Assembly (NCBI GenBank): GCA_035631035.1
Contig: DASQJL010000096.1
Coordinates: forward strand, 1,234-65,233
Source of the DNA: Candidatus Binatia bacterium
GTDB taxonomy: Bacteria > Eisenbacteria > RBG-16-71-46 > SZUA-252
Direction of reading: 5' to 3'
Length of the DNA: 64,000 nucleotides
Shown here: piece by piece, positions 1-64,000 of the stretch
Layout of the letters: every line of letters begins with the position of its first letter
Position numbering within the stretch: position 1 is the stretch's first letter
The notes under the pieces: model-generated
What the model was told of the DNA's origin: nothing
Database searches by the model: none
The model's input: the letters and a program-made list of their open reading frames with translations, nothing else
Made by a program: the position numbers and the translations under genes

Positions 1-1170
1 GGCGGTCGGCCCGCTCGGCGGCCTCGCCGCCGGCGAACACGCGATTGAAATCGGAGCTCAGCTCCTGCCGCTCGAACGAGGCGAGGTTCTGCCCGCGCGC
101 GGCGGAGATGTCGAGACAGCGGAGCAGGAGCTCGAGCGCCTCGGAGCGGGTCAGGGCGTCGTCCGACCGTTCCGGGCCCTCCGCCTTCAGGACGGCCGTC
201 CCGGCGGCGCCGAACAGGGAGGCAAGCGCCCGGCAGAAGTCGCCCCGCGTGATCGCGTCGTCGGGTTCGAAGCGGCTCCCCTCGCCCGCCAGGATGCCGT
301 CGCGGCAGGCGGCCAGGGCGTAGCGCGTTTCCCACCCGCGCGGATCCAGGTCCTCGAAGCGGCGGACGTGATGCTCCAGAAACGCGACCGGGTCGACCGT
401 GGCGAGCAGCGCGAAGGTGCGGTCCTGGACGGTCGCGTTCTCCGCTTCCTCGGGGTCGAAGTCGTCGCCGGCCGAGGGGGCGGGCTCGGCGCTTCGGATC
501 TCGAGGTGGAGGTGGGGCGACGAGGCGCGTCCGGTGTTTCCGACCTGCGCGATGACCTGGCCCGCGGCGACCGCGTCGCCCCCGCGGACCCGGATCGAGC
601 CGGACTTCAGGTGGCCGTAGAGCGAATGCACGATCTGTCCGTCGGGGAGCGTGTGGCGGATCACGACGTAGTTGCCCCATCCCGTGCGCCACCGCGTCGT
701 GGTCCGGTACCGCGTCACCCACCGGGTCACCCGCTTCCTCTTCACGACCCGGGTCACCTTGACGTTCTTCGCGCTCCGCTCCCGGATCATCGCCCGCGCA
801 TCGGCCACCACGACGACCCCCGAAGCGACCGCGCGGACGGGCGATCCGCCGTGTCCGCACGAAAGATCCACCCCCTGGTGGGTGCGCTGCCCGTGCTTTC
901 CGTCGCGCACGACGAGATAGGAATCGGAGATGGTGAAGCCCGCGGACTCGCCCGGATGGGCTTGGGTGAAGTCGAGCTCGTCGCCGACGGGGTAGACGAA
1001 GGCGCCGGCGATCGGCTCGGCGCGCGATGCGGCGTTGGAGGAGGCGGCGTGGTCGGCCGCGAGCGCCGCGGGTGGAACGCAGGCAGCGAAGCCGACCGAC
1101 GCGGCGACGAGAATGAGCGCGGCCCGAAGCGTGACCCGCGAGGGCGTCCCGCGCCCCCGGTCACGAGCGG
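1..1170 (-). CDS. M23 family metallopeptidase with C-terminal SLH-like repeats; 3' end runs off the window and the start is uncertain (about 1130-1220)
   Basis: Minus-strand translation gives a lipoprotein-like N-terminus (LRAALILVAASVGFAAC). It contains the M23 motifs HQGVDLS...GWGNYVVIRH...SLYGHL...HLHLEIR. The C-terminal region carries SLH-like repeats (FEDLDPRGWETRYALAACRDGIL...FEPDDAITRGDF). There is no stop before position 1. The ORF track does not list it because it has no in-window stop. Confidence 0.75.
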
Positions 1171-1203
1171 CCGGCGTTCTCGTGCGCCGCGCCGGCGGCA
1201 ACC

Positions 1204-2214
1204 CTATTGGTTCTCCACGGCGGGGTCGAGATCGCGATGGAGCGCGAAGCGGATGGTCCAGTCGAGAATCCGCTTGGCTTCGGCGAACCGAAGGGCGTTG
1301 CTGGGCGCTCCCAAGACGACAGCCGTGATTTCCGTTCCGGTCGGTGCCTGGATATTGGTGGCGAGGCAGTAGCCCGCTTCCTGGATGAACCCGGTCTTGC
1401 CCGCCGTGACGCGCCACTTGCTGCGCAGGAGCCGGTTCGTGTTGATCAGGAGGTGCAGGCGGCGGTTGGACGTGAAGGTGTACTGCTCCTTCTGCATGAT
1501 CGTGCTGACGATCTCATTGCTGGCGGCGGCGCGCAGGAGCTTGGCCACGGCCTGGGCGGTGGCGACGTTCTGCTCGCTCAGTCCCGTGGGCTCGACGAAG
1601 CGCGCGCCGGAAAGGCCGAGAGAGTCGGCCTTCACGTTCATCCGCCGCACGAACTCGCTGCGGTCGAGACCGCAGGTGCGCGCGAGCGCCTTGGCGGCCA
1701 CGTTGTCGGACGACATGAGCATGGCGTGAATCAGGTCGCGCACCGTGATCTCCTCGTGCGGACGGATGTGCGAGCGGCTGGAATTGCGAACGTCTTCCGG
1801 AAGGACCTCGACGACGCGGTCCCAATCGGGCGTGGTATCGAGCAGCACCAGGGCGCTGACCAGCTTGGTCAGGCTGGCGATCGGATAGACCCGTTCGGGA
1901 TTCTTCTGGAAGAGCACCTGGCCGCTGGCGTCCTCGACGTAGGCCGCTTTGACGTGGAGCCGGGGGATGCCGTAGGGGGTGATCGCCGGGAGACGGAGCA
2001 TGGCGACCTGGCGCCGCCGGCGAACCCTCAGCCGGTGGCGGGCCGACCTGGCGGCCGTCGCGCTGATGCGCGCCCGCCGGGAAGACCGCGAGGAGCGGGC
2101 AGCCGCGGAGGCATCACCGGTCTCGGCAACAAGCCCAAAAGCAATTGCGACACAGGCGATTACAGCGATCTTTCGAAGGCGGTGCGGAGAAGTCATAGCT
2201 CGGTCTGCCCTCAT
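1204..2214 (-). CDS. dacC: D-alanyl-D-alanine carboxypeptidase (S11 family low-molecular-weight PBP)
   Basis: SxxK (ASLTK), SxN (SSDN) and KTG (AGKTGF) motifs plus an N-terminal signal/TM segment. Confidence 0.85.
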   Translation of the reverse strand: MRADRAMTSPHRLRKIAVIACVAIAFGLVAETGDASAAARSSRSSRRARISATAARSARHRLRVRRRRQVAMLRLPAITPYGIPRLHVKAAYVEDASGQVLFQKNPERVYPIASLTKLVSALVLLDTTPDWDRVVEVLPEDVRNSSRSHIRPHEEITVRDLIHAMLMSSDNVAAKALARTCGLDRSEFVRRMNVKADSLGLSGARFVEPTGLSEQNVATAQAVAKLLRAAASNEIVSTIMQKEQYTFTSNRRLHLLINTNRLLRSKWRVTAGKTGFIQEAGYCLATNIQAPTGTEITAVVLGAPSNALRFAEAKRILDWTIRFALHRDLDPAVENQ

Positions 2215-2411
2215 CCGTGAGTTACTCCCTGAATGACGGTTGGTGGAGAGACGGGGAAGGCGCCTCTCTCAGGGTTATCGGATGCGGCAGGCAGAACTGA
2301 AGGGGAAGTTCTAGCCTGACGGGCTCGGAAGCCCCTACTGGACAAGATAATAGCATGGGTCCTGCCATCCTGTCTACCGGGCGGTTGCATCGGAGCACGG
2401 AATGAAGAAAC

Positions 2412-2438
2412 GCGGCGCGCGTGGGTGGCGCGCGCCGC
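2412..2438. terminator. GC-rich perfect hairpin (10-bp stem GCGGCGCGCG/CGCGCGCCGC) flanked by T-rich runs on both strands; likely terminator of the PDZ gene
   Basis: Seen in sequence at 2412-2438. It is followed on the minus strand by TTTCTTCATTCC, within a local GC dip. Confidence 0.45.
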
Positions 2439-2495
2439 GTCATTCTCATGCGGTACAGTCCCTTACGGCCCCTCGCGTCTCAGGCCGTTCCGCTC

Positions 2496-3194
2496 CTAAT
2501 CGTCGTCGTCGCTGTCATTGTCCTTCGAGCGGTCGTTGTCATGATCGTCATCGTGCCCGTTCGAACGCTGCAGTTCCTGCCGCAGGGACTGGATCTCCTG
2601 CCGGAGCTCCCGGAGCTGGTCCCGGAGGTCCCGGATCTGCTGCTGAACGTCCCGGTCCTCCATCTGGGGCGGCATCGGGTGGTCGTCGTTGCTCGGGAAC
2701 CGGAGGTTGGGCATGCCCATCCCCGGCATCCCCTGCGGCCGCTCGCCCAGCTGGACGTTGACCGTGCGGAGCGAGCCCGAGCGCCAGAGCGTGATGCGGG
2801 TCCGGCTGCCCGGCGAGAGCCCGCGCACGACCTTGATCAGGTCCTGGGAGCTTTCGATCTTCTCGCGGTCCACTTCCGTGATCACGTCGCCGCGGCGGAC
2901 CCCCGCCCGATCCGCGGGACTGTCCTCCTCGACGCGGCTGACCAGGGCGCCCTCGTCGGTCGGAAGGCTGCGCGCCCGCTGGAGCGCGCGCGTGACGTCC
3001 TGGACCTGCACGCCCAGATAGCCGCCCTGCGCGTCGTCGCCGCCATAGATCCGGACCGTGCCCTGCCGGCCGTTGTCGGTATTGTCGTCGTCGTCGTCAT
3101 CCGCCCGCGCCGCCACCGGGGCGGTCAGGAGGGTGAGCGCCAGGCCGAGAGCCGCGAGGCTCCAGACCGGCCGCATGAACCGAGGCAATCTCAT
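2496..3194 (-). CDS. Secreted PDZ-domain protein with poly-Asp N- and C-terminal tracts and a coiled-coil
   Basis: Signal peptide MRLPRFMRPVWSLAALGLALTLL. PDZ core (GALVSRVEEDSPADRAGVRRGDVITEVDREKI). DDDDDDN and DNDSDDDD tracts. Heptad-like QQQIRDLRDQLRELRQEIQSLRQELQ. Confidence 0.7.
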   Translation of the reverse strand: MRLPRFMRPVWSLAALGLALTLLTAPVAARADDDDDDNTDNGRQGTVRIYGGDDAQGGYLGVQVQDVTRALQRARSLPTDEGALVSRVEEDSPADRAGVRRGDVITEVDREKIESSQDLIKVVRGLSPGSRTRITLWRSGSLRTVNVQLGERPQGMPGMGMPNLRFPSNDDHPMPPQMEDRDVQQQIRDLRDQLRELRQEIQSLRQELQRSNGHDDDHDNDRSKDNDSDDDD

Positions 3195-3297
3195 CGTGTT
3201 CCTCCGTAGCGAAAAATAGGGATGGGGTTGCGCCGCGCCTCACTCCGGTCTACCGCGAGGACCGGCCGAAGTTCCCGCCCTTCCTTGGACGGTGGAA

Positions 3298-4635
3298 CTA
3301 GTTGGCCGGTTGGAGCCGGAATGTCGAGCAGCCCGCCTTTCCGATGAAGGCGCCGATCGGACCACACGGCGCGCGAAGCGCGGGCGACAGGTCGCGGAGG
3401 GCGAAGTTGCCGTGCTCCGCGTCGCAGAAGAGCGGGTCCCCGACCCACGTGTTGACGGAGGGGAGCGCGCCGATGGCCCCTCCGGACGGATCCCAGATGA
3501 GGTTGCAGTCATATCGAGGAGACGTCTGCAGCCCCGTCACGGCGCGCTGACCATGATCCACCACAAAGATGTTTTTGCGCACCTCGGGAGAGACGTCGGT
3601 GAAGAAGAGGGTGGCGCCGTCTCCCTTGACCCTGTTCACGAAGAACGTGTTGCTCTGAAGCACCGGATTGACGTTGTTCATGCCGCGCCCGGCAATCCCC
3701 ATCGCCGCGGAGGCCGAGAGCGCCGAATTCTGGTTGAAGAGGCAGAGTCCCACGTTCATGCGCGAGTGATCGCACTGGATCGCGCCGGCCGTTCCGGCCT
3801 GATTCCTCTCGAACGTCGACCGCGAGACGTTGAACTCCGAGCCGCCCGCGATGCCCATCGCGCCTCCCGCCACGTCGGAGCTGTTCTCCTTGAAGGAGCA
3901 GCTCACGACGGTTCCCTGGCTCGAATCCTCGGCGGCGACGGCGCCGCCGATGGAACCGACCGCCCGGTTCCGCTCGAACACGAGGTTGCGGAGGGGGATG
4001 AGGAGCCGCGTATGGCTGAGCGAGATCGCGCCCCCTTCGTGCCCCTCGTTGTCGTAGAACTTCGATTCGAAGACACCCACCACCGAGTTGTTGGCGTCGA
4101 TGGCGCTCCCCTTGTTCTCCCGCAGGGTGCAATTGCCGATGGCGACCCCTTGCGAGTCCCAGATGGAGACGGCCGACTCCCAGTTGCCCGTGAAGACGCA
4201 GTTGGAAATCTGCACCATGCTGTCGCGAAGGCAGTAGATGCCGCCGCCGCTGTTCGAGTGGCCTCGCCGGATCGTGAAGCCCACGATGCTCATGCCGGTG
4301 ACCCCCTCGACATGCAGGACCCGAACGCTGTCCCTGCCGTCGAGCGTGGTCTTCTCGGCGCCCCCCAATGCGTAGAGCACGATCTTCTTCCTTACGGTGA
4401 ACGGCCCCCGGTAGACGCCGGGAGCGACCCAGACCGTGTCACCCGGCGCCGCCGCGTCGATCGCCGCCTGCAGCGTCTTGTGCTGGCGGGGAACGGGGCG
4501 TCGCTTGGCCGGGGCGTGGCGCGGCGCGGCGGCCGTCAGAACGAGCGCGAGCAGAAGGAGCACGGCGAGCGCGGTCGCGCTCGAGGCGCGGCTCTGGCGG
4601 CGGAGCGGATGCGTCGCACGGCGCCTAAGGGCCAA
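3298..4635 (-). CDS. Right-handed parallel beta-helix repeat protein (NosD/pectate-lyase-like), secreted
   Basis: Signal-like ALAVLLLLALVLTAAAP. Repeated N/G/S-rich beta-helix rungs (GNCTLRENKGSAIDANNSVVG...). Confidence 0.75.
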   Translation of the reverse strand: MALRRRATHPLRRQSRASSATALAVLLLLALVLTAAAPRHAPAKRRPVPRQHKTLQAAIDAAAPGDTVWVAPGVYRGPFTVRKKIVLYALGGAEKTTLDGRDSVRVLHVEGVTGMSIVGFTIRRGHSNSGGGIYCLRDSMVQISNCVFTGNWESAVSIWDSQGVAIGNCTLRENKGSAIDANNSVVGVFESKFYDNEGHEGGAISLSHTRLLIPLRNLVFERNRAVGSIGGAVAAEDSSQGTVVSCSFKENSSDVAGGAMGIAGGSEFNVSRSTFERNQAGTAGAIQCDHSRMNVGLCLFNQNSALSASAAMGIAGRGMNNVNPVLQSNTFFVNRVKGDGATLFFTDVSPEVRKNIFVVDHGQRAVTGLQTSPRYDCNLIWDPSGGAIGALPSVNTWVGDPLFCDAEHGNFALRDLSPALRAPCGPIGAFIGKAGCSTFRLQPAN

Positions 4636-7489
4636 CCGCGCTCCCCGGGGCCGTGACCGACCCCGCCACCACCAGGGCGTAGCCGGAGGCGGGGCGCAGG
4701 TAGGCGCGCGCCGCCGCGGCGGCCGCCTCGCGCGTCACGCCGCGCACGATCGAAGTGTAGCGCTCGATGTAGTCCAGCCCCAATCCATAGACCTCCGCCG
4801 CCACCAGCTGCGAGGCGACGCCGGCGTTGGTCTCGAGACGAACCGGGAACACCCCGGTCAGATAATCCTTCGCGTCCTCCATCTCCGCGTCGGTCGGCCC
4901 CTGCTCCGCCATGCGGCGCACCTGCTCGAGGATGCTCGCGACCGCCCGGTCGGCGTTCGCGGGATTCGTCCCGGCGCGGATCGAGAGCGGCCCCGCGCCG
5001 ATGCCGGCCGCGAACGAGGAATAGACCCCGTACACCAGCCCCTGCTCGTCGCGCAGGCTGTTCATGAGCCGGCTGGAGAGCGAGCCCCCGCCGAGGATGT
5101 AGTTCATCACCATCGCCGCGTCGTAGTCGGGCGCGGTGCGGGGAATGCCGGGCACCGCGTAGACGACGTCGGTCTGCGATTTTCCCCTCATCGGCACGCG
5201 CAGCTCGAGCGTCGTCGCCGGGGCCGCCGCCTTCGGAACCTGGAACGGCGGCACCGGATCGAGCTTGGCCCATCCGCCGAAGGCGGCCCGCACCAGCTCC
5301 AGCGCGCGCTTGGGATCGACGTCGCCGACCAGGACCAGGATCGTGTTGTTGGGGCCGTAGTGGCTTCGGTGGAACGACGCCAGATCCTCGCGCGTGATCG
5401 CGCGGAGCGTGCTGTCGGTGCCCATCGGGTTCACGTGGTAGGGGTGCCCCTCGGGATACAGGAGGCCGTTCGCCCGGCGCGCCGCCACGCTGGCCGTCGA
5501 ATTCTCGGCGACCTGGTAGTCGGTGATCCGCTCCGCGCGGATCTTCTCCATCTTGTCCGCGGGGAAGGCGGGGTGCTGGAGGGCGTCGGCGAGCACGTCG
5601 AGCACCGTCGGGAGATCAGCGGAGAGCATCGTGGCCGAGATCGAAACCGTCTCGGACCCGCCGTCGAACGAGAGGTGGGCGCCCGCGCCCTCGATCGTCT
5701 CGGCGGTCTGGAGCGCCGTGCGCTTCGCCGTGCCCTGATCCAGCATCGCGGCGGTGAATCCGGCCAGCCCGCTCCGATCCGGCGGATCGTAGATGCCGCC
5801 CGCCTTGACGAGGCCCTGGAGGGAGATGGTCGGATTCGCCGGGTTGTTCCGCACGATCAGCGTGAGCCCGTTGGGGAGAACCGTGCGGTCGGGAGCCGCC
5901 CCGTGCATCACGCCGGCCGGCATGGCGGCCGCGCCCGGAGCGGCCGCACCCGTCCCACGCTCGTCCCGAGCCGCGGAGGCGGGAAGGCCGGGGAGCGCGC
6001 CGGCCGCCTCGTCGGGTCGGTAGTGGTCGACCCACCGCGAGGGGCCCGCCGCTCCGGCCGCCTCGGCGGGAGCGCCGTTCCCGGCCTCGGCCTGGTCTTC
6101 CGGCGTCGGGTCGTACCAGCCCACCGTGCGCGAGTTCTCCGTGAGATAGGTGCGCGCCACCCGCATCAGGTCCTCGGCGGTGACCGCGCGGACCCGCTCC
6201 ACATAGGTGTCCAGATAGCGCCAGGAAGCCACGGTGTTGTAGTACCCCAGCTGCTGCGCCAGGCTCCGGATCGAATCCTTGGAGTAGATGAACGAGGCCT
6301 CGACCTGCTTCTTCGCCCGCGCGAGCTCCTGGGGCGTGACCGGCTGGGTCTTGAGCCGATCGACCTCGGCGAGGAGTCCCGCTTCCAGGCGGTCCAGCTC
6401 GACCCCGGGCGCCGCCGTCGCCTGCGCGTTGAAGAGGAGCGGGTCGTGGCCGTTGTCGTTGCTCGCGTCCACCTCGGCCGCGAGCTTCTTCTCCACCAGC
6501 GCCTGGTAGAGGCGCGAGGTCTGGCCGTGGCCCAGGATGATCCCGAGCACGTCGAGGGCGTAGGTGTCGGGATGCGTCACCGCGGGATTTCTCCAGGCCA
6601 CGAGCAGGTAGCGGGTGTCGCCCGGCTTCCGGATCTTGAAGCGGCGCTCACCCATCTGCGGCGGCTCCACCGTGGTGACCGGCGGCGGCTCGGTTCCCTT
6701 CGGGACCGCTCCGAAGTACCGCTTCACCATCGCGAGGGCGGCCGGCGCGCTCACGTCGCCGACGACCACGACCGTCGCGTTGTTCGGCATGTAGTGGCTC
6801 TTGTAGTAGTCGCGGATCTGCTCCGTGCGGATCTGCTCGACGTCGGTGCGCCAGCCGATGGTGGGCCAGTGGTAGGGGTGCGCCTTGAAGGCCTGCGCCA
6901 TCGCTTCGAGATAGAGGGCGCGATGCGGATTGTCCTCGTTCCGCTCCAGCTCGGAGCGGACGACGGTCATCTCCAGGCGGTGCTCCTCGTCGGGGATCGT
7001 CGCGTGAATCATGCGGTCCGCCTCGATCTTCATCGCCATCTCCAGGCGGTCGCTCGCAAGGACCTCGAAGTAGGTCGTGTAGTCGAGCGACGTGCCCGCG
7101 TTGAACGTGGCGCCGTTCTTCTGGAGCAGCCGGGAGATCTCCCCCTTGCCGTAGGTGGGCGTCCCCTTGAACATCATGTGCTCGAGCAGATGGGAGATGC
7201 CGGTGATGCCGGCGCTCTCGTTCCGGGAGCCGACCTTGTACCAGACCATGAAGGCCGCCACCGGCGCCGTGTGAACCTCCTGGATCAACACCGTGAGCCC
7301 GTTGTCGAGGGTCGTCTCGAGCACGGGCGACTTCGCCGCTGGGGCTGTCATGGAACGTTTCCCTTTAGAAGTGGCGCCGGCGGAAGCCGGCGGTGCCTGG
7401 ATCGCCGTGAATGCGAGCAGGGAGAGGAGAAGTCCCGCTCCGCAAAGCCGTGGTGTGGCGCTCGGTCGAACGTTCGAAACCTGCCGCAT
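4625..7489 (-). CDS. M16 (pitrilysin) family zinc peptidase with two tandem M16 units
   Basis: HxxEH zinc motif (HLLEHMMFKG) in the first unit and a second M16-like unit. The start is placed at MRQVSN..., which has a signal peptide and a GGAGGA SD. The upstream 389 codons of the ORF-track entry are Arg/Gly-rich antisense read-through. Confidence 0.8.
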   Translation of the reverse strand: MRQVSNVRPSATPRLCGAGLLLSLLAFTAIQAPPASAGATSKGKRSMTAPAAKSPVLETTLDNGLTVLIQEVHTAPVAAFMVWYKVGSRNESAGITGISHLLEHMMFKGTPTYGKGEISRLLQKNGATFNAGTSLDYTTYFEVLASDRLEMAMKIEADRMIHATIPDEEHRLEMTVVRSELERNEDNPHRALYLEAMAQAFKAHPYHWPTIGWRTDVEQIRTEQIRDYYKSHYMPNNATVVVVGDVSAPAALAMVKRYFGAVPKGTEPPPVTTVEPPQMGERRFKIRKPGDTRYLLVAWRNPAVTHPDTYALDVLGIILGHGQTSRLYQALVEKKLAAEVDASNDNGHDPLLFNAQATAAPGVELDRLEAGLLAEVDRLKTQPVTPQELARAKKQVEASFIYSKDSIRSLAQQLGYYNTVASWRYLDTYVERVRAVTAEDLMRVARTYLTENSRTVGWYDPTPEDQAEAGNGAPAEAAGAAGPSRWVDHYRPDEAAGALPGLPASAARDERGTGAAAPGAAAMPAGVMHGAAPDRTVLPNGLTLIVRNNPANPTISLQGLVKAGGIYDPPDRSGLAGFTAAMLDQGTAKRTALQTAETIEGAGAHLSFDGGSETVSISATMLSADLPTVLDVLADALQHPAFPADKMEKIRAERITDYQVAENSTASVAARRANGLLYPEGHPYHVNPMGTDSTLRAITREDLASFHRSHYGPNNTILVLVGDVDPKRALELVRAAFGGWAKLDPVPPFQVPKAAAPATTLELRVPMRGKSQTDVVYAVPGIPRTAPDYDAAMVMNYILGGGSLSSRLMNSLRDEQGLVYGVYSSFAAGIGAGPLSIRAGTNPANADRAVASILEQVRRMAEQGPTDAEMEDAKDYLTGVFPVRLETNAGVASQLVAAEVYGLGLDYIERYTSIVRGVTREAAAAAARAYLRPASGYALVVAGSVTAPGSAVGP

Positions 7490-7548
7490 TCCATCCTCCC
7501 GGGCGCCGCAGCGCTCAAGCGTAGCATGGGACGGCGCCGCCGCGGGCA

Positions 7549-8967
7549 TCAGACCCGCGCCAGCGCCGCGACGCACTCGATGTGCGCGGTGTGCGGAAAC
7601 ATGTCGACCGGCCGGACCCACGAGAGCCGATACCGTTCTTCGCAGAAGAGCGCGAGATCGCGCCCCAGGGTCGCCGGGTTGCACGAGACGTAGACGAGGC
7701 GCGGCGCGCCCATCTCGATCAGCCGCCGCGCCACGGCGGGATGGAGTCCCGCGCGCGGGGGGTCGACGAGCACCGCGTCCGGGGAGCCGCGCTCCTCGCG
7801 CAGCGCTTCGGCGGCTTCCGCCCGCACGAACCGGACGTTTTCGATCCCGTTCCGTTCGGCGTTTCGCCGCGCGTCGCGCACCGCCGCCTCGGAGGACTCG
7901 ATGCCGACCGCTTCCCGGGCACGGCGCGCGATCGGCAGCGTGAAGGTGCCGGTCCCCGAATAGACGTCGAGCACCCGCTCGTCGCCGCGAAGCTCCAGCC
8001 CCTCCATCGCGGTTTCCAGCAGGCGCTCCCCCTGTTCGGTGTTGGTCTGGAAGAAGGAGGCGGAGGAGATCTCGAAGACGAGATCCCCCAGGCGCTCCTC
8101 GATGCGGTCCCGCCCGGCAAGCACGCGCTCCTCCTCGCCCACCGCGATCTGCGCTTTCCGCCGCGTCAGGTTCAGCACGACGCTGGCGATCGACGGGAAG
8201 CCGGCGGTGATCCGCTCGGCGAATCCCGCGAAGGAGGGGTGCGGCGCCGAGGCGACCAGATTCACCATGACCTGCCCCGTACGGATCCCCTCGCGCACGG
8301 CGAGGAATCGGAGGAGTCCCGTGTGGCGGCGCGTGTCGTAGGGCTCGAGCCCTTCGGAGCGCGCCCAGGCGCGGGTCTCCGCGACGATCTCGCTCGCGAC
8401 CGGCCGGGCGATGTGGCAGCGGCCGAGGTCGAAGCTCCGGTCGAAGAACCCGCGGCGATGCAGCCCCAGCGTGAGCGCGCCGGAGGCGTCGCTGCCGAAG
8501 GAGAACTCCATCTTGTTCCGGTAGTGGAAGCGCTCCGGCGCCGGGACCACGGGGCGCACGGCGGCCGTGAGGCCCCCCAGGTGGGCGAGGCACTCCTCCA
8601 CCTGCCGCTCCTTGTGGCGGAGCTGCTCCGCGTAGTCGAGGTCCTGGAAGCGGCACCCGCCGCAGATCGGCACGTGCTCGCAGCGCGGCGTCACGCGCGC
8701 GGGGGAAGGACGGAGGACCGCCTCGGCCCGCGCCTCGGCGTACTGGCGCTTTCGGCGGAAGACGGTGGCGGCGACGCGGTCCCCCGGCAGCGCGTTCTCG
8801 ACGAAGATCACGAAACCGTCCACCTTCGCGAGCGCCGCTCCTCCGAAGGCGAGCCCGGTCACCTCCAGCTCCAGCCGGTCGCCTCGCCGGACGGTCGCGG
8901 CGGGGCTCGGGCGGGGGCCGGAATCGGCGAATTCCTGTGCCGGGACGGGATCGACTTCGGGGGTCAC
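7549..8967 (-). CDS. rlmD: 23S rRNA (uracil-C5)-methyltransferase RlmD/RumA family (TRAM + 4Fe-4S + SAM MTase)
   Basis: TRAM-like RRGDRLELEVTGLAFGG. Cys cluster CEHVPICGGCRFQ. MTase motifs LDVYSGTGTF and DPPRAG. The start codon (GTG at 8967 or 8991) is uncertain. The upstream part of the 747-aa ORF is antisense of the cupredoxin gene. Confidence 0.8.
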   Translation of the reverse strand: MTPEVDPVPAQEFADSGPRPSPAATVRRGDRLELEVTGLAFGGAALAKVDGFVIFVENALPGDRVAATVFRRKRQYAEARAEAVLRPSPARVTPRCEHVPICGGCRFQDLDYAEQLRHKERQVEECLAHLGGLTAAVRPVVPAPERFHYRNKMEFSFGSDASGALTLGLHRRGFFDRSFDLGRCHIARPVASEIVAETRAWARSEGLEPYDTRRHTGLLRFLAVREGIRTGQVMVNLVASAPHPSFAGFAERITAGFPSIASVVLNLTRRKAQIAVGEEERVLAGRDRIEERLGDLVFEISSASFFQTNTEQGERLLETAMEGLELRGDERVLDVYSGTGTFTLPIARRAREAVGIESSEAAVRDARRNAERNGIENVRFVRAEAAEALREERGSPDAVLVDPPRAGLHPAVARRLIEMGAPRLVYVSCNPATLGRDLALFCEERYRLSWVRPVDMFPHTAHIECVAALARV

Positions 8968-9066
8968 CTGGGAGCCCTCGCGGTGGGTCACGCCGAGGAG
9001 TTTACACCAAGCTCGAAGCCCAAGAACGGGCTTAGGGTAGCCCGTCCGGGGGCCGATAGGAGACGC

Positions 9067-9747
9067 ATGCCAATTCTCCCCCGCCGGACCGCCGCCGCGG
9101 CGCTCCTCCTGGTCCTCGGCTCGGCCTCTCTCGGGCGCGCGGCCACCATCGAGGGCGCCGTGACCCTGACGCCGGCCGATCTCTCCTTCCGCGGCGGGAT
9201 GAAGCCGGGCGCCTACATCGGGCAGCTCAGCGGAAGCATGGCGCGGATGGGAACGTCCGATCCGTCCGATACGACCTACGGCGTCGCCTATCTCGCCGAC
9301 CTCGCCGACACCGCCGGGATCTCGACGAGCCCGGCGCTCCTCGACCAGAAGGGGCAGCGGTTCATCCCGCGGATCCTCGCGGTCGTGGCGGGGCAGGCGG
9401 TGGATTTCCGGAACAGCGACAACATCTTCCACAACGTGTTCTCCTATTCGCCTCCCAAGAAGTTCGACCTTGGCCGTTATCCGCGCGGAAGGTCGAAGCG
9501 GCTGACGTTCCAGAAGCCGGGGCTGGTGCAGGTCTACTGCGACATCCACTCCGACATGCGCGCCGACATCGTCGTCGCGCCCAGCCGCCGGTTCGGCTAC
9601 GTGGACGCCCTGGGGCGGTTCCGCATCGAGGATGTTCCGGAAGGGAAGCACACCGTCGTCGTCTGGCTGCCCCGGCGCGGCGAGCGGAGCAGCGACGTCG
9701 ACGTGCCCGCGAACGGGACCGCCGCCCTGGCGATCGGGGCCGAGTGA
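9067..9747 (+). CDS. Periplasmic cupredoxin-like (type-1 copper fold) protein
   Basis: AGGAG SD, ATG and signal peptide MPILPRRTAAAALLLVLGSASLG. Blue-copper ligand pattern HNVFSY ... YCDIHSDM (Cys-x2-His-x2-Met). Its stop overlaps the start region of the kinase. Confidence 0.6.
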   Translation: MPILPRRTAAAALLLVLGSASLGRAATIEGAVTLTPADLSFRGGMKPGAYIGQLSGSMARMGTSDPSDTTYGVAYLADLADTAGISTSPALLDQKGQRFIPRILAVVAGQAVDFRNSDNIFHNVFSYSPPKKFDLGRYPRGRSKRLTFQKPGLVQVYCDIHSDMRADIVVAPSRRFGYVDALGRFRIEDVPEGKHTVVVWLPRRGERSSDVDVPANGTAALAIGAE

Positions 9748-9764
9748 GCGGAGGCGTTGCCGGA

Positions 9765-11612
9765 ATGAACGTCGACGCCCCGGGCGTGACACCGCGACCG
9801 CGGATCTCGCTGCTCCTCAAGATCACCGTCCTCACCTCCCTTCCGATTCTCGGCATCATGATGGCCGCGCTCCTCCTCGTGAACCATCGCCTGGCGGGAG
9901 AGGTGAACCGGAACGTGGCCGCCGACCTCCAGCGCGCCGCGCTCGCCTTCGAGAACCAGATGGAGCGGGAGGGGGAGAACCTCGAGCGCGTCGGCGTGGT
10001 CGTGGCGCGCGATCCCAAGTTCTTCGCGCTCCTCACGCTTCCGCGCGGAGACCGGAAGGACGCCGACTTCCAGGCCACGCTGCTCGGCGTGGCGCGGGAC
10101 TTCCAGCACGACGCCGAGGCGCCGCTCTTCGACGTGACCGACGAGCACGGGACACTGCTCGCGAGGGCCGGGCAGGGCGACGATGCCGCCGGCAGAGCTC
10201 CCGGCGCGGGCGCCGACCGGTCCCGATGGCCGCTGGTGCGCGAGGCGCTGGCGGGGCGCGCCGCGCGGGGATATCTGGTGGAAGGGGAGCGCGCCTACCG
10301 CGTGGCCGTGGTCCCCATCGTCGTGGATGGCGCGCTCGCTGGCACGCTGACCCTGGGGCGCACCATCGACGCCGCGCTGGCCGAGCGCCTCAAGGCGACC
10401 ACGCGCAGCGACGTGGTCTTCGTCGTGAACGGAACCGCCTCGATCCGCACGACGCTCCGGAGCTCCCTGGCCGGGCGGCTCGCCGCGCTTCCCCAGAGCC
10501 CGGGCGTGGTCCAGGTGGCCGACGGCGAGCATCGCTTCCTCGCGCTCGCCGGCCGGCTGGAAGGGCCGACCGCCGGCGGACGTGTCGGCTTCGCGCTCCT
10601 TCGGTCCCTGGACCAGGAGACCGCGGTCCTCGGACGCGTGGGCCGCGAGCTCACGATCGCGGGCGCGGCGCTCATCGTGGTCGCCCTCCTCGTCGGCATT
10701 CTCGTCTCGACCGGCGTGACGCGGCCCGTCCGGCGGATCGTCGAGGCCGCGAACGCGATGCGCGGCGGAAACTACGACCTTCCCCTCGACATCCGGTCGG
10801 CCGACGAGATGGGGACGCTGGCCGCCCATTTCGAGGCGATGCGCGCGGCGCAGCGCCACGAGATCGAGCGCCTCGAGGAGATCGACCGCATGAAGTCCGA
10901 CTTCATCGCGATCGCCTCCCACGAGATCCTGACCCCGGTCACCACGATCCGGGCGTTCGCCGACCTCATGGGCGAGGGGGCCGCCGCGAACGACACCGAG
11001 CTGCAGCGGGAAGGGTTCCGGGCGATCCGCGAGGCCGCGGGGTCGCTGACGCGGCTGGCGCGCGACCTCACGAACATGTCGCTGATCGACCGCAAGCGCC
11101 TTCCGCTCCGGCTCGCTTCCGCCGACCTGGGCCTCGTCGCCGAGGAGGTGGCGGTGCGGACCATCGCGCTCGCCGCCGAGCGGCGCCAGGCCGTCTCCCT
11201 GTCGATCGAGCCCGAGCTGCTCCATCCCCGCGTGGACGCGGACTACCTGAGGCAGGCGCTGACCAACATCGCCCAGAACGCCGTGCGCTTCACGCGCGAC
11301 GGCGGCTCGATCGAGATCGGTGCCCGCCGGAACGGCGCGGCCATCGAGATCTACGTCGCCGACTCGGGCATCGGGATCTCGAAGGACGACTTCGAGCGCA
11401 TCTTCTCGAAGATCGTGGAGCTGAAGGACGTGAACCTGCACTCCTCGGGAACGACGGAGTTCAACTCCTCGGGACTCGGCCTGGGCCTCTCCATCGCCCG
11501 CGGCATCGTGGAAGCGCACGGCGGCGAGATCCGGGTGGAAAGCGAGCTGGGGCGCGGGAGCACGTTCACGATCTCGATTCCGGCCGAGGGATCGCTGGAC
11601 CAGGCCGCATAG
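9765..11612 (+). CDS. Sensor histidine kinase (two TM segments, large periplasmic domain, HAMP, HisKA, HATPase_c)
   Basis: H-box SHEILTP. N-, G1- and G2-boxes (NAVRFT, DSGIGI, GLGLGLSI). ATG at 9765 with GGAGG SD. No response regulator is adjacent. Confidence 0.85.
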   Translation: MNVDAPGVTPRPRISLLLKITVLTSLPILGIMMAALLLVNHRLAGEVNRNVAADLQRAALAFENQMEREGENLERVGVVVARDPKFFALLTLPRGDRKDADFQATLLGVARDFQHDAEAPLFDVTDEHGTLLARAGQGDDAAGRAPGAGADRSRWPLVREALAGRAARGYLVEGERAYRVAVVPIVVDGALAGTLTLGRTIDAALAERLKATTRSDVVFVVNGTASIRTTLRSSLAGRLAALPQSPGVVQVADGEHRFLALAGRLEGPTAGGRVGFALLRSLDQETAVLGRVGRELTIAGAALIVVALLVGILVSTGVTRPVRRIVEAANAMRGGNYDLPLDIRSADEMGTLAAHFEAMRAAQRHEIERLEEIDRMKSDFIAIASHEILTPVTTIRAFADLMGEGAAANDTELQREGFRAIREAAGSLTRLARDLTNMSLIDRKRLPLRLASADLGLVAEEVAVRTIALAAERRQAVSLSIEPELLHPRVDADYLRQALTNIAQNAVRFTRDGGSIEIGARRNGAAIEIYVADSGIGISKDDFERIFSKIVELKDVNLHSSGTTEFNSSGLGLGLSIARGIVEAHGGEIRVESELGRGSTFTISIPAEGSLDQAA

Positions 11613-11752
11613 GTCAACCGGCCAAGACAGATGTCGTAAATTCTAGACTACACGCCTAATCCGCTGCACTTCCGCAAGATAACGAATCGCTCCCCGAATC
11701 GTCAATTACAGGCGACAGATCCTGGTCCGTAGAGGTACCCGGGGATCTCGTT

Positions 11753-11782
11753 TTGCATGCTCGGCATGTGCCTGGCATATAG
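11753..11782 (+). promoter_or_regulatory. Possible sigma70-like promoter (TTGCAT ... TATAGC) in the AT-rich kinase-lon spacer
   Basis: Weak match only, in the only low-GC stretch of this part of the window. Confidence 0.2.
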
Positions 11783-11791
11783 CAAGTTGTA

Positions 11792-11826
11792 GCCCCAATT
11801 CGACGGGGCCGTGCAAATGGCACGGC
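11792..11826 (+). promoter_or_regulatory. Two adjacent perfect hairpins (GCCCC-8nt-GGGGC and GCCGTGC-aaatg-GCACGGC)
   Basis: Seen in sequence upstream of the tandem small ORFs. Function unknown (structured leader or processing site). Confidence 0.3.
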
Positions 11827-11909
11827 GGCTGCTCAAGCATGTCTCCGTCGAGGCACTCGCAGACCGCGAGCGACGCAAACCGAAAACCCAAACCAACATG
11901 GGGTGTGAG

Positions 11910-11981
11910 ATGGAAGCTCTCCTTCTGATCGCGTTCGTGATTTCGATGTTCGGTGACGGCGGCGGCAAGGCCGGCTGGTAA
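11910..11981 (+). CDS. Small ORF 1, 23 aa: MEALLLIAFVISMFGDGGGKAGW
   Basis: ATG preceded by GGGGTG. Paralogue of ORF 2, sharing identical LLLIAF and GGKAGW* segments encoded with synonymous differences. A GC hairpin follows it. Confidence 0.5.
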   Translation: MEALLLIAFVISMFGDGGGKAGW

Positions 11982-12044
11982 GCAGCTCGATCCCAAGCGC
12001 AGCTCCAACGCAGCGGACCCCAACCCAAGAGAGGAGGTGGAACA

Positions 12045-12116
12045 GTGGCAACTCTCCTTCTGATCGCTTTCATCGTGGCGCTCGGAAACACGGACGGAGG
12101 TAAGGCAGGTTGGTAA
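12045..12116 (+). CDS. Small ORF 2, 23 aa: (M/V)ATLLLIAFIVALGNTDGGKAGW
   Basis: GTG start with a strong SD (GAGGAGGTG) 7 nt upstream. Its C-terminus is identical to ORF 1 at the amino-acid level but with 4 synonymous codon changes. A hairpin AGCGCCGC-aacgt-AGCGGCGC follows it. Confidence 0.5.
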   Translation: MATLLLIAFIVALGNTDGGKAGW

Positions 12117-12378
12117 GCGGTAGCGCCGCAACGTAGCGGCGCCGTCCGCAGGGAAGGGCGAACCCCTGTGGGCGCTTGAGCGGACCGATGGGCCATCGGA
12201 AGTAGCCCCCCTGGTGGCCCGTCGTTTCGCGTTCGGTGGCGGAATGGAATCCAGGGGGGCGGCTGGCCAGCGGCGGGGGCGTATGATACCGTGGCCGGTC
12301 GTCTCCCAGCCACCGAACACGCACCGCGAAAAAGGGGCGCCGCCGTTGAGCAAACGTACCGCAGCCGAAATCGGGCTG

Positions 12379-14925
12379 ATGCTGCAATGCGATGTCCCCT
12401 CCGAAATTCCGGTGCTCCCTCTCATGAGCACCATCGTCTTTCCCCTCGGCGTCACCTCCATCCAGGTCCGGATCGAGCAGTCCAAAGCCCTCCTTCGCGA
12501 CCACTCCGACCCCGACACGCTCGTGGCCCTGGTCTACAGCCCGGCCAAGCGGGAGGAGGAGATCCGGCCGGAAGACCTGAGCCGGGTGGGACTCTCGGCC
12601 CGGGTCATTCGCATTCTCAACCTCCCCGGCGGAAACGTGCAGGTGACGCTGGAGGGATTGCGCCGGGTCGCCGTCGAGGAGTTCCTGCGCGTGGAGCCCT
12701 ACCTGGTCGCCCGAGTCACCTGCCCCGAGGAGCCGGTCCGGGACCCCGAGCAGGTGCACACCCTGATCCAGCGCATCCTGAAAGCGCTGCGGACTCTGTC
12801 TCAGGTGGACTCGGGCTACCCGGCCGAGCTGGACAACATCTTCAGCATGAACCTGGGAGACCCCGGGCTCTTCGCCGACACCGTTGCCTCGATCGTCCGC
12901 TTCCCGCTCGAGACCAAGAAGCGGGTGATCGAGGCGCTCGATGTCCAGGAGCGCCTCTCCCTGGTGGCCGAGGCGATCGACTCCGAGATCGCGCGCCTGA
13001 GCGTGGCCGAGGACGTCGTCCGGCGCACCAGCGCCCAGATGGAGAAGACCCAACGCGAGTTCTTCCTCCGCCAGCAGCTGATGGAGATCCGCCGGCTCCT
13101 GGGCGAGGACGACCCCCAGGAGATGCTGGTCCGCCAGATCCTGGACCGTTCGGACAGCCTGGCGCTCCCCTCCCACGTGCGGTCGGTGGTCCAGGAAGAG
13201 GCGAGCCGTCTCCGCCTCCTGCCTCCCACCGCGCAGGAGTCGGGAGTGATCCGGAACTACGTCGAGTGGGTCCTGTCGCTCCCCTGGACGCGCGACAAGC
13301 CGCACGACATCCGGCTGGAGGACGTGCAGCGCCGGTTGAACGAGGAGCACTTCGGCCTGGAGAAGGTGAAGGAGCGGATCCTCGAGTACTTATCCGTCCT
13401 CAAGCTGAAGAACGACATGCACGGTCCCATCCTCTGCTTCGCGGGACCCCCCGGCACCGGCAAGACCTCCCTCGGCGCCTCGATCGCGCGCGCGATGGGG
13501 CGCTCGTTCGTGCGGATGAGCGTGGGCGGCGTGCGCGATGAGGCCGAGATCCGCGGGCACCGGCGCACCTACGTCGGATCCCGCCCCGGGAAGATCCTCC
13601 GATCCCTTCGCGACGCGCGCTCCTCCAGCCCCGTGTTCATGATCGACGAGATCGACAAGCTGGGGCACGACTCCGACGGCGACCCCGCGTCGGCGCTGCT
13701 CGAGGTGCTGGACCCGGAGCAGAACCAGCACTTCGTGGACCACTTCATCGAGATCCCCTTCGACCTCTCCGATGTCCTCTTCATCACGACGGCCAACGTG
13801 CTCGACTTCATCCCCGGCGCCCTCCTCGACCGGTTGGAAGTGATCACCATCCCCGGCTACATGGAGGAGGAGAAGCTGGAGATCGCGCGGCGCCACCTGG
13901 TGCCCCGGGAATCGAAGGAGCATGGGCTGGCCGCGACCGACATCGCTTTCGACGACGCGGCGCTGATCAAGATCATCCGCGAGTACACGCGCGAGGCGGG
14001 CGTGCGGCAGCTGGAGCGCGCCATCGACACCTTCTGCCGCAAGGCGGCGCGGCAGCGCACGACCGGGTACACCGGCGACTGGCGCTTCTCGGTCGCGGAC
14101 GTCGAGCCGATCCTGGGCCCTCCCTACATCGTTCCCGACGTGGCGGAGGGGCACGCCGAGGTGGGCGTGGCCACCGGCCTCGCCTGGACGGCGACCGGTG
14201 GAGACCTGCTCCTCATCGAGGCGCTCAAGATGCGCGGCGCCGGGCGCGTCATCGTGACCGGACAGCTCGGCGACGTGATGAAAGAGTCGGTGCAGGCCGC
14301 CCACTCCTACGTTCGCGCGCGCGCGGAGCTGCTCGGGATCAACCCGCAGCTGTTCGACGACTACGATCTCCACATCCATTTCCCGGAGGGAGCGGTTCCC
14401 AAGGACGGTCCCTCGGCTGGGATCACGATCGTGATGGCGATCGCTTCGGCGCTGGCCGAGGCGCCGATCCGAAACGACGTGGCGATGACGGGAGAGGTGA
14501 CCCTCCGCGGCAAGGTGCTCGCCGTGGGCGGACTCAAGGAAAAGGTCATGGCCGCCTATCGCGCGGGGATCAAGACGGTCGTCTTCCCCGCGGACAATCA
14601 GAAGGACCTGGTCGAGATTCCCGAGTCGATCCGCTCCAAGCTCACCTTCGTCGCGGTGAGCACCGTGGACGAAGTCTTCCAGCACGCTTTCGCCGGCGTG
14701 GCCGAGCGGATCGCCCAGCTCGAGGCGCGGCGCAAGGCGCGCGAGGCGCTCAAGGCGAGGAAGGGGAAGGCGGCGAAGGAGAAGGCGGCGCGGCGGAGCA
14801 ACGGCAAGGCTCCGCGACGCGCGCGCCTCCCCAAGGCTGCGGGCGCCACGCAGGACGGCAAGCCGGCGCGCGGTAAGAACGGCCGGAACGGACCGGCGTC
14901 GCGCCCGCCTCATCGTTCCCGGTAG
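12379..14925 (+). CDS. lon: ATP-dependent Lon protease (LonA) with an unusual Lys/Arg/Ala-rich C-terminal tail of about 65 aa
   Basis: N-terminal [14 protein letters not shown]. Walker [10 protein letters not shown]. Catalytic Ser-Lys ([14 protein letters not shown]). The start could alternatively be the upstream TTG at 12348. Confidence 0.9.
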
Positions 14926-14989
14926 CTGCCCGCGTTTCACGACGGCCGCGCGCCCGCCGCGCGCCGCCGCCAGGTTCACCGGACCGACG

Positions 14990-15304
14990 TCACCGCGCGG
15001 GCGCCTCCACGGATCGCCCTCCCACCGATTCGAGCACGATCCAGGTCGAGAGGATGACGAAGGTCGCCCGGACGTCCGCGCCGGGCGCCGCCACGAAGAC
15101 CACCCACGCCTGGGCGGCCGCGAGCGCCACGAACGCCGCGGTCCGGAGCGCCGCGGCCCTTCCGTGTCTCAGGGCCGCGACGTAGATCGCGGCGCCGAGG
15201 AGAATGCCGTGGAAGGGCGCGACGCCCCAGGAGCGCGGCGCGGCGAGCGCGAGGGCCAGCCCCAGGGCCGCCGAAATCACGAGCATCGCGACACGCGGGG
15301 CCAT
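14990..15304 (-). CDS. Small hydrophobic membrane protein (104 aa)
   Basis: Three predicted TM helices. Its start is 3 nt downstream of the lipoprotein stop, suggesting an operon. Confidence 0.5.
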   Translation of the reverse strand: MAPRVAMLVISAALGLALALAAPRSWGVAPFHGILLGAAIYVAALRHGRAAALRTAAFVALAAAQAWVVFVAAPGADVRATFVILSTWIVLESVGGRSVEAPAR

Positions 15305-15307
15305 GGG

Positions 15308-16042
15308 TCACTTGTCCCGGAGGAAGTCGGCGACGCAGGAGACGCCGCCGGCGGCCGCGCCGATGCCGCATCCGATCGCCGCGGCGTGGGGCGAGCCGGG
15401 CACCAGCTCTTCGGCGATGGTGGCGCCCGCGGCGCAGCCGGTCGGCATCCGCTGGGCGATGCAGTCGAACAGCTTGGTCCATTGCCGGCGCACCGGCGCC
15501 TGGTGCGCGCCTCCGGCAGGAAGGACCCACGCGTCGCCCGATCGCACCCAGGCGATCTGATTTCCCCACACGACGGAGTGGTATCCGATCTCGTCGGCGT
15601 TGGGCTCGCGGCCCATGATCATCTCCGCGAACTCGGCCGCCTGCTGATCGTTCCCCTCGGCCACGGAAACGAACACGGCGCGCGTCGGGTCGCCGTTCAC
15701 CGCGAAGGGAAGAATGGTGAGTCCGAGCGGCCCCATGTCCTCGACCTCGCCGACGGCGCGCACCGCGAGATCGAATCGGGGCTTGAGTCCCGCGATCGGC
15801 GCCTGGCTCAGCGCGCGCTGAACCAGGGGATTCCTCCCCGCCGCCTGCACCGCGCCGGCGAGCGCGGCGGGCTCCCAGACCCAGCGCGCGCCGCTCACCT
15901 GCGGCGCGTCGGACGGCAGATCCGGCGCCGCGATCCGCCGCTCCCCCTTGTTCGAGCACGCGCTCGTGAGGAGGAGAAGCGGAAGGACCGCGGCCACTCC
16001 CGCGACCAGTCCGCGAGAGACTTCCAGGTGAACCCTTCTCAT
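15308..16042 (-). CDS. Lipoprotein, hypothetical
   Basis: Start MRRVHLEVSRGLVAGVAAVLPLLLLTSAC with a lipobox and a GGAAAGGGG SD. The rest of the 922-aa ORF-track entry is an upstream read-through artefact. Confidence 0.6.
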   Translation of the reverse strand: MRRVHLEVSRGLVAGVAAVLPLLLLTSACSNKGERRIAAPDLPSDAPQVSGARWVWEPAALAGAVQAAGRNPLVQRALSQAPIAGLKPRFDLAVRAVGEVEDMGPLGLTILPFAVNGDPTRAVFVSVAEGNDQQAAEFAEMIMGREPNADEIGYHSVVWGNQIAWVRSGDAWVLPAGGAHQAPVRRQWTKLFDCIAQRMPTGCAAGATIAEELVPGSPHAAAIGCGIGAAAGGVSCVADFLRDK

Positions 16043-16263
16043 ACGGCACCCCTTTCCTGTCGCGCGGCATGCGCGCGGAGTGGCGCCGAAGAGTGAAGAG
16101 GAGACGAGTGCGCGAGAGCAGAAAACGTTCCAGAGGAGGGAGGCGAACACGGACCCGCCCGGCCGGCGCGAGCGCGTGCGTCCTTGAGGTTGTGCCGGCA
16201 GTCGGCGGGAGACGCGGGACGCCGCGCGGGGCACGCGCGTCGGAGCCCTGACGGCGCCGGAGT

Positions 16264-19050
16264 CTAGGGGAGGATCGAGATCCGCTTTCCGAGCGAGACC
16301 TCGACGGCCTCGTCGGTGTCGTGCGTCCCTTCGGGAATGAGCCGCCAGATGCGCTCCACCCGCCCCTGGATGGAAAGGGCGGCATCGCCGAGGCCGGGCA
16401 CGCGCAGGAAGGAGATCTGGAGCCGGCCGCCCGCGCGGTCCTCGCTGCGACCCTGCAGCTCGTAGTCGCGGGAGATGTACGAGAGGAAGGGTGTCACGAG
16501 GAGGCGGCTCGGCGACGCCTCCCAGCGCACTTCGAGGGTTCCCTGGATCGTCATGTCTCTCAAGTGGAGGTCGCGGTTTTCGTCGCGCTCGATGCCGCCC
16601 GAGATCGTGCTCGTCACGCGGCCCGGATGGCGCCGCATCGACACGACGGAGCCCGCGAGCACGCGGCGCTTCACGTTGACGCCCTTCTCGTCGTCGAAGG
16701 TCCCCACGTCGAAGCGCGCGGTCGTCCGTCCGCCCATCGGCTCCGATGCCGTGAATTCGGTGGCGAGCCGGGTCTGGGTGAAGTCGGTCTGCGATCCGGT
16801 CTGCCGGATGCGGATGATCGAGGGCGAGACCCAGCTGTCCTGGTTGAGCGAGAACGTGGCCCCGGCGCTCATCCGCTCGGCCGTGACCGGCGGCGCGCCC
16901 GAGGAGGCGTCTTCGGGGCGCTCGCGCCGATAGTTGGCGAAGGCCTTCCAGCGAAGGACCGGGCGGGCCAGGTCCACCGCGAACCCCTTGCGGTCGGAGA
17001 TGGCGTAGGGGTTCAGGGCGGTGGCCAGCGAGGGCTGGTAGCGGAACGCCTCGGCGCGCGCCTGGAACCGCGCGACGGTCCCCGTGATCTCGCCCCGCGC
17101 CCCGGTGCGCGTGCGTCCGGTCTCCACGCCCGCGATCGTCCGGTGGCGCACGCTGGCGATGTCGGCGAGGAGGCTCCACCGCGCCAGGATCAGCGAGGCC
17201 GAGCCGCCGTAGATCACCCGCGCGTGGGTGGCCGTCTCCGCGCCGCCCGGGGTGGCGTCCTCGTGCGTGTAGCCGCCGTAGAGCGAGGCGCGCAGACGAT
17301 CGGGCAGGAGCACGCGCGTGAGCCGCGCCGCGTAGAGATCGGACCGCGCGTCCCGAAGCGGGCCGCCCGCCGAGCGGGGGTGCGATTCGAGCGCCATGTA
17401 GCCCTCGAACGTGCCGAGGGTGGGGCTGGTGAGCATCGCCTGGGAGGCGCGGCGCGGAACCGGGCTCGCGAGAAGGGGCGCCCCCGAAGCGAGCGCGGGA
17501 GCCAGATCGCCCCATTCCACCGCGGCGTGCGTCGACTGGTACCGCGCCAGGAATTGCTCCGGCGACGCGCTCCCGTTCTGCACGTCGTCGAAGCGGACGC
17601 GGCTCGTCACGCGCGCCTCCAGGCTCTTCGTCGCGGAGAGCCCATAGTGCCCGCGGAAGGACGCCCAGCCGGTGACCGCGCTCCCTTCGTCGCGGAACTC
17701 GGACCGGCCGTCCGCGAGCCACGTGCTCTGCAGGCTGACGCGCGACGTGTCGGGGAGGGCCGCCGGGGGCGCGGGACCGCGAGGCGTGAGCCCGTTCGCG
17801 GGCGGCGCCGAGAGGAACGTGATCGGCTGGGCGGCCACCGTCTGCGGCGACTCGACCACGAACTGCAGACGATGCTCGCCGAACCGCCGGGTAGGAATCG
17901 AGCCGCGGGTCTCCACGACCACCGGCCGCCCCGACTCCATGAACCCCTCCTCGAACGCCACCGCCTCGCCGTCCAGGTAAAAGACCGAGCGGAAGTACCC
18001 CGTCCCGTCGCCGATCACCACGGCGCGCGGCTTCAGCGTGTCGCCCGCGCCGAAAACCGCGCCCGGAAGGGGCCATTCGAGGACGGCCGAGCGGATCACG
18101 GCGTTTCCGGCCAGTGCCGGCGTGAGGGCGACGGTGACCGGGCCGTTGAACGCGTCGAGCGTGGCGGGAACCTGCGTCTCGTCGACTCCGAGATAGGTGA
18201 TGCGGAGCGCGAGCCGGCCGTCGGGTGATTGCCGCGCCACGTCGCCGGGGACGGTGACCGGCACGCTGACGGTCGCGATCCCCTCGCGAGGGATCACGAA
18301 CGCCACGGGCACGGTCACGTCGAGCGCCGGAGCGCCCAACGCATCGGCCGTGGGCCAGATCTCGATATGCGCCGACGTGAGGTTGACCGCGTTGCCGGAC
18401 GTTTCCTGGAAGGTGGTGGTCACCGGGGTCGGCTCGCCGGGGACCAGCGTGAGCGACGTGGGCTGGGAGATCCGCTTCACCACCGCCGGCGGGAAGGTGC
18501 GGAAGTAGACGATCGGCTGGTCTCCCGCGGTGGCCGAATCGGGAGGCGGCCCCACGATCAGATTCACGCGCATGCCGTGCTGGTGTCCGAGCGTCATCGG
18601 CTGGGTCGGCTTGATGAACACGGTGTCGCCCAGCGCCGACCAGGTCGGCGTGTTCAGGTTGAGGAGCACGCCGTTCAGGGAATCGAGATCCGCGACGGAG
18701 AAGATGCCGCGCTTGGAGGTCGCCTGGTCGAAGACGAAGTAGAGGGTCGCGTTGGCGGCGACGTGGTTGTCGCCATCGCGCGGATAGCTGTCGATCATGC
18801 GGGGGGGAAGCGCCGCGCCGGCGCCGGGAAGGGCCGGGGTCTTCGGGAGGAGCGCCGCCGGAGTCCCGAACGGAGTCGCGAACGGCCGCTCCGCACCGAT
18901 ATCCCTGGAGTGATCGCGCGCGGGTGCGGTCACCGCAGGCGCCCTGCCACGGGGCGCCGCGTCCGCTCGCGGCGTCGCGAGCGCCGCCATCGCGAGCAGG
19001 GTCAGGAACGCCGCTCCCTGGAGAGACCGGTGCCGAACGGCGGAACGCAT
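16264..19050 (-). CDS. Large exported protein: N-terminal Ig-like domain plus C-terminal beta-barrel-like domain (putative outer-membrane protein)
   Basis: Signal peptide MRSAVRHRSLQGAAFLTLLAMAALATPRADA. SbsA-Ig-like segment (MIDSYPRDGDNHVAANATLYFVFDQ). The C-terminal 450 aa show alternating hydrophobic beta-strand periodicity rich in R/Y/T/S. Confidence 0.65.
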   Translation of the reverse strand: MRSAVRHRSLQGAAFLTLLAMAALATPRADAAPRGRAPAVTAPARDHSRDIGAERPFATPFGTPAALLPKTPALPGAGAALPPRMIDSYPRDGDNHVAANATLYFVFDQATSKRGIFSVADLDSLNGVLLNLNTPTWSALGDTVFIKPTQPMTLGHQHGMRVNLIVGPPPDSATAGDQPIVYFRTFPPAVVKRISQPTSLTLVPGEPTPVTTTFQETSGNAVNLTSAHIEIWPTADALGAPALDVTVPVAFVIPREGIATVSVPVTVPGDVARQSPDGRLALRITYLGVDETQVPATLDAFNGPVTVALTPALAGNAVIRSAVLEWPLPGAVFGAGDTLKPRAVVIGDGTGYFRSVFYLDGEAVAFEEGFMESGRPVVVETRGSIPTRRFGEHRLQFVVESPQTVAAQPITFLSAPPANGLTPRGPAPPAALPDTSRVSLQSTWLADGRSEFRDEGSAVTGWASFRGHYGLSATKSLEARVTSRVRFDDVQNGSASPEQFLARYQSTHAAVEWGDLAPALASGAPLLASPVPRRASQAMLTSPTLGTFEGYMALESHPRSAGGPLRDARSDLYAARLTRVLLPDRLRASLYGGYTHEDATPGGAETATHARVIYGGSASLILARWSLLADIASVRHRTIAGVETGRTRTGARGEITGTVARFQARAEAFRYQPSLATALNPYAISDRKGFAVDLARPVLRWKAFANYRRERPEDASSGAPPVTAERMSAGATFSLNQDSWVSPSIIRIRQTGSQTDFTQTRLATEFTASEPMGGRTTARFDVGTFDDEKGVNVKRRVLAGSVVSMRRHPGRVTSTISGGIERDENRDLHLRDMTIQGTLEVRWEASPSRLLVTPFLSYISRDYELQGRSEDRAGGRLQISFLRVPGLGDAALSIQGRVERIWRLIPEGTHDTDEAVEVSLGKRISILP

Positions 19051-19132
19051 ACGGATCAGGAGCGTCGTCTCCTCAGAGGCGCCGGGAATGGGGTTGCGGG
19101 ACCAGAGCGGCCAACCGTATCATGGAGGGTCT

Positions 19133-20272
19133 ATGGTGGCAAGAAAACGAACTGCGGCAACGACTTCGAGGCGCAAGGCGGCCGTTCGCAAGAAGCCGCT
19201 CTCCAGGCCCTTGGCGCGTCGGGGCGCTCCCTCGAAGCGCATTCCGGTCGCCGTGCTCGGCGCCACCGGAACGGTAGGGCAGCGCTTCATCCAGCTTCTC
19301 GAAAACCACCCCTGGTTCGAGCTGGCCGAGGTCATGGCCTCCGACCAGAGCGCCGGAAAGCGCTACGAAGAGGCGGCCGGAAGCCGCTGGAAGCTGCCGA
19401 CCGCGATTCCCGCCGCGGCGCGCGCCCTTCGGGTGAAGGGACCGCGCGAGCGCCTGACCTCGCACCTCCTCTTTTCCGCCTTGGACGCCTCGGTCGCCGG
19501 AGAGCTGGAGGAGCAATTCGCCCGCGCCGGACACCTGGTCTCCTCCAACGCGCGGAACCACCGGATGGATCCGCTCGTCCCGCTCGTCATCCCCGAGATC
19601 AACCGGGACCATCTGGAGATCCTCGACCGCCAGCCCTACGGCGACGGCGGCATCGTCACCAATCCGAATTGCTCCACGATCGTGCTCGCTCTCGCCCTGG
19701 CGCCGCTCCACCGCCGCTTCGGTGTCGAAGCGGTGATCGTGACCACGTTCCAGGCCACCAGCGGCGCCGGCTATCCCGGCGTGCCCTCGCTCGACATCCT
19801 TGGGAACGTCGTCCCGTTCGTTTCGGGGGAAGAGCCGAAGATGGAGAGCGAGACGCAGAAGATCCTGGGCAGCCTGAACGGACGCGGCTTCGAGCCGGCC
19901 ACGTTCGCGGTGAGCGCGCAGTGCCATCGCGTGCCCGTGATCGACGGCCACCTCGAAGCGGTGAGCCTGCGCCTCTCCGGCAGTCCCAGCAGGAAGCAGG
20001 TCGCCGAGACCCTGGCCGCCTTCCGCCCGCTCGCCAAGCTGGACCTGCCGAGCGCGCCCGCGGAGCCGATCGTGATTCGTACCGAGGAGGACCGTCCCCA
20101 GCCGCGCCTGGACGCCGACCGCGCGGGCGGCATGGGGGTCACCGTCGGCCGGCTCCGTCCCTGCCCGGTGCTTCAATGGAAATTCGAAGCGCTTGCGCAC
20201 AACACGATCCGCGGCGCCGCCGGCGCGGCGATCCTGAATGCGGAAATCCTGGTCCGTGACGGCCGTCTCTGA
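19133..20272 (+). CDS. asd: Aspartate-semialdehyde dehydrogenase with a roughly 45-aa basic N-terminal extension
   Basis: GGAGGG SD. NAD-binding VAVLGATGTVGQ. Active-site NPNCSTI. The extension reads MVARKRTAATTSRRKAAVRKKPLSRPLARRGAPSKR. Confidence 0.85.
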   Translation: MVARKRTAATTSRRKAAVRKKPLSRPLARRGAPSKRIPVAVLGATGTVGQRFIQLLENHPWFELAEVMASDQSAGKRYEEAAGSRWKLPTAIPAAARALRVKGPRERLTSHLLFSALDASVAGELEEQFARAGHLVSSNARNHRMDPLVPLVIPEINRDHLEILDRQPYGDGGIVTNPNCSTIVLALALAPLHRRFGVEAVIVTTFQATSGAGYPGVPSLDILGNVVPFVSGEEPKMESETQKILGSLNGRGFEPATFAVSAQCHRVPVIDGHLEAVSLRLSGSPSRKQVAETLAAFRPLAKLDLPSAPAEPIVIRTEEDRPQPRLDADRAGGMGVTVGRLRPCPVLQWKFEALAHNTIRGAAGAAILNAEILVRDGRL

Positions 20273-20870
20273 GGCGCGTACGACGACCGCCGGCCGCGAC
20301 ATCGTGTTCGTGCGCCACGGCGAGACCGACTGGAATCGCGAGCGGCGGGTCCAGGGGTCCGAGGGTCCCGCGCTGAACGACGCCGGGCGGGACCAGGCCA
20401 AGGCGCTGGCGCGCTCCCTCTGGGAAGTTCCGCTGGCCGCCGTCTACACGAGCGCGCTTCCGCGCGCCCAGGAGACCGCCGCGTACGTGGCCGGGCCGCA
20501 CTCGCTCAACATCCACGTGGATCCCCGCCTGAACGAGATCCATCACGGCGCGTGGGAGGGACTCGCGGAAGAGGAGCTGCCCGACCTGGCGCTGTACCGC
20601 CGCTGGCGCGACGATCCGACCTCCTGCACCCTCCCCGGAGCCGAGCCGCTCGAGGCCGTGCACGAGCGCGCGGTCCTTGCGATGAAGGAGATCGTGGCGA
20701 AGCACCCCGGCAAAGAGGGGCTCATCGCCGTCGTAAGCCATCAGGTGGTGCTCGCGCTGCTCAAGTGCTACGTCCTGGACCAGCCCTGGAGCCGGATCCG
20801 GAAGAACGCGCTCGGCGTCGCGTCCTACGAAGTGCTGACCGTGGGCGAGGGGTTCCAGCCCCGGTCCTGA
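20256..20870 (+). CDS. Histidine phosphatase family protein (phosphoglycerate-mutase-like)
   Basis: RHGETDWN catalytic motif. It overlaps the asd 3' end. The start is ambiguous (ATG 20238, GTG 20256, or a later GTG). Confidence 0.7.
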   Translation: MTAVSEARTTTAGRDIVFVRHGETDWNRERRVQGSEGPALNDAGRDQAKALARSLWEVPLAAVYTSALPRAQETAAYVAGPHSLNIHVDPRLNEIHHGAWEGLAEEELPDLALYRRWRDDPTSCTLPGAEPLEAVHERAVLAMKEIVAKHPGKEGLIAVVSHQVVLALLKCYVLDQPWSRIRKNALGVASYEVLTVGEGFQPRS

Positions 20871-20884
20871 CGAGGAGGAAAGCC

Positions 20885-21967
20885 GTGCGTTACCAAGAAT
20901 GGGTTTCCAGGGTCCTGATCGGGTGCGCCCCGCTCCTGCTCGCCGCCGTGCTCGGATGTCCCGCGCGGGCCACGCCTCCCGCGGCGGCCGCAGGCGACAG
21001 CATCGCATGCGTGCCGGTGATGGCCGACACCGGAATCGTCGACACCGATCCCACGCCCTCGCCCGACGGCAAGTGGCTCGCCTATACGAGCGGCCAGGAT
21101 TCCCTTCGCCAGATCTGGGTCAAGCCGATCGACGGCGCCGACCGCGGCCGCCAGATCACGCACGATCCCGCTTCGGCGCGCGCCATGACGCCGACCTGGG
21201 CGCCCGACTCGAAATCGCTCCTCTTCATCTCGACCCGCACGAAGGACTACAACATCTACAGCGCTCCCGTGGAGGGCGGCGAGGCACGCGCCATGTCGGA
21301 TGCGCGCGCGAGCAATCGCTTCGCGGTCTACGCCCCCGACGGAAAAGAGATCGTCTTCCCCTCCAATCGCCAGAAGCCGGGGCAGATCTGGGGCTTCGAC
21401 CTCTACGTGATGGACGCGGCGGGGGAGAAGGCGAAGGAGCGCCCGGCGCGGCGGCTGACGAGCAACAACGGCAGCCCCGGGCATCCGACCTGGTCTCCCG
21501 ACGGCAAGTGGATCGCCTACGTCGCGAAGCCGATCGATACGACGAAGGTCGTGCAGGTGGGGCCGGGCATGACGATGCAGCAAGGGCCGATGTTCACCGC
21601 GTACCACCTCTGGAAGATGCCCGCGGGGGGCGGCGCCGAGCAGCAGCTCACCGGCATAGGCACCGAGTCGCAGCCGACCGAGGAGATCTGGCCGACCTGG
21701 TCGCCCGACGGGAAGTGGATCGCGGTGCAGCGCCGCGTGGGGCCTACCGACGACGTCTGGGTCTACGAAGTGGCGACCGGCACGTTCTACCCGGTCACCT
21801 CCTTCGGCAACGCGGGAAAACCGACCTGGTCGCCGGACGGCAAATCGATCTGGTTCGTCCGCGTGAACGGGAAGGATCACGACATCTGGCTGGCGAAGAA
21901 CGTCACCGCCGCGACCCTTCGCGCCAAGGCGAAACGGGACCCGCGGACGGCGACCGCCGTCCGCTAG
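20885..21967 (+). CDS. TolB-like periplasmic beta-propeller (PD40/WD40-like repeat) protein
   Basis: GAGGAGGAAAG SD plus GTG start. Signal/lipobox VLIGCAPLLLAAVLGC. Repeated SPDGKW/SPDGKS and APDGKE motifs. Confidence 0.75.
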   Translation: MRYQEWVSRVLIGCAPLLLAAVLGCPARATPPAAAAGDSIACVPVMADTGIVDTDPTPSPDGKWLAYTSGQDSLRQIWVKPIDGADRGRQITHDPASARAMTPTWAPDSKSLLFISTRTKDYNIYSAPVEGGEARAMSDARASNRFAVYAPDGKEIVFPSNRQKPGQIWGFDLYVMDAAGEKAKERPARRLTSNNGSPGHPTWSPDGKWIAYVAKPIDTTKVVQVGPGMTMQQGPMFTAYHLWKMPAGGGAEQQLTGIGTESQPTEEIWPTWSPDGKWIAVQRRVGPTDDVWVYEVATGTFYPVTSFGNAGKPTWSPDGKSIWFVRVNGKDHDIWLAKNVTAATLRAKAKRDPRTATAVR

Positions 21968-22401
21968 CGCACCACGATCGTTCCGGTCATCCCCTTCTTC
22001 ATGTGGCTGTCCACGCCGCAGTAGAAGTCGTATTCCCCCGGCTTCGTCGGCGTGAAGCGCACGTGCTTCGTGTGGTTGAACGAGATGATCCCGACGCTCC
22101 GGTCGATGTCGATGCCGGCGTCGCGCGCGTCGCACGTCATGTTGTGCGGGGTGAAGAGCGGCTTGAAGTGGAGCGTCAGTTCGACCGGCTTCCCCGCTTC
22201 GACCGTGATGCGGTTGGGATCGAAATAGAACGAGTGGACGTTCACGTCCACGCGCTGCACGCCGTCGGCATCCGCGCGGGCGGTCGCTTCCCGCACGCCG
22301 ATCTTGGCTCCGGACGTACCGCACCCGGCTAGCGCCGCGGTCAGGGCCAGGGCGACCGTGGCCACGCTCCCCATTCCCCTGAAACGCTTCGATGGCTTCA
22401 T
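21964..22401 (-). CDS. Cupredoxin-like (type-1 copper) lipoprotein
   Basis: Lipobox LTAALAGCG. Ligand pattern HNMTC ... FYCGVDSHMKKGM. Its stop overlaps the TolB-like stop within the palindrome GCTAGC. Confidence 0.65.
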   Translation of the reverse strand: MKPSKRFRGMGSVATVALALTAALAGCGTSGAKIGVREATARADADGVQRVDVNVHSFYFDPNRITVEAGKPVELTLHFKPLFTPHNMTCDARDAGIDIDRSVGIISFNHTKHVRFTPTKPGEYDFYCGVDSHMKKGMTGTIVVR

Positions 22402-22423
22402 GGTTTCCCCTGTGAGCCCGCTC

Positions 22424-23686
22424 CTACGGAGCGCGGAAAATGAGGCACGCGTTGGTGCCTCCGAACCCGAACGAATTGGAGATCACGGTTCGAATCGTCT
22501 CATTCCGCCCGCCCCCGGCAACGTAATCCAGGTCACAGTCCGGATCGGGGACCCGGAGATTCACGGTGCGGGGAAGGTACCCCTCCGCCAGCGAGAGGGA
22601 GGCGATGGCGGCCTCGAACGCGCCCGACGCGCCGAGGGCGTGGGCATGCATCCCCTTGGTGCCGCTCACCGGGATGCGGCGGGCCCGGTCGCCGAAGACT
22701 TCCTTGATCGCAATCGTCTCGACCCGGTCGTTCATCGGCGTGGAGGAGCCGTGCGCGTTCACGTGCTCGATCTCCTCGGGCGACAGCCGCGCGTCCCGGA
22801 GTGCCAGGCGCATCGCGCGGATGGCGTCCCGCCCTTCGGGGTGTGGCGCCGTCATGTGATACGCGTCGTTGGTCGTGCCGAATCCGGCCACCTCGGCATA
22901 GATGCGCGTCCCCCGCGCCAGGGCGTGGCCCATCTCCTCGAGCACGAGAACCGCGGCGCCCTCGGCCATCACGAATCCGTCCCGCCGGGCGTCGAAGGGG
23001 CGCGAGGCCTCCGGGGGCTCGTCGTTCGAGGTCGACATCGCGCGGATCACCGCGAACGCCGTGAAGGTGAGGGGCGCGAGCGGCGCCTCGACGCCTCCGG
23101 CGAGGACCACCTTGGCCAGTCCGTCGCGGATCAGCCGAAGCCCCTCGCCGATCGCGATCGAGCCGGAGGCGCACGAGTTCGAGTTGCCGATGGCGGGGCC
23201 GCGCGAGCCGATCTCGATCGCCACCTGGCAGGCGCCGGCGCCGGCGAAGACGCGGAGCGCCAGGCTGGGCGGCACCGATCGCGGTCCCGCCTGGAGGAAC
23301 TGGGCGTGGTCGGCCTCGGCGGAGGGGACACCCCCCAGAGCGGAACCGATCGCGACGGCCGCGTCTTCGGGGTGCACCGCCCCGCGCCCGGTCCCGACGG
23401 CGATCCCCGCGTCGTCGAGGGCCATGCGGGAGGCGGCCACGGAGAACTGCGCGAACCGGTCCAGGCGGTGCCGTCGCTTTCCTTCGAAATGGGCGCCGGG
23501 ATCGAAGTCGGGCACCTCGCCCGCGATGCGCGTCCGGAGCGGCGAGGCGTCGAAGCGGGTGATCGGTCCGACGCCGCGGCGGCCCTCGCGGATCCCCTGC
23601 CAGAAGGCGGGCCGCCCCGTGCCGATCGGCGTGATCAGGCCGAAGCCGGTCACGGCGCAGCGATGGGCCGGCGGAGGGGCGATCAT
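22424..23686 (-). CDS. fabF: Beta-ketoacyl-ACP synthase II-like condensing enzyme (FabF/KAS family)
   Basis: Active-site Cys in GNSNSCASGS. His-His motifs (YHMTAPH, HGSSTPMND). C-terminal SNSFGFGGTNACLIF. There is a 4-nt ATGA overlap with the SRPBCC gene. Confidence 0.8.
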   Translation of the reverse strand: MIAPPPAHRCAVTGFGLITPIGTGRPAFWQGIREGRRGVGPITRFDASPLRTRIAGEVPDFDPGAHFEGKRRHRLDRFAQFSVAASRMALDDAGIAVGTGRGAVHPEDAAVAIGSALGGVPSAEADHAQFLQAGPRSVPPSLALRVFAGAGACQVAIEIGSRGPAIGNSNSCASGSIAIGEGLRLIRDGLAKVVLAGGVEAPLAPLTFTAFAVIRAMSTSNDEPPEASRPFDARRDGFVMAEGAAVLVLEEMGHALARGTRIYAEVAGFGTTNDAYHMTAPHPEGRDAIRAMRLALRDARLSPEEIEHVNAHGSSTPMNDRVETIAIKEVFGDRARRIPVSGTKGMHAHALGASGAFEAAIASLSLAEGYLPRTVNLRVPDPDCDLDYVAGGGRNETIRTVISNSFGFGGTNACLIFRAP

Positions 23687-24186
23687 GCGGGCGCCTGGGC
23701 GTCCGCCGGAAGCGCGCCCCGGCCCGTCTCCGGCGCCTCGGCGAGCGACTTGAAGCGGCGGAGCGTCGCGCCCGCGATCGGCTCGATGAACTGCGGGGCG
23801 AGGACGCGCTCGGCGAGAAAACGGCCCATCGGCCGGGGGCCGAAGCGGAATTCGAGATCGTGCGTGATCGTCGCGCGGGTTCCTTCCCGCGCGCCGTCGC
23901 GCTCGGGCTGGAACGTCCAGAGGACGTCCATGCCGCGGGTCACGCCGCCCACGTGCCGGAAGCGGATCGTGCGGGAAGCGGCGTCGGGAGTCTGCTCCGC
24001 CTCCCAGAAGACCGGGATCGGGCCGCGGCGCGCGCTCATGCGCGCCCGCACGACGCTGCCGCTGCGCCCCGTCACCCGGACGTAGCGGTAGTGGGGGAGG
24101 AGCATCGGCCAGCGGTCGAGAGCGGCGACCAGCGGGAACACGCGGTCGGGGGGTGCCGCGATCCAGATGGAAACCGACGAGTGCAT
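23683..24186 (-). CDS. SRPBCC-superfamily protein (polyketide cyclase/dehydrase, Bet v1-like)
   Basis: Size and pattern typical of the PF10604/PF03364 fold. It is translationally coupled to the KAS gene. Confidence 0.65.
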   Translation of the reverse strand: MHSSVSIWIAAPPDRVFPLVAALDRWPMLLPHYRYVRVTGRSGSVVRARMSARRGPIPVFWEAEQTPDAASRTIRFRHVGGVTRGMDVLWTFQPERDGAREGTRATITHDLEFRFGPRPMGRFLAERVLAPQFIEPIAGATLRRFKSLAEAPETGRGALPADAQAPA

Positions 24187-24204
24187 CGGATGACGTCCTT
24201 GCGT

Positions 24205-24639
24205 CTAGCGAACCCGGCGGGGAGGCTCGTTCCGGCGCATCCGCGAAGCCACGGCGTCGATCGAGACGCCGACCTGCTTCGCGATCGCCTTCCAGTCCTG
24301 GCCATCGCGGCGCATCTCCACGATCTGGTCGGGAAGCGTGGCCGACTGGCGTCTCGAGGCGCGCGCGAACCCGTACACCATGGCGATCTCGCCGTAGCCC
24401 AGCGCCCAGCCGTCGTGCCTCGCCCGCAGCGTGTCCTCGGGCATGGCGAGCTGGGCGGCCAGCTGTTTCACCACCCTGGCCTCGCCCTCGGGGGTCGATG
24501 CCTCGCGGTCGATGCGCGCCACGGAGCGCTGGATGCGCTGCAGGGCGGTCTCCTTGGTCGCGACGCCGGCGGCGGCCTGCGCGGGGAGCGCCGTGGCCAG
24601 GAGGAGCAGCGCGGCGATCACGTGCGAGCGAACGGGCAT
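24205..24639 (-). CDS. Secreted hypothetical protein (144 aa)
   Basis: Signal peptide MPVRSHVIAALLLLATALPAQAAAG. No recognisable domain. Confidence 0.5.
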   Translation of the reverse strand: MPVRSHVIAALLLLATALPAQAAAGVATKETALQRIQRSVARIDREASTPEGEARVVKQLAAQLAMPEDTLRARHDGWALGYGEIAMVYGFARASRRQSATLPDQIVEMRRDGQDWKAIAKQVGVSIDAVASRMRRNEPPRRVR

Positions 24640-24682
24640 GTCGAGATCCTCCCTGGAAGTGGAACGGCTCGGTCCCGGGACT

Positions 24683-26422
24683 CTAACGCAGGAACGCGAC
24701 TTTGCGGACCGCCGACCCTTCGGGCGTGGAGAGACGCATCCAGTAGACGCCGCTCGCGGCGGGCGAGCCGCCCTGGCCGCGTCCGTCCCAGGTGAGCGCG
24801 TGGGTGCCCGGCTCGGAGATCCGCTGCTCGATGGTGCGCACCAGCGCTCCGCGCGCGTCGAAGACCTGGACCCGGACCGGGCCGCTCGTTCGGGTCGTGA
24901 AGGCGATGCTCGCCGCGCCGCGCGCCGGATTTCCGGAAGCGATGCGGGCCGCGAGGGGGCCGCCGTCGATCGCGGCCGCGAGGCCGGTCGGTCCCACCGG
25001 GTGGCGCACGGCCTGGTCCAGCTGGATCAACCCGTTCCCATAGAGCGGGTCGAAGGCCCGGGTCGTCTGGAACCGGTTCACCGCCGTGGCCCGGAGCGTC
25101 TGCTCGATCGCGCCCTGGTCGCGGAGCCCCAGCGAGCGGAGGAGCGCCACCGCACCCGAAACGTGCGGTGCCGCGTTCGACGTGCCGAACTGCACGAAGA
25201 CGTCGAACGAATCGGGATTCGCGAGGGACCCGGCCGAGCGGTAGGGCTTGATGCTCAGCACGAAGATGCCGTCCTGGACATGGTCGCCGTTCACGTCGCC
25301 GAAATCGCCTCCGGGGGCCATGAAGTCGACGTCGGGCCCGTACGAGGAGTAGGCCGCGCGCGTGTCGTCGGGGCCCGTGGCGCCGACGGCGATGACGCCC
25401 GGGTATCCGGCGGGCAGGCTCACTTCCGGCGCGCCGAAATTGCCGGTGGCGGCCACGAGGATCGTGCCGCGGCGCTGCGCGTAGGTCACCGCGTCCTGCA
25501 GCGGGTTGAACATGTGCGCCAGGAAGCTCTCCCGGTATCCGAGAGCCCGGAACAGGCGCACCGGCGGGAAGCCGAGGCTCAGGTTGGCGATGTCGGCGCC
25601 CTGGTCGGCCGCGAGGCGGATCCCCTTGATGATCCACTCCATGTCCGAGTCGTTCCGGTAATCGATCACCTTGATCGGCAGGATCGTCACGCCGAAGGCG
25701 ATCCCCGCGCTGCCGGCCGTGTTGTTGGCCGCGCCCGCGGCGATCGTGGTGATGAACGTGCCGTGCCCGTTGTCGTCGTTGGGGTGGGCGTCCTCATGCA
25801 CGAAGTCCCAGCCGGGGAGGAAGGGCCCCGGAAGCTCAGGCGAGCGGCGGTACATGGTCACGCCCGGCTTGACGAAGGGGCGCTCGTATTCGGGAATCTC
25901 GTGATCTTCGTACGCCACGCCGGTGTCGATGATGGCGAGAACGACGTCGGGATGTCCGGTCACGACGTCCCAGGCGTCATAGGCGTGCACCGCGCGCAGG
26001 TTCCAGGCGAGATCGAAATGCGCGATGGTCGTGTCGTTGGGCGTGAAGAAGCCGCGCGCGTAGAGGTTCGGGGCCGCGTAGTCCACGTCGGCACGCGCGT
26101 TCCAGTGGTCCAGCATGTCGTCGACGGTCTGCCCCGGGGCGAGCCGGATCTTCACGAGACCGTCCGGCGTCACGTCGCTCGCCAGCTGGGCGCCCTCGGA
26201 CGCGGCTGCCGCCTGCCGCTGTGCGGCCGTGACCGATCCCTTGAACTGCACGAGCAGCTCGCCGGGGACGTATCCGGGTTGGTGGAATCCGGGCTCGAGC
26301 CCGACCGGGATCTCCCAGAGCCACGACTGCGCGACGGCGGGGGCAGGAGCAAGGAGGGAGAGCGCCGCGACGATCAGGACGGCGGTCGAGAGGCTGTCTG
26401 CAATCCACCGGAACCGGATCAT
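24683..26422 (-). CDS. Secreted subtilisin-like S8 serine protease with a C-terminal Ig-like (FlgD-Ig / sorting-type) domain
   Basis: Start at MIRFRW... with a GGAGGA SD and signal peptide. Catalytic D (IDTGV), H (HGTFI) and S (GTSNAAPHVSG). C-terminal GVYWMRLSTPEGSAVRKVAFLR. Confidence 0.85.
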   Translation of the reverse strand: MIRFRWIADSLSTAVLIVAALSLLAPAPAVAQSWLWEIPVGLEPGFHQPGYVPGELLVQFKGSVTAAQRQAAAASEGAQLASDVTPDGLVKIRLAPGQTVDDMLDHWNARADVDYAAPNLYARGFFTPNDTTIAHFDLAWNLRAVHAYDAWDVVTGHPDVVLAIIDTGVAYEDHEIPEYERPFVKPGVTMYRRSPELPGPFLPGWDFVHEDAHPNDDNGHGTFITTIAAGAANNTAGSAGIAFGVTILPIKVIDYRNDSDMEWIIKGIRLAADQGADIANLSLGFPPVRLFRALGYRESFLAHMFNPLQDAVTYAQRRGTILVAATGNFGAPEVSLPAGYPGVIAVGATGPDDTRAAYSSYGPDVDFMAPGGDFGDVNGDHVQDGIFVLSIKPYRSAGSLANPDSFDVFVQFGTSNAAPHVSGAVALLRSLGLRDQGAIEQTLRATAVNRFQTTRAFDPLYGNGLIQLDQAVRHPVGPTGLAAAIDGGPLAARIASGNPARGAASIAFTTRTSGPVRVQVFDARGALVRTIEQRISEPGTHALTWDGRGQGGSPAASGVYWMRLSTPEGSAVRKVAFLR

Positions 26423-26567
26423 GCGTCCTCCGCGGAAGGTCGGGGCGCGTTGCGGGCCCGCTGCGGTGTGCGATCCGGGGGGACGGCGGCACTCGGCGCG
26501 GAACGAGATGTCCATCAATTCTAGCATACGTGCGCCGCACGCCGACGCGACGGGAAAACGCTCCGGG

Positions 26568-27635
26568 CTAGGCCAGCCGCTCCCCCGACTCGGGATCGAA
26601 GAGGACAGCACGGGAGGCATCGGGACGAAGCCGGATCGCCGCCCCCGGCGCCGGGGCGCTTTCGGAGGGCGGAATCCGGATCACCATCCTCCCCCAGTCG
26701 CCGCCCGCGTGGAGGAGGGACTCCCCGCCCAGGTGCTCCACCCGCTCCACGCGCGCCGCCATGTCCCCGCCGGACAGCGCGACCCCTTCGGGGCGGAGGC
26801 CGAGCAGAGCGCGCCCGGCCCGCGGACGCGCGGCCGCTCCCAGGTCCAGGCGCCAGCCGCTCGCCTGAAACGAGGCGCCGCCCGCGCCGCGCACCACCTC
26901 GCCCTCGATGAGGTTGATCGGCGGCTCCCCCACGAAGCGCGCGACGAAGAGGTCGCGCGGGTCGCGATAGACCGACTGCGGCGCCCCGATCTGCCGGACC
27001 TGCCCCGCGCGCATGACGGCGACCTGGTCGCCCAGCGACAGCGCCTCCTTCTGGTCATGGGTGACGTAGATCGACGTGGTGCGCGTCAGCCGGTGGAGGC
27101 GCGCCAGCTCCTCGCGGAGCTCCTGGCGGAGCTGGGCGTCCAGGCTGGAGAGCGGCTCGTCGAAGAGGTAGAGCCTGGGGCGGCGCACCAGCGCGCGGCC
27201 CACCGCGACCCGCTGGCGCTCGCCGCCGGAGAGCTCGCGGGGACGCTTCTGGAGATAGCGCGTGAGCCCCAGCGTCTCCGCCGCTTCCTTCACCCGGCGA
27301 TCGGTCTCCGCCTCCGGCGTCTTCCGCGCGCGGAGCCCCAGCCCCAGGTTCTCGGCGACCGTCATGTGCGGGTAGAGCGCGAGCCCCTGGAACACCATCG
27401 CCACGTCGCGGTCCTTGGGTTCGAGGCGGGTCACGTCGGACCCGTCCATGCGGATCGAGCCGGACGTGGGCATCTCCAGACCCGCGATGAGTCGAAGGAG
27501 GCTAGACTTGCCGCACCCGGAGGGACCGAGGATCGCGAGGAACGCGCCGTCCTCGAGCGCGAGGTCCACGCCATCCACGGCGCGGGTGCCGTTGGGATAG
27601 GTCAGCGTGAGCGCGGCGAGCGTGAGGGAAGCCAT
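26568..27635 (-). CDS. ABC transporter ATP-binding protein, MalK/UgpC-like (orphan, no adjacent permease)
   Basis: Walker A GPSGCGKSS. Signature LSGGERQRV. Walker B LYLFDEPLS. C-terminal MalK-type regulatory domain. Confidence 0.85.
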   Translation of the reverse strand: MASLTLAALTLTYPNGTRAVDGVDLALEDGAFLAILGPSGCGKSSLLRLIAGLEMPTSGSIRMDGSDVTRLEPKDRDVAMVFQGLALYPHMTVAENLGLGLRARKTPEAETDRRVKEAAETLGLTRYLQKRPRELSGGERQRVAVGRALVRRPRLYLFDEPLSSLDAQLRQELREELARLHRLTRTTSIYVTHDQKEALSLGDQVAVMRAGQVRQIGAPQSVYRDPRDLFVARFVGEPPINLIEGEVVRGAGGASFQASGWRLDLGAAARPRAGRALLGLRPEGVALSGGDMAARVERVEHLGGESLLHAGGDWGRMVIRIPPSESAPAPGAAIRLRPDASRAVLFDPESGERLA

Positions 27636-27718
27636 GCGCGGCTACGGTAGCAGGCGATCGGGGGCCGTGCCAGCGTCCGCACGGCCCTTCTGCGAGGAAG
27701 GCACCCGGGGTGCGGCCG

Positions 27719-28228
27719 CTAGATCCTCCGCGAGTCGTACGCCCAGTGGAGCAGCGCCTGCCGCTGCCGGGGGCGGCAGGAGAGGTCCCTGCGGCGGCAG
27801 TTCTTCTCGATCTGCGCGGCGTGCCGGCGCACCGCGCGCCAGCGCCGGATCTGCCGCTCGTCGTCGGGGCAGCGACGCCCCGAGTAGTAGCGGCAGTACC
27901 ACTGGAACCAGCCGCGCGGATCCTCGCGGTAGATCCACCCCTTCTTCCTCCAGACCGAGAGCGGCTGCGACGCGTTCACGCCGAAGTAGTTGAGCGCCGG
28001 ATCGTGCCGCTCGGGACAGAGCTTGGCGAACCGGAACCAGTCGGCGGGGAATTCCGCGAGACAGTCGGTCATGTAGCGTCCGCCGAAGACGCCCAGCCGA
28101 AGGAGCTGCTTGGGGGTCAGCTCCGGGCGGAACTCGGGATGGAAGTTCCGCCCCATCGGCTCGGTGCGATGGTAGGCGTATCCTCGCTGCATCCGGTCGT
28201 TCACGACGATCCGCGCGCCGCGGGTCAT
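27719..28228 (-). CDS. Conserved hypothetical protein (about 170 aa, Trp/Arg/Cys-rich)
   Basis: Start MTRGARIVVNDRMQRGYAYHR.... Conserved-looking blocks NYFGVNASQPLSVWRKKGWIYREDPRGWFQWYCRYYSGRR. The upstream 136 codons of the ORF-track entry are an artefact. Confidence 0.5.
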   Translation of the reverse strand: MTRGARIVVNDRMQRGYAYHRTEPMGRNFHPEFRPELTPKQLLRLGVFGGRYMTDCLAEFPADWFRFAKLCPERHDPALNYFGVNASQPLSVWRKKGWIYREDPRGWFQWYCRYYSGRRCPDDERQIRRWRAVRRHAAQIEKNCRRRDLSCRPRQRQALLHWAYDSRRI

Positions 28229-28241
28229 GATGACGCGCCAG

Positions 28242-29810
28242 TCAAGCGCGCGGCGACGGGGCCGGCTCGGCGCGACGGCCCAGCCGGGAAGCGAGGTCGC
28301 GCTCCCGGGACGCTGCCGAGGCATAGCCCTCGTGCTCCAGCACCAGGGCCTCGGCGCGATGGCTCCCCTCGTAGGCGGCGTCCACGCGCAGCATCGCCTC
28401 GGCGGCGTCGGAGGCGACCTCCCACGCTCCGGCCTCGCGCGCGAGGCGGCCCGCCCACTCCAGCTCGAAGAGCGTGAGCGCGCGCGCCGGATCGCCGCGT
28501 GAGGGCGCGCCGGCGGCCGCGTCCCGAACGGCCTGCTCCAGGGCGTCGGCGCGCGGCACGGTCGCGCCCGTCGCCGCGGGGATCGCCAGCGCTTCGCGAC
28601 GCGCGGCCTCGATCTCGCCCCGCATCTCCTCGTCACGCCGCAGGGCGCGCAGCGCCCAGGCGGCGCGGACGTGTCCCGCGACCCGGGTTGCCGAGGAGGG
28701 ATCGCGGGTCATCGCGCGGGCCAGCCGGAGCGCTTCGGCCCAGCGCCCGGCGGCGATCAGGTCGCCCGGCAGCTCGAGCGATTCGCGCGCGAGGAGCGTG
28801 GAGACCACCCCGTCCGGCGCATCCGGCCGCGCTCGTGGTGGCACCGTCCGACGTCCCTCGTCCTGGGCCACCGCGGCCATGAGATTCAGATTGTGGCTGT
28901 GGTGCCAGTCGTAGCGGGGCTCGATGCCTTCGTTCCGGTAGTAGGCGCGCTCCATGGCGTCGGCCCTCCGGAACTGCGCGACGGCTTCGGCGATCCGTCC
29001 CGCGCGCCGAAGCGCGTGCCCCCACATGTGCGCGGCATGCGGGATCGACGGCGCGAGGCGCGCGTATTCCGCGCCGTGAGCCAGCGCGCTGTCGGCGATC
29101 CCCAGCCCCTCGTAGGTGTGCGTCAGGAAATGGTGGGCCGAGGCGTGGTCGGGGATCAGCCGGAGCACGTGCCGGTAATAGGAGATCGAGGCCTCGGTCC
29201 CCAGCTGGCCGCGACCGGCCGGGCTCGGCTCCTCGGCGTTCCCGCGCAAGAGGAGGAGTCCGATGTCGTCGGGATCCGATGCGAGCGCCTCATCCAGGGC
29301 CTTCTTGTACGCGCGGAACTTCCGTTCGTTCTTGGGATCGTCCATGGCCTCGAGCTGCTTCGCGCGGATCGCGATGCGCCGCCGTTCGCGCGGGCTCGCC
29401 TCCGACTGCAGCGTCCGGGCGGCCGCCAGCTCCTGCTTCGCGGCCGAGGCGTCCTCCAGCCCCGTGAACGAGCGGCTCAGGCCGATGTGCGCCATGGCGA
29501 GGCGAGGATCGAGCCGGAGCGCCTGGTGGAACGATCGCGCGGCCTCCACCCAGACGTACGACTCCAGGTAGTCCAGCCCCTGATCGTAGAGGGCCTGGGC
29601 CTCCGAGGACGTCGTGGTGACCGGCTCATGCGAGTTGCCGATGCCGGAACGCAGCCCGACGGGGCGCTCGAGGATGGAATCGGGGACGCCCCCGTGCGCC
29701 CGGGCATCGGCGGGCGACGCCGGGGCCGCGCCGGCCGGAATCGCCGCGATCCAGAGGACGCAAACGGCGCCGATGCGGCGAAGGCAGCGATCGAGGGCAT
29801 TCGGGAACAT
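28242..29810 (-). CDS. Secreted TPR-repeat protein
   Basis: Start MFPNALDRCLRRIGAVCVLWIAAIPAGAAPA (signal). Multiple TPR-like helical repeats (AQALYDQGLDYLESYVWVEAARSFHQALRLDP...). Confidence 0.7.
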   Translation of the reverse strand: MFPNALDRCLRRIGAVCVLWIAAIPAGAAPASPADARAHGGVPDSILERPVGLRSGIGNSHEPVTTTSSEAQALYDQGLDYLESYVWVEAARSFHQALRLDPRLAMAHIGLSRSFTGLEDASAAKQELAAARTLQSEASPRERRRIAIRAKQLEAMDDPKNERKFRAYKKALDEALASDPDDIGLLLLRGNAEEPSPAGRGQLGTEASISYYRHVLRLIPDHASAHHFLTHTYEGLGIADSALAHGAEYARLAPSIPHAAHMWGHALRRAGRIAEAVAQFRRADAMERAYYRNEGIEPRYDWHHSHNLNLMAAVAQDEGRRTVPPRARPDAPDGVVSTLLARESLELPGDLIAAGRWAEALRLARAMTRDPSSATRVAGHVRAAWALRALRRDEEMRGEIEAARREALAIPAATGATVPRADALEQAVRDAAAGAPSRGDPARALTLFELEWAGRLAREAGAWEVASDAAEAMLRVDAAYEGSHRAEALVLEHEGYASAASRERDLASRLGRRAEPAPSPRA

Positions 29811-29926
29811 GCGAGAGACCACCGATGGACAGGTTCGGAACCGGGCGGGCGCGTGGCCCAACCTGTTTGGATGGAATCGCGACCGGGCGCGATTCAGCGA
29901 TTCCGAGGCCCTAAATGAGTGCGGGG

Positions 29927-31048
29927 CTATTTCTTCCGCGGCTCCTCCAGCCCCTCGTCCGGCCGCCGGTAGGTTCCGCTCCGGATCTGCCGCACCATCG
30001 CGACCAGCTCCTTCGCGGCGTGCCGCGTCTCCTCCTGGAATGCCGCGTCGCGGTCCAGGTCGTCGTGGCTGGTGGCGTAGGGCTCGTAGTAGCCGACGTA
30101 GCGATCGATTCCCGCGACGGGCCCGGCCGGGATCATCTCGAGATCGGTCATCCAGTCCACGAGAATCCGGCGCAGGTTCTCCGCGCCGGCCGCGTCCGCG
30201 TGCACGACCACCGAGAACGCGCGCCCGGCCAGATGCTTCGGGTAGGGCCACCCGGCCAGCTCGATCGCTTTCGCCCTGGCGGCATCCTTCCCGCGGGTCG
30301 TCGTCGGATCGGGATTCCCTCCGTCGGCGCAGACCAGGCGATCGATCATCAGCTTGAGCACGCTGGGCGACTGGTACCAGTTCACCGGCGTCACGATCAT
30401 CACGCCGTGCGCGGCGATCCACATCGGGTAGATGTCCGCCATCCAGTCGTTCACCTGGCCCAGCGCGTGGTTCGGGTAGCAGGAGCACGGCCAGTGGCAG
30501 AGCGGCTGCGCCGTCGAGACGCATGCCTTGCAGGGATAGATCACCAGATGCGCCTCGGCGGTGAGGCGGCTCAGATCCAGGAAGTCCACCTCCACGCCCG
30601 GCTCGCCGGCGATCGCCTCGCGCGCGATCTTCGTCAGGCGATAGGTCTTCGAGATCTCGCCGGGGCAGGTCTGGTCGGTGCGCGCCGAGGCGTTGATGAC
30701 GAGGATGCGCGAAGCGCCGGCGGGGTCGTCGTGCCGTTTCTGAGCCTCGAGGACGCGGCGCCGCGCATCGAGCCACTCCACGGGAAGGGGAAAGCTCGGG
30801 TCGGCGAACTCCGGGCCGGCCGGCTTCGTGCGCGGGCTCTTGCGATACTCGTGGTAGGCCTGCCACGCCACGTCGATGACGCGCTCCAGCTCGCCCGGGA
30901 TCTTCTCGAACGCGGGGTCGTAGGCGCGCGCCAGGATGCGCGCCCGGAAGGTCTCGCGATCCAGGTCGAACTTCTGGTCGCCCTTCACGACCCTTGGCTC
31001 CGGAGCGTCTCCGGCGCCGGCCGCCCTGCCGCTTTCGTCGCCCGTCAT
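29927..31048 (-). CDS. Flavodoxin-like NAD(P)H-dependent FMN reductase / iron-sulfur flavoprotein family
   Basis: ILVINASART nucleotide-binding start. Cys cluster YPCKACVSTAQPLCHWPCSC. Confidence 0.7.
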   Translation of the reverse strand: MTGDESGRAAGAGDAPEPRVVKGDQKFDLDRETFRARILARAYDPAFEKIPGELERVIDVAWQAYHEYRKSPRTKPAGPEFADPSFPLPVEWLDARRRVLEAQKRHDDPAGASRILVINASARTDQTCPGEISKTYRLTKIAREAIAGEPGVEVDFLDLSRLTAEAHLVIYPCKACVSTAQPLCHWPCSCYPNHALGQVNDWMADIYPMWIAAHGVMIVTPVNWYQSPSVLKLMIDRLVCADGGNPDPTTTRGKDAARAKAIELAGWPYPKHLAGRAFSVVVHADAAGAENLRRILVDWMTDLEMIPAGPVAGIDRYVGYYEPYATSHDDLDRDAAFQEETRHAAKELVAMVRQIRSGTYRRPDEGLEEPRKK

Positions 31049-31052
31049 GGGG

Positions 31053-32573
31053 TCAGCTCTCCAGGGGTCTCGGGAAGGTCGTTGCGGCCGGAATGAGCTC
31101 CGCGTCGGGTCCCGGGTCGCGGCGGAGCAGCGTCGCGATCGCGATGCCGAACGAGAGCGCCTGGCCGACCAGCCCCACCATGAGGTCGGCTCGATCCGGC
31201 AGCGGGGGCGCCCCCACGATCAACGCCCACGCCAGCGCGAAGGCGATCACCAGCGGAACGCGGCCGCGAATGCCTCCCGCCAGGTACGTCAGCAGCCAGA
31301 GCGCCGTGACGGTGACGTAGGAGGAGGGGGCGAACGGCGCCCGCAACGAGGCGATCGTCAGGAGCGCGAGCCAGGTGCGCGCCTCGCCCACACGGCTCCG
31401 GAATCCGCGAGCGGCCCTCTGATTGAGCGCGAGGATCGCCAGGGTGAAGAGCCAGACCAACGCGAGGCCCACCCCCCGGCTCATCCCCGGCAGGCCGAGA
31501 AGGGCCAGCTTCGGGACCACGCTCGCGATCGAGAAGTTCCGCGACAGGAAGAAGACAGGCACGCCGGGCCGGTTCACGAAGGAGAACGCCTCGCCGGTGA
31601 CGATGCGCGGCACCTGGAACGTGAAGAAGTCCAGGAGCGGCTTCCACCCCACGACCGGGATCGAGAGGAGCGTGAACCCGGCGAGGAAGGCGACGCTCCA
31701 CCCGGCCGCCGGCCACTGGCGGCGCAGCGCCAGGTAGAGAAGGAACATCGCCGGAAAGACTTTCCCGAGGATCGCGAACGCGAGCAGGGCTCCGCCCAGT
31801 GCCGCGCGCCGCTCCTCGAACGCGATCATCGCCACCACGGTGAGGCCGACCGCCATCATGTGGAACTGCCCGAACTGGAGATCGAACATCGTCGGGATCG
31901 AGGCGAAGAGCAGGGGCAAAAGCAGCCCCGCCGTCAGCCCGTAGCGTCCGCCGACCCACGCGGCGAGGAGGAGAACGGCCGCCATCAGCGACACGGTCTG
32001 GAGCGCGAACCACGCGGCGCGAATCGCGTCGAAGGAGTTCGTGGCCGCGAGCGCCGCGCGCGGCAGCAGCAGGAAGGGCGACGGGTACTCGTACGGGTCC
32101 TCGATCCAGCGGCTCAGCCCCGCGACCGGAGAGGGAAATCCCGGCGCGCTGTCGACCGGCGCCGTGAAGGCGGGATACCAGCGCGGGTCGTAGATGTTCT
32201 CCTCGCCCCGGCGCGCGAGATCGGCGGCGTGCACGTAGGCGGACAGGCACTGGTGGTTCGAGACGAGCGGGTCGGGAATCGTGGAGCCCCAGAGCCTCGA
32301 GGAGTCGGCCATGAAGGCGGAGAGGCGGCCCATCTGCGCGATCGCCACGAGCGCGAGGAGAAGCCAGGCCGCGGCCACGAGCGGGCGCCGCCGGATGGCT
32401 CCGCGCAGCGATCCCGGAAGACGGCGGGCGCCCCACGGGAGGGCGGCGAAGCAGGCGATCAGGGCCGCGACGGCCAGCGGGACCGATGCCCGTGCCGCGA
32501 TCGGGACGATCACGGCGGCCGCGAGCGCGGAACCGAAGAAGGCGACGGTCCACTGCTCGAGGCTGGGGCGCAT
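31053..32573 (-). CDS. Integral membrane glycosyltransferase family 87 / DUF2029 protein
   Basis: About 12 TM helices. Start MRPSLEQW... overlaps the NUDIX stop by 1 nt. Alpha-mannosyltransferase-like pattern. Confidence 0.7.
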   Translation of the reverse strand: MRPSLEQWTVAFFGSALAAAVIVPIAARASVPLAVAALIACFAALPWGARRLPGSLRGAIRRRPLVAAAWLLLALVAIAQMGRLSAFMADSSRLWGSTIPDPLVSNHQCLSAYVHAADLARRGEENIYDPRWYPAFTAPVDSAPGFPSPVAGLSRWIEDPYEYPSPFLLLPRAALAATNSFDAIRAAWFALQTVSLMAAVLLLAAWVGGRYGLTAGLLLPLLFASIPTMFDLQFGQFHMMAVGLTVVAMIAFEERRAALGGALLAFAILGKVFPAMFLLYLALRRQWPAAGWSVAFLAGFTLLSIPVVGWKPLLDFFTFQVPRIVTGEAFSFVNRPGVPVFFLSRNFSIASVVPKLALLGLPGMSRGVGLALVWLFTLAILALNQRAARGFRSRVGEARTWLALLTIASLRAPFAPSSYVTVTALWLLTYLAGGIRGRVPLVIAFALAWALIVGAPPLPDRADLMVGLVGQALSFGIAIATLLRRDPGPDAELIPAATTFPRPLES

Positions 32574-33061
32574 CAGAATCCGGTCTCGATCGGCTCCGAC
32601 GGCAACCCTCCTTCGATCAGGTCCGCGACCAGCGATCCCAGCCGCATCGGGGCGAATTCCTTCGATTCGGCCGGGAGCTCCGCGAGGGGCCACCAGCGGA
32701 GCTCGGCCATCGCCTCCCGCTCGGACGGCACCGGATTGCGCGAGGTGTCGGGCTCGAACCGATCGGCGCGGACCAGGTAGAAGTGCTCGCGCTCATTCAC
32801 CCACTGGCCGGCCCAGCGGTAGCGGCCGTGACGGACCCAGACCTGGGCGCCGATGTCGAGATCGCCTCGTCCCAGCTCTTCCTCCAGCTCCCGGCGCAGC
32901 GCTTCGCGGTGCGTCTCGCCGGGGGCGATGCCCCCTCCCGGCGTGATCCAGAGCCTCCGGTCCGGAACGACGAGGTGGATCAGGAGCAGCGCGGGATCGG
33001 GCGTCAGGATCAGCGCGCGCACGCACTCACGCAAGCGAAACGTCGGAGCGAACGCGGTCAT
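32573..33061 (-). CDS. NUDIX hydrolase
   Basis: Nudix box GGGIAPGETHREALRRELEEELG. Confidence 0.8.
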   Translation of the reverse strand: MTAFAPTFRLRECVRALILTPDPALLLIHLVVPDRRLWITPGGGIAPGETHREALRRELEEELGRGDLDIGAQVWVRHGRYRWAGQWVNEREHFYLVRADRFEPDTSRNPVPSEREAMAELRWWPLAELPAESKEFAPMRLGSLVADLIEGGLPSEPIETGF

Positions 33062-33071
33062 GCGATGGCGT

Positions 33072-33860
33072 TCAGGGCCGCTTGCGGGCTTTCCAGACTT
33101 CCTCCGACGGCCACTGTCGCGCCCATTCCGCCGTGACGAAGGGATGGCGCGTGGTCGCGCCTTCCGGCGGGCGCACCTCGACGAGGTCCTCCACTTCGAA
33201 TCCGGCACCGCGCAGGATCCGGAACCATTCGCCGTGGCTCTTGTGGAACTCGACGCCCGAATCGCCGGGCCAGGCGATCCGCCCCATCCCGAACGCGGGG
33301 CGAAGAAGTCGCTCGCCGGCCGCCTCGGTTTCATCCTCCGGCATGCAGAGCATCAGGAGGAACGCGTTGGTCAGGAAGTGGAGCCGCCCGCCGGGTCGGA
33401 GGAGTCGCGCGGCCTCCGGCACCCATTGCTCCGGATCGGCCCAGAGACACGCCCCGTATTCGGAGATCGCGAAGTCGAACGATGCGTCCGGATAGGGGAC
33501 CGACTCCGCGTTGCCATGGACCAGCGGAAATTCGAGGCCGTGCTCGCGCTGAAGCCGGCGCGCGGTTTCGAGCTGCGTCTCGGAATTGTCGATGCCGACG
33601 ACGCGGGCGCCGCGGCGCGCGAGCCAGGAGGAAACGTACGCCGTGCCGCATCCCAGCTCGATCGCGTCGCGGCCCGAGAGGTCGTCCGGAAGCATTCCGA
33701 TCTCTCGCTCGGGAATGTTCCAGATGCCCCAGGTCGGCTCGCGCGCCGCCCAGTGGCGCTCGCCCGAGGCGACGTAATCGCTCGCTTTCTGGTCCCAGTA
33801 CGTCCGGTTGTGGAGGACGTGCTCCGGAAGCTCCGTCACACGCTTCCCGGTTACATCCAC
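33072..33860 (-). CDS. Class I SAM-dependent methyltransferase
   Basis: Motif I IELGCGTAY. Post-I acidic residue. Confidence 0.75.
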   Translation of the reverse strand: MDVTGKRVTELPEHVLHNRTYWDQKASDYVASGERHWAAREPTWGIWNIPEREIGMLPDDLSGRDAIELGCGTAYVSSWLARRGARVVGIDNSETQLETARRLQREHGLEFPLVHGNAESVPYPDASFDFAISEYGACLWADPEQWVPEAARLLRPGGRLHFLTNAFLLMLCMPEDETEAAGERLLRPAFGMGRIAWPGDSGVEFHKSHGEWFRILRGAGFEVEDLVEVRPPEGATTRHPFVTAEWARQWPSEEVWKARKRP

Positions 33861-34363
33861 GGCTCGTCCGCGGTCGGTCCATAGATCGAGGGCACCTTGC
33901 CTCCCGCCATGCGGAGGTAGATGGAGAACTGCCCTCGATGGTGGATCTGATCGTGGAGCAGGAACCAGCAGACGTTCATGCGCGGGATGTCGCCCATCTG
34001 TTTCGGGCCGACGAAGAAGCGGACCGTCTCTTGAAGTTTCTCCTCCGGCATCGACCGGATCAGGTTGCCGAACTCGCGATGGGCGTCCTCGACGGCCTCG
34101 ATCAGCTCGAACCAGGAGCTGGGCGCGGGCGGAGGGTTGCCCGAGGGGGCGCTGCTCGCAAACGCGTCGTTCATGAGCATCACGCCCAGGCCGCGTTCCA
34201 GCTTGAAGACCCAGGCCAGCTCGCGCGCGGTCTTCGACATGGCGTGGGGCCGGAGATCCAGCTTGTCCTCGGGGTAGGCGTGGAGGATACGCATGGTGCG
34301 CTGGTGCTCGTCTTCGTAGACGGCCAGGAACTGCTCTTTATGGGAATGGGTGATGGTCGCCAT
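33851..34363 (-). CDS. DinB family (damage-inducible, four-helix-bundle metal-binding) protein
   Basis: HDQIHHRGQ signature. Confidence 0.8.
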   Translation of the reverse strand: MATITHSHKEQFLAVYEDEHQRTMRILHAYPEDKLDLRPHAMSKTARELAWVFKLERGLGVMLMNDAFASSAPSGNPPPAPSSWFELIEAVEDAHREFGNLIRSMPEEKLQETVRFFVGPKQMGDIPRMNVCWFLLHDQIHHRGQFSIYLRMAGGKVPSIYGPTADEPWM

Positions 34364-34476
34364 GGGGCAGGCTCCTAACGCCGCGCCCGGGGCGCGGACG
34401 GGAAGAGACTAGTTCGCGATCGATCGGAGCCGGGGGCTGCTCCCGGGTCGGAATCGGATCGTAACTCGATTGTCGC

Positions 34477-35061
34477 CTATGGGCGGGGCGGCTTGGAAGC
34501 GGGATAGAGGGTGCCCACCTGGCGCTCCCGATGGGCCGCGAACAGCGTTCGTTCGACCGCTCGCGCCGTGACGTCGAGCTCCGCCGCCACGCCCCGAAGC
34601 ACGTGGAGGAACTGGAACCACTGATCGAGGGTGAGCCCGGCGCCCCGGGCATTGCCCCGCACGGCGCCCATCGCGTGCAGCAGCTGCCACACGCGAATGT
34701 CGATCACGCCGTAGCGCCCGGGCTCGAGCATAGTGAGCACCGCGGAGGCCGAGGGGGCGGAGACGCCCCTCAGCGAGAGCAGGCGCTCGAAGCGCTCCCG
34801 CTCCTCCACGCTCCGGATCGCCGCTTCCGTGGCGGTGCGGACGCGGCGCGCGCCGTTTTCGCGGACGAGTCCCGTGGATCGCGGGGATTTCCAGCGGCAG
34901 ATCCGGATCAGCTCCCCCCTCGTGAGGTAGCCGCGGACGTTCGCGGGACGCACCGCTTCGATCAGGGAGGAAGTCGCCGGGTCCTCGACGGCGATCATCC
35001 GCTCCCGCACGAGCGCGATCAGGGAAGGTTCGGGGCGCGAGCCTGCGATCACGCCCCGCAT
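34477..35061 (-). CDS. Hypothetical protein with a helix-hairpin-helix-like motif
   Basis: LLSLRGVSAPSASAVL resembles the HhH LxxLxGVGxxTA motif. Its start is 6 nt after the DUF3037 stop. Confidence 0.5.
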   Translation of the reverse strand: MRGVIAGSRPEPSLIALVRERMIAVEDPATSSLIEAVRPANVRGYLTRGELIRICRWKSPRSTGLVRENGARRVRTATEAAIRSVEERERFERLLSLRGVSAPSASAVLTMLEPGRYGVIDIRVWQLLHAMGAVRGNARGAGLTLDQWFQFLHVLRGVAAELDVTARAVERTLFAAHRERQVGTLYPASKPPRP

Positions 35062-35067
35062 CCGCGG

Positions 35068-35466
35068 TCAGCTTCGCCGCGGCGTCCGGACCATCGTCTC
35101 GAGCAGGTGCTCGAGGAGTGCGGCCGGGTCCGTGCAGGCGCCGGTGTGGACGGCCGAGGTCTGGATGACCGTGCTGCGCGGCGCGGTGAGCCAGCGGAAG
35201 CGCTCCCGCTTCGAGAGGGCCCCGATCGGTCCCGCGGAGGGGCCGCCCGCGCAGATCGCGGGGAGGGTCGCCAAGTGGGCGCGGATCGTCGCAAGGTCGG
35301 CGCCGGGGTCCAGCGCGAGCAGCCGGCCCTCGTCCAGCTCGATGCGGGCCTCCAGGAAGTCGCTCGCCGGGCAGGAGACGATCGCTCCGGCATTGATGAA
35401 CTCCTCCCGCTCCACCTTCGGGACCACGCGGACGATGGCGTAATCGTACGGGCTAGGCTCGGGCAC
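35068..35466 (-). CDS. DUF3037 domain protein
   Basis: N-terminal YDYAIVRVVPKVEREEFINAGAIV matches the DUF3037 signature (Y.Y.V.R.VP...R.EF.N.G.I). It overlaps the kinase-like gene by 14 nt. Confidence 0.7.
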   Translation of the reverse strand: MPEPSPYDYAIVRVVPKVEREEFINAGAIVSCPASDFLEARIELDEGRLLALDPGADLATIRAHLATLPAICAGGPSAGPIGALSKRERFRWLTAPRSTVIQTSAVHTGACTDPAALLEHLLETMVRTPRRS

Positions 35467-36217
35467 GGATCGCCTCTTCCAGGAAGGGCCGCGGCGTCTC
35501 CAGGCGGCGCGCCAGATACTTCACGTAGGCATCGCGATGCTCGGCGGCCGTCGCGAAGGGTGCGTCGACCAGCCAGGTGTCGGGGACCAGCGAGACGATG
35601 CGCCGCAGCTCGTCCGGAGTGACCCGCTTGTCCAGCGCGGCATCGGCTTCCTCCATCCGGGAGGCCGCGGGAAGGAGCACGTGGTCGCGAATCATCGGGA
35701 AGGGATCGCGGCTCCGCTCCAGCCAGTGCTCCCACGTGTGGTGGAAGTAGAGCGCCGATCCGTGGTCGATGAGCCACGTGCGCCGGTGCCACACGAGCAG
35801 GTTGGTATTGCGTGGCGTCCGGTCGATGTTCGTGACGAAGGCGTCGAACCAGACCACCAGGGATGCGAACCCCGGATCCGGCTTCTCCGCCACGGGATCG
35901 AACATGATCGAGCCCGGCAGGTAGTCGAGCGCCAGGTTCAGCCCGCCGCTCGCGCGGATCAGGTCCTGGATCTCCGGGTCGGGTTCCGTGCGCGCGAGGT
36001 CGGGGTCCAGCTCCACGAACACGATCTCCGGAACGGGAAGCCCGGCGGCGCGCGCGATCTCGCCGCACACGAGCTCCGCGATCAGCGCCTTGGCGCCATG
36101 TCCCGCGCCGCGGAACTTGAGCACGTACATGCCGTCGTCGTCGGCTTCGACGATCGCGGGCAGCGAGCCTCCCTCGCGGAGCGGGGTCACGTAGCGCGTG
36201 GCCGCGACCGTGCGCAT
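35453..36217 (-). CDS. HipA-like / PI3-4-kinase-like putative Ser/Thr kinase
   Basis: Gly-rich loop region. Catalytic-loop-like NIDRTPRNTN (DRxxxN). IDHGSA (DFG-like). Fixed pairing with DUF3037. Confidence 0.6.
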   Translation of the reverse strand: MRTVAATRYVTPLREGGSLPAIVEADDDGMYVLKFRGAGHGAKALIAELVCGEIARAAGLPVPEIVFVELDPDLARTEPDPEIQDLIRASGGLNLALDYLPGSIMFDPVAEKPDPGFASLVVWFDAFVTNIDRTPRNTNLLVWHRRTWLIDHGSALYFHHTWEHWLERSRDPFPMIRDHVLLPAASRMEEADAALDKRVTPDELRRIVSLVPDTWLVDAPFATAAEHRDAYVKYLARRLETPRPFLEEAIRARA

Positions 36218-36234
36218 CTAGAGGGCGCGCCGCG

Positions 36235-36666
36235 TCATCGGCCCAGGAACCTGTCGATCTGCCGGCGGTGCCGCAGCACGTGCACGATCGCGTGCTCGAA
36301 GAGCTGCTCGAAGTCATAGATCGGTCCCCAGCGAACGGTCATCTTCATCTCGGTGCATTCCTGGTCCGTCATCTCCCAGTGGCCCTCGAGGGTCTCGGCC
36401 ATGTAGGCGAGCGTCTTCCGCATCTCGGCCGGCGTATCGGCGCGGCGGACCGGTTCGTCCCACCGGACCACGGGCTCCTTCTTCCAGTGCGTCCGCATGT
36501 AGTTCGCGTAGCCGTACCCGGCTCGGACCACGTGCCTCATGATGGTCTGGATCGAGCGGCAATCCTCGTCCTGGGTCGTGGTGTCGCGGACCCGATCGAA
36601 CTCCTCATCCGAGATCCCCTCCAGAATCCGGATCAGCTCCGCCGAGGCGCGCTCGTACTCGTCCAT
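36235..36666 (-). CDS. DinB/YfiT-like (DinB_2 family) protein
   Basis: His triad candidates (IMRHVV, EGHWEM, HAIVHVLRHRRQ). The start could instead be the upstream GTG near 36705. Confidence 0.6.
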   Translation of the reverse strand: MDEYERASAELIRILEGISDEEFDRVRDTTTQDEDCRSIQTIMRHVVRAGYGYANYMRTHWKKEPVVRWDEPVRRADTPAEMRKTLAYMAETLEGHWEMTDQECTEMKMTVRWGPIYDFEQLFEHAIVHVLRHRRQIDRFLGR

Positions 36667-36901
36667 CAACGCGCCGACGGGTCCCTTCCTGTAGGTCTTG
36701 GCCACGGCTCCTCCGCAAGGTGGTGTGTGGGCGGCGATTCTGGCCCAGGAACCGGCCGGAAGCCAAGGGCTGCTTCCAGCCATGGCCCTTCCCGGCGGTG
36801 AAGAATTCTCTGAGCGCGCCGATACCTTGGTAGCGCGCCGGGGGCCGGGGCTCCGCGTGGCGCGCCCTCGCCGCGACCCACCCTGCAACCGGAGCGAAAC
36901 C

Positions 36902-38173
36902 GTGGGCAAGAAGCACCGCTCGTTCAGGATATCGCTGCCCCCCGCCGTGGGCCGGATCGCGAAGGGGGCCCTCAAGAGCAAGCTCCTCATGGTGCTCGTG
37001 GGACTCTTCGTGCTCGGGTTCATCGCGGGAAAGCAGTCCGAGCCCGATCCCACCGGCGCGCCGTTCGAGGAGTTGTTCGAGAACCTGAGCGTCGTATCCT
37101 ACCGCGACTCTCCCTCGGACTCGGCCTCGCACTTCATGGTCGAGCTGTCCGCGCGCGGCAAGGTCTTCCGCGAGTACGACGTGGACGAGCAGCGTTTCGT
37201 GGAGCCCGCCCGCGGCCGCGACTACCGGCGCATGATCGGCGCCACTCGCTATGAGCCGCTCGTCGTGCGCGGCCACGTGGACCGCGGCTTCTGGCTGGAG
37301 CTGTCCAACCAGAAGAGCCCCGAGATCCTGCCCGACCAGTTCCAGGAGATGTACCAGACCACGCTGGACTACGTGAAACCGGTGTCGGTCATCGCCTCGA
37401 TCGCGGGGACGCTCTCCGGCTATTCCGTCGGATACCGCGCCGGCACGTGGGGCACCTCGCTCGCCAATCCCGCCGTGCAGAAGCGGGTGCTGTCGACCGC
37501 GGGCGTCGGGCGGATGATCACGCGCGAGGCCTGGCGCCGCGTGCTCCTGGAGCCCGTGGTGATGGGGCACGAGAGCGACCCCGAGCGGTTCGCCGCGGCG
37601 CGCGAGACCCAGCGGATCTACACGAACTTCTTCCGGCTCGCGCTGGCCGACAGCAACGACTTCATCCATGACGAGGCCCGGCGGCTCGACGCCGCGGGCT
37701 ACACGCGCGAGGCGATCGCCATGCTGGAGTTCACCTACTCGGCGCTGCGAGCGGCCGACGACACCGTGCACCTCGAGAGCGCCGATTTCCGGGCCGTCGA
37801 GGAATGGGCCAGCCTGATCGCGCACCGCGGCCACTGGGCGCCCACGTCGATCCCCGCATCGGGCGAGGCGCGCGTGCGCTACCTGGGGACCCTGGCCTAC
37901 TACGGCCTGACGCCGGTCGCCGACGACGCGCATCGGGTCTGGGTCGGGCCGCGCGTGCTGGTGAAGGATGGCGAGGAGGAGGGGTTCGTGGCGGACGAGA
38001 TCCCCTCGATCCGCGCCGCGTGTCCCTTGACGTGGCAGGACTGGCTGCGCCACGACACCACCGGGATGAGCAGCAACGAGTGGACGGCGCAGTGGATGAG
38101 GGAATCGAAGCAGCTCGCGCAGATGGTGAGTTTCGGAAAGCAGGTCGTGCGGCAGATGCAGCCCGCGCGGTAG
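36902..38173 (+). CDS. Membrane-anchored hypothetical protein (423 aa)
   Basis: GTG start after GGAG. A single N-terminal TM (LLMVLVGLFVLGFIAG) followed by a soluble domain with no recognisable motif. Confidence 0.55.
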   Translation: MGKKHRSFRISLPPAVGRIAKGALKSKLLMVLVGLFVLGFIAGKQSEPDPTGAPFEELFENLSVVSYRDSPSDSASHFMVELSARGKVFREYDVDEQRFVEPARGRDYRRMIGATRYEPLVVRGHVDRGFWLELSNQKSPEILPDQFQEMYQTTLDYVKPVSVIASIAGTLSGYSVGYRAGTWGTSLANPAVQKRVLSTAGVGRMITREAWRRVLLEPVVMGHESDPERFAAARETQRIYTNFFRLALADSNDFIHDEARRLDAAGYTREAIAMLEFTYSALRAADDTVHLESADFRAVEEWASLIAHRGHWAPTSIPASGEARVRYLGTLAYYGLTPVADDAHRVWVGPRVLVKDGEEEGFVADEIPSIRAACPLTWQDWLRHDTTGMSSNEWTAQWMRESKQLAQMVSFGKQVVRQMQPAR

Positions 38174-38184
38174 GGCCCCGTCCG

Positions 38185-38568
38185 CTACGCGTCGCCCGTG
38201 GGAATGATCCCACGTCGCTCCACCATCAAGATCACGGTGCGCTCCGGGGCGCGCGTCCGGTGCACCACGCCCCTGGGCACCACGAATCCCTGCTGCGGCG
38301 ACAGCTCCACCGTGCGGCTCTCCAGGTCGATCAGCAGCCGGCCCTCCACCACGAAGAAGAACTCGTCCTCCTCGTCATGCTTGTGCCAGTGGTATTCCCC
38401 TCGGATCACGCCGAGTCGCACGACCGAATCGTTCACCTGGCAGAGGGTCTGGTTGTACCAGGGATGGGTGCAGGCGGCGGCGAGCGCGGAAACGTCGATC
38501 AGCTCCAAGGGCTCATAGCGCACGTCCATGTGCGTGTCGTAAGGGTAGTTCTTGGGGTCGTCGGCCAT
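38185..38568 (-). CDS. Cupin-domain protein
   Basis: Start MADDPKNYPYDTHMDV with a GGAG SD. Cupin motifs (HWHKHDEEDEFFFVVEGR ... GVVHR). Divergent from lexA and shares the LexA-box region. Confidence 0.75.
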   Translation of the reverse strand: MADDPKNYPYDTHMDVRYEPLELIDVSALAAACTHPWYNQTLCQVNDSVVRLGVIRGEYHWHKHDEEDEFFFVVEGRLLIDLESRTVELSPQQGFVVPRGVVHRTRAPERTVILMVERRGIIPTGDA

Positions 38569-38629
38569 GCTCCACTCCTCGGGAAAAGGACAAGAACGGC
38601 TGAGGATACTCCTCGGCTGAGCCGCCCCC

Positions 38630-38658
38630 TTGACAACTGCACAAACGTTCACTATCTT
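38630..38658 (+). promoter_or_regulatory. lexA promoter (TTGACA-17-TATCTT) with an embedded LexA box TGCACAAACGTTCA (38638-38651)
   Basis: The operator sits between the -35 and -10 elements. It is near-identical to the dinB cassette. It matches the Fibrobacter-type consensus TGCNCN4GTGCA with one half-site variant (GTTCA). Confidence 0.6.
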
Positions 38659-38669
38659 CCTTTTCAGCC

Positions 38670-39428
38670 ATGAAGAAGAAGCCCAACCCCAGCGGGGCCC
38701 GGGGAAAGCGGCCCCCCACGCGCACGCCCTCTCCCGAGGCGATCCTCTCCTACATCGAGGAGTCGCTTCGCGATACGGGCCGCCCGCCCACGATTCGGGA
38801 AATCGGAGCCGTCTTCGGGATCGCCTCCACCAATGGAGTCCGCTACCACCTCGATAAGCTGGAGCGGGAAGGCAGGATCCGGCGGGATCGATTCACCAGT
38901 CGAGGCATCGAAGTACAGTTGGCCGGCGGGCGCGGCGCGACGCATATGGACACCTTGCCCTCCATGTCGCCCGCGTTTCGCCGAGCCAACGTTCCTCGAG
39001 GGACTGTGGCTGGCGTCCCCGGTGGCCTTGAACGGGATCTCCTTGAAGTCCCCCTCCTGGGCCACGTCGCCGCCGGCGCGCCCCTCCTCGCCGAAGAGCA
39101 CATCGAGGACACCCTGACCCTCGACCCGGCGATGGTGCGGCCCGGCGGCAAGCACTTCGCCCTGCGGGTGCGCGGCGACAGCATGAAGAACGCCGGGATC
39201 CTGGACGGCGACGTGGTCATCGTCCGGCACGACACTCCCGTGAAGAGCGGCGAGATCGCCGTCGTGCTGATCGGCGACGAAGCCACCGTGAAGCGCTTCT
39301 TTCCGCGGCGCGACAAGCTCCTGCTATTTCCTGAAAACGAAGACTACGAACCGATCGAAGTGCGTCCGGCCGATCCCGACGTGCGGGTGGCGGGCAAGGT
39401 GGTGGGTGTATTTCGGAGGCTCGGCTGA
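38670..39428 (+). CDS. lexA: LexA repressor (HTH + S24 autopeptidase) with a Lys/Arg/Pro-rich N-terminal extension
   Basis: PTIREIGAVFGIASTNGVRYHL HTH. Cleavage-site region VAAG. Catalytic S (VRGDSMKNAGILDGD) and K (ATVKRF). Confidence 0.9.
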   Translation: MKKKPNPSGARGKRPPTRTPSPEAILSYIEESLRDTGRPPTIREIGAVFGIASTNGVRYHLDKLEREGRIRRDRFTSRGIEVQLAGGRGATHMDTLPSMSPAFRRANVPRGTVAGVPGGLERDLLEVPLLGHVAAGAPLLAEEHIEDTLTLDPAMVRPGGKHFALRVRGDSMKNAGILDGDVVIVRHDTPVKSGEIAVVLIGDEATVKRFFPRRDKLLLFPENEDYEPIEVRPADPDVRVAGKVVGVFRRLG

Positions 39429-39724
39429 TGCTCCATGCGCGATCGTTTCCATCCGAGAGAGACGGCTACTTCATGATCGAGTCCATCCACGACCCCATCG
39501 AGGTCATCACCATGTTCTCCGGCGGAACGATGAAGCCGATCCGCTTCCGCTGGAAGAACAAGACCGTGCGCATCGCCAAGGTGACGGGGGACTGGGTCCG
39601 GCACGAGGGGGAGAACAAGGTCCACTACTTCGCGCTTCTCGCCGACAACGCGGACTACTACGAGATCCGCTACGACGCGCGCGAGATGACCTGGCAGCTC
39701 ACGCGGGTGTGGATGGAGGGGTAG
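39428..39724 (+). CDS. Small protein (98 aa) translationally coupled to lexA (stop/start overlap TGATG)
   Basis: GGAGG SD 8 nt upstream of the ATG that overlaps the lexA stop. The sequence KPIRFRWKNKTVRIAKVTGDWVRHEGENKVHYFALLADNADYYEIRYDAREMTWQL is beta-rich and has no known motif. Confidence 0.5.
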   Translation: MLHARSFPSERDGYFMIESIHDPIEVITMFSGGTMKPIRFRWKNKTVRIAKVTGDWVRHEGENKVHYFALLADNADYYEIRYDAREMTWQLTRVWMEG

Positions 39725-40193
39725 CCCCGCTCCACGTCCACGAGCCGAGCAGGCGCTCACGCCGGCGCCCGGGCCAGCGGCGGAACTCCTCGGACGGAAC
39801 GAACCCGAGCAGGCTGTCGCAGTCCTGGCGCCGGATGAAGCGGACCCACCCCGACAGCGGTTCCCGAACGAGAACGACACGGCCGGCGAAGATCTCCTCC
39901 AGCGCTCCGATGACGGCGCCGAGGATGGCTCCATCGGACGCCGCGCCCCAGACCAGGATCTTCTCGGCGGGACCGGGAGGGACGCCGTCGTCGTAGGCGA
40001 TCGTCGCCCCCTCCTCGTAGAGGTCGGCGCGAAGCTCATGTCCGGGGCGGCCCGGCACCGGCAGACGGACCGACATGTGGACCGTCATGGAATCCACGCT
40101 CGGGTCCAGCTCCGGATGAAGGGCCCGTAGACGCGCGGCCAGGAGCGTCGCGACCCGGCGGGTCTGCTCGGTCAGGGTGAGCGCGTGCTTCAA
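39699..40193 (-). CDS. Hypothetical protein (about 165 aa)
   Basis: TTG start overlapping the HAD stop (TTGA). It converges on the small lexA-linked ORF with a 26-nt overlap. The gene boundary is uncertain. Confidence 0.4.
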   Translation of the reverse strand: MKHALTLTEQTRRVATLLAARLRALHPELDPSVDSMTVHMSVRLPVPGRPGHELRADLYEEGATIAYDDGVPPGPAEKILVWGAASDGAILGAVIGALEEIFAGRVVLVREPLSGWVRFIRRQDCDSLLGFVPSEEFRRWPGRRRERLLGSWTWSGATPPSTPA

Positions 40194-40939
40194 GGGATCG
40201 CGCCCTCGTCGACATGCCCCGGGGCATGTCGCAGCTCGGACAGGCTGCGCACGATGCGATCGGGGCGTACGTCGCTGCCCGATGGGATCCCCGCGCCTCC
40301 TCGGTCGATCCAGATGGCGTAGATCCCGAGGCGCTGCGGGGCGGCGACGTCCCATTCGAGATTGTCCCCGGCCATCCAGGTCTCGTGCGGCGCGGCCTGC
40401 AGCTCGTCCAGCGCGATCCGGTACACGCGCGGATCGGGCTTGCCGTAACCCAGCTCCCCCTCGATCAGAACCAAATCGAAGAGCTCGGCCAGCTGAAAGC
40501 GCACCACCTTGCTCCTCTGGGCAGCCGCGGCGCCGTTCGTGAGGAGGGCCAGCCTGCGGCCGCTCTGCTTGAACCAGCGCACGGTCTCGATCGCATCCTC
40601 CAGCGGCTGGAGGCCCAGGTGCCGCTGGGCGCGATAGTGCTCCGCGATCTTCTCGGCCAGCTCCGGCGACTCGAGCCCGATCTCCACGAGCGAAGCGCGT
40701 ACGACCTCCCGCCGCGCGGCATCCAGGTCCAGGCGCCCCTCCCGATGGCGCTCGGGATCGGACCAGAACCACGCGCGCGTTTTCTCGATGACGGCGTGGA
40801 GCGCGGAGGGATCGACCGCGCCCAGCTCGTCGCGGTGGGCGCGGCAGGCCTCCAACCAGCAGTGGGAGACGTTGCCGCTGTCGTCGAGGATCGTGTCGTC
40901 GAGATCGAGGAGGACGGCCTTGGGAAGGGCTCCGGTCAC
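40190..40939 (-). CDS. HAD-superfamily hydrolase
   Basis: Motif I LLDLDDTILD. Motifs II and III (LLTNG, GDNLEWD). Confidence 0.8.
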   Translation of the reverse strand: MTGALPKAVLLDLDDTILDDSGNVSHCWLEACRAHRDELGAVDPSALHAVIEKTRAWFWSDPERHREGRLDLDAARREVVRASLVEIGLESPELAEKIAEHYRAQRHLGLQPLEDAIETVRWFKQSGRRLALLTNGAAAAQRSKVVRFQLAELFDLVLIEGELGYGKPDPRVYRIALDELQAAPHETWMAGDNLEWDVAAPQRLGIYAIWIDRGGAGIPSGSDVRPDRIVRSLSELRHAPGHVDEGAIP

Positions 40940-40949
40940 GGGCGCCGTC

Positions 40950-41750
40950 TCAAGCCCTGCTCCCGCGCACGGCCCACGCGCGCGCGATCAGGTGGATCGA
41001 GCCGTCCGCCTCGACCGGCAGCCGCGAGCGGATTCGGTCCCGCAGCGCGCCCCGGCGCGCCTCTTCCAGCGACATGGCGTAGCCCGGCGCGGGGCCCTGG
41101 CCGCCGAGGAAGGGGGACCAGTAGTCGTCGAAATCGCGAAACACGGTCGGGACGTCGATCGCACGCGTCCGGACGTCGCTCAGGTGCCCTCCGGAAAATA
41201 CATCGGCGAGCGCCTCGGGGTGGCAGAGCGGGAATCGGGTCCCTTCGTCCAGCTCGCGGGCCGCGGGATCGAGGGCGATGGCGGCGTCCCAGAAATGCCG
41301 GAGCAGCTCCATGCGCCCCGAGTAGTCCCAGACATAGGCCGCGGCGACGCCTCCGGGGCGGAGCGCGCGAGACATCTCGCCCACGGCGAGTGCCGGCTCC
41401 GGAACGAAGTTGAGGAGCAGGGCGGAAACCGCTGCGTCCACCGAGGCGTCCTCGACCGGAAGCGATCGGGCGTCGCCCACCTCGAACGTCGCGACCGTGC
41501 GCTCCCCGATGCGCGCACGGGCGTAGTCGACGTACGCGGGGGAGGCGTCGATGCTCCGCACCGACCGGGGGCTGGAGCGATCGAGAAGGGTCTGGGTCAA
41601 GGCACCGGTGCCGCACCCGACGTCGAGCCAGGCCCTGCCCGGCGGCACGTCGAGCCACGCGAGGAATTCGGGGGCCACGCGACGGCTCCATCGGCCGACG
41701 AAGGGCTCGTAGAGGTCGCCCGCGGCCCAGACGTCTTCGGGGGTCATCAC
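40950..41750 (-). CDS. Class I SAM-dependent methyltransferase
   Basis: Motif I LDVGCGTGALT. Divergent from dinB. Confidence 0.8.
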   Translation of the reverse strand: MMTPEDVWAAGDLYEPFVGRWSRRVAPEFLAWLDVPPGRAWLDVGCGTGALTQTLLDRSSPRSVRSIDASPAYVDYARARIGERTVATFEVGDARSLPVEDASVDAAVSALLLNFVPEPALAVGEMSRALRPGGVAAAYVWDYSGRMELLRHFWDAAIALDPAARELDEGTRFPLCHPEALADVFSGGHLSDVRTRAIDVPTVFRDFDDYWSPFLGGQGPAPGYAMSLEEARRGALRDRIRSRLPVEADGSIHLIARAWAVRGSRA

Positions 41751-41781
41751 GACAGTTTACTTGCCCCTTGCGGGCGCCATC

Positions 41782-41810
41782 TTGACAACTGCACAAATGT
41801 GCAATATCGT
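41782..41810 (+). promoter_or_regulatory. dinB operon promoter (TTGACA-17-TATCGT) with a perfect palindromic LexA box TGCACAAATGTGCA (41790-41803)
   Basis: Same cassette architecture as at lexA. It matches TGCNCN4GTGCA exactly. Confidence 0.65.
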
Positions 41811-41882
41811 AGTCGTGTGACCTGCTTGAGGCGCCTCGCCAGTCCTCGATCGTGGAACGCAGAGCCCTGGGAGTGACCTTCC

Positions 41883-43154
41883 GTGCGGATCGTGGCGCAC
41901 ATCGACATGGATGCCTTTTTCGCCTCGGTCGAGGAGAAGCTGAACCCGCGGCTCGCGGGAAAGCCGCTGGTCGTGGGAGGGTCCAGGGACAGCCGCGGGG
42001 TCGTCTCGGCGGCCAACTACGCGGCGCGTCCGTACGGGATCCACGCCGGCATGCCGATTGCCGAGGCGGTGCGCCTCTGTCCTGAAGCGGCCTTCATCGA
42101 AGGCGACCCCAGGAAGTACGTTCACATCTCTCTCCAGATCCTCGACACGCTGAAAGACTTCACCCCCATCGTCGAGCCGTTCAGCATCGACGAGGCGTTC
42201 CTCGACCTGACCGCGGTGGAGCGTCTTCGTCCTCGAACGGAAGACGGCGACCACGAGACCTGCCTGAACGCGGCGATCCCGCTCGCCCAGGCGATCCAGC
42301 GCGCGGTGCATCGGCGCGTGGGGCTGACGGCCTCGATCGGGATCGCCCCCAACAAGTACGTCGCCAAGATGGGGAGCGGCCTCCGGAAGCCGAACGGGCT
42401 CACGGTGCTCTCGATCCGCCGCTTTCGCGAGATCTTCGAATCGAAGCCGGTCAACGAGCTGTGGGGGATCGGAGAGAAGACGGCGGCTTCGCTCGCCACA
42501 CTCGGCATCCGCACGGCGGGGCAGCTCGCCCGCTTTCCCCGGGAGTTCCTGACCTATCATTTCGGGCTGAGCGGCGATCACATGCAGGATGCCGCGCGGG
42601 GCGACGACGAATCCGAGGTGGTGCCCTACTTCGAAGGGGTGCCGGTCAAGTCGATGGGGCACGAGTACACGCTGCCGGAGGACGTGTCGGATCGCGAGCG
42701 CATCCGCGCGCACCTCCTCCGCCTGAGCGATCAGGTGGGCCGACGCCTTCGCGTCGACGGATACCTGGGCCGTGTGATCGCGGTGAAGTTCCGCAATGCG
42801 CGCTTCAAGACCACCATCCGCCAGCGCGCGCTGGCCGAGGTGACCGACGACGAGAACGTCATCTATGGCACCGCGTGCATCCTCCTCGACGAGAACTGGG
42901 ACGGAAAGCCGCTGCGCCTGGTCGGCGTCTCGGTGTCGGACCTCGTCTCGGCGCAGGGATTCCATCAGCACGATCTCTTCTCCACCGACGAGCGCCGGCG
43001 AAGAATGACCGAGGCTGCGGATTCGCTGCGGAACAAGTTCGGGGACGCGGTCCTGGTGCGGGCGGGAGCGCTGGATCATGGCGACACGCAGCGCCTCTCT
43101 CGTGAGGGAGCCAGTCGGAGTCTCGTCCGGGTCCTCGCCGACGAGCGACGATGA
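41883..43154 (+). CDS. dinB: DNA polymerase IV (Y-family, DinB)
   Basis: N-terminal IVAHIDMDAFFASVEE and SIDEAFLDLT catalytic motifs. Confidence 0.9.
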   Translation: MRIVAHIDMDAFFASVEEKLNPRLAGKPLVVGGSRDSRGVVSAANYAARPYGIHAGMPIAEAVRLCPEAAFIEGDPRKYVHISLQILDTLKDFTPIVEPFSIDEAFLDLTAVERLRPRTEDGDHETCLNAAIPLAQAIQRAVHRRVGLTASIGIAPNKYVAKMGSGLRKPNGLTVLSIRRFREIFESKPVNELWGIGEKTAASLATLGIRTAGQLARFPREFLTYHFGLSGDHMQDAARGDDESEVVPYFEGVPVKSMGHEYTLPEDVSDRERIRAHLLRLSDQVGRRLRVDGYLGRVIAVKFRNARFKTTIRQRALAEVTDDENVIYGTACILLDENWDGKPLRLVGVSVSDLVSAQGFHQHDLFSTDERRRRMTEAADSLRNKFGDAVLVRAGALDHGDTQRLSREGASRSLVRVLADERR

Positions 43155-44143
43155 GCGACCGACCCAAGATCGTGCTCGGCACCTCGGGATGGTCCTTCAA
43201 GGACTGGGTGGGGCCCTTCTATCCGCCCGGCACGAATCGGGCGCACATGCTGGACTACTACGCGGGCGAGTTCCAGGCGGTCGAGGTGAACTCCACCTAT
43301 TACCGGATTCCGCACTGGCGCACGTTCGAGGCGATCGCGAAGAAGACGCCTCCCGGGTTCGAGATCGTCGTGAAGACGCACCACGACATGACGCACCTGC
43401 GCTCCCGCGAGCCCGATCTCTACCGGGACTTCGAGCGCTCCATCCAGCCGCTGCTCGAGGCGGGGAAGCTCACGGGGATCCTCGCGCAATTCCCCTACGC
43501 GTTCCGGCGCACGCGTGAAAACGAGGAGTTTCTTCACGCCCTGCCCGACCTCCTCGGCCGATGGGTACCGCTCTTCGTGGAGTTCCGCCACCGGTCCTGG
43601 GTGGACGACGCCGTCTTTCAGGATCTCCAGAAGGAGGGCCTTGGCTACGTCAGCGTGGACGAGCCGGACCTTCCGGGCCTGGTCCCGCCGATCGCGCGCC
43701 GCACGGGGCCGATCGGGTACGTCCGCTTTCATGGCCGGAACAAGGAGAAGTGGTGGGGGGCCGAGTCGCGCGATCGAGGGGCGCCCGACGGGCCGGGAGT
43801 GAAGCGGGATGCCGCGAAGAGCGCAACGCCCGATGACAGGGGCAAGGCCCGCACGCGAGTCCGCGCCGGTGCGGACTTGGGCCCGCTCTTCAGCGGCACT
43901 CCCGACCATCCCGCCGAGGCGCCACCCTTGCCGGCTCCGCCCGCCTCCGAGCCGCGCACGTCCAGCACGCGCTACGACTGGTCCTACACCGAAGAGGAGC
44001 TGCGCGAGTGGATGGACAAGATCCGTGAGATGACGCAGCAGGCCAAGAAGACGTTCGTCTTCTTCAACAACTGCCACGTGGGGCAGGCGGCGACCAGCGC
44101 CAAGCTGATGCGGAAGCTGCTCGAGGGGGAGGGGATGCTGTGA
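43151..44143 (+). CDS. DUF72 (YecE/TM1631-like TIM-barrel) protein with an inserted low-complexity segment
   Basis: N-terminal IVLGTSGWSFKDWVGPFYP and C-terminal FVFFNNCHVGQAATSA, typical of DUF72. ATGA overlap with dinB. Confidence 0.8.
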   Translation: MSDRPKIVLGTSGWSFKDWVGPFYPPGTNRAHMLDYYAGEFQAVEVNSTYYRIPHWRTFEAIAKKTPPGFEIVVKTHHDMTHLRSREPDLYRDFERSIQPLLEAGKLTGILAQFPYAFRRTRENEEFLHALPDLLGRWVPLFVEFRHRSWVDDAVFQDLQKEGLGYVSVDEPDLPGLVPPIARRTGPIGYVRFHGRNKEKWWGAESRDRGAPDGPGVKRDAAKSATPDDRGKARTRVRAGADLGPLFSGTPDHPAEAPPLPAPPASEPRTSSTRYDWSYTEEELREWMDKIREMTQQAKKTFVFFNNCHVGQAATSAKLMRKLLEGEGML

Positions 44144-44168
44144 GCCGGGGCGCGAGCGGAGCGGGGAC

Positions 44169-46676
44169 ATGACGGGCGGGGGTGTCGCGGGGGGAAGCGA
44201 TTTCGTCCACGGGCCGGGACTCTTCGACGCCGAGCGCGGCGAGCGCGGGCCGCGTTCCGGCGCTCCCGAGACCCTGGACGAGTACGAGGCGCTCCTGCAG
44301 GCGCTCACCTCGCGGGACCGTCGATTTGTCCACGGTCCCTACGGGCTCCGCCGCCGTCCGAACGAGCTGGTGCACCTGGAGCGCCTCCCGGCCCGGCCCG
44401 CCGTGTACGGCGACCTCGCCGAGCCTCTGCCGCAAGCGCTCCAGGGCGTGCTACGCGAGGCGGGCATCGAACGCCTCTACACCCACCAGGCCCAGGCGGT
44501 GGATCTCGCGCGCTCCGGCGCGAACGTCGCCGTCGCAACGGGCACCGCGTCGGGGAAGTCGCTCGCCTATCACCTGCCGATCCTCGAGCGGCTCCTCCTC
44601 CAGCCGGGCGCCACCGCGCTCTACCTGTTTCCGACCAAGGCCCTCGCCCAGGACCAGCTGCGCGGCCTCCTGCGCTTCGCCGCGGCGTCTCCAGCGCTCG
44701 GGCGCGCGCTCGCGACCGGCACCTACGACGGAGACACTCCCGGCGAGTCGCGCCGCAAGCTCCGCGAGCGCGCCAACGCGATCCTCACGAACCCCGACAT
44801 GCTCCACCAGGGGATCCTCCCGTACCACTCCCGATGGAGCCGGATCTTCTCCAACCTGCGCTACGTCGTGGTGGACGAGATGCATACCTATCGCGGCGTG
44901 TTCGGGTCCCACGTCGCCAACGTGCTCCGACGGCTGAAGCGGATCGCGCGCCACTACGGCGCCGATCCCCGCTTTCTTCTGAGCTCCGCCACCATTCGAA
45001 ATCCGCGCGAGCTGGCGGAGTCGCTGGTCGGGGAGCCGGTCCGTGTCGTGGACGAGGATGGCGCGCCCCGCGGACCCAAGCTCTTCGCGTTCTGGAATCC
45101 CAGACATGCCGGTCCCGAGCAGGCGGGCGCGCGAACCTCCACGTCGATCGAAGCCGAGCGCATCCTGGTCTCGCTCATCCGGCGGCAGGTCGCCTCGATC
45201 GCGTTCACGCGGTCGCGCGTCTCCGCCGAGCTGATCTACCGCTACGCGCGCGAGCAGCTGGAGGAGCGGGGGCGCCGCCGCGCCGAGAAGGCCGAGGGCG
45301 GGGCGGTCCCGCTCGCCGACCGGCTGAGTCCCTACCGCGGCGGCTACCTTCCCGAGGAACGGCGCGCCATCGAGCGCCGCCTCTTCGACGGGGACCTCCT
45401 CGGCGTCATCTCGACGAACGCGCTCGAGCTGGGGATCGATGTCGGGTCGCTGGACGCGGCCGTGCTCGTCGGCTTCCCCAACACCATCGCGAGCACCTGG
45501 CAGCAGGCGGGGCGCGCGGGCCGCTCGCAGGCGCCGTCGCTCGCGATCGTCGTCGCCTACGACGATCCGATCGATCAGTACCTGATGCGCCACCCCGAGT
45601 ACTTCTTCGCGCAATCGCCGGAGAGCGCCGTCGTGGATCCTTCCAACCCCTACGTGCTCGCGTCGCACCTCGCCTGCGCCGCGCACGAGCTGCCGCTCTC
45701 GCGCGCCGACGAGGTCTGGTTCGGGCCGAGGGCCGAGGCGCTCGGGCGCCTGCTGGAAGAGGAAGGCACCGTCAAGTCGCTCGACGGCCTCCGTTACTGG
45801 TCTTCGTCCGAATATCCGGCGGGGCGGGTCAACCTGCGCACCATCTCCGACGACACCTACACCATCCTCGAGCGGAAGCCCGGCGCTCCGGAAGCGGAGG
45901 CGAGGACCCTGGCCACGGTGGACGCGATCAGCGCGCCGGAGCTGATCTACCCCGAGGCGATCTATCTGCACGAGGGAGACACCTGGTTCGTGCGCGAGCT
46001 GGACCTGCAGCAGAAGGTCGCCTACGTCGAGCGGCAGGAGGTGGACTACTACACGCAGCCGGTGCTGGACACGCGGCTGCGGCTGACCGAGACCCGCGAA
46101 ACGAAGCGCTGCGGCGAGTGCGAGGTGGGCCTGGGGACAGCGAACGTCTCCTGGGCCACCGTCGCCTTCAAGAAGATCCGCTTTCGGAGTCTCGATGCCA
46201 TCGGCTATCACCCGCTCGATCTCCCCCGCCTGAACCTGGACACGGTGGCGCTCTGGATCCGCCCCGACGAGTCGGCGCGCGCGGCGGTGCGCGTGAAGGG
46301 GATGAATCCCGCCGAGGGGATGTCGGGACTCCGCAATCTGCTCGTCACGCTGCTTCCGCTTCACGCCATGTGCGACCGGCCGGACCTGGGAGGCGTCCTC
46401 GACAGCGCGAACCTCGGCGAGCAGGCGATCTTCCTCTACGACCGCTACCCGGGCGGGCTGGGCTACGCGGAGCGCGGCTACGCCATCGTGGACGACCTCC
46501 TGCGCGCGACGCTCCGCATGATCGAGGACTGCCCCTGCGAGATCGGGTGTCCCTCGTGCGTCGGCCTCCCGGTCCTCCGCCCCGCGCAGCAGCAGGACTA
46601 CGACCTGCACGGCGGCTGGCCCATCCCGAACAAGGCCGCCACGGAGGCGCTGCTCCGGCGCCTTCTCGGGGCCTGA
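44169..46676 (+). CDS. mrfA: MrfA-like DEAD/DEAH-box helicase with C-terminal DUF1998 zinc-binding domain
   Basis: Walker A ATGTASGKS. DEMH box (VVVDEMHTY). Helicase C motifs. C-terminal CPCEIGCPSCV cluster (DUF1998). Confidence 0.85.
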   Translation: MTGGGVAGGSDFVHGPGLFDAERGERGPRSGAPETLDEYEALLQALTSRDRRFVHGPYGLRRRPNELVHLERLPARPAVYGDLAEPLPQALQGVLREAGIERLYTHQAQAVDLARSGANVAVATGTASGKSLAYHLPILERLLLQPGATALYLFPTKALAQDQLRGLLRFAAASPALGRALATGTYDGDTPGESRRKLRERANAILTNPDMLHQGILPYHSRWSRIFSNLRYVVVDEMHTYRGVFGSHVANVLRRLKRIARHYGADPRFLLSSATIRNPRELAESLVGEPVRVVDEDGAPRGPKLFAFWNPRHAGPEQAGARTSTSIEAERILVSLIRRQVASIAFTRSRVSAELIYRYAREQLEERGRRRAEKAEGGAVPLADRLSPYRGGYLPEERRAIERRLFDGDLLGVISTNALELGIDVGSLDAAVLVGFPNTIASTWQQAGRAGRSQAPSLAIVVAYDDPIDQYLMRHPEYFFAQSPESAVVDPSNPYVLASHLACAAHELPLSRADEVWFGPRAEALGRLLEEEGTVKSLDGLRYWSSSEYPAGRVNLRTISDDTYTILERKPGAPEAEARTLATVDAISAPELIYPEAIYLHEGDTWFVRELDLQQKVAYVERQEVDYYTQPVLDTRLRLTETRETKRCGECEVGLGTANVSWATVAFKKIRFRSLDAIGYHPLDLPRLNLDTVALWIRPDESARAAVRVKGMNPAEGMSGLRNLLVTLLPLHAMCDRPDLGGVLDSANLGEQAIFLYDRYPGGLGYAERGYAIVDDLLRATLRMIEDCPCEIGCPSCVGLPVLRPAQQQDYDLHGGWPIPNKAATEALLRRLLGA

Positions 46677-46709
46677 CGCGCGCCGCGCCGCGCGCCGGAG
46701 ACAGGCCCG

Positions 46710-47714
46710 ATGCTCTCCAAGACACTCCGGGACAGGATCGGGGGGCTGCTCCGGCAAGGCGCTCTGGACATTCCGGTCCCGCACGGGAACGGAGATTCGA
46801 ATGGCCATGCGGCCGCGCCCCCGCTGTTCACCCCCGAGCCGCGTCGCCACTTCGTCGCGACGGGGATCGAGGAGATCCTTCCCGGCGGCGTGATCGAGAC
46901 CGCGCAGGGGACCGTCTTCGCGCATGAGCGGCTCTACACCGATCTGGGAGAGCGTCCCGTACCCCTCCTCCGCCGGCTGGCCGAGCTCTGCGCCTACCCC
47001 GGGTGCGCGCCGGAGCGCCATGGAACGGGTCCACACTGGGTCGAGATCCCCGGCGTCGACTGCCCCTATCCCGCGCTCCCGGAACGCGCGCGCGCGCGCC
47101 GGCGCCGGCCGCGGGATCTGGCGGAGGCGACGGGCCTTCACGACCCTCCGGAGCAGGGGATGTTTCGCCGGTTCGGATACCGGCGCGTGCTCTACTTGGA
47201 CATCGAAACGTGCGGGCTCTCGGCGGCGCCGGTGTTCCTGGTCGGGCTCTGCATGGTGGGGGAGCGGAATCTCATCCTGCGCCAGCTCTTCGCGCGGGAC
47301 TACGCCGAGGAGCGGGCGCTCCTGGTGGAGCTCAAGCGCCTGGCCGGGGAGCACGACTTCCTCGTGACCTTCAACGGCAAGGCGTTCGACGTGCCCTTTC
47401 TTCGCGACCGCGCCGTGCATCACCGCCTCGATCCGCCGATCGCGATGCCCCACCTGGACCTGCTCTGGATGGCGCGCCGGCGCTGGAAGGATCTCCTTCC
47501 GGACTGCAAGCTGAAGACGATCGAATGGCGGGTGCTCCGGCGGAGGCGCGCGGGCGACGTGGGAGGATCGGAGATCCCCGGGCTCTACCACGACTACGTG
47601 AAGCGGGGCGAGGCCCACCGGCTGCTTCCGGTGTTCCATCACAACCTGCTCGACGTGGTCGCGATGGTGGAGCTGACGCCGGTCATCTTCGACCCGGATG
47701 TCGGGATCTACTAG
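46710..47714 (+). CDS. mrfB: MrfB-like RNase H-fold (DEDDh) 3'-5' exonuclease
   Basis: Exo I motif YLDIETCGL. Exo II FNGKAFDVPFL. Exo III H..D (HHNLLDVVAM). Confidence 0.75.
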   Translation: MLSKTLRDRIGGLLRQGALDIPVPHGNGDSNGHAAAPPLFTPEPRRHFVATGIEEILPGGVIETAQGTVFAHERLYTDLGERPVPLLRRLAELCAYPGCAPERHGTGPHWVEIPGVDCPYPALPERARARRRRPRDLAEATGLHDPPEQGMFRRFGYRRVLYLDIETCGLSAAPVFLVGLCMVGERNLILRQLFARDYAEERALLVELKRLAGEHDFLVTFNGKAFDVPFLRDRAVHHRLDPPIAMPHLDLLWMARRRWKDLLPDCKLKTIEWRVLRRRRAGDVGGSEIPGLYHDYVKRGEAHRLLPVFHHNLLDVVAMVELTPVIFDPDVGIY

Positions 47715-47769
47715 AGAGCGGCGACGCGAGCGAGTGATCGAGGAGCGGGAGAGGAGCGGGACGGGGTCC

Positions 47770-48342
47770 CTAGGAGGAGCTTCGCGCGCCCCACATCTCG
47801 CGCGTGAGCTCGAAGCGGAGCGAGCCGGGATCGGACGGGGCCTCGTTCGCCCGCACGAAGCCGTTCTTCTCGAGGACCCGCTGGGAAGGGCGCCCCTCCG
47901 GCAGCGTCTCGGCGACGACGCGGCGTACGCGCGGGTCGCTAAAGGCCCACGCCAGCGTGGCCCCCACCGCCTCCGTGGCCAGCCCTCTCCCGTAGTACTC
48001 CTCCACGATGGAGTACCCGATCTCGATCGTCCCGCGGGGGTCGGGCGGTCCCTTGAAGCCGCCCCCTCCGATCAGGAGCGGCCGCCGCTCCGGCGCGCCC
48101 GCCTGGGGCCGCACCAGCCAGGACCAGCCCAGGAACCCGACCGCCTCGGGGTGCTCCTCCAGCCGGCGGCAGAGGAAGTCGCGCCCCTCCTGGTCGTTCT
48201 CCCCGGGGGGCCAGGCCCCGTGGATCTCGGCCCCCAGCAGACGGGCCAGCTCGGCGCGGTCGGCCGCCTCCGCCCGGGCGATGGCCGGGGTGGAGGCGAT
48301 CAGGAAGAGGCGCTCGGTTTGGAGTTGGATCGACTCGGTCAC
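47770..48342 (-). CDS. GNAT family N-acetyltransferase (RimJ/RimL-like)
   Basis: Acetyl-CoA-binding motif region YGRGLATEAVGATLAWAF. Confidence 0.8.
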   Translation of the reverse strand: MTESIQLQTERLFLIASTPAIARAEAADRAELARLLGAEIHGAWPPGENDQEGRDFLCRRLEEHPEAVGFLGWSWLVRPQAGAPERRPLLIGGGGFKGPPDPRGTIEIGYSIVEEYYGRGLATEAVGATLAWAFSDPRVRRVVAETLPEGRPSQRVLEKNGFVRANEAPSDPGSLRFELTREMWGARSSS

Positions 48343-48453
48343 GACATTATCCTTTCATGCGTACCGAATCTCGGCAACCCAGGAACCACGGCAGGTCCTC
48401 GTTCCATCGAAGTACGATCGCGTCACCCCACAACCCGGAAGGAGTCTTCCCCC

Positions 48454-48990
48454 ATGAAACGCCATCTGCTTGCATTGGGAGTCCTCGCTCTCGCCATGTC
48501 GGCGGCCCCCGCGCTGGCCGACGACGCCGCCACCCCGGCCCAGCCGGACAACGCAGCCCAGATGGCCCAGCCGGCCGCGGCCCAGCACGTGGTCTACGCC
48601 GCCAAGGACCTCAAGTGGATGGATGGCCCCCCGGGTCTCCCCGCGGGCGCCAAGTTCACGGTTCTCGCCGGAAACCCGATGGCGCCGGGGATCTACACGA
48701 TTCGCGCGATGTTCCCCGCCGGCTACAAGATCCCGGCGCACTTCCACGCCGCCGATGAGAACGTCACCGTGATCGCCGGCGAGTTTGGGATCGGCATGGG
48801 CGACGCCCTGGACATGGCGAAGGGCGATGTCATGAGCTCGGGCGGCTTCACGTCGCTTCCGGCCGGCATGCACCACTTCGCCTGGACCAAGAAGGGCGCC
48901 ACGGTCCAGATCCACGGCATGGGGCCGTTCTCGATCACCTACCTGAATCCTTCCGAGGATCCGCGGAACGCCAAGGAAGCCGCCAAGTAA
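48454..48990 (+). CDS. Secreted cupin-domain protein
   Basis: GGAAGGAG SD. Signal peptide MKRHLLALGVLALAMSAAPALA. Cupin His motifs (PAHFHAADENV ... GMHHFAW). Confidence 0.7.
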   Translation: MKRHLLALGVLALAMSAAPALADDAATPAQPDNAAQMAQPAAAQHVVYAAKDLKWMDGPPGLPAGAKFTVLAGNPMAPGIYTIRAMFPAGYKIPAHFHAADENVTVIAGEFGIGMGDALDMAKGDVMSSGGFTSLPAGMHHFAWTKKGATVQIHGMGPFSITYLNPSEDPRNAKEAAK

Positions 48991-49019
48991 CCGTATCCGT
49001 CCGTTGACGCCGAAGCGGC

Positions 49020-49077
49020 GGGGCCGACGTCGTCGAAGGTTCGACTCGACGTCGGGACCCCGCCGTCTTCGTTTCTC
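49020..49077 (+). terminator. Intrinsic terminator of the cupin gene (16-bp stem plus TCTTCGTTTCTC)
   Basis: GGGGCCGACGTCGTCG...CGACTCGACGTCGGGACCCC followed by a T-rich run. Confidence 0.5.
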
Positions 49078-49455
49078 CCGCTAAACCCTGCCGCTACCTT
49101 GTACCGCCACTGGCCCGTCGATTGCTTTCCGTCCCGCTCGCTCCGTCGCCACGACGCGCCCCTGCTTGCGCGTACGGCACGGCGCGACCCGCCGGAACGG
49201 CGGCATCGCGGCTTGGATTGGGGAAGCGGCTCGCGTCGCAAGGGATCGCGCGCCGCAACCGGGAGGCTCTGCCGAGGGACGGAGGCTCGCGGGATGGGTT
49301 TGCCCTGCCGCCTTGCGCCGAGGGAGTCCGCGCGGGGGCAGCGCGCGGCGAGGGTCCGGTCCCACCTTCCACCAGCCATCACGCCTGGGCCCCGCCGCGA
49401 TCAAATCCGGGATCAGCGGCTCACGCCCGCTTCCGCGGCCTTTGGCCGCGGTGGA

Positions 49456-51525
49456 TCAGTACACGCGCACCGGCAGGATCACCATCGCCAGTCCGTGGAA
49501 CGCGAGACGCCGCTGGAGGGCGACGCAGGTCTGGTTGTGGAGCCAGCGAACGATGCTCCCCTCCTTCTGGAACACGAGCTGGCCGGCGAAGGTGACGCTG
49601 CGCGGGAACTGCTCCTGGACCTGGATGCAGAGCTGCTCCAGCTCGTCCACGATGTCGGTGCCGAGCGCCAGGCGCTGCTCGGCGGGGATGCCCAGCTTCC
49701 GCGCGAACTCGACGTACTTCCGGAGCTCCGCCTCCGTGCTGGCGCGAAGCGCCTCGATCTCCTCGGCGCCCTTGAACTGGCCGGAATCGATGGCGCCGAC
49801 CGAGATGAAGATCACCTGCTTGAACTGCCCTGGGAAGACCCGGAACAGGTTCAGGAGCGTGTGAATCCCCAGCCCGCCGAACGAGGTCACGGTGAGCACC
49901 GCGGTGTTCGCGTTCTTCTTCAGCGGCGCCTGCGTGGGCTCGCTCGCGGGCAGCGGCACGGTCGTGAGCGCCTGGTCCAGCCGGTGCAGGCTCTGGTTCG
50001 TACGGACGTAGTGGCGGCGGATCAGGACGCACCCCATGGCCAGAATCGCCGTGGTGAGCAGCGTGGCCCAGCCGCCCTCGGTGAACTTGAAGTAAACGGT
50101 GCCGCACAGGAGGAGCCCGGTCACCGCGAAGCCCAGCGAGCTGATGAAGAGGGCGCGCTTCCACGACTGCCCCTCGCGCCGGAGATTCAGGGCGTCCCGG
50201 CACATGCCGAGCTGCGCGAGCGAGAAGGTCAGGAAGACGTTGATCGAGTAGAGCACGACCAGCAGGTGGACCGCCCCCTGGGTCGCGGCCAGCACGATCG
50301 CGGCGGAGATGGCCATGAAGAGCACGCCGTTCGAGGTGACCAGCCGCTCGGAGAGGCTGGAGAACCGCGAGGGTACCCACCGGTCGAACGCCATGTAGAC
50401 CAGGACGCGCGGCCCGCCCAGGAAGCCGGTCTGCGCCGCGACGAAGAGGAGCGCGCCCGAGGAGATCAGCGTGATCGCGACCAGCGCATGGCCCAGGCTG
50501 CTCCCCGGCGGGAAGACCTGGCCCGAGATCGCGGCGAAGAGAACCGCATTGAGGGTTCGGCCCGGCACCGGCCGCACCTGGTAGAGCAGGTAGCCGAACA
50601 GGATCCCGCCCGCGATGAGCGCGAGCGAGACCGCCATGTAGCGCATCGTGATCTTCGCGGTCTCGACCTTGGGATCGCGCAGCATCGGCACGCCGTTCGA
50701 GACCGCCTCGATCCCCGTGTACGTGCCGCCGCCCAGGGTGAAGGCGCGGAAGAGGATCATGAGAAGACCCACCCAGCCGATCTGCTGGACCGCCACCGAG
50801 GACTGCTCGTGGAGGTGGTTCCACTCGATCGGCACCTGGTGCGCGCTCGAGACGATCCCCGTCACCAGACCCGCGGCGTGGGTCACGATGAAGAGGAGGA
50901 AGATCGGCGAGATCAGCGACACCGACTCCCGGACGCCGCGCAGGTTCAGGAGCGTGAGCGCGCCGAGGAGCAGGAACGTGAAGGGAAGCTTCACGAACTG
51001 GTACTGGGTGGGGAGCACGCTGAAGAGCTGGTCGCTGCAGCTGGCCAGCGAGATCGCCACGGTGAGCACGTAATCCACGAGGAGCGCGCTTCCGGAGGCG
51101 AGCCCGGCCCCCGGTCCGAGCAGCTTGGTCGCGACCACGTAGCCGCCGCCGCCGGCGGGGAAGCGCTCGATGATCCGCTGGTAGCTGGCCGCGATCACGA
51201 AGACGGTGAACGCGGTGAGCAGCGCCAGGGGGATCGCCAGGAAGACATTCCCCTCCAGCGCGAGCCACGCCGCCTCGGGGCCATACGCCGACGACGAGAG
51301 GCCGTCCGCGCCCAGTCCGACCCAGGCGAGGAAGGCGGCAAGGGAGATCTTGTGGAACAGCGCCGGGTCGGTGAACGCGCGCGCGGGTCCGATGATGGCC
51401 GCGAAGAAGCGCTTGGCGAAACGGATGGGCGCCGGCTCGACGATCGTGCCGACCGGAGGCTCAGGCGGCAGCGCGGGGATCTGGTGTCCCGGGTCCGGTT
51501 CTTCCTGGTGGGGTTGCTCGGGCAT
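49456..51525 (-). CDS. kimA: KimA-like K+/H+ symporter (APC superfamily, with C-terminal cytoplasmic domain)
   Basis: Extended similarity to the Bacillus KimA N-terminal half, e.g. SYQRIIERFPAGGGGYVVATKLLG and LLVDYVLTVAISLAS (KimA: SYRQIIYAYPQGGGAYIV, LLVDYILTVAVSISA). Confidence 0.8.
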   Translation of the reverse strand: MPEQPHQEEPDPGHQIPALPPEPPVGTIVEPAPIRFAKRFFAAIIGPARAFTDPALFHKISLAAFLAWVGLGADGLSSSAYGPEAAWLALEGNVFLAIPLALLTAFTVFVIAASYQRIIERFPAGGGGYVVATKLLGPGAGLASGSALLVDYVLTVAISLASCSDQLFSVLPTQYQFVKLPFTFLLLGALTLLNLRGVRESVSLISPIFLLFIVTHAAGLVTGIVSSAHQVPIEWNHLHEQSSVAVQQIGWVGLLMILFRAFTLGGGTYTGIEAVSNGVPMLRDPKVETAKITMRYMAVSLALIAGGILFGYLLYQVRPVPGRTLNAVLFAAISGQVFPPGSSLGHALVAITLISSGALLFVAAQTGFLGGPRVLVYMAFDRWVPSRFSSLSERLVTSNGVLFMAISAAIVLAATQGAVHLLVVLYSINVFLTFSLAQLGMCRDALNLRREGQSWKRALFISSLGFAVTGLLLCGTVYFKFTEGGWATLLTTAILAMGCVLIRRHYVRTNQSLHRLDQALTTVPLPASEPTQAPLKKNANTAVLTVTSFGGLGIHTLLNLFRVFPGQFKQVIFISVGAIDSGQFKGAEEIEALRASTEAELRKYVEFARKLGIPAEQRLALGTDIVDELEQLCIQVQEQFPRSVTFAGQLVFQKEGSIVRWLHNQTCVALQRRLAFHGLAMVILPVRVY

Positions 51526-51558
51526 ATATAAGCGGCGAATCCTACACCCGCCGGGCTC

Positions 51559-51594
51559 ATAAAAACACGCCCCGGCGCTACCCGCGTCGGGGCG
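51559..51594 (-). terminator. Intrinsic terminator of csp (hairpin CGCCCCGGCG/GCGTCGGGGCG plus UUUUUAU on the minus strand)
   Basis: Seen in sequence immediately downstream of the csp stop. Confidence 0.5.
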
Positions 51595-51617
51595 TCAGGT
51601 TACAGGGGGCGTTCGGC

Positions 51618-51821
51618 TCAGACCGGAGTCACGTTGGCGGCCTGCTTTCCCTTGGGCCCCTCCACGATCTCGAACTCCACCACCTGCCCCTCGGACAGGG
51701 TCTTGAAGCCCTCACCCTGGATCGCCGAGTAGTGGACGAAGACGTCCTCGCCGCCGGCCTGCTGGATGAATCCGAATCCCTTGGCCTCGTTGAACCACTT
51801 CACCGTTCCCCGCTTGCGCAT
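51618..51821 (-). CDS. cspA: Cold-shock protein (CspA family)
   Basis: [15 protein letters not shown] (RNP1) and VFVHYSAI (RNP2). Confidence 0.9.
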
Positions 51822-52198
51822 CGAGCGTTCACCTCCCTCCGAGGGACGCGGAAGCGCCCCTTGCGCCGCGCCGAATACGCCAGGAGCCGTCGCGGGGCAC
51901 AGCCGTATCCCCCCGCGACGGCTCCGGACCGTCGGCCAGCCTAGTCGTCTTCGGTGCGTCCTTCGGATTTCGCTTCAGCGTTCGTGCACCGGGTCGTGCT
52001 TTGAATCGTGCCGCGTGCCAGCGCTGAAGCCGGATGACGAGTGCGAGGCAACACTGATGCAGGATTTCAAAGCGTTGTCCTGCCGGGCCGCGCCAAGGGC
52101 CCGGACGCGACGGACCGTAGACCCGCCCTCCGGGGCTGTCAAACCGAAAGTTTCGACTTCGAGCGGACCCACCGGCGCGCGCGTATCGCGATGCGTCT
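51822..52198 (-). promoter_or_regulatory. Long (about 300-370 nt) csp upstream region / 5' leader
   Basis: A TTGACA-17-TACGGT candidate lies near 52120-52160 on the minus strand. The length is typical of cold-shock leaders. Confidence 0.3.
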
Positions 52199-53893
52199 TC
52201 AACGCGTCTGGAGGGAGCGCAGACCGCGGGCGGCGCCCTCCCACGCGATGCGCCCGTCGGTGCGGAACTGGTAGCGCGGATGGCGGCGCAGGAAGGAAAC
52301 CGCGGCCTCGTTCTGGAAGACCCCCGTGGGTTCTGCGGGACCCGCCTTCCGGAAGAGGGTATAGCCGGCGCCCCCTTCGTAGAGGAAGTCGATCGTGGCG
52401 ACCCGGTAGATGCGGTCGTCGTCGAGCGGATGGCCGTTCACGCGGATGTCCGACGCGTAGTCGCCGCTGATCGAGAACCGCACGCCGCTCACCTGGGCGA
52501 AGTCGCTCTTGCCCAGGCGCCGCGCCGCGAAATCCAGGAGCCGCCGGAGGTCGTCGCCGCGCATCGGCACGACGACGATCGTGTTGTCGAAGGGGAACGT
52601 GGAGTAGACGTCCGCCACGGTGACCGGCCCCCGCGGAATCGGAGCGCGGATCCCGCCCGTGTTCATGATGCCGACCTCGGCGCCCGCCGTCTCGCGAAGG
52701 ACCTCGGCCGCGAAGTTCCCGATCGCGGTCTCCACGTCGTCGCGCTGCGGGGTCGGCACCCGCACGCTCGATTCGTACACCGTGGCCCCCATCGCCACGG
52801 TCACCGAGTCGGCCACCGGCCGGAGGAGCGCCGCGATTGTGGAATCCTCGCCATCCTGGGGCCGCACCCGCAGGAGCTCGTAGGAGAACCCGGCGGGCCG
52901 CCCCTGGGCGAGGTAGAGGACGCTTCGTCCGACACGATCGCCCCAGGCCCCGGTCTGCACGATCGGCACGCCCGCGAGTCCGGGAGCCGTTCCGTTCCCG
53001 GCGAAGAGCGGCTCGTCGAGGCGCGTGTGGCTGTGCCCCCCCACGATGAGGTCGATGCCGGGGACGCGCCGCGCGAGCTCCTGGTCGGCGTCCACGCCGA
53101 GGTGCGTCAGGGCGATCACGTAGTCCGCCTGCCCGCGAAGGAGGGGCACGAACCATCGCGCGGCCTCGATCGGATCGGAGACGGCGACGCCCCGGTTGGC
53201 GCTGATGCGCACGATGTTGACGAGGCTCCCCGTGGTGAGGCCGAGGATCGCGATCCGCTTCCCGCGCCACGAGCGGATGAGGTAGGGCTTGGCCAGGAAC
53301 CGGAGCGACGCCGTGCTCGACACGGGCGCGCCCCCGATCCAGCGCGCGCCCCGGCGGACCTCGGGGGGCGGAGCGTCTCCCAGGCTCGACGCCCAGCTGC
53401 TGTCCGCCGCGGCGAACACGTTCGCGCTCAGGACCGGATACTCGGCGAGCGGGCGCAGGGCGAGCCACGCCGCGGGGCCGTCGTCGAGGTCGTGATTGCC
53501 GAGGGCGACCGCGTCGTAGCGCATTGCGGACATCGCGCGGGTGTCGGGGACGCCGCGGAACAGGTTATAGGCGGGCGTCCCCTGGACGATGTCGCCCGCG
53601 TCCAGCAGGAGCAGGTCCGGGTCGCGCATCCGCTCGCGCTCGATCAGCGCCGCGCGCGCGGCCGCTCCGCCGACCAGCGTCGCCTCGCTGCGATGGAAGG
53701 GGAGCAGATGGGAGTGCACGTCGTTCGAATGGAGCACGACGAGCGAGTCCGCGATGGGGCGCGGGGGGGATTCCGGCAAGGCCGCGCCCGGCGCTGCCGC
53801 GGCAATCAGGGCCGCGGCGGTCAGCGCAAACCCGAAAATTAAGCAGCGATACGGAGTTCCGGCTGCGGGCAAACGCCTCAAATGGCTTGACAC
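52199..53893 (-). CDS. Secreted bifunctional metallophosphatase / 5'-nucleotidase (UshA-like)
   Basis: Metallophos motifs (LHSNDVHSH, LDAGD, GNHD, GGHSH) and a C-terminal 5'-nucleotidase domain. Confidence 0.8.
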   Translation of the reverse strand: MSSHLRRLPAAGTPYRCLIFGFALTAAALIAAAAPGAALPESPPRPIADSLVVLHSNDVHSHLLPFHRSEATLVGGAAARAALIERERMRDPDLLLLDAGDIVQGTPAYNLFRGVPDTRAMSAMRYDAVALGNHDLDDGPAAWLALRPLAEYPVLSANVFAAADSSWASSLGDAPPPEVRRGARWIGGAPVSSTASLRFLAKPYLIRSWRGKRIAILGLTTGSLVNIVRISANRGVAVSDPIEAARWFVPLLRGQADYVIALTHLGVDADQELARRVPGIDLIVGGHSHTRLDEPLFAGNGTAPGLAGVPIVQTGAWGDRVGRSVLYLAQGRPAGFSYELLRVRPQDGEDSTIAALLRPVADSVTVAMGATVYESSVRVPTPQRDDVETAIGNFAAEVLRETAGAEVGIMNTGGIRAPIPRGPVTVADVYSTFPFDNTIVVVPMRGDDLRRLLDFAARRLGKSDFAQVSGVRFSISGDYASDIRVNGHPLDDDRIYRVATIDFLYEGGAGYTLFRKAGPAEPTGVFQNEAAVSFLRRHPRYQFRTDGRIAWEGAARGLRSLQTR

Positions 53894-53915
53894 AAGTCGC
53901 GCCTCTCCCTATAGT
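53887..53915 (+). promoter_or_regulatory. Strong sigma70-type promoter TTGACA-17nt-TATAGT
   Basis: Consensus -35 and a near-consensus -10 with 17-nt spacing. It drives the zinc-ribbon/csp operon and is divergent from the 5'-nucleotidase gene. Confidence 0.55.
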
Positions 53916-54040
53916 TACAGTTGGCAAGGCTCAGTCGGTCCGTGCTCGGCGGAGTATCGGCAGCTACGAGTGACAATGCAGTCATCTCCCCAACTCCCGT
54001 CATGCTTCCGTACGCCAAAAGCCCACGGTTCCCGCAGGAG

Positions 54041-54079
54041 GCCCCCACGGTACTCACCCGGTGGGGGCGTTTTTGTTTC
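54041..54079 (+). terminator. Intrinsic-terminator-like hairpin (GCCCCCAC...GTGGGGGC) plus GTTTTTGTTTC inside the 5' leader, 30 nt before the start codon
   Basis: Seen in sequence. The orientation is + only. Candidate attenuator or 3' end of a leader-derived sRNA of about 150 nt. Confidence 0.5.
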
Positions 54080-54109
54080 ATCCAGCAGTGAGTGCGTCTC
54101 GGAGGCTTC

Positions 54110-54436
54110 ATGGCTGACGTGGACAAGGTAATCAAATGTCGCGACTGTGGTGAAGAGTTCGTCTTCACGGTTGGGGAGCAGAACTTCTACAAGGATCGTG
54201 GCTTTCAGCACGAACCCACGCGGTGCCGCCGCTGCCGGGACGAGAAGAAGCGCGCCTCCGGCGGTCCGGTATCGGCTGCCCCGGTGTCGAACGCGGCCCC
54301 TCGGGAGTTCCACGAGGCCGTCTGCTCGTCCTGCGGCCAGATGACGCAGGTTCCATTCCGTCCCACCCCGGGAAAGCCGGTATACTGCAGGGACTGCTTT
54401 CAGAACGTCCGGTCCACGCGAGGCATGAACGTCTAG
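54110..54436 (+). CDS. Zinc-ribbon protein with two CxxC-x17/18-CxxC clusters
   Basis: [15 protein letters not shown]...CRRCRDE and CSSCGQM...CRDCFQN. Confidence 0.7.
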
Positions 54437-54506
54437 GCGAACGACCTTTCACCCACGTCATACCCTCATCCCGATCGTTTTCACGCCGAAAGGAGGGGCC
54501 CCGAAC

Positions 54507-54719
54507 TTGAGACACCGCGGCTCAGTCAAGTGGTTCAGCGAGTCCAAGGGTTACGGGTTCATTCAGGAGGATTCGGGAGAAGAGTTCTTCGTCCATCATT
54601 CCGCGATCGTCGCCGACGGCTTCCGCACGCTGAACGAGGGAGAGGTCGTCGAGTTCGACCCGACGGAGGATCAGAACCGAGGCAAGCAGGCCACCAACGT
54701 GGTCCGCGTGCAGCACTAG
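54507..54719 (+). CDS. cspA: Cold-shock protein (CspA family), probable TTG start
   Basis: [23 protein letters not shown] and FFVHHSAI. Confidence 0.85.
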
Positions 54720-54859
54720 AAGGCCGGCGGGGGAAGCCCCGCCGCACGACGACGATGGTCCAGGACCCCGGCGCGCTCCCGCCGGGGTTCGTTTTTTGGC
54801 GCGGATAGAGTAGAGTTTTCGGGTACCCCCAACCATCTCGCCGGAGGATTCGAAACCGA

Positions 54860-57625
54860 ATGCGCTTTGCTCCCATCGCCCTGACCACGGCTGCCGTCCT
54901 GATCGCGACCGCCGCCCTGGGACCCGCCGGTCCCGCCGTCGCCGCGCCGAACCTGATCCGCACCCTTCCCAACAAGATGACGGTCATCGTCCGGGAGAAC
55001 CGTTCGCGCCCGCTCGCCACGGTCCAGGTCTGGATCGACGCGGGAAGCCGCGACGAGACCCGCAGCGAGCGGGGGGCCGCCTCGGTGCTCTCGTATCTTC
55101 CGTACGAGGAGACCTCCGCCCGGAAGCGCGGCGAAGTCCACAAGGAAGCGGAGTCCTTCGGCGGCACCCTGGGAAGCGAGTCGGGCTACTCCAGCATCAT
55201 CTACAACATGACGGTGCCCGCGCGGTACCTGAGCCGGGCGGTCGATATCCTGAGCGACGCCGTCCTCCATCCCTCCTTCAACCAGTACACGCTGGAGCAG
55301 TCGGTGGCCAAGGCGCGCCGGGAGTCCCGCGGCGTCCTGAGCGCGGCCGGCGGCGTCAGCCTGAACACGCTCCGGGAGTCGCTCTACGGCGACACGCCTC
55401 CCGGGACGCCGCTCCATGCGCCCGAGCTGGAGGTGGCGGCGCTCACGCTCCCGATCGTCCAGCGCTACTACAAGGAGAACTTCGTCGCCGACAGGATCAC
55501 GGTGGTCGTGGTCGGCGACATCGAGGCCGAACCCGTGGCCGATCAGATCGCGGCGGCCTTCAAGGACGTGCCCACCGGCAAGTCGCGCCCGCACCCGCGC
55601 GTCGCCCCGCCCAAGGAGCTCAAGGATCCCATCGTGCGCTCGGTGCCCAACCCGCCCGACGCCGACGGCTCGGTCGTGGCCGCGGGATTCCGCGCACCGC
55701 TCTGGGGCACCGCCGACGCAACCGCGCTCGACGTCCTGCTCGCCGTGCTCGTCGACGCTCCCGGCTCGCGGCTCGAGCGCCGGCTGCGCGAGGGGGGCAA
55801 CGACTTCGGAGCGGCCGCGGCCCAGCGCTCGTTCGGACCCGATCCGGGGTCGGTGGCCCTGGTCCTCTCGGCAGACCCCGCGCGGATGCCCGATGCGGAG
55901 GGGATCCTGGTTCAGGAGATCGAGAAGATTCGCGCGCAGCCGGTCACGGCCGAGGAGTGCCAGGCCGCCATCCGCTCCATTCTCACGCGCGAGCTGATGT
56001 CGCGCTCGGAGCTCTGGGGACTGGGGCGCGCCACCGCGCTCGCCTATTACCAGGGGCGTCCCGGCGCCGACGAGGTGTACGCGCAGCGCGTGAGCGCGGT
56101 GCGGCCCGAGGACCTGTCCGGAGTCGCGCGCAAGTATCTCGACTGGAAGAACGGCGCCGTCGTCGAGATGATGTCTCGGCGCACGGCCGACAGCCTCGGC
56201 ATCGCCAAGGAGTTCCCGAAACGGTTCCAGGAGAAGCTCTCGCTGTACCAGGGCACCTACCGCAGCGGCCCGCTCGCCACGGCGAGCACCGATGAGGAGC
56301 GCCGCGCGCGCATCGACCAGCCGCTCGCTTCGATCTCCCGGGATCCCTTCGATGCGGGGCGCGGCCGCGTGGAGCGCGCCAGGCTCGCGGGCGGCATCCG
56401 GCTCCTGACCGGCCAGGACCGAAGCGCCCCCGGCGTGACGGTGGCGGTCTATCTGAACGGCGGCGTGCGCTGGGAGAACGACAAGAACAACGGCATCACC
56501 TCGCTCGTCCGCGAGACGCTCTTCAATACGAACGACCCCAAGCGGAACGGCCTCGCCTACCGGCAGTCGCTCTCCCTCCTGGGATCGTTCACGCCCTACC
56601 AGGATCGGGACATGTGGGGGGTCTCGCTCGCGGTGCCCTCGTCCGACTGGAAGGAAGCGCTCAACCGGATCGGCGCGATGATGTCCCACCCGGACCTGGA
56701 CTCGGTGACGGTGGATGCCACGCGGATCCTGCTCCTCACCGCCCTCGACAAGTGGATGGAAGACGACGCGGCCCAGCGGCAGCGGCTCATCTTCGCGACG
56801 AAGTACCAGGTGAGCGGCTACCGGCTTCCCGGCGTGGGGAACAAGGTGAACCTCATCTCGCTTCCGACGTCGGCGATCGCGGCCTATTACCGGAAGTTCG
56901 TGGTGAAGCCGAACCTGTTCGTCGCGGTCTTCGGCGACGTGAACCCCTCCGAGGTCGGTCCCGCGGTGGAGGAGGCGTTCCGCGACGTGAGCGCGGGACC
57001 CTTCAACCCGGGCGAGCCGCCCATGGATCTGCCGTTCCCCGGCTTCCGCGAGAAGTGGGAGCTGGGCGCGGGCTCGCTCACCACCATTCAGCTCGCCTTC
57101 AACGGCCCCCCGGCAAACAGCCCGGACATGCCCATTTTCTACGTCGTGAACTCGCTGCTCTCGGGACCGTACGGCTGGTTCCAGAAGTACGTCATGGCCG
57201 AGCCGACGGCGCAGAGCGCGAACTCGATCGTGGCGCAGGCGATCGACGAGTCTCCGATCATCGCCTCGCTCACCATCGGCGGCTCGGTGGAGGAGGAGGC
57301 GATGGTCAAGCTGCTCTTCCGGCAGTTCAAGAAGGTCGCCGGGATGGAGCTGATCGGCCCCGATCTGGATCAGGACCTCCGGAACGCGAAGACGCACGCC
57401 ATCGGCAGCTTCTACGGAACGTTCACGACGAATACGTCCCGCGCCTTCCAGTGGGCTCGCGCCGACCTGTTCGGGCTTCCGCCCGACGACCTGCTGGCGC
57501 TCCCCTCCAAGATGGACGCGGTGACTCCGGGCGATCTCCTGCGGGTCGGGACGCGCTACTTCCAGCGCGGAGACTGGGAGAAGGCGCCGTACGCCATCGC
57601 GGAGACGCGGCCCGGCGGCTGGTAG
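54860..57625 (+). CDS. Secreted M16-family (insulinase-like) protein with two M16 units, both lacking the HxxEH zinc site
   Basis: Signal peptide. M16 fold pattern, but GAASVLSYLPYEET and the second unit have no His-x-x-Glu-His. Predicted non-catalytic. Confidence 0.75.
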   Translation: MRFAPIALTTAAVLIATAALGPAGPAVAAPNLIRTLPNKMTVIVRENRSRPLATVQVWIDAGSRDETRSERGAASVLSYLPYEETSARKRGEVHKEAESFGGTLGSESGYSSIIYNMTVPARYLSRAVDILSDAVLHPSFNQYTLEQSVAKARRESRGVLSAAGGVSLNTLRESLYGDTPPGTPLHAPELEVAALTLPIVQRYYKENFVADRITVVVVGDIEAEPVADQIAAAFKDVPTGKSRPHPRVAPPKELKDPIVRSVPNPPDADGSVVAAGFRAPLWGTADATALDVLLAVLVDAPGSRLERRLREGGNDFGAAAAQRSFGPDPGSVALVLSADPARMPDAEGILVQEIEKIRAQPVTAEECQAAIRSILTRELMSRSELWGLGRATALAYYQGRPGADEVYAQRVSAVRPEDLSGVARKYLDWKNGAVVEMMSRRTADSLGIAKEFPKRFQEKLSLYQGTYRSGPLATASTDEERRARIDQPLASISRDPFDAGRGRVERARLAGGIRLLTGQDRSAPGVTVAVYLNGGVRWENDKNNGITSLVRETLFNTNDPKRNGLAYRQSLSLLGSFTPYQDRDMWGVSLAVPSSDWKEALNRIGAMMSHPDLDSVTVDATRILLLTALDKWMEDDAAQRQRLIFATKYQVSGYRLPGVGNKVNLISLPTSAIAAYYRKFVVKPNLFVAVFGDVNPSEVGPAVEEAFRDVSAGPFNPGEPPMDLPFPGFREKWELGAGSLTTIQLAFNGPPANSPDMPIFYVVNSLLSGPYGWFQKYVMAEPTAQSANSIVAQAIDESPIIASLTIGGSVEEEAMVKLLFRQFKKVAGMELIGPDLDQDLRNAKTHAIGSFYGTFTTNTSRAFQWARADLFGLPPDDLLALPSKMDAVTPGDLLRVGTRYFQRGDWEKAPYAIAETRPGGW

Positions 57626-57627
57626 GC

Positions 57628-58578
57628 TTGATCCCACAGCCTGTCGCCCTGATCGTCACGGTGCGAAACGAGGAGGCGTCGATCGACGCGCTCCTCGATT
57701 CGCTTCTGGGCGGATCGCGCCCTCCCGACGAGATCGTCGTCGCCGACGGCGGCTCGACCGACCGGACCGTGGAGCGGCTCCGCGCTCGCGCGGCCTCGGA
57801 TCCCCGCGTGCGCTTCCTCGTGGCGCCGGGAAACCGCTCGGTGGGACGGAACGCCGCGGTCCGCGCCGCCCAGGCGTCGATCATCGCGTGCACCGACGCG
57901 GGCGTGCGGGTGGAGCCCGACTGGCTGGAGCGGATCACGGCGCCCTTCGCCGATCCCGGCGTCGACGTGGTCGCCGGCTTCTACCGCTCCGCCGGAGAGA
58001 CCTGGTTCGAGCGCGCCGCCGGCGTGGTCTCCGCGCCGCGCCTCGAGGAGGTGGACCGGGAGCGCTTCCTCCCCTCCACCCGCTCCGTCGCCTTCCGCCG
58101 CGCCGCGTGGGAGCGCGTTCACGGCTTCGACGAGCGCTGGGATCACAACGAGGACACCCCGTTCGCCCTCGCCCTGAAGCGGGACGGCTGCCGCTTCGCG
58201 TTCGCTCCCGATGCCGTCGTGCACTGGCGGCCGCGGGGCGACCTTCGGAGCTTCTGGCGCCAGCACCGGCGCTTCGGCTACGGCGACGGGGAGTCGGGCG
58301 TGCAGGGGTCGTTCTACGGTAGGATCGCCGCGAAGTACGTCCTGGCCCTGGCGTTGCTCGTGGCCGGGGCCTGGTTCCGCCCGGCGTGGTGGGCCCTGGG
58401 AGCGGGCGCGCTCCTGTTCGTGCTGGGGCAGGGCCATCGCGGGCGGGGTCGCCTGCCGGCGCCCGCCGCGCTCGTCCTCGTGCCCGCGCTCAAGACGGTG
58501 TACGACGCCGCCTATCTCTGGGGATACGCGCGCGGGATCGCGAGTCGTCGCGGCCCGGGCGCGATGAAGCCGGCGTAG
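57628..58578 (+). CDS. Glycosyltransferase family 2
   Basis: ALIVTVRNEEASI. DxD-like VVADGGS. C-terminal TM helices. Confidence 0.7.
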   Translation: MIPQPVALIVTVRNEEASIDALLDSLLGGSRPPDEIVVADGGSTDRTVERLRARAASDPRVRFLVAPGNRSVGRNAAVRAAQASIIACTDAGVRVEPDWLERITAPFADPGVDVVAGFYRSAGETWFERAAGVVSAPRLEEVDRERFLPSTRSVAFRRAAWERVHGFDERWDHNEDTPFALALKRDGCRFAFAPDAVVHWRPRGDLRSFWRQHRRFGYGDGESGVQGSFYGRIAAKYVLALALLVAGAWFRPAWWALGAGALLFVLGQGHRGRGRLPAPAALVLVPALKTVYDAAYLWGYARGIASRRGPGAMKPA

Positions 58579-58608
58579 CGCGCCGCGGATCGAGGGGGAG
58601 GAACGCCC

Positions 58609-58962
58609 GTGTATGAACCTCGCCACAAGAAACCGATCTCCCGCCGGCAGTTCGCCTTGCGCGTTCTGCACAGCGCGGGGCTCGCGCTTCCCCTCGTGCT
58701 TCTCTCGCTGGCCGGCGGGATGGCGGGCTACATGCTGCTGGAGAAGCTCTCCTGGGCCGACGCCTTCCTGAACGCGGCGATGCTCCTCGGAGGGATGGGG
58801 CCGGTGGCACCGTTGCGCACCGAAGCGGGGAAGATCTTCGCGGGCGTCTACGCGCTCTACGCGGGACTCATCTTCCTCATCGCCGCAGGCCTCGTGCTCG
58901 CCCCCTTCTTCCATCGCGTGCTCCACCGCTTCCACTGGGAACAGGACCGGGGGCGGTCGTGA
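58609..58962 (+). CDS. Small two-TM ion-channel-like membrane protein (degenerate pore-loop)
   Basis: GTG start after GGGGGAGGAAC. The TM1-pore-helix-TM2 layout resembles Ion_trans_2. LGGMGPV replaces the K+ selectivity filter. Confidence 0.5.
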   Translation: MYEPRHKKPISRRQFALRVLHSAGLALPLVLLSLAGGMAGYMLLEKLSWADAFLNAAMLLGGMGPVAPLRTEAGKIFAGVYALYAGLIFLIAAGLVLAPFFHRVLHRFHWEQDRGRS

Positions 58963-59513
58963 TGAGCGGCGGCACCGCGACCGGGGCGCCGGATCGCCTG
59001 GAGATCCCCATGGCGAAAGGCACGCTGGTGCGATTTTTCCTGACCTCCCTCCTGGCGGTCGCCGGATGCATCGCCATGCTGCTCCTGACCCAAAACCGTC
59101 CCTCGCTGACCCACTCCATCTTCCGGGTCGTCGCGTTCGTCGGGATCGTCTTCTTTGGGGTGACGGCTCTCTACGCGGGGAAGCGCCTCTTCGATCCGAC
59201 CCCGGGTCTGATCCTCGACCCGGAGGGGCTCGTGGATCATTCGAACGCCGTCGGCGCCGGGCGCGTCCGCTGGGCCGAGATCCGGGAGATCCGGGTCACC
59301 CAGTCCGTGCGGCAGCGTTTCCTGACCGTGATCGTGGACGATCCCGAACGTTTCCTCCGGCGCGGCAACGCCATGACGCGAAAAGTGGCGGCGGCGAATC
59401 ACCGGCTGGCGGGAAGCCCGATCAACATCACGGCGCGCACGCTCGCGATCCCTTTCGACGAGCTCGTCACCCGCACCTCCGAGTTCTATCGGCACTACGG
59501 AAAGCGGGCGTGA
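58959..59513 (+). CDS. Membrane protein with two N-terminal TM helices and a bPH-like cytoplasmic domain (hypothetical)
   Basis: ATGA overlap with the upstream gene. Confidence 0.5.
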   Translation: MMSGGTATGAPDRLEIPMAKGTLVRFFLTSLLAVAGCIAMLLLTQNRPSLTHSIFRVVAFVGIVFFGVTALYAGKRLFDPTPGLILDPEGLVDHSNAVGAGRVRWAEIREIRVTQSVRQRFLTVIVDDPERFLRRGNAMTRKVAAANHRLAGSPINITARTLAIPFDELVTRTSEFYRHYGKRA

Positions 59514-59538
59514 CGGAGCCCGACCGGAGGCGGCGGCG

Positions 59539-59946
59539 ATGAGCGGGCCCGCCCCGCACGTCGACCGGATTCTGGAGACGGCGCTCTACGTCGAGGATCC
59601 GGACCGATCGGCGCGCTTCTATCAGGAGCTGTTTGGGTTCGAGGCGGTCTACGCGGGTCCCCGGCTCACGGCGCTCGCCGTGCCGGGACATCAGATCCTC
59701 CTCCTCTTCAAGAAGGGCGCGTCGTCCGGCCTCTCCAAGATCCCGCACGACGGATCGGGGGAGCTGCACGTCGCGTTCGCGATCGCGGCGCCATCGCTCG
59801 AGGCGTGGGAGGCGCGCCTGCACGAGAAGAAGATCCCGATCGTGGAGAAGACGGAGTGGGAGCGTGGAGGCACCAGCCTCTACTTCCGCGATCCCGACGG
59901 CCACCTGATCGAGCTGGCGACCCCGGGGCTCTGGACGAACTACTGA
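59539..59946 (+). CDS. VOC family (glyoxalase/bleomycin-resistance fold) protein
   Basis: ETALYVEDPDRSARFYQELFGFE and C-terminal YFRDPDGHLIEL. Confidence 0.8.
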   Translation: MSGPAPHVDRILETALYVEDPDRSARFYQELFGFEAVYAGPRLTALAVPGHQILLLFKKGASSGLSKIPHDGSGELHVAFAIAAPSLEAWEARLHEKKIPIVEKTEWERGGTSLYFRDPDGHLIELATPGLWTNY

Positions 59947-59971
59947 TCCTGTCCTGAGGCTTCGGGACCCG

Positions 59972-60769
59972 TCACGCCTCCTGCGTCGTGACTTCCTCGG
60001 GCTCGGGGGTCTCGTCGGGGCGGGGGTTGAAGATCGCGGCCAGCTCGCCCCGGAGCTGCCCCTCGTCCAGGTTCCACTTGAGCTCGCCCTTGTGCGCGAT
60101 CGAGATCGCGCCGGTCTCCTCGCTCACCACGATCACCGCGGCATCGGTCTCCTCGGCCAGGCCGAGGGCGGCCCGGTGGCGCGTGCCCAGGAGGGGCGAG
60201 AGCCCGCGCGTCTGGCTCAGCGGGAGGATGCAGCTCGCCGCGACGATGGCGTCGCCCCGGATCACGACGGCCCCGTCGTGCAGCGGCGAGTGGGGCGTGA
60301 AGATCGTCTCCAAGAGCTCGGCGCTCACCGAGGCGTCGATCTTGGTGCCGGTCTCCACGTAGTCGCGCAATCCCATGTCCCGCTCGAAAACGATGATCGC
60401 GCCCCGCCGCTCCTTCCCCATCTCCTCCACCGCCTTGATCGTCTCGGCGACCACGCCGTACTCCTCGACGCGGATGAGCGCCCGGACCAGGCGGTTCTGG
60501 CCGATGTGGGTGAGGAGCGCCCGCAGCTCGGGCTGGAAGAGGATCACGAAGAGGATCACCCAGACCGTCTTCAGGCTGCCGATGATCCAGTTGAGCGCGT
60601 TCAGGCGGAACCACTGCGCCACGATGGAGGCGAACACGATGATGATGAGCCCCACGAACATCTGCGACGCGCGCGTCCCCTTGATCATGATGAAGAGGCG
60701 ATAGAAGAGGAACGCGACGATCAGGACGTCGAGCGCGTCGACGAGGAACTGGGGCTTGAGATCGATCAT
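59972..60769 (-). CDS. cdaA: Diadenylate cyclase CdaA (c-di-AMP synthase), with three N-terminal TM helices
   Basis: DAC-domain motifs DGAVVI and GTRHRAALG. ATGA overlap with folP. Confidence 0.85.
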   Translation of the reverse strand: MIDLKPQFLVDALDVLIVAFLFYRLFIMIKGTRASQMFVGLIIIVFASIVAQWFRLNALNWIIGSLKTVWVILFVILFQPELRALLTHIGQNRLVRALIRVEEYGVVAETIKAVEEMGKERRGAIIVFERDMGLRDYVETGTKIDASVSAELLETIFTPHSPLHDGAVVIRGDAIVAASCILPLSQTRGLSPLLGTRHRAALGLAEETDAAVIVVSEETGAISIAHKGELKWNLDEGQLRGELAAIFNPRPDETPEPEEVTTQEA

Positions 60770-61707
60770 GATCGGGCTTCGGCCTGGATCGGCGCGTCTC
60801 CGGCGGGAGCCTCCTCCCGGAGGCGCGCCCTGGGATCGAGAATCGCTTCGGCGCTACGGATCGCGTCCACCGTCTCCCGGACGTCATGGGTGCGGACGAT
60901 CCGCGCCCCGAGCGCGAGCGCGGCCACCGTGGCGCCCAGCCCCGCGCCCAGCCGCTCCTCGATCGGGATGGAGCGGCCGGTGACGCGGCCGAGGAACGAT
61001 TTCCGCGATACACCGATGTACAGGGGCCGCCCGAGCGAGGTCAAGCTCGGAAGTCCCTGGAGCACGCGCAGGCTCTGCGGCGCGCGCTTCGAGAAGCCGA
61101 TCCCGGGGTCCAGCGCGATCCGCTCCTCCGTAATTCCCGCAGAAACGGCGGCCTTCATCTGGCGCTCCAGGAAGCGTCGCACGTCCAGGACCTCGTCCTC
61201 GTACGCGACCGGCTCGTGCATGCGGTCGGGGGCGCCCAGGGCGTGCATCAGCACGAGGCCGGCGCCCGCGGACGCCACGATACCGGCCAGCTCCGGCTGG
61301 GCGGTGAGCCCCGTCACGTCGTTCACGATGGCGGCCCCCTCGTCCAGCGCGCGGCGCGCCACCTCGGCGCTCCAGGTGTCCACCGACACCGGAAGACCCA
61401 GGCGGACCACCGCCGGAAGCACGGGGCGAAGCCGCGCCCATTCCTCCTCGGCGCCGATCGGCGGGTCGCCGCCGGGGCGGGTCGACTGCGCTCCGATGTC
61501 GATCGCGTCGGCGCCCTCGCCGGCCATCGCCTGGGCGCGCGCGAGGGCCCGCGCCGGATCGAGCCAGCGGCCGCCGTCGTAGAAGCTGTCGGGGGTGAGG
61601 TTGAGGATTCCGGCCACTCGGGCCCGCTCGCTGAGATTCCACGAGCCGGCCCGGTGGCGGAAGATCAGGGGTGCGTCGGAGGCGGGTCCGGTCTGGTTCC
61701 GCAGCAC
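60766..61707 (-). CDS. folP: Dihydropteroate synthase
   Basis: GILNLTPDSFYDGG, IDIGAQSTRPG, DPGIGFSK. Confidence 0.85.
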   Translation of the reverse strand: MLRNQTGPASDAPLIFRHRAGSWNLSERARVAGILNLTPDSFYDGGRWLDPARALARAQAMAGEGADAIDIGAQSTRPGGDPPIGAEEEWARLRPVLPAVVRLGLPVSVDTWSAEVARRALDEGAAIVNDVTGLTAQPELAGIVASAGAGLVLMHALGAPDRMHEPVAYEDEVLDVRRFLERQMKAAVSAGITEERIALDPGIGFSKRAPQSLRVLQGLPSLTSLGRPLYIGVSRKSFLGRVTGRSIPIEERLGAGLGATVAALALGARIVRTHDVRETVDAIRSAEAILDPRARLREEAPAGDAPIQAEARS

Positions 61708-61711
61708 GTCA

Positions 61712-63817
<2,106 letters not shown>

Positions 63818-64000
63818 TCGGCTGGACTTCCTTTCCTGGAATCGGCAGGGTTGCCGGATGTCTCTAGTGTTGGATGGAAGTTGCTTCCGGCCGGTTCTCC
63901 TTTCCGGCCATCAGGATGATGCGCCCTCGCTCCCTGCGAACCTGTACGCCCATCGGGAAATCGGCCGAGCGGCCGCGGCGGTCGTTCGCGAGGGAATGCA

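Follow-up and report, generated by a model that had tools for sequence, protein, structure and literature searches.

Two very short open reading frames (ORFs) lie between a sensor histidine kinase gene and lon in the stretch of DNA analyzed here (64,000 nucleotides, referred to below as the window), and they raise the question of whether they are genuine, translated genes and, if so, what their products do. The earlier note on this DNA had read them as tandem paralogous peptide genes and had considered toxin-like or small membrane peptides, or a leader for lon, as their roles.

Two hydrophobic ORFs share a C-terminal tail

Retranslation of the two ORFs reproduced exactly the peptides that had been claimed, and both hydrophobic products closed with GGKAGW followed directly by a stop codon (Table 1). 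The five third-position differences listed between the copies were all found as well (GCG/GCT, GGC/GGA, GGC/GGT, GCC/GCA, and GGC/GGT). The copies were spaced 135 nt apart, and in the 135-nt register identity over the whole unit was 47%, with the matches concentrated at both ends of the ORFs. Only scattered matches were found in the flanks, and the similarity between copies ended at the ORF borders. Each ORF was preceded by a Shine-Dalgarno sequence: GGAGGTG or a near variant stood upstream of the second ORF in 16/16 aligned loci, and the Shine-Dalgarno columns of ORF1 were invariant or almost so in an alignment of 42 leader sequences. The anatomy of the unit given here was drawn from the 16-locus alignment and from later, larger alignments. 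As had been described, the region was an AT-rich island, with a GC content of 0.54 to 0.62 over positions 11600 to 12100 versus 0.65 to 0.78 on either side.

An annotated 54-amino-acid reading at this site (MARRLL..., P0130) was rejected. Its ATG lies inside the −24 element of the promoter described below, and its frame was open in only 10 of 43 loci. We conclude that the short ORF is the real gene and that the public annotation, in which the genes were either missed or, for ORF1, started inside the gene's own promoter, is to be corrected.

Table 1. Features of the peptide unit and its surroundings (window coordinates)
Feature	Position	Strand	Description
Sensor gene, dCache_3-HAMP-HisKA-HATPase histidine kinase	9744-11612	+	Pfam domains on identical source-contig gene
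Candidate upstream activator site	11699-11717		Imperfect dyad TCGTCA-N7-GCGACA, ~100-120 bp 5′ of promoter; low confidence
Sigma-54-type (−24/−12) promoter	11812-11833	+	TGCAAATGGCACGGCGGCTGCT; match to TGGCAYN5YTGCW
5′ leader hairpin	11856-11870	+	CTCGC-N5-GCGAG
Shine-Dalgarno of ORF1	11900-11905	+	GGGGTG, 4 nt 5′ of ATG; family consensus GAGGTG
ORF1	11910-11981	+	ATG start, stop TAA; MEALLLIAFVISMFGDGGGKAGW, 23 residues
Shine-Dalgarno of ORF2	12031-12039	+	GAGGAGGTG, 5 nt 5′ of GTG start
ORF2	12045-12116	+	GTG start, stop TAA; (M/V)-ATLLLIAFIVALGNTDGGKAGW, 23 residues
Hairpin H1	12123-12142	+	GCGCCGC-N6-GCGGCGC, directly 3′ of ORF2; sequence variable between loci
Hairpin H2	12143-12174	+	Lower stem covaries; top AGGGCGAACCCCT (12155-12167)
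Hairpin H3, terminator-like	12186-12232	+	CGATGGGCCATCGG ... CCTGGTGGCCCGTCG, then T-rich stretch
lon promoter-like block	12254-12296	+	GGGGGGCGGCTGGCC...GTATGATACCGTGG; boundary marker outside the peptide unit

The pair recurs next to related sensor genes

The family was sampled in three independent ways: by a pattern scan, by protein searches, and by a metagenome scan seeded with the upstream sensor. The pattern scan, conducted on one genome per species, gave 17 matches, 13 of which were real, and all 13 had two tandem ORFs. The remaining four (L006, L008, L010, and L012) lacked a hydrophobic ORF and had matched by chance. Of 5.8 billion proteins searched with a profile, for which the peptide alignment carried an N-terminally extended first row, 35 matched, and an HMM search run exhaustively over 1.84 billion cluster representatives returned 31; all matches of both searches belonged to the GKAGW peptide family. 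Most family members in the protein databases had been called from spurious upstream starts, and none had been named. One member among the protein-search matches was 18 amino acids long and lacked any linker between the hydrophobic part and the tail. A natural read-through variant, P0168, carries a C-terminal extension. The metagenome scan was seeded with the N-terminal dCache_3 domain of the sensor alone, and therefore with no peptide information, and it recovered 49 loci. The two loci that had sufficient sequence and yet lacked the peptides were those with the most distant sensors (37% and 32% identity). In total, the sample comprised 44 distinct pairs and 87 ORFs (19 to 28 amino acids; median, 23), and the same pair was found in every related locus with enough sequence. 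We conclude that the pattern is far beyond chance, as the peptides were present in 31 of the 33 sensor-found loci with at least ~400 nt downstream of the sensor.

Four loci anchored on lon shared one gene order: sensor kinase, two small ORFs ending in GGKAGW-stop, and lon. The closest relatives of the window Lon protein (73 to 93% identity) were found chiefly in metagenome-assembled genomes of Candidatus Eisenbacteria and in soil metagenomes. The relatives carried several conflicting phylum labels, but their Lon proteins were 87 to 98% identical to that of the window, and the lineage was therefore treated as Eisenbacteria-like. We conclude that the unit is specific to Eisenbacteria-like soil bacteria, and the organisms that host the pair are uncultured.

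The reading frames are maintained by selection on the peptide

Reading frame, start codon, Shine-Dalgarno site, and stop codon were intact in 87/87 ORFs. The C-terminal GKAGW was invariant among the 87, with its variation limited to synonymous third positions, an invariance that is partly due to ascertainment because the detection pattern demanded K-A-G-W. Lying outside that pattern, the Gly codon just 5′ of the Lys codon also varied in its third position only. Moreover, the sensor-anchored set had been assembled with no selection on the peptide. The C-terminal codons in use were GGC/GGA/GGT/GGG, AAG/AAA, GCC/GCT/GCA/GCG, and GGC/GGT. Along the hydrophobic stretch, it was the T at second codon positions that was conserved. 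Conservation ended at the stop codon, directly past which column entropy leapt to ~1.8 bits. Between the two copies of one genome, pS was 0.44 and pN was 0.10, for a pN/pS ratio of 0.24. In three loci (L001, L013, and L068), the two copies encoded identical peptides that differed by 3 to 6 synonymous changes, and their flanks were only ~30% identical. We conclude from the identical peptides, synonymous changes, and dissimilar flanks that the copies are not recent duplicates and that selection acts at the protein level.

Stop codon usage was also constrained. TAA closed 73 of the 87 ORFs and TAG closed 14, TGA was never used, and a G followed the stop in 68/87. Sixteen long window ORFs with high GC3 used TAG and TGA equally and never TAA. 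The restriction to TAA and TAG points to selection for efficient, non-leaky termination that would protect an exact free C-terminus.

The alternative that the repeat is a duplicated noncoding RNA or DNA element, in which the open frames are incidental, had nothing in its favor beyond the shortness of the ORFs. Against it stood the three-base period of the variation, the fact that every insertion or deletion was in frame, and the combination of 87 intact ORFs, a low pN/pS ratio, and conservation that stops exactly at the stop codon. We regard this alternative as almost certainly wrong, the noncoding repeat being effectively refuted by the comparative data. The proposal of the earlier note that the ORFs are translated, selected paralogues is thus strongly supported, and both the frame and the C-terminus were kept in relatives across 44 pairs. 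We conclude that the feature is very probably a unit of two conserved, translated micropeptide genes, served by a sigma-54-type promoter of its own and closed by a terminator-like end.

The peptides are hydrophobic and nearly devoid of other basic residues

The Kyte-Doolittle mean over residues 3 to 14 had a median of 2.9 in the 87 peptides, which fits the small membrane peptide that had been suggested. Apolar runs were 10 to 19 residues long and often just 10 to 14; a run of 10 to 14 residues is short for a membrane-spanning helix. Residue 2 was Ala or Glu in most peptides, and Lys or Arg besides the invariant Lys occurred in only 1/87. Insertion of both peptides into the membrane is probable. 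The positive-inside rule suggests an orientation with the N-terminus out and the C-terminus in, which would place GKAGW at the cytoplasmic face.

Between the hydrophobic part and the tail, a linker of variable length (0 to 10 residues) fell into two classes, Gly rich (...FGDGGGKAGW) and Pro rich (...TLPPPGGKAGW). The GG before Lys was not invariant, as PPPGKAGW and SLGKAGW both exist. In the Pro-rich class, the peptides of the two positions differed consistently in sequence across genomes, and we conclude that both copies are old and both have been maintained.

A sigma-54-type promoter lies upstream of ORF1

The sigma-54 consensus is TGGCACG-N4-TTGCW, with GG at −24, GC at −12, and exact spacing between them. 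Upstream of ORF1, the sequence TGCAAATGGCAYGNCGRCTGCT matched this consensus, including the GG-N10-GC spacing, and the core TGGCACGGCGGCTGCT at positions 11818 to 11833 departed from it once (C for T). The form TGGCAY-N5-YTGC was present in 43/43 distinct loci that reached the promoter region, 50 to 89 nt 5′ of the ORF1 start as assigned. TGGCAYN5YTGCW matched only once in the 64 kb on both strands, with 0.06 matches expected, and no sigma-70-like site was found on the plus strand. We infer that transcription starts near 11844. The earlier note missed this promoter. It had described two perfect hairpins upstream of the ORFs, the second of which (11808 to 11826) overlaps the −24 element TGGCAC (11818 to 11823); the hairpin was kept in part of the loci.

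Expression of the unit probably depends on sigma-54 and an activator. Searches of the window and of 592 kb of related loci found no RpoN box, GAFTGA motif, rpoN gene, or enhancer-binding protein gene, and a full-text literature search found nothing linking Eisenbacteria with sigma-54. Upstream of the promoter, an imperfect dyad is a low-confidence candidate for an activator site (Table 1). Activator sites of sigma-54 promoters lie about 80 to 150 bp upstream; some of the loci had related dyads (TGTCGTCA-N5-TGACGACA) near −130, with weak positional conservation.

The leader that follows the promoter contained a C/A-rich stretch and the almost invariant GAGGTG, and many loci also had a hairpin in it. 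CCCGC/GCGGG variants of the hairpin were recognized by eye, and support for it is moderate; RNAalifold found no consensus structure common to all 42 leaders.

Hairpins close the unit

The earlier note had placed a GC hairpin after each ORF. That held for ORF2, which is followed by H1 starting 6 nt past its stop codon, and failed for ORF1, downstream of which the window has a direct repeat (GCAGCTCGATCCCA/GCAGCTCCAACGCA) rather than a hairpin. The spacer between ORF1 and ORF2 was unconserved.

Two further hairpins lie downstream of H1 (Table 1). The top of H2 was invariant in the first 15 aligned loci and almost so (GGGCGAAC[CT]CC) in the larger set. The H2 motif was absent in L025, L052 (a cut contig), L068, L071, L073, and L077, and we therefore consider H2 accessory. 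Four of these loci (L025, L071, L073, and L077) form one clade without H2 in which the peptides persist. Every one of the 41 aligned loci had the third hairpin, H3, with 98.7% of its cells paired; the family form of H3 is a long stem of GGGCCAYCRG/CYKGRTGGCCY followed by TTCGWTTTT. The T run was stronger in other loci than in the window, where it was weak and where a simple terminator scan did not flag H3. Over the 3′ structures as a whole (41 sequences), 96.4% of cells were paired, compared with 40 to 52% when the partners were slid. Globally, the structure of the window transcript was not significant (z = −0.21). A pairing of the C-rich loop of H3 with a downstream G run (10/10 in the window) was set aside, as it amounted to complementarity without covariation in L013, L014, and L020. 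An Rfam scan of positions 11000 to 13000 with E values up to 10 returned only chance matches to microRNAs and small RNAs. The 3′ hairpins might give the RNA a second function or an output at the RNA level.

The unit is separable from lon

The lon gene starts at 12346 (TTG), downstream of the pair. A second conserved block 3′ of H3 ended in GT(A/G)TGATACCGTGG and resembled a promoter of lon's own; an 11-mer from this block was found just 5′ of lon wherever positions were checked. In L011 and L018, lon was not directly downstream of the pair, the lon gene of L011 lying ~6 kb further on, and in L028, ~4.5 kb of other genes intervened. L016, a short contig with peptides of the L028 type, was also without lon directly downstream. 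Where lon was displaced, the peptide unit still directly followed the sensor gene, and the displaced lon genes of L011 and L028 were preceded by related promoter-like motifs (GGGGTGTATGATCA and GGCGTGTATCATGG). The role in lon expression considered in the earlier note, as a leader peptide, finds no support, given the terminator-like hairpin and the separate promoter-like block that intervene and the 4.5 to 6 kb of genes found in between in several lineages. Because the pair occurs apart from lon, and lon has its own promoter-like block, we conclude that a lon leader role is unlikely.

The unit accompanies a sensor that is repeatedly a pseudokinase

The pair followed a dCache_3 sensor gene in every locus, and no response regulator gene adjoined it. 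Gene order is conserved clade-wide, and adjacency alone is therefore weak evidence for a functional link. Most lineages carried the sensor as a histidine kinase, and at least three clades had a pseudokinase version: Glu stood in place of the phospho-accepting His in L013 and L020, Lys in L028, and Gln in L025, L071, and L073. In the alignment, the ATP-binding G boxes were also gone from L025 and L028. The promoter and the peptides were unchanged in the pseudokinase lineages. We conclude that a simple circuit, in which the kinase drives the promoter or the peptides tune the kinase, is unlikely to be the whole story.

The peptides form a new family of a known kind

Searches of Pfam, NCBIfam, PHROGs, and PADLOC with E values up to 10 gave no match to the peptides, and a PDB sequence search gave one weak match that was judged to be chance. 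The 1.84 billion representative proteins contained no homologue beyond unannotated or misstarted members of the GKAGW family itself. A full-text literature search for GGKAGW and GKAGW yielded a degenerate primer, an unrelated word, and nothing else. We class the peptides as a new family of bacterial small hydrophobic proteins, a kind that is already known.

Several known systems share part of the architecture. Small membrane modulators of sensor kinases include MgrB, SafA, and UgtL, which act on PhoQ, MzrA, which acts on EnvZ, and SamT (PMC13425233). Modulators of the MgrB/SafA type resemble the unit in that they are very short, inducible hydrophobic peptides with a single helix, and the peptides described here, which have one hydrophobic helix by hydropathy and fall below 50 amino acids, are encoded next to a sensor gene and would likewise be inducible. 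They differ in that the known modulators are single-copy peptides of 30 to 65 amino acids without sequence similarity to those described here, which always occur in two copies, are 18 to 28 amino acids long, end in GKAGW, are preceded by a sigma-54-type promoter, and neighbor a sensor that some lineages carry as a pseudokinase. Type I toxins (Ibs, Ldr, ShoB, TisB, and Zor) are likewise hydrophobic, 18 to 35 amino acids long, often in tandem, and usually missed by annotation. Unlike those toxins, the peptides have an invariant C-terminal motif and are under clade-wide purifying selection, and an antisense RNA element was not found; moreover, the promoters of type I toxins are SOS controlled or constitutive, whereas the promoter here is of the sigma-54 type.

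Transcripts such as RNAIII/delta-hemolysin, SgrS/SgrT, and SR1/SR1P share with the unit a length of a few hundred nucleotides, peptide coding, conserved 3′ hairpins, and a sensor kinase neighbor. Compared with these dual-function RNAs, the two ORFs of the unit take up about one-third of the RNA, and H2 is missing in one clade where the peptides persist. The signaling systems SHP-Rgg and ComS-ComR resemble the unit in having unannotated hydrophobic ORFs of 17 to 25 amino acids with a functional C-terminus beside a sensor gene, but the basic N-terminus, cytoplasmic receptors, and pherotype variation of SHP and ComS precursors were not seen here. The PilS-PilR/sigma-54/pilA system combines a sigma-54 promoter, a product with a hydrophobic N-terminal helix, and a neighboring sensor kinase, and its sensor monitors the level of that product in the membrane. 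Unlike the pilA product, the peptides lack both a prepilin peptidase site and a pilin domain, and no gene for a response regulator adjoins theirs. We also set aside class IIb two-peptide bacteriocins, double-glycine leaders, and ComX-type prenylated Trp pheromones, as there is no leader, the GG is variable, and neither a transporter nor a modifying enzyme adjoins the pair.

Possible functions of the peptides

Our best reading is that the unit encodes small membrane peptides that are made on induction and may be partners to the neighboring sensor, and we favor it tentatively, at a little under an even chance. The unit would be self-contained, with ~390 nt and two paralogous genes for peptides of 18 to 28 residues. 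Its sigma-54-type promoter would require an enhancer-binding activator and presumably be on only under particular conditions. Each peptide would be translated from its own ribosome-binding site, and the unit would close at the conserved hairpin and the terminator-like stem. The predicted plan of the peptides is one very hydrophobic helix with no N-terminal basic residue, a variable Gly/Pro-rich linker, and a GKAGW tail ending in a free Trp carboxylate. Both peptides would insert into the cytoplasmic membrane and, by way of the invariant tail lying at its surface, dock onto a conserved partner in the membrane. The dCache_3/HAMP sensor encoded immediately upstream is the leading candidate for that partner, and its output might be modulated as MgrB and SafA modulate PhoQ; that the adjacent sensor is in fact the partner is possible but rather doubtful. 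A wider proposal, that the pair and the dCache_3 sensor, whether kinase or pseudokinase, constitute an undescribed signaling module, appears quite unlikely to us. In such a module, the free GKAGW tail, processed or still membrane anchored, would be a co-receptor or ligand of the sensor, and the sigma-54 promoter would close a feedback loop.

Three other accounts of the peptides were weighed. The peptides could be stress-induced agents that perturb or depolarize the membrane itself, in the manner of type I toxins, delta-hemolysin and other PSMs, or holins. Their size, extreme hydrophobicity, and tandem duplication recall the Ibs, Ldr, and Zor toxins, a ~390-nt unit with a structured 3′ part beside a sensor kinase gene recalls RNAIII/delta-hemolysin of Staphylococcus aureus, and sigma-54 control could stand in place of an antitoxin, as such a promoter is silent without its activator. 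Nevertheless, no conserved antisense promoter or terminator was found at the peptide locus, where the spacers are unconserved, and the two ribosome-binding sites appear accessible, not sequestered, in keeping with the z score of the window transcript. Moreover, a five-residue tail that is invariant and varies only synonymously suggests specific recognition, for which generic damage has no need. The toxin-like reading of the earlier note is possible, yet an invariant C-terminal motif would be unusual for such toxins, and we consider membrane damage an unlikely function. The peptides could instead be precursors of an exported signal, in parallel to the SHP, ComS, and Phr pheromones. Their hydrophobic N-terminal part would guide export and then be cleaved off, and a short C-terminal peptide such as (G)KAGW would be sensed by the periplasmic dCache_3 domain of the adjacent sensor. 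Such a role would fit an invariant C-terminus on an otherwise merely hydrophobic peptide, a length of 18 to 28 amino acids and a place beside a sensor gene as for SHP and ComS, and strict, non-leaky TAA/TAG stops, which suit a critical free C-terminus. It is hard to reconcile with the missing N-terminal basic region that is typical of export signals, the GG before Lys that is not invariant, a tail without pherotype diversification, the failure to find an exporter gene adjoining the pair, and the retention of the pair in pseudokinase lineages. We consider an exported signal improbable.

The third account makes the ORFs cis-acting leader or arrest sequences, in which translation, or a ribosome stalled at GKAGW-stop, would govern how the downstream RNA folds, whether transcription terminates at H3, or how lon is expressed. 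Like the arrest peptides SecM and TnaC, the peptides have invariant C-terminal residues and a constrained stop context; the invariance of the last five codons, the TAA/TAG-only stops, and the frequent G after the stop might reflect a constraint by the ribosome. Hairpins begin shortly past the ORF2 stop, and the tail bears a loose likeness to GIRAGP, the arrest motif of SecM. No counterpart was found to the conserved downstream structure that is remodeled in SecM and TnaC, the spacer after ORF1 being unconserved, and inspection of the window by eye found no alternative pairing that would compete with H3 as an antiterminator. An arrest peptide has no need of selection for hydrophobicity over its whole length or of a linker that varies from 0 to 10 residues, and two copies would be superfluous. 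In addition, lon has a conserved promoter-like block of its own, with related motifs before the displaced lon genes, and other genes lie between the pair and lon in L011, L016, L018, and L028. We consider cis-acting arrest highly improbable.

Significance of the family

With inducible small membrane peptides as the preferred reading, the unit offers a rare combination: two obligate copies, an invariant C-terminal pentapeptide, a constrained stop codon, a sigma-54-type promoter, and a sensor that is repeatedly a pseudokinase. The peptides are short enough for synthesis, and the promoter and the sensor are defined, such that the system would be testable in a heterologous host. The new family joins the few bacterial micropeptides whose translation and selection have very strong comparative support, and it comes from a candidate phylum without a cultured member.

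Annotation and taxonomic labels of the locus

Public annotation captures the peptide pair only in part. ORF1 is annotated as a hypothetical protein of 52 to 75 amino acids beginning MARRLL (P0130 in our protein search; NCBI locus tag VE326_10085), and ORF2 is left unannotated in most cases. The annotated ORF1 start is an ATG that lies within the −24 element of the sigma-54-type promoter, and the long ORF1 frame is open in only 10 of the 43 loci. Among the members of the micropeptide family, the metagenomic sequence P0168 (MELIHLIAIFVSLADTGGCKAGWKAYESEIAGEQIT) is a natural C-terminal extension variant in which the stop codon after the Trp has been lost and the Gly preceding the Lys is replaced by Cys. 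Either pseudogenization or a sequencing error could account for P0168.

Contigs carrying the locus (L007, L016, L019, L021, and the source record of the window) are variously labelled Omnitrophota, Thermoanaerobaculia, Bacteroidota, Limnocylindrales, and Binatia. Lon was compared for L007, L019, and L021, L016 being too short, and was 87 to 98% identical to Lon of the window, as it is for Eisenbacteria genomes. Because of this identity, the sequences suggest that the divergent phylum labels of L007, L019, and L021 reflect mis-binning or mislabelling.

Features flanking the peptide pair

Two short motifs lie in the lower-GC region between the sensor stop codon and the promoter (see table), the second of which recurs in many loci. 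Both are possible targets of an activator or of IHF. On the other side of the pair, a conserved promoter-like block precedes lon and is unlike the standard sigma-70 or sigma-32 consensus. Where lon is displaced from the peptide unit, as in L028 and L011, related motifs are still found upstream of it. The lon leader also contains a long-range complementarity, and Lon of the window carries a Lys/Arg-rich C-terminal tail of approximately 70 residues past the protease domain.

Coordinates of features around the peptide pair (window unless a related locus is named)
Feature	Position	Remark
Fused double M16 (insulinase-type) peptidase, PDZ-domain protein, D-Ala-D-Ala carboxypeptidase	4625-8656 (−) and further upstream (L023 680-5535)	3-10 kb upstream
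226-aa ORF	~9067-9747	3′ end overlaps sensor start
Sensor	9744-11612 (+)	dCache_3-HAMP-HisKA-HATPase
Direct repeat	11683-11701	CGAATCG-N5-CGAATCG; lower-GC stretch
GCA-N4-GCA motif	11748-11758	~60-70 bp upstream of promoter
Annotated ORF1	11817-11981
Complementary segments, lon leader	12223-12240 and 12309-12326
Promoter-like block of lon	12254-12296	GGGGGGCGGCTGGCC...GT[AG]TGATACCGTGG
Lon C-terminal tail	14700-14925
Motifs upstream of displaced lon	L028 7266-7280; L011 7441-7455

Genes upstream of the pair and the sensor

The 226-aa ORF had no Pfam match above threshold, its C terminus being weakly CarboxypepD_reg-like; it is kept in many loci and missing from the L025 lineage. Farther upstream are peptidase and PDZ-domain genes, and M16 pairs and PDZ proteins are able to process or bind peptide C termini.

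In most lineages, including the window, the dCache_3 sensor gene preceding the pair encodes an ordinary histidine kinase. The phospho-accepting His is gone in at least three clades, where it is replaced by Glu, Lys, or Gln (L013, L020, L025, L028, L071, and L073), and the ATP-binding G boxes are also missing in L025 and L028. Gene order around the sensor is unchanged in these lineages. Because the His was lost in at least three clades, and the G boxes too in two loci, we conclude from sequence comparison that the sensor has turned into a pseudokinase repeatedly within a constant order of neighboring genes.

What the first reader, a model, noticed from the sequence alone, without database searches (positions are those of the whole stretch)
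34477..36217. Three-gene coupled module: HipA/PI3K-like kinase, DUF3037 and an HhH-like protein, of unknown function
The kinase-like gene and the DUF3037 gene overlap by 14 nt. The DUF3037 stop is 6 nt from the ATG of a third protein carrying an HhH-like motif (LLSLRGVSAPSASAVL). The HipA-like plus DUF3037 pairing is a recurring but functionally uncharacterised gene pair. Here the kinase retains a DRxxxN catalytic-loop-like motif and IDHG. The module is embedded in an array of stress and damage-type genes (two DinB-family, NUDIX, MTase), which is compatible with a toxin-antitoxin-like or signalling/defence role. Uniform high GC argues against recent horizontal acquisition.
Basis: partly seen in the sequence, partly recalled or inferred. 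Interest (0 to 1): 0.6.

Follow-up and report, generated by a model that had tools for sequence, protein, structure and literature searches.

The report
Kinase-antidote pair beside unrelated repair gene
The "three-gene module" is really a self-contained two-gene cassette, a short-form relative of the recently validated HipAD/DS-6 anti-phage kinase system, sitting next to an independent gene with a DNA-glycosylase fold; it is a moderately interesting variant, not a new kind of system.

Summary
All sequence-level observations hold: three minus-strand ORFs, a 14-nt overlap, a 6-nt gap, the DRTPRN and IDHG motifs, an HhH motif, and DinB/NUDIX/MTase neighbours.

The kinase (Pfam HipA_2, PADLOC PDC-M66A) and the DUF3037 protein form an obligate pair. 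The kinase sits directly upstream of DUF3037 in 77 of 80 related metagenome loci; the other 3 are cut by contig ends. The pair is a remote homologue of E. coli DS-6/HipAD, a published kinase-toxin/DUF3037-antidote anti-phage system. Kinase D132 aligns with DS-6A D139, whose mutation abolishes defence. Here the DUF3037 protein is a 132-aa short form without the C-terminal half of DS-6B.

The third gene is not part of that module:
- It occurs without the pair in 60 of 63 evaluable genomes.
- It is absent from 0 of 63 evaluable pair loci.
- Close relatives show the same DinB_2-to-glycosylase backbone with or without the cassette.
- The single DUF3037-glycosylase fusion is a singleton.

Verdict: a short-form HipAD-like cassette lodged in a DNA-repair neighbourhood. 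Its toxin-antidote mechanism is inferred, not shown.

The parts
35453..36217 (-). HipA_2-family kinase, 254 aa; the putative toxin or effector of the two-gene cassette
   Evidence: Pfam PF20613 E 5e-19. PADLOC PDC-M66A E 3.7e-22 over nearly full length. PHROG 3162 E 3e-26. hhalign against E. coli DS-6A: probability 98.5%, E 1.7e-15, 194 columns.
35807..35824 (-). Codons of the catalytic loop D132-R-T-P-R-N137
   Evidence: D132 and R133 are invariant and N137 is at least 90% conserved in 30 relatives. D132 aligns with DS-6A D139, where D139A abolishes defence. Codons read.
35759..35767 (-). Codons of D151-H152-G153, a DFG-like metal-binding motif within LIDHG
   Evidence: Invariant in 30 relatives. 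Aligned with LIDHN of DS-6A.
36116..36118 (-). Codon of K34 (YVLK), the presumed ATP-binding lysine
   Evidence: Invariant. Aligned with K42 (YVLK) of DS-6A. The ATP-binding role is inferred from kinase-fold knowledge.
35068..35466 (-). Short-form DUF3037 protein, 132 aa; the putative antidote or partner. It overlaps the kinase gene by 14 nt.
34477..35061 (-). Independent neighbour gene: an Ogg2-like protein of the HhH-GPD (DNA-glycosylase) fold, 194 aa. It is not part of the cassette.
34735..34782 (-). Helix-hairpin-helix motif L94-L109 (LLSLRGVSAPSASAVL) of the third protein
   Evidence: Aligns with the HhH of SsOgg and E. coli MutY. Helices 87-95 and 102-112 in the model. P103 (at least 90% conserved) sits where one search aligns Q128 of the 3fhg SsOgg chain. 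From memory, not checked here, this is the position of the Schiff-base Lys of Ogg2 enzymes.
34699..34701 (-). Codon of D121 (YGVIDIRVW), equivalent to the catalytic Asp of HhH-GPD glycosylases
   Evidence: Invariant in 45 family members. Aligned with the Asp of ILDGNV in MutY and of IIDRHI in SsOgg.
36235..37053 (-). DinB_2-family gene. The listed ORF is 272 aa, but homologues are 156 aa, so the true start is probably near 36700. It is the conserved upstream neighbour of the third gene when the cassette is absent.
   Evidence: Pfam DinB_2 covers residues 133-266. In L001, L167 and L168 the DinB_2 stop is followed 4 nt later by the third-gene start. In the window its stop lies 17 nt before the kinase ATG.
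33851..34363 (-). DinB-family gene 113 nt downstream of the third gene; part of the conserved backbone
   Evidence: Pfam DinB E 4e-10. The same gene follows the third gene in L001, L165, L168 and L004.

Best explanation
The region holds two separate things.

(1) Genes 35453-36217 and 35068-35466 form an autonomous, translationally coupled two-gene cassette. It consists of a minimal HipA_2-family Ser/Thr-type kinase and a short DUF3037 protein. It is a remote, short-form homologue of the HipAD / DS-6 / PADLOC PDC-M66 system. Most likely mechanism (inferred): the kinase is a growth-arresting effector that uses K34, D132, N137 and D151. The DUF3037 protein binds and neutralises it. When that restraint is lifted by phage infection or another stress, the kinase phosphorylates an essential host or phage target and stops growth or aborts infection. 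Unlike DS-6B (HipD), the partner here has no C-terminal, predicted DNA-binding half, so any autoregulation or sensing must work differently.

(2) Gene 34477-35061 is an independent, widely distributed enzyme of the HhH-GPD fold, close to Ogg2. It is probably a monofunctional DNA glycosylase, because it keeps the catalytic Asp but lacks the lyase Lys. It belongs to the surrounding DNA-damage neighbourhood (DinB_2, DinB, NUDIX, lexA, Y-family polymerase).

The cassette lies between DinB_2 and this gene in one Eisenbacteria-like clade and is facultative there.
For: Shown:
- Family membership of the kinase and DUF3037.
- Homology to DS-6A at 98.5% probability, with D132 matching the experimentally essential D139. 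Homology to the DS-6B N-terminal domain at 89.6%.
- Same gene order with overlapping genes as DS-6, where the overlap is 4 nt, and in all relatives examined, where it is 4-23 nt.
- Catalytic residues invariant.
- The kinase accompanies DUF3037 in 77 of 80 loci, and the remaining 3 are contig ends.
- Flanking genes of the pair are unconserved. Contexts range from argH/gltA in Parabacteroides to a PKS cluster in Streptomyces.
- The cassette is present or absent at one and the same site among close relatives.
- Third protein: glycosylase fold, conserved Asp, and independence from the pair.
- The only DUF3037-third-gene fusion is a singleton among 5.8 billion clusters.

From the literature:
- DS-6 defends E. 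coli, and the kinase mutant loses defence (PMC13092281).
- In Retron-Sda1, deleting HipA abolishes defence and deleting DUF3037 is toxic (PMC12548924).
- Phage PhiR5_1 is annotated with a HipA toxin and HipD antitoxin.
Against: - Toxicity, neutralisation and defence were shown only for long-form systems that are 20-27% identical to this one. The short-form partner lacks the DUF1829-like C-terminal half.
- The cassette is not in a defence island or mobile element. No integrase or transposase is nearby, and no relatives were found in IMG/VR.
- Short-form pairs sit among housekeeping genes in Parabacteroides. They are well conserved, about 70% identity for both proteins across 52 soil loci, which is not typical of fast-evolving defence genes.
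- Direct comparison with E. coli HipA was not significant, so 'HipA-like' rests on Pfam's family and on DS-6.
- The kinase structure was not predicted.
- No kinase-DUF3037 complex model could be made.
- Glycosylase activity of the third protein is untested. The fold also includes non-DNA enzymes such as the queuosine salvage DUF2419.
Confidence: 0.6

Rival explanations
1. The short-form HipA_2/DUF3037 pair is not a toxin-antidote or defence system. It is a conserved chromosomal signalling pair: a regulatory kinase with DUF3037 as its obligate activator, substrate or specificity subunit, acting in stress physiology. Only the long-form phage- and plasmid-borne versions were recruited for defence.
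For: - Both proteins are about 70% identical across 52 diverse soil loci and 45-54% identical between Eisenbacteria-like, Bacteroidota and Actinomycetota.
- In Parabacteroides the pair lies between argH, gltA and groES-like housekeeping genes.
- There is no DNA-binding domain for TA-type autoregulation.
- No relatives were found in IMG/VR viral contigs.
- The subfamily has its own invariant Cys/His pattern (C72, C111, H64, H107), which DS-6B lacks.
Against: - The cassette is dispensable. Syntenic close relatives lack it at exactly the same site.
- Flanking genes are unrelated from locus to locus, which fits a self-contained mobile cassette.
- It is homologous to a system in which the kinase is toxic and defensive.
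- It hits PADLOC and PHROG models built from defence and phage genes.
Confidence: 0.25
2. One reading: in this clade the three genes work together as a tripartite module analogous to HipBST. The HhH protein would act as a DNA-binding regulator or sensor for the kinase-DUF3037 pair.
For: - Spacing is tight: a 6-nt gap here and overlaps of 11 nt and 1 nt in L165 and L003.
- The arrangement is kept in 8 loci whose third proteins are only 54-85% identical to the window's.
- The two ORFs are in the same frame, and one metagenomic protein (P0023) fuses them.
- DS-6B carries a predicted DNA-binding half that the short DUF3037 lacks.
Against: - 60 of 63 evaluable genomes with the third gene have no pair, even when searched with broad profiles at maximum sensitivity.
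- 0 of 63 evaluable pair loci have the third gene.
- Pair-less copies are interleaved with pair-linked ones in the tree.
- L166 has a NUDIX gene between DUF3037 and the third gene.
- The fusion is unique, with the next hit at 253 bits against 701. It needs only the loss of one stop codon.
- The third protein is an enzyme-like, strongly conserved glycosylase fold with a retained catalytic Asp, and shows no similarity to DS-6B.
Confidence: 0.1

Closest known systems
HipAD / DS-6 (E. coli; Brenes & Laub 2025; DefensePredictor, PMC13092281) = PADLOC candidate PDC-M66; also the HipA-like/DUF3037 pair of Retron-Sda1 (PMC12548924)
   Same: - A kinase of about 250 aa of the same family (hhalign 98.5%, 27% identity), with the same K, D-R-T, N and I-D-H motifs. 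D132 corresponds to D139.
- A DUF3037 domain encoded immediately downstream by an overlapping gene.
- A self-contained two-gene cassette.
   Different: - The partner is 132 aa, not 275 aa. It lacks the DUF1829-like, predicted DNA-binding C-terminal half.
- Only 20-27% identity.
- Chromosomal, inside a DNA-repair neighbourhood, not in a prophage or defence island.
- No experimental data exist for this short form.
Canonical HipBA and tripartite HipBST toxin-antitoxin systems
   Same: A kinase toxin with PI3/4-kinase-like catalytic motifs, controlled by a small protein encoded in the same operon. This is a comparison of how it works, drawn from established knowledge of HipA and HipT.
   Different: - There is no HipB-type HTH gene.
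- The gene order is kinase first.
- The kinase is a minimal core without the HipA N-terminal domains.
- No significant profile match to E. coli HipA was found (the HipA sequence was recalled from memory).
- DUF3037 is unrelated to HipB and not demonstrably HipS-like.
Ogg2-family 8-oxoguanine DNA glycosylases (TM1821, MjOgg, SsOgg) and the wider HhH-GPD superfamily; Pfam PF21790 'OGG-like'
   Same: - An HhH motif followed by a loop and an invariant Asp.
   Different: - 13-16% identity.
- Pfam score below the gathering threshold (20.4 bits against 27).
- P103 occupies the position that one search aligns with Q128 of the SsOgg chain. From memory, not checked here, this is the Schiff-base Lys position of Ogg2 enzymes. 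AP-lyase chemistry is therefore unlikely.
- Family-specific invariant motifs (RGYLT, CRWKSPR, YGVIDIRVWQLL) are of unknown role.
- The substrate is unknown.

Membership tests
HipAD / DS-6 / PADLOC PDC-M66 | Kinase homologous to DS-6A / PDC-M66A | tested here: met
   PDC-M66A HMM E 3.7e-22, covering 2-227 of the protein and 11-250 of 270 profile positions. hhalign against DS-6A: probability 98.5%, E 1.7e-15. phmmer with DS-6A hits the orthologous kinases at E 3e-9 to 2e-6.
HipAD / DS-6 / PADLOC PDC-M66 | Catalytic Asp (DS-6A D139, essential for defence) and the accompanying kinase motifs are conserved | tested here: met
   D132 aligns with D139. K34, D132, R133, N139, D151, H152 and G153 are invariant and N137 is at least 90% conserved in 30 relatives.
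HipAD / DS-6 / PADLOC PDC-M66 | DUF3037-domain gene immediately downstream of, and overlapping, the kinase gene | tested here: met
   14-nt overlap. PF11236 E 4e-45. The pairing is present in 77 of 80 related loci.
HipAD / DS-6 / PADLOC PDC-M66 | Partner protein of about 275-281 aa with a C-terminal DUF1829-like, predicted DNA-binding domain | tested here: not met
   The protein is 132 aa. PDC-M66B matches only profile positions 3-66 of 281. hhalign covers DS-6B residues 5-128 only. The downstream third protein shows no similarity to DS-6B.
HipAD / DS-6 / PADLOC PDC-M66 | Kinase toxic, DUF3037 protein neutralising, system protects against phage | not testable with these tools
   Known only for DS-6 and Retron-Sda1 homologues.
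HipAD / DS-6 / PADLOC PDC-M66 | Location on a prophage, plasmid or defence island | tested here: not met
   The neighbours are DinB, NUDIX, a methyltransferase, lexA and a Y-family polymerase. No relatives were found in IMG/VR. Only the distant long-form versions are on phages or Pseudomonas plasmids.
Canonical HipA (HipBA) | Detectable similarity to E. coli HipA, with its N-terminal domains | tested here: inconclusive
   Pfam places the protein in HipA_2. However, hhalign of the family profile against E. coli HipA (sequence recalled from memory) gave 2% probability and only a 23-residue local match. PDB sequence searches found no HipA. The protein is 254 aa against 440 aa for HipA.
Canonical HipA (HipBA) | HipB-type HTH antitoxin gene upstream | tested here: not met
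   The upstream gene is DinB_2 and the downstream partner is DUF3037.
HipBST tripartite system | Small HipS protein resembling the HipA N-terminal subdomain, plus a HipB HTH protein | tested here: not met
   [not shown]
HhH-GPD DNA glycosylase superfamily (Ogg2-like) | Two-lobe helical fold with an HhH motif | tested here: met
   [not shown]
HhH-GPD DNA glycosylase superfamily (Ogg2-like) | Conserved catalytic Asp about 20 residues after the HhH | tested here: met
   D121 is invariant in 45 members. It aligns with the catalytic-loop Asp of MutY and SsOgg.
HhH-GPD DNA glycosylase superfamily (Ogg2-like) | Schiff-base Lys in the HhH (bifunctional glycosylase/lyase, as in the Ogg enzymes) | tested here: not met
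   The position aligned with Q128 of the 3fhg SsOgg chain is P103, which is at least 90% conserved. That this is the Schiff-base Lys position of Ogg2 enzymes is recalled from memory, not checked here.
Pfam PF21790 (OGG-like) | Score at or above the gathering threshold | tested here: not met
   20.4 bits against a threshold of 27, covering the C-terminal 60 residues only. 29 of 45 family members match at E <= 0.01, best 8.5e-6.
HhH-GPD DNA glycosylase superfamily (Ogg2-like) | Base-excision activity on DNA | not testable with these tools
   No biochemical data. The fold also hosts nucleotide-processing enzymes (DUF2419).

The most novel reading that the evidence does not exclude
In this Eisenbacteria-like clade the kinase/DUF3037 cassette has been functionally wired to the adjacent glycosylase-fold protein. 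The HhH-GPD protein would act as a sensor of damaged or phage-modified DNA bases. Via DUF3037 (as in the one observed fusion protein), it would release the kinase to arrest growth. That would be a DNA-lesion- or modified-base-triggered kinase switch with no described precedent.
Probability: 0.06. Interest if true: 0.7.

Novelty: new variant of a known kind. Interest (0 to 1): 0.3.

Why it matters
- It corrects a plausible but wrong operon-based inference: tight spacing and a shared reading frame did not mean a functional trio.
- It links an abundant gene pair to the newly validated HipAD/DS-6 defence family. NCBI annotates this pair only as 'HipA family kinase / DUF3037 domain-containing protein', and it occurs in Acidobacteriota, Gemmatimonadota, Bacteroidota, Actinomycetota and Eisenbacteria.
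- It shows that the common form lacks the C-terminal half of the antidote. If the short form is also a toxin-antidote or defence system, the DUF3037 domain alone is the kinase-neutralising module, and the family is far more widespread than the E. coli examples suggest. If not, it is a conserved, unexplored kinase signalling pair.
- The third gene defines a well-conserved, uncharacterised Ogg2-like glycosylase family that lacks the lyase lysine.

Tried and rejected
- **Third protein as a split-off C-terminal domain of DS-6B/HipD.** Rejected: hhalign probability 0.2%.
- **Recurrent DUF3037-glycosylase fusions as Rosetta-stone evidence.** Rejected: P0023 is the only one.
- **Divergent kinase/DUF3037 genes missed next to other third-gene copies.** Rejected after searching with broad profiles that included DS-6A/B at --max and E <= 1.
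- **A conserved gene next to the pair other than the third gene.** None found; flanks cluster into singletons. Likewise, the third gene has no conserved neighbour outside its own clade.
- **SOS control of the cassette.** A LexA-operator-like element occurs upstream of lexA and of a Y-family polymerase. No copy lies near the DinB_2-kinase operon.
- **Retron or ncRNA association, as in Retron-Sda1.** No Rfam hit in 30000-42500, and no RT gene was seen.
- **Sequence searches of all three proteins against the PDB.** Only noise, or weak glycosylase hits.
- **NCBIfam.** Nothing useful.
- **Promoter and terminator scan.** No internal terminators and only the lexA promoter.
- **Insertion scars.** No repeats or scars were seen at the cassette junctions.
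Full report
**Observation.** Reading the sequence confirms three points. The kinase stop codon lies inside the DUF3037 ORF, giving a 14-nt overlap. Six nucleotides separate the DUF3037 stop from the ATG of the third ORF. The upstream DinB_2 gene ends only 17 nt before the kinase ATG. Pfam assigns the first protein to HipA_2 (PF20613, E 5e-19) and the second to DUF3037 (PF11236, E 4e-45). The neighbours are DinB, a class-I methyltransferase, NUDIX, DinB_2, a cupin and LexA. GC content is flat at 0.67-0.70.

**The kinase and DUF3037 are an obligate, self-contained pair.**
- A scan of metagenome contigs with a DUF3037 alignment returned 80 loci at 64-76% identity. In 77 of them a kinase homologue lies immediately upstream. 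The other three have fewer than 60 nt of upstream sequence.
- The genes flanking the pair are unrelated from locus to locus.
- Short-form pairs at 45-54% identity occur in Parabacteroides between argH and gltA, and in Streptomyces inside a polyketide cluster. NCBI annotates them as 'HipA family kinase' and 'DUF3037 domain-containing protein'.
- The two genes always overlap, by 4 to 23 nt.
- In 30 kinase relatives at 40-66% identity, K34, D132, R133, N139, D151, H152 and G153 are invariant, and N137 is at least 90% conserved.

**The pair is no longer 'uncharacterised'.**
- PADLOC models PDC-M66A and PDC-M66B hit the two proteins at E 3.7e-22 and 8e-7.
- In Retron-Sda1, deleting the HipA-like kinase abolishes phage defence, and deleting DUF3037 is toxic (PMC12548924).
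- DefensePredictor validated the E. coli system DS-6, renamed HipAD after Brenes & Laub 2025. It showed that a kinase catalytic mutant loses defence (PMC13092281).
- I took the DS-6 sequences from that paper's supplement. The window's kinase family aligns with DS-6A at 98.5% hhalign probability (E 1.7e-15, 27% identity over 194 columns). D132 falls on D139, the mutated residue.
- The DUF3037 family aligns with residues 5-128 of DS-6B at 89.6% probability.
- The lambdoid phage PhiR5_1 carries the long form next to cI, annotated as HipA toxin and HipD antitoxin.

**The third gene is a separate entity.**
- Its family is large, with 751 hits, and strongly conserved. Invariant motifs include W57-K58-S59, G99, A105-S106-A107 and Y117-G-V-x-D121-I-R-V-W125.
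- The AF2 model is confident (pLDDT 92.4).
The invariant D121 aligns with their catalytic Asp.
- P103, which is conserved, sits where one search aligns Q128 of the SsOgg chain. From memory, not checked here, this is the Schiff-base Lys position of Ogg2 enzymes. The likeliest activity is therefore a monofunctional N-glycosylase. This is an inference.
- Pfam PF21790 (OGG-like) is hit below threshold by the window protein, and at E <= 0.01 by 29 of 45 family members.

**Linkage tests in both directions.**
- A genome scan found the third gene in 80 species. These span Acidobacteriota, Gemmatimonadota, Bacteroidota, Ignavibacteria, Chloroflexota, Verrucomicrobia, Gammaproteobacteria, CPR bacteria and DPANN archaea. 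Only three of them, the closest relatives, have the kinase/DUF3037 pair next to it. That is 3 of 63 loci with at least 1.3 kb of upstream sequence. Broad profiles that included DS-6A/B, run at maximum sensitivity, changed nothing.
- Conversely, none of the 80 pair-containing metagenome loci carries the third gene. Of these, 63 have at least 600 nt of downstream sequence.
- In a neighbour-joining tree, all pair-linked copies fall in one clade. There they are interleaved with pair-less copies.
- That clade shares a backbone of lexA, DUF6504, cupin, a 423-aa unknown protein, DinB_2, the third gene and DinB. In L001, L167 and L168 the DinB_2 stop is followed 4 nt later by the third-gene start. In the window, L165, L003, L005, L006 and L008 the cassette sits between them. 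In L166 a NUDIX gene separates DUF3037 from the third gene.
- One metagenomic protein (P0023) fuses DUF3037 to the third protein. In the window the two ORFs are in the same frame, so losing one stop codon would produce such a fusion. A search with the fusion as query found no second example. The next hit scores 253 bits against 701.
- The third protein has no similarity to DS-6B.
- The three-gene module reading is therefore not supported. The adjacency is lineage-restricted and facultative.

**Context.** The surrounding region is a DNA-damage neighbourhood, not a defence island.
- A promoter-like element contains a TGCAC-N4-GT(T/G)CA palindrome. It occurs exactly twice in the 64-kb window: upstream of lexA (38630-38655) and upstream of a Y-family polymerase (41782-41807). 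The polymerase is followed by a DUF72 gene and an MrfA-like helicase.
- The same element precedes lexA in L001, L165 and L167, where the lexA coordinates were checked against it. It also occurs in L006, L007, L009 and L018.
- No copy lies near the DinB_2-kinase operon, so SOS control of the cassette is not indicated.
- No Rfam family matches in 30000-42500, no terminator-like sites were found, and no DUF3037 relatives were found in IMG/VR.
- The closest homologues, at 96% identity for DUF3037, are labelled Candidatus Eisenbacteria. The window probably derives from such a soil bacterium.

**Mechanism and rivals.** The best-supported reading has confidence of about 0.6. Identity and architecture are shown; mechanism is inferred. 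The reading is a short-form HipAD-like kinase/antidote cassette next to an independent Ogg2-like glycosylase gene.
- The main rival (about 0.25) is that the short form is a conserved non-toxic signalling pair. It is favoured by the pair's conservation, about 70% identity for both proteins across 52 loci. It is also favoured by the housekeeping contexts and the missing DNA-binding half. It is disfavoured by the cassette's presence/absence polymorphism and its variable contexts.
- The tripartite reading retains about 0.1.

**Novelty and score.** This is a new variant of a known kind. It lacks a defining feature of the validated systems, the long partner protein, and so should not simply be filed as HipAD. 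It most likely works like HipAD. Interest is 0.3. It gives a useful correction and a pointer to an abundant, untested short form of a newly discovered defence family, but it contains nothing categorically new.

Noticed in passing
window 38630-38655 and 41782-41807 (+): A 26-nt promoter-like element (TTGACA, 17-nt spacer, TATCTT or TATxxx) contains the palindrome TGCAC-N4-GT(T/G)CA. It occurs exactly twice in the 64 kb: directly upstream of lexA and upstream of a Y-family (IMS) DNA polymerase gene (41883-43154). The same element precedes lexA in L001, L165 and L167 and is also present in L006, L007, L009 and L018. It is a likely LexA operator for this lineage, and from memory it resembles the Fibrobacter-type box.
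   Followed up: partly
window 41883-46676 (+): Downstream of the second LexA-box-like site lie a Y-family polymerase (IMS, IMS_C), a DUF72 protein (43151-44143) and an MrfA-like helicase (DEAD, WHD_HRQ1, MZB; 44169-46676). Together they look like a putative SOS-controlled repair operon.
   Followed up: partly
window ~36902-38173 (+); L001 4059-5330, L165 899-2170, L166 3530-4798: A protein of about 423 aa with no Pfam hit is conserved next to the DinB_2 / third-gene backbone in all close relatives, divergently transcribed from DinB_2. Its function is unknown.
   Followed up: no
window 39428-39724 (+): A DUF6504 gene abuts the end of lexA (the lexA ORF ends at 39428). The same lexA-DUF6504 pair is seen in L001 and L167.
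   Followed up: no
[not shown]
   Followed up: partly
L004 382-1338 (protein P0023): This is a single metagenomic ORF that fuses DUF3037 in frame to the glycosylase-fold protein through the linker ...TMVRTSDRTSTAVGVRVLPY.... It is unique among 5.8 billion protein clusters, so it is probably a stop-codon loss or an assembly error.
   Followed up: yes
L003 2426-2977, L166 776-1327, L167 4573-5097, L001 3469-3996: In relatives, a Macro-domain gene and sometimes a NUDIX or His_Phos_1 gene sit variably in the same DinB_2 / glycosylase cluster. This suggests a flexible ADP-ribose and damage-processing gene neighbourhood.
   Followed up: no
L005 (DATJEJ010000195.1) and L001/L007 (JBLMWD010000093.1): The contigs with the closest matches are labelled 'Candidatus Omnitrophota' and 'Bacteroidota' but share synteny and high identity with Eisenbacteria MAGs. 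The taxonomic labels of these bins may be unreliable.
   Followed up: no

Follow-up and report, generated by a model that had tools for sequence, protein, structure and literature searches.

The 64-kb stretch of DNA described here (referred to as the window) is from a soil bacterium that is a member of the Eisenbacteria, a candidate phylum. A locus in this window is judged, with a probability of about 80%, to be the SOS operon of the Eisenbacteria in a split form, i.e. a lexA–imuB-C unit and a dinB–DUF72–mrfA–mrfB unit that are both predicted to be controlled by LexA. In the related loci, the usual Eisenbacteria gene order is lexA–imuB-C–dinB–DUF72–mrfA–mrfB, present as one unit with a single promoter. 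The window version displays three genes of the opposite strand between imuB-C and dinB, and a second promoter-operator cassette heads dinB–DUF72–mrfA–mrfB. Since the 98 amino acid protein encoded directly behind lexA belongs to the ImuB-C family, the locus is a further example of the described lexA–imuB-C–polY DNA-damage operon and not a new cell-division inhibitor. A literature search found no papers connecting Eisenbacteria with LexA. The lexA–imuB-C–polY module is now extended to a candidate phylum, where it is joined, under one shared predicted operator, with the repair genes DUF72 and mrfAB.

The comparative set comprises 408 kb, i.e. the window and 39 related loci (numbers preceded by L), which are mostly from Eisenbacteria MAGs. 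The related loci were retrieved with a 6-sequence alignment of the 98-aa family, and their reach is mostly Eisenbacteria. The features of the window are as follows.

38185-38568, minus strand: divergent cupin gene (Cupin_2), a lineage-specific neighbour outside of the system
38629-38656, plus strand: lexA promoter-operator cassette, CTTGACAACTGCACAAACGTTCACTATC (-35 TTGACA at 38630-38635, -10 TATCTT at 38653-38658)
38638-38651, plus strand: predicted LexA box of the lexA cassette, TGCACAAACGTTCA, with one mismatch in the right arm (GTTCA)
38670-39428, plus strand: lexA, 252 aa, predicted autocleavable SOS repressor (TIGR00498, LexA_DNA_bind, Peptidase_S24)
39415-39419, plus strand: GGAGG Shine-Dalgarno sequence of imuB-C, within the 3′ end of lexA, with 8 nt between it and the ATG
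39428-39724, plus strand: imuB-C, 98 aa, standalone ImuB-C / DUF6504 (PF20114, family HMM, AF2)
39699-40193, minus strand: convergent gene for a hypothetical protein of 164 aa (from the ORF list), the first of three insert genes
40190-40939, minus strand: HAD-family hydrolase gene (Pfam), a passenger between imuB-C and dinB
40950-41750, minus strand: class I SAM methyltransferase gene (Pfam), a passenger between imuB-C and dinB
41781-41808, plus strand: dinB promoter-operator cassette, CTTGACAACTGCACAAATGTGCAATATC (-35 TTGACA at 41782-41787, -10 TATCGT at 41805-41810)
41790-41803, plus strand: predicted LexA box of the dinB cassette, TGCACAAATGTGCA, a perfect palindrome
41883-43154, plus strand: dinB, 423 aa, Pol IV-type Y-family polymerase (IMS, IMS_C, IMS_HHH; PRK02406)
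43151-44143, plus strand: DUF72 gene (Pfam DUF72, 198 bits), with a 4-nt overlap with dinB
44169-46676, plus strand: MrfA/YprA-family helicase gene (DEAD PF00270, Helicase_C PF00271, WHD_HRQ1 PF22982, MZB PF09369 at 76.6 bits), after a 25-nt gap
46710-47714, plus strand: MrfB-like RNase-H-fold exonuclease gene (RNase_H_2 PF13482, 115 bits), after a 33-nt gap

Identity of the 98-aa protein

The 98-aa open reading frame is a real and conserved gene, which is predicted to be under LexA control. The TGA stop codon of lexA (39426-39428) shares one base with the ATG of imuB-C (39428-39430), giving TGATG. This overlap and the separate GGAGG had been pointed out in a reading of the sequence alone, and both are present; the gene is conserved and appears translationally coupled to lexA. 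In the relatives the two genes likewise overlap at stop and start or lie no more than 5 nt apart, with the overlap itself retained by most Eisenbacteria loci, and the dN/dS of imuB-C is 0.03-0.35.

The protein had been taken as unknown, but a homology search places it in the ImuB-C / DUF6504 family. It matches Pfam PF20114 (DUF6504) with 26.7 bits (cut-off 24.2), the sole Pfam family reported for it, and several close and distant homologs carry a precomputed PF20114 assignment. The family HMM aligns over its full length, at 68.2 bits, with the lexA-adjacent small protein of Geobacter anodireducens plasmid pSD, and tblastn against pSD gives an E-value of 2e-3. The pSD locus has the order lexA–small protein–dinB; the comparison with Geobacter is with this plasmid copy from G. 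anodireducens and not with GSU0042 itself. The family numbers 513 clusters at 50% identity, and a second protein search, for which a 53-sequence profile was used, contributed just a few further distant homologs. One candidate, P0041 (1346 aa, with 8 profile-matching stretches), is a surface repeat protein and was rejected as a false positive.

The standalone ImuB-C family has been described (Aravind 2013, PMC3765255; Timinskas and Venclovas 2019, PMC6511836, and 2026). According to PMC3765255, the ImuB-C domain is mostly beta and about 80 residues long; its conserved residues include a C-terminal Trp and two basic ones. In the 53 sequences W89 is invariant. Within the RFRW motif, the close set conserves R39 and R41, and at least 90% of the 53 have a W at position 42. 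The AF2 model is an all-beta barrel of seven strands (pLDDT 88.9), in line with the “novel beta-barrel” reported for ImuB-C (PMC12926913); a structure search with the model found no fold match in the PDB.

The relationship to the C-terminal region of ImuB is weak. Residues 427-481 of the Agrobacterium pAt ImuB give 17.7 bits against PF20114, which is below the cut-off, and hhalign of the family against this single Agrobacterium ImuB C-terminus gives an E-value of 7.5e-4 with a probability of 25% over 52 co-linear columns. The published link between ImuB-C and the ImuB C-terminus (E ~1e-4, PMC3765255) is of the same order of weakness.

The window ImuB-C displays a clade-specific N-terminal extension of 15 residues, and most members of the family start at the position of Met16. 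A mis-called start, with Met16 as the true start, was considered and rejected: coding constraint acts on the extension codons (relative to L007, there are 4 synonymous changes and 0 non-synonymous ones in the first 15 codons), and they are kept where the gene has its own promoter. A full-text literature search found no papers on DUF6504. With respect to annotation, the “hypothetical” gene behind lexA should be named an ImuB-C family protein.

Gene partners and role of ImuB-C

Gene order indicates that the conserved partner of imuB-C is dinB and not lexA, both in the distant contexts and in most Eisenbacteria loci. Six distant homologs (25-36% identity) are all encoded directly upstream of a Y-family polymerase, and lexA–imuB-C–polY order is found in one of these six contexts. 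There are 15 Eisenbacteria loci with a polymerase gene immediately downstream of imuB-C. Across the distant contexts and the Eisenbacteria loci, the two genes are separated by gaps of 2-12 nt or overlap. In the window the distance from imuB-C to dinB is 2.2 kb, behind the insertion, and in L015 and L025-L028 imuB-C is a solo unit with its own cassette; thus ImuB-C may have a role that is independent of the polymerase. In L016, L022 and L028 imuB-C is apart from lexA and yet retains its own operator. ImuB-C is also more conserved than LexA in the same loci, e.g. 89% versus 63% in L011. Conservation above either neighbour, together with a predicted operator of its own when separated, argues for a dosage-sensitive, damage-specific role.

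The product of dinB scores 307.9 bits against PRK02406 (cut-off 256), 161 bits against PF00817 and 102 bits against PF11799. The motifs with the catalytic carboxylates, DMDAFFASVE and SIDEAFLD, are present in the translation, and DinB is predicted to be catalytically intact. Its C-terminus has a clamp-binding motif (QHDLF), followed by a motif similar to the RecA N-terminus (AADSLRNKFGDAVLVRAGAL). Both (QxxLF and the RecA-like motif) are conserved across all 14 ImuB-C-linked polymerases that were aligned. The second motif resembles by eye residues 15-31 of E. coli RecA (LGQIEKQFGKGSIMRLG).

ImuB-C is most likely a small accessory subunit of the DinB-type Y-family polymerase, as predicted from these features. 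The ImuB-C barrel would most likely bind the polymerase and, with RecA, would form a translesion complex of small subunit, Y-family polymerase and RecA, a proposal based on the conserved gene adjacency and on published modelling. UmuD'2C-RecA would be an analog of such a complex, as would the ImuB-C domain in its ImuA-ImuB-DnaE2 setting. Standalone ImuB-C is widespread and has been predicted since 2013 to control error-prone polymerases. A full-text literature search found no experimental study of a standalone ImuB-C, and a 2021 review on Deinococcus describes its role as still to be elucidated.

A different role, proposed by Aravind et al., is that of a general damage-recognition or DNA-binding adaptor, which recruits several repair systems (DinB, DUF72, MrfAB and others) to lesions and is not a polymerase subunit. 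Standalone ImuB-C is found beside Ku/ligase, SplB and SRAP as well as beside polymerases (PMC3765255), the solo units of L015 and L025-L028 lie away from dinB, and the operon to which imuB-C belongs is a larger one, with DUF72 and MrfAB among its repair genes. The polymerase gene is nevertheless the neighbour to which imuB-C is linked most tightly and most widely, and AlphaFold models put the ImuB-C domain at the DnaE2 and ImuA interfaces and not at DNA (PMC12926913). An adaptor function is thus considered unlikely, about one chance in six.

It is very improbable that ImuB-C acts on LexA itself, e.g. by modulating its cleavage or DNA binding. This would explain the translational coupling, with its stop/start overlap kept in most Eisenbacteria loci, and it would agree with the conservation of ImuB-C above that of LexA (as in L011), but an adjacent lexA is missing in five of the six distant contexts and in L038/L039, and the separation from lexA in L016, L022 and L028 has left imuB-C with its own operator.

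The sequence-only reading had suggested an SOS-induced cell-division inhibitor like SulA, YneA or SidA. It is well established that the small SOS division inhibitors of different lineages lack homology to one another; this can be counted in favor of such a role, together with the small size of the protein, its predicted LexA control and its co-expression with lexA. The hallmarks of the known inhibitors are the SulA fold, the LysM domain and transmembrane segment of YneA, and the small hydrophobic membrane peptide of SidA. The 98-aa protein has no sequence, fold or gene-context resemblance to any of the three, and its likeness to them consists of small size and predicted LexA control only. DUF6504 is the only Pfam family reported for it and hence neither SulA nor LysM is matched. 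As modelled, the protein is a compact and soluble all-beta barrel with no transmembrane segment or hydrophobic helix. In addition, the family extends across hundreds of clusters and adjoins a Y-family polymerase in most contexts, with or without lexA, and is weakly related to ImuB's C-terminal domain. Inhibition of cell division is therefore a scarcely credible function, and that of a polymerase subunit is preferred.

Promoter-operator cassettes and the LexA box

The architecture that had been claimed for the regions upstream of lexA and dinB, a common cassette with the operator embedded in a 17-nt promoter spacer, is present at both positions and is non-random. Both cassettes display TGCAC-N4-GT(G/T)CA within a 17-nt spacer from TTGACA to TATC(T/G)T, and 25 out of 28 nt are identical. 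A search with a degenerate 28-mer, with up to 3 mismatches allowed, gave the two cassettes as the sole matches in 64 kb (shuffled sequences, 0.00 expected), and TGCAC-N4-GTKCA is found in the window at these two sites only (0.06 expected). An independent promoter scan called both (TTGACA, 17 nt, and TATCTT or TATCGT; 10 out of 12 matches) as the sole calls in 5.2 kb, with a shuffle mean of 0.3. Relaxed searches of the window for additional LexA boxes yielded chance-level matches only.

The similarity of the cassettes ends at the functional 28 nt and the flanking sequences are unrelated. Thus a duplication is indistinguishable from two sites that are under the same selection. Of the proposed “duplicated” cassette, the two matching 28-nt units stand, and the unrelated flanks fit shared selection equally well.

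The distribution among related loci supports the prediction that LexA in this lineage uses the palindrome as its operator. All of the 45 cassettes found in the 408 kb are on the coding strand and no more than 200 nt upstream of lexA, imuB-C or dinB. Among genes that head a unit, a cassette precedes 27 of the 28 lexA genes with a visible promoter, 10 of 12 dinB and 7 of 13 imuB-C genes. No cassette is found upstream of the genes that lie directly behind another gene (0 out of 40), including the 15 loci where dinB is directly behind imuB-C. The presence of one, two or three cassettes corresponds to the three genes being contiguous, split in two, or split in three (L022). In 24 of 27 loci, TTGACA is 36-45 nt away from the lexA start codon.

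The Eisenbacteria operator consensus is TGCAC-AAAT-GTGCA. The LexA box of Fibrobacter succinogenes is reportedly TGCNC-N4-GTGCA. Relative to this motif, the assignment to a Fibrobacter-type box holds for the two cassettes of the window (the lexA copy has a single mismatch), as it does at the 45 cassette sites overall. The Eisenbacteria consensus fits the pattern exactly; the arms of the predicted Eisenbacteria operator are often longer than in the Fibrobacter motif (ACTGCAC-N4-GTGCAGT). The exact cassette is also found in contigs of 37-72% G+C, and it is thus not diagnostic of a single phylum. An identical 22-nt cassette is present in metagenome contigs before unrelated genes, whose products include a zinc-ribbon protein, a helicase, a sigma factor and a topoisomerase; the zinc-ribbon gene is absent from the window. 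No recA gene turned up in either the window or the related loci, nor was there one downstream of any cassette. The operator consensus may be used for prediction of the SOS regulon in Eisenbacteria and in the other lineages that share the cassette.

The presence of the identical 22-nt cassette before unrelated genes might point to the site of a non-LexA regulator, or to a conserved promoter feature without a repressor, but this has a minimal probability, as the extra metagenome targets are mostly DNA-metabolism genes, consistent with a wider SOS regulon, the palindrome is in lexA's own promoter in 27 of 28 loci and elsewhere before classic SOS genes, it is a perfect inverted repeat with the size and spacing typical of LexA boxes, and the imuB-C–polY modules of other lineages carry a Cheo-type box (CGAAC-N4-GTTCG) at the same promoter position.

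The regulator predicted to act at these operators is the LexA encoded at the locus. It scores 182.7 bits against TIGR00498 (cut-off 110.95) and has an N-terminal winged-helix DNA-binding domain (PF01726, 53 bits) and a C-terminal S24 peptidase domain (PF00717, 113 bits). The cleavage site (HVAAG/APLL), the serine (RGDSMKNAG) and the lysine (EATVKRF) can be read from the translation. With a palindromic operator in its own promoter, lexA is predicted to be autoregulated. The ATG of lexA is just 11 nt after the -10 hexamer, and therefore the lexA mRNA probably starts without a leader, or with one of at most 5 nt that lacks a Shine-Dalgarno sequence.

A sequence of events can be proposed. From the position and conservation of the palindrome, a LexA dimer would bind between the -35 and -10 hexamers and exclude RNA polymerase. 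Upon DNA damage, RecA-ssDNA filaments would lead to self-cleavage of LexA at Ala-Gly by the Ser/Lys dyad, an activity predicted from the residues seen. Both units would then be derepressed, and lexA–imuB-C is probably less tightly repressed than dinB, given the mismatch in an arm of the lexA box (GTTCA) versus the perfect dinB box. Translation of lexA would be leaderless or near-leaderless and, judging from the spacing, that of imuB-C would take place by coupling, via its own GGAGG and the TGATG overlap. The second promoter-operator copy would restore LexA control of dinB–DUF72–mrfA–mrfB behind the insert.

Related systems, repair genes and inserted genes

The closest described system is Geobacter's lexA–imuB-C–polY operon (the “GeoPolY-like” group, Timinskas and Venclovas 2019), where lexA, a small ImuB-C and an active Y-family polymerase are in the same order as in the window lineage. 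The Geobacter lexA is autoregulated according to 2003 work as cited in PMC6511836, and the same is predicted for the window. The small protein of G. anodireducens pSD is homologous to the window ImuB-C (the 68-bit profile match), and the Geobacter-type polymerase has in common with the window DinB a clamp motif followed by a RecA-like motif. There are also differences. Eisenbacteria are not among the delta-proteobacteria, Deferribacteres, Planctomycetes and Clostridia that are listed for the group (PMC6511836). The LexA box is TGCAC-N4-GTGCA in the window lineage, whereas GGTT-N10-AACC is quoted for Geobacter (PMC8565304). Relative to Geobacter, the Eisenbacteria operon is extended by DUF72–mrfA–mrfB, the window operon is split into two predicted LexA-controlled units, and the window-lineage ImuB-C has the 15-residue N-terminal extension.

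ImuA-ImuB-DnaE2-type modules carry out LexA-controlled mutagenesis with an ImuB-C domain, either fused in ImuB or standalone in Deinococcus (PMC6511836, PMC12926913). No ImuA or DnaE2 was seen at the locus, and the long open reading frames scanned in the window gave no match to polymerase III alpha. In contrast to the inactive ImuB/ImuY, the window Y-family polymerase keeps the catalytic carboxylates. E. coli Pol V (UmuD'2C–RecA) and Bacillus YqjW–YqjX follow the same logic, in which a small beta-rich subunit induced by SOS works with RecA and a Y-family polymerase (PMC6511836, PMC12926913). The likeness of ImuB-C to these small subunits is one of analogy and not homology; ImuB-C is reported to be without the SH3-like barrel of UmuD' and YqjX (PMC12926913), and the window protein has no S24 self-cleaving domain.

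The genes downstream of dinB encode a DUF72 protein, a DEAD/DEAH helicase that carries a MrfA Zn-binding domain at its C-terminus and, behind it, an RNase-H-fold exonuclease; by sequence, the last two have the arrangement of a MrfAB-type pair. The helicase scores 759 bits against TIGR03817, below the cut-off of 874. DUF72–mrfA–mrfB are probably transcribed from the dinB cassette. The dinB-DUF72 adjacency is kept wherever both genes fall inside an Eisenbacteria locus, and mrfA and mrfB follow DUF72 in most of these loci, some with gaps of 1-2.5 kb or with other genes before mrfA.

A broader interpretation that joins these observations is offered tentatively, with odds that are against it. The SOS response of the Eisenbacteria may be largely concentrated in one self-contained, LexA-gated supra-operon, lexA–imuB-C–dinB–DUF72–mrfA–mrfB. 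Translesion synthesis, by a Pol IV that a small ImuB-C subunit with its clade-specific N-terminal arm would gate, would thereby be coupled to adduct excision of the MrfAB type. The portable 28-nt promoter-operator would be re-created at each break of the operon by insertion. In other lineages of lower G+C, the same unit would control an undescribed operon with genes for a Hel308-like helicase, for a Lon-N-domain protein and for a small zinc-ribbon protein that is similar to the class II ribonucleotide reductase C-terminal tail.

The divergent cupin gene, for which shared regulation with lexA had been considered, has no counterpart in L005 and L006, the closest relatives, in the interval from the upstream 491-aa gene to lexA; shared regulation is therefore unlikely to matter.

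The last 26 nt of the convergent open reading frame at 39699-40193 overlap imuB-C. The sequence-only reading had noted this overlap correctly and had proposed that one of the two gene models may be wrong, but neither looks wrong: L005 and L006 retain the convergent open reading frame (87% aa identity), overlapping to the same extent, and its dN/dS is 0.33. Its 164-aa product has no Pfam or NCBIfam match. L007 lacks the insert, as do 10 other loci with an imuB-C–dinB spacing of 6 nt, and the HAD gene is found at the same position in L006, L008, L009 and L010.

A promoter-operator cassette before lexA and dinB

Two cassettes of matching architecture, each with a LexA box inside the 17-nt spacer of a promoter, are present in the window as the sequence-only reading had described. 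The locus is laid out as follows.

Features of the SOS locus (window coordinates)
38629-38656: lexA cassette, CTTGACAACTGCACAAACGTTCACTATC, 11 nt 5′ of the lexA ATG (38670)
38670-39428: lexA, 252 aa, stop TGA at 39426-39428; TIGR00498, 182.7 bits
39415-39419: GGAGG Shine-Dalgarno sequence preceding the 98-aa open reading frame
39428-39724: imuB-C, 98-aa open reading frame; its ATG shares the A of the lexA TGA
41781-41808: dinB cassette, CTTGACAACTGCACAAATGTGCAATATC, 74 nt 5′ of the dinB GTG (41883)
41883-43154: dinB, Y-family polymerase
43151-44143, same strand as dinB: DUF72 protein, 4-nt overlap with dinB
44169-46676, dinB strand: MrfA/YprA-family helicase (DEAD and MrfA Zn-binding MZB domains), after a 25-nt gap
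46710-47714, dinB strand: MrfB-like RNase-H-fold exonuclease, after a 33-nt gap

A sigma-70 promoter scan of 5.2 kb gives the two cassettes as its sole hits (TTGACA, 17 nt, TATCTT or TATCGT). They are identical at 25 of 28 positions and the DNA flanking them is unrelated. A degenerate 28-mer with up to three mismatches matches only these two sites in 64 kb (none expected), and TGCAC-N4-GTKCA is likewise confined to them (expected 0.06); looser pattern searches for further LexA boxes in the window yielded only chance-level matches. The LexA box of dinB is a perfect palindrome and that of lexA has one arm mismatch (GTTCA), common to the closest relatives (loci L005, L006 and L009). In two other related loci, L008 and L010, the two boxes of each locus differ in the central four bases. 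The term “duplicated”, used earlier for the cassette, holds for two near-identical copies and does not extend to an origin by copying, as only the functional 28 nt are common to both.

The 252-aa product, with a LexA wHTH and an S24 peptidase domain, an Ala-Gly site and a Ser/Lys dyad, is by these features a canonical LexA. Its N-terminus is a tail of about 22 residues (38670-38735) that is basic and Pro-rich. The linker between the DNA-binding and peptidase domains is unusually long, about 45 residues (38910-39040), and both regions vary in length among relatives. Among the lexA promoters compared (window 38653-38672 and L001-L035), 24 of 27 have 36-45 nt between the first T of TTGACA and the lexA start codon, which puts the start 7-16 nt past the -10 hexamer, with no Shine-Dalgarno sequence; the lexA mRNA is thus probably leaderless or nearly so. 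Translation of imuB-C would rely on its own Shine-Dalgarno sequence and on the stop/start overlap with lexA, both of which are in the sequence as previously noted.

Other large genes of the window are those of a Lon protease and two M16 (insulinase-type) peptidases, which together occupy 12214-14925, 4625-8656 (minus strand) and 54860-57625. None of the three has a LexA box.

The cassette and the operon in related loci

When one genome per GTDB species was searched with the 98-aa protein as query, 35 loci were obtained. Almost all bear the title of a Candidatus Eisenbacteria MAG (77%–98% identity), and a few are more distant, including a Krumholzibacteriia MAG. Eisenbacteria (Candidatus Eiseniibacteriota) are listed by NCBI as a candidate phylum. 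The phylum is placed near the Fibrobacteres-Chlorobi-Bacteroidetes group. The window, these 35 loci and four soil-metagenome contigs were compared, 408 kb in all.

This DNA contains 45 matches to a relaxed cassette pattern, all of them on the coding strand within 200 nt 5′ of lexA, imuB-C or dinB. The cassette is found at 27 of 28 lexA genes that head a unit, at 10 of 12 such dinB genes and at 7 of 13 such imuB-C genes, and at none of 40 genes directly 3′ of a neighbour. The cassette-less heads of L031 and L033 are preceded by a small inserted gene of the same orientation and are therefore still within the operon. The remaining ones are those of L036-L039, which are more distant and do not match the strict cassette pattern; L036 has TGCAC-N4-GTGCA boxes with variant spacers 5′ of lexA and imuB-C. 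The consensus reads cTTGACA-nn-TGCACAAATGTGCA-(C/G)-TATC(T/G)T, and the palindrome arms are often longer (ACTGCAC/GTGCAGT). The comparison provides strong evidence that LexA of the Eisenbacteria lineage has this palindrome as its operator and that lexA, imuB-C and dinB are all core SOS genes there. The SOS reading of the locus was right.

The number of cassettes follows the number of pieces into which the three genes are divided. There is one cassette where they are contiguous (e.g. L007, L011-L013, L017, L020), two where dinB is separate (window, L006, L008-L010, L014, L018) and three where all are apart (L022). An uninterrupted lexA–imuB-C–dinB–DUF72–mrfA–mrfB order is present in L011-L013, L017, L020 and L023. 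The order dinB–DUF72–mrfA–mrfB (window 41883-47714) is conserved in Eisenbacteria relatives, and therefore genes of the mitomycin-repair type appear to be under LexA control in this lineage.

In the window and the near-identical L006, imuB-C is separated from dinB by three minus-strand genes, which encode a 164-aa hypothetical protein, a HAD hydrolase and a methyltransferase. The HAD gene occupies this position in L008 and L010 too, and L007 lacks the insert. Because of this distribution the operon of the window is read as one interrupted recently, with dinB–DUF72–mrfAB having kept LexA control by a second promoter-operator unit. The 98-aa frame overlaps the convergent 164-aa frame by 26 nt, from which it had been suspected that one gene model was wrong. 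The overlap is real, and both models can stand, as L006 has the identical terminal overlap and the 164-aa frame a dN/dS of 0.33. A proposed sharing of regulation between lexA and the cupin gene is not a conserved feature, since the cupin gene is absent at the matching position in L005 and L006, where an upstream 491-aa gene abuts the lexA promoter.

Other insertions were seen. L031 (5570-5954) has a small co-directional open reading frame, assigned to no family, between lexA and imuB-C, and L036 has passenger frames inside the operon at 5110-5478 and 5507-5947 (by eye, VOC/glyoxalase-like and IS200-type-transposase-like). Insertions into the SOS operon seem to be frequent.

Seven contigs (L005, L009, L010, L026, L027, L033 and L037) carry off-phylum record titles, namely Omnitrophota, Bacteroidota, Limnocylindrales, Acidobacteriota, Hyphomicrobiales, Binatia and Saccharimonadales. 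Their imuB-C genes are 53%–98% identical to that of the window (six 77%–98%, L037 53%), and the operon layout matches wherever flanking DNA is available. The titles probably represent MAG binning contamination, not horizontal transfer.

ImuB-C and its predicted polymerase partner

The 98-aa protein, previously taken as unknown, matches Pfam DUF6504 with 26.7 bits (threshold 24.2). An exhaustive profile search with its family gave 513 clusters at E ≤ 1e-3, whose members are nearly all 80-88 aa and start at the position of query Met16; Trp W89 is invariant and an RFRW motif is present. Searching plasmids by tblastn yielded one match, on pSD of Geobacter anodireducens; it is annotated as a hypothetical protein, its gene is flanked by a LexA-family gene and a dinB-like region, and its family HMM score is 68 bits. 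Matches to Agrobacterium pAt ImuB are weak and co-linear (DUF6504 against residues 427-481, 17.7 bits; hhalign with the 98-aa family, E 7.5e-4, probability 25%). By homology the protein is a standalone member of the ImuB-C family, which has been described and is experimentally unstudied; the proposal of an SOS cell-division inhibitor is not supported. The family was defined from GSU0042-like proteins (Aravind, Anand and Iyer 2013, PMC3765255). Within ImuB, ImuB-C is a beta-barrel of apparently novel fold, and it is counted among putative polymerase-binding regulatory subunits (Timinskas and Venclovas 2026, PMC12926913). Purifying selection on the imuB-C gene is strong (dN/dS 0.03-0.35), and its conservation exceeds that of LexA and DinB in those loci. 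The 15 codons at its 5′ end, which are specific to the clade, show the behaviour of coding sequence.

The conserved partner of imuB-C is, on gene context, a polymerase. In Eisenbacteria loci dinB is most often 6 nt 3′ of imuB-C, and for ImuB-C homologs at 25%–36% identity a Y-family polymerase gene lies within a few bases or overlaps in all six contexts retrieved, one of which is again lexA–imuB-C–polY. All aligned ImuB-C-linked polymerases display a QxxLF clamp-binding motif followed by A-x-D-x-(L/I)-R-x-(R/K)-(F/Y)-G, which resembles the RecA N-terminus; this arrangement has been reported for such polymerases (Timinskas and Venclovas 2019, PMC6511836). The DMDAFF catalytic motif is missing from the polymerases of L040 (5259-6533), L043 (5257-6537) and L045 (5222-6622) (e.g. 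LRLFQLPAAAEQ), which are therefore predicted to be inactive, ImuB/ImuY-like proteins paired with a standalone ImuB-C. The window DinB and the other aligned polymerases keep the motif.

The Geobacter lexA–imuB-C–polY operon is described as damage-induced and co-transcribed (Timinskas and Venclovas 2019, PMC6511836, citing Jara et al. 2003). The window locus is a further case of this kind, in a new phylum. It differs in the DUF72–mrfAB extension and in that the operator of its lineage accompanies each fragment when the operon splits.

From the observed sequence features and comparative pattern we infer binding, induction and a protein complex at the locus. At both promoters, LexA bound between -35 and -10 should keep RNA polymerase out, and RecA-induced self-cleavage of LexA should release lexA–imuB-C and dinB–DUF72–mrfAB together. 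In a translesion complex with Pol IV, RecA and the clamp, ImuB-C would most likely be the small subunit, with a role analogous to that of UmuD′ in Pol V and of the ImuB-C domain in ImuA–ImuB–DnaE2. DUF72, a TIM barrel related to UV-damage endonuclease (PMC11791011), and MrfAB would add excision capacity.

DUF5131 recurs at three other loci. In L151 the frame after dinB is DUF5131-like (by eye, on its N-terminal sequence), and L043 has, about 1.3 kb 3′ of the polymerase and on the opposite strand, a radical-SAM gene that hits DUF5131 weakly. In L171 (Pelobacter propionicus pPRO1) an unannotated ImuB-C-like frame (4001-4204, tblastn E 0.2) is near DUF5131 and UvrD-like helicase genes.

Cassettes and LexA boxes in other lineages

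Exact copies of the 22-nt string TTGACA-NN-TGCACAAATGTGCA are frequent in metagenomes, with at least 126 sites among the loci returned; contigs among the matches listed range from 37 to 72% G+C. Among these listed matches the cassette precedes lexA, imuB-C or dinB in various combinations at 65 of 126 sites, and at 36 of 126 a small protein with C-terminal CP(D/E)CG..(M/L)(I/V)R.G.C..CP.CG(F/Y/W)..C. A few other sites directly precede a helicase, or a sigma factor, topoisomerase or HD-domain protein (by eye, from translations). Wherever a longer segment was inspected, the genes after that of the small protein encode a Hel308-like helicase (about 880 aa) and a Lon N-terminal-domain protein. This three-gene operon occurs behind an identical cassette on lower-G+C contigs, e.g. 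L050 (4870), L056, L076, L092, L130, L143 and L165. Its first gene encodes 50-130 aa ending in CP(D/E)CG..MIR.G.C..CP.CGF.SC, a C-terminus weakly matching the zinc-finger tail of B12-dependent ribonucleotide reductase (NCBIfam E about 5e-6); a Pfam search of this protein gave no hit. We know of no description of this operon as an SOS module.

Lineages with a different LexA specificity have a Cheo-type box (CGAAC-N4-GTTCG or a variant, GAAC-N4-GTT) before imuB-C–polY. Such sites are at L047 (2060-2100), at L049 (2045-2075) and, in L040, L043 and L045, about 100-130 nt 5′ of position 5001. In the last three loci the box is inside the spacer between TTGAC(A/C) and TATAAT/TATACT.
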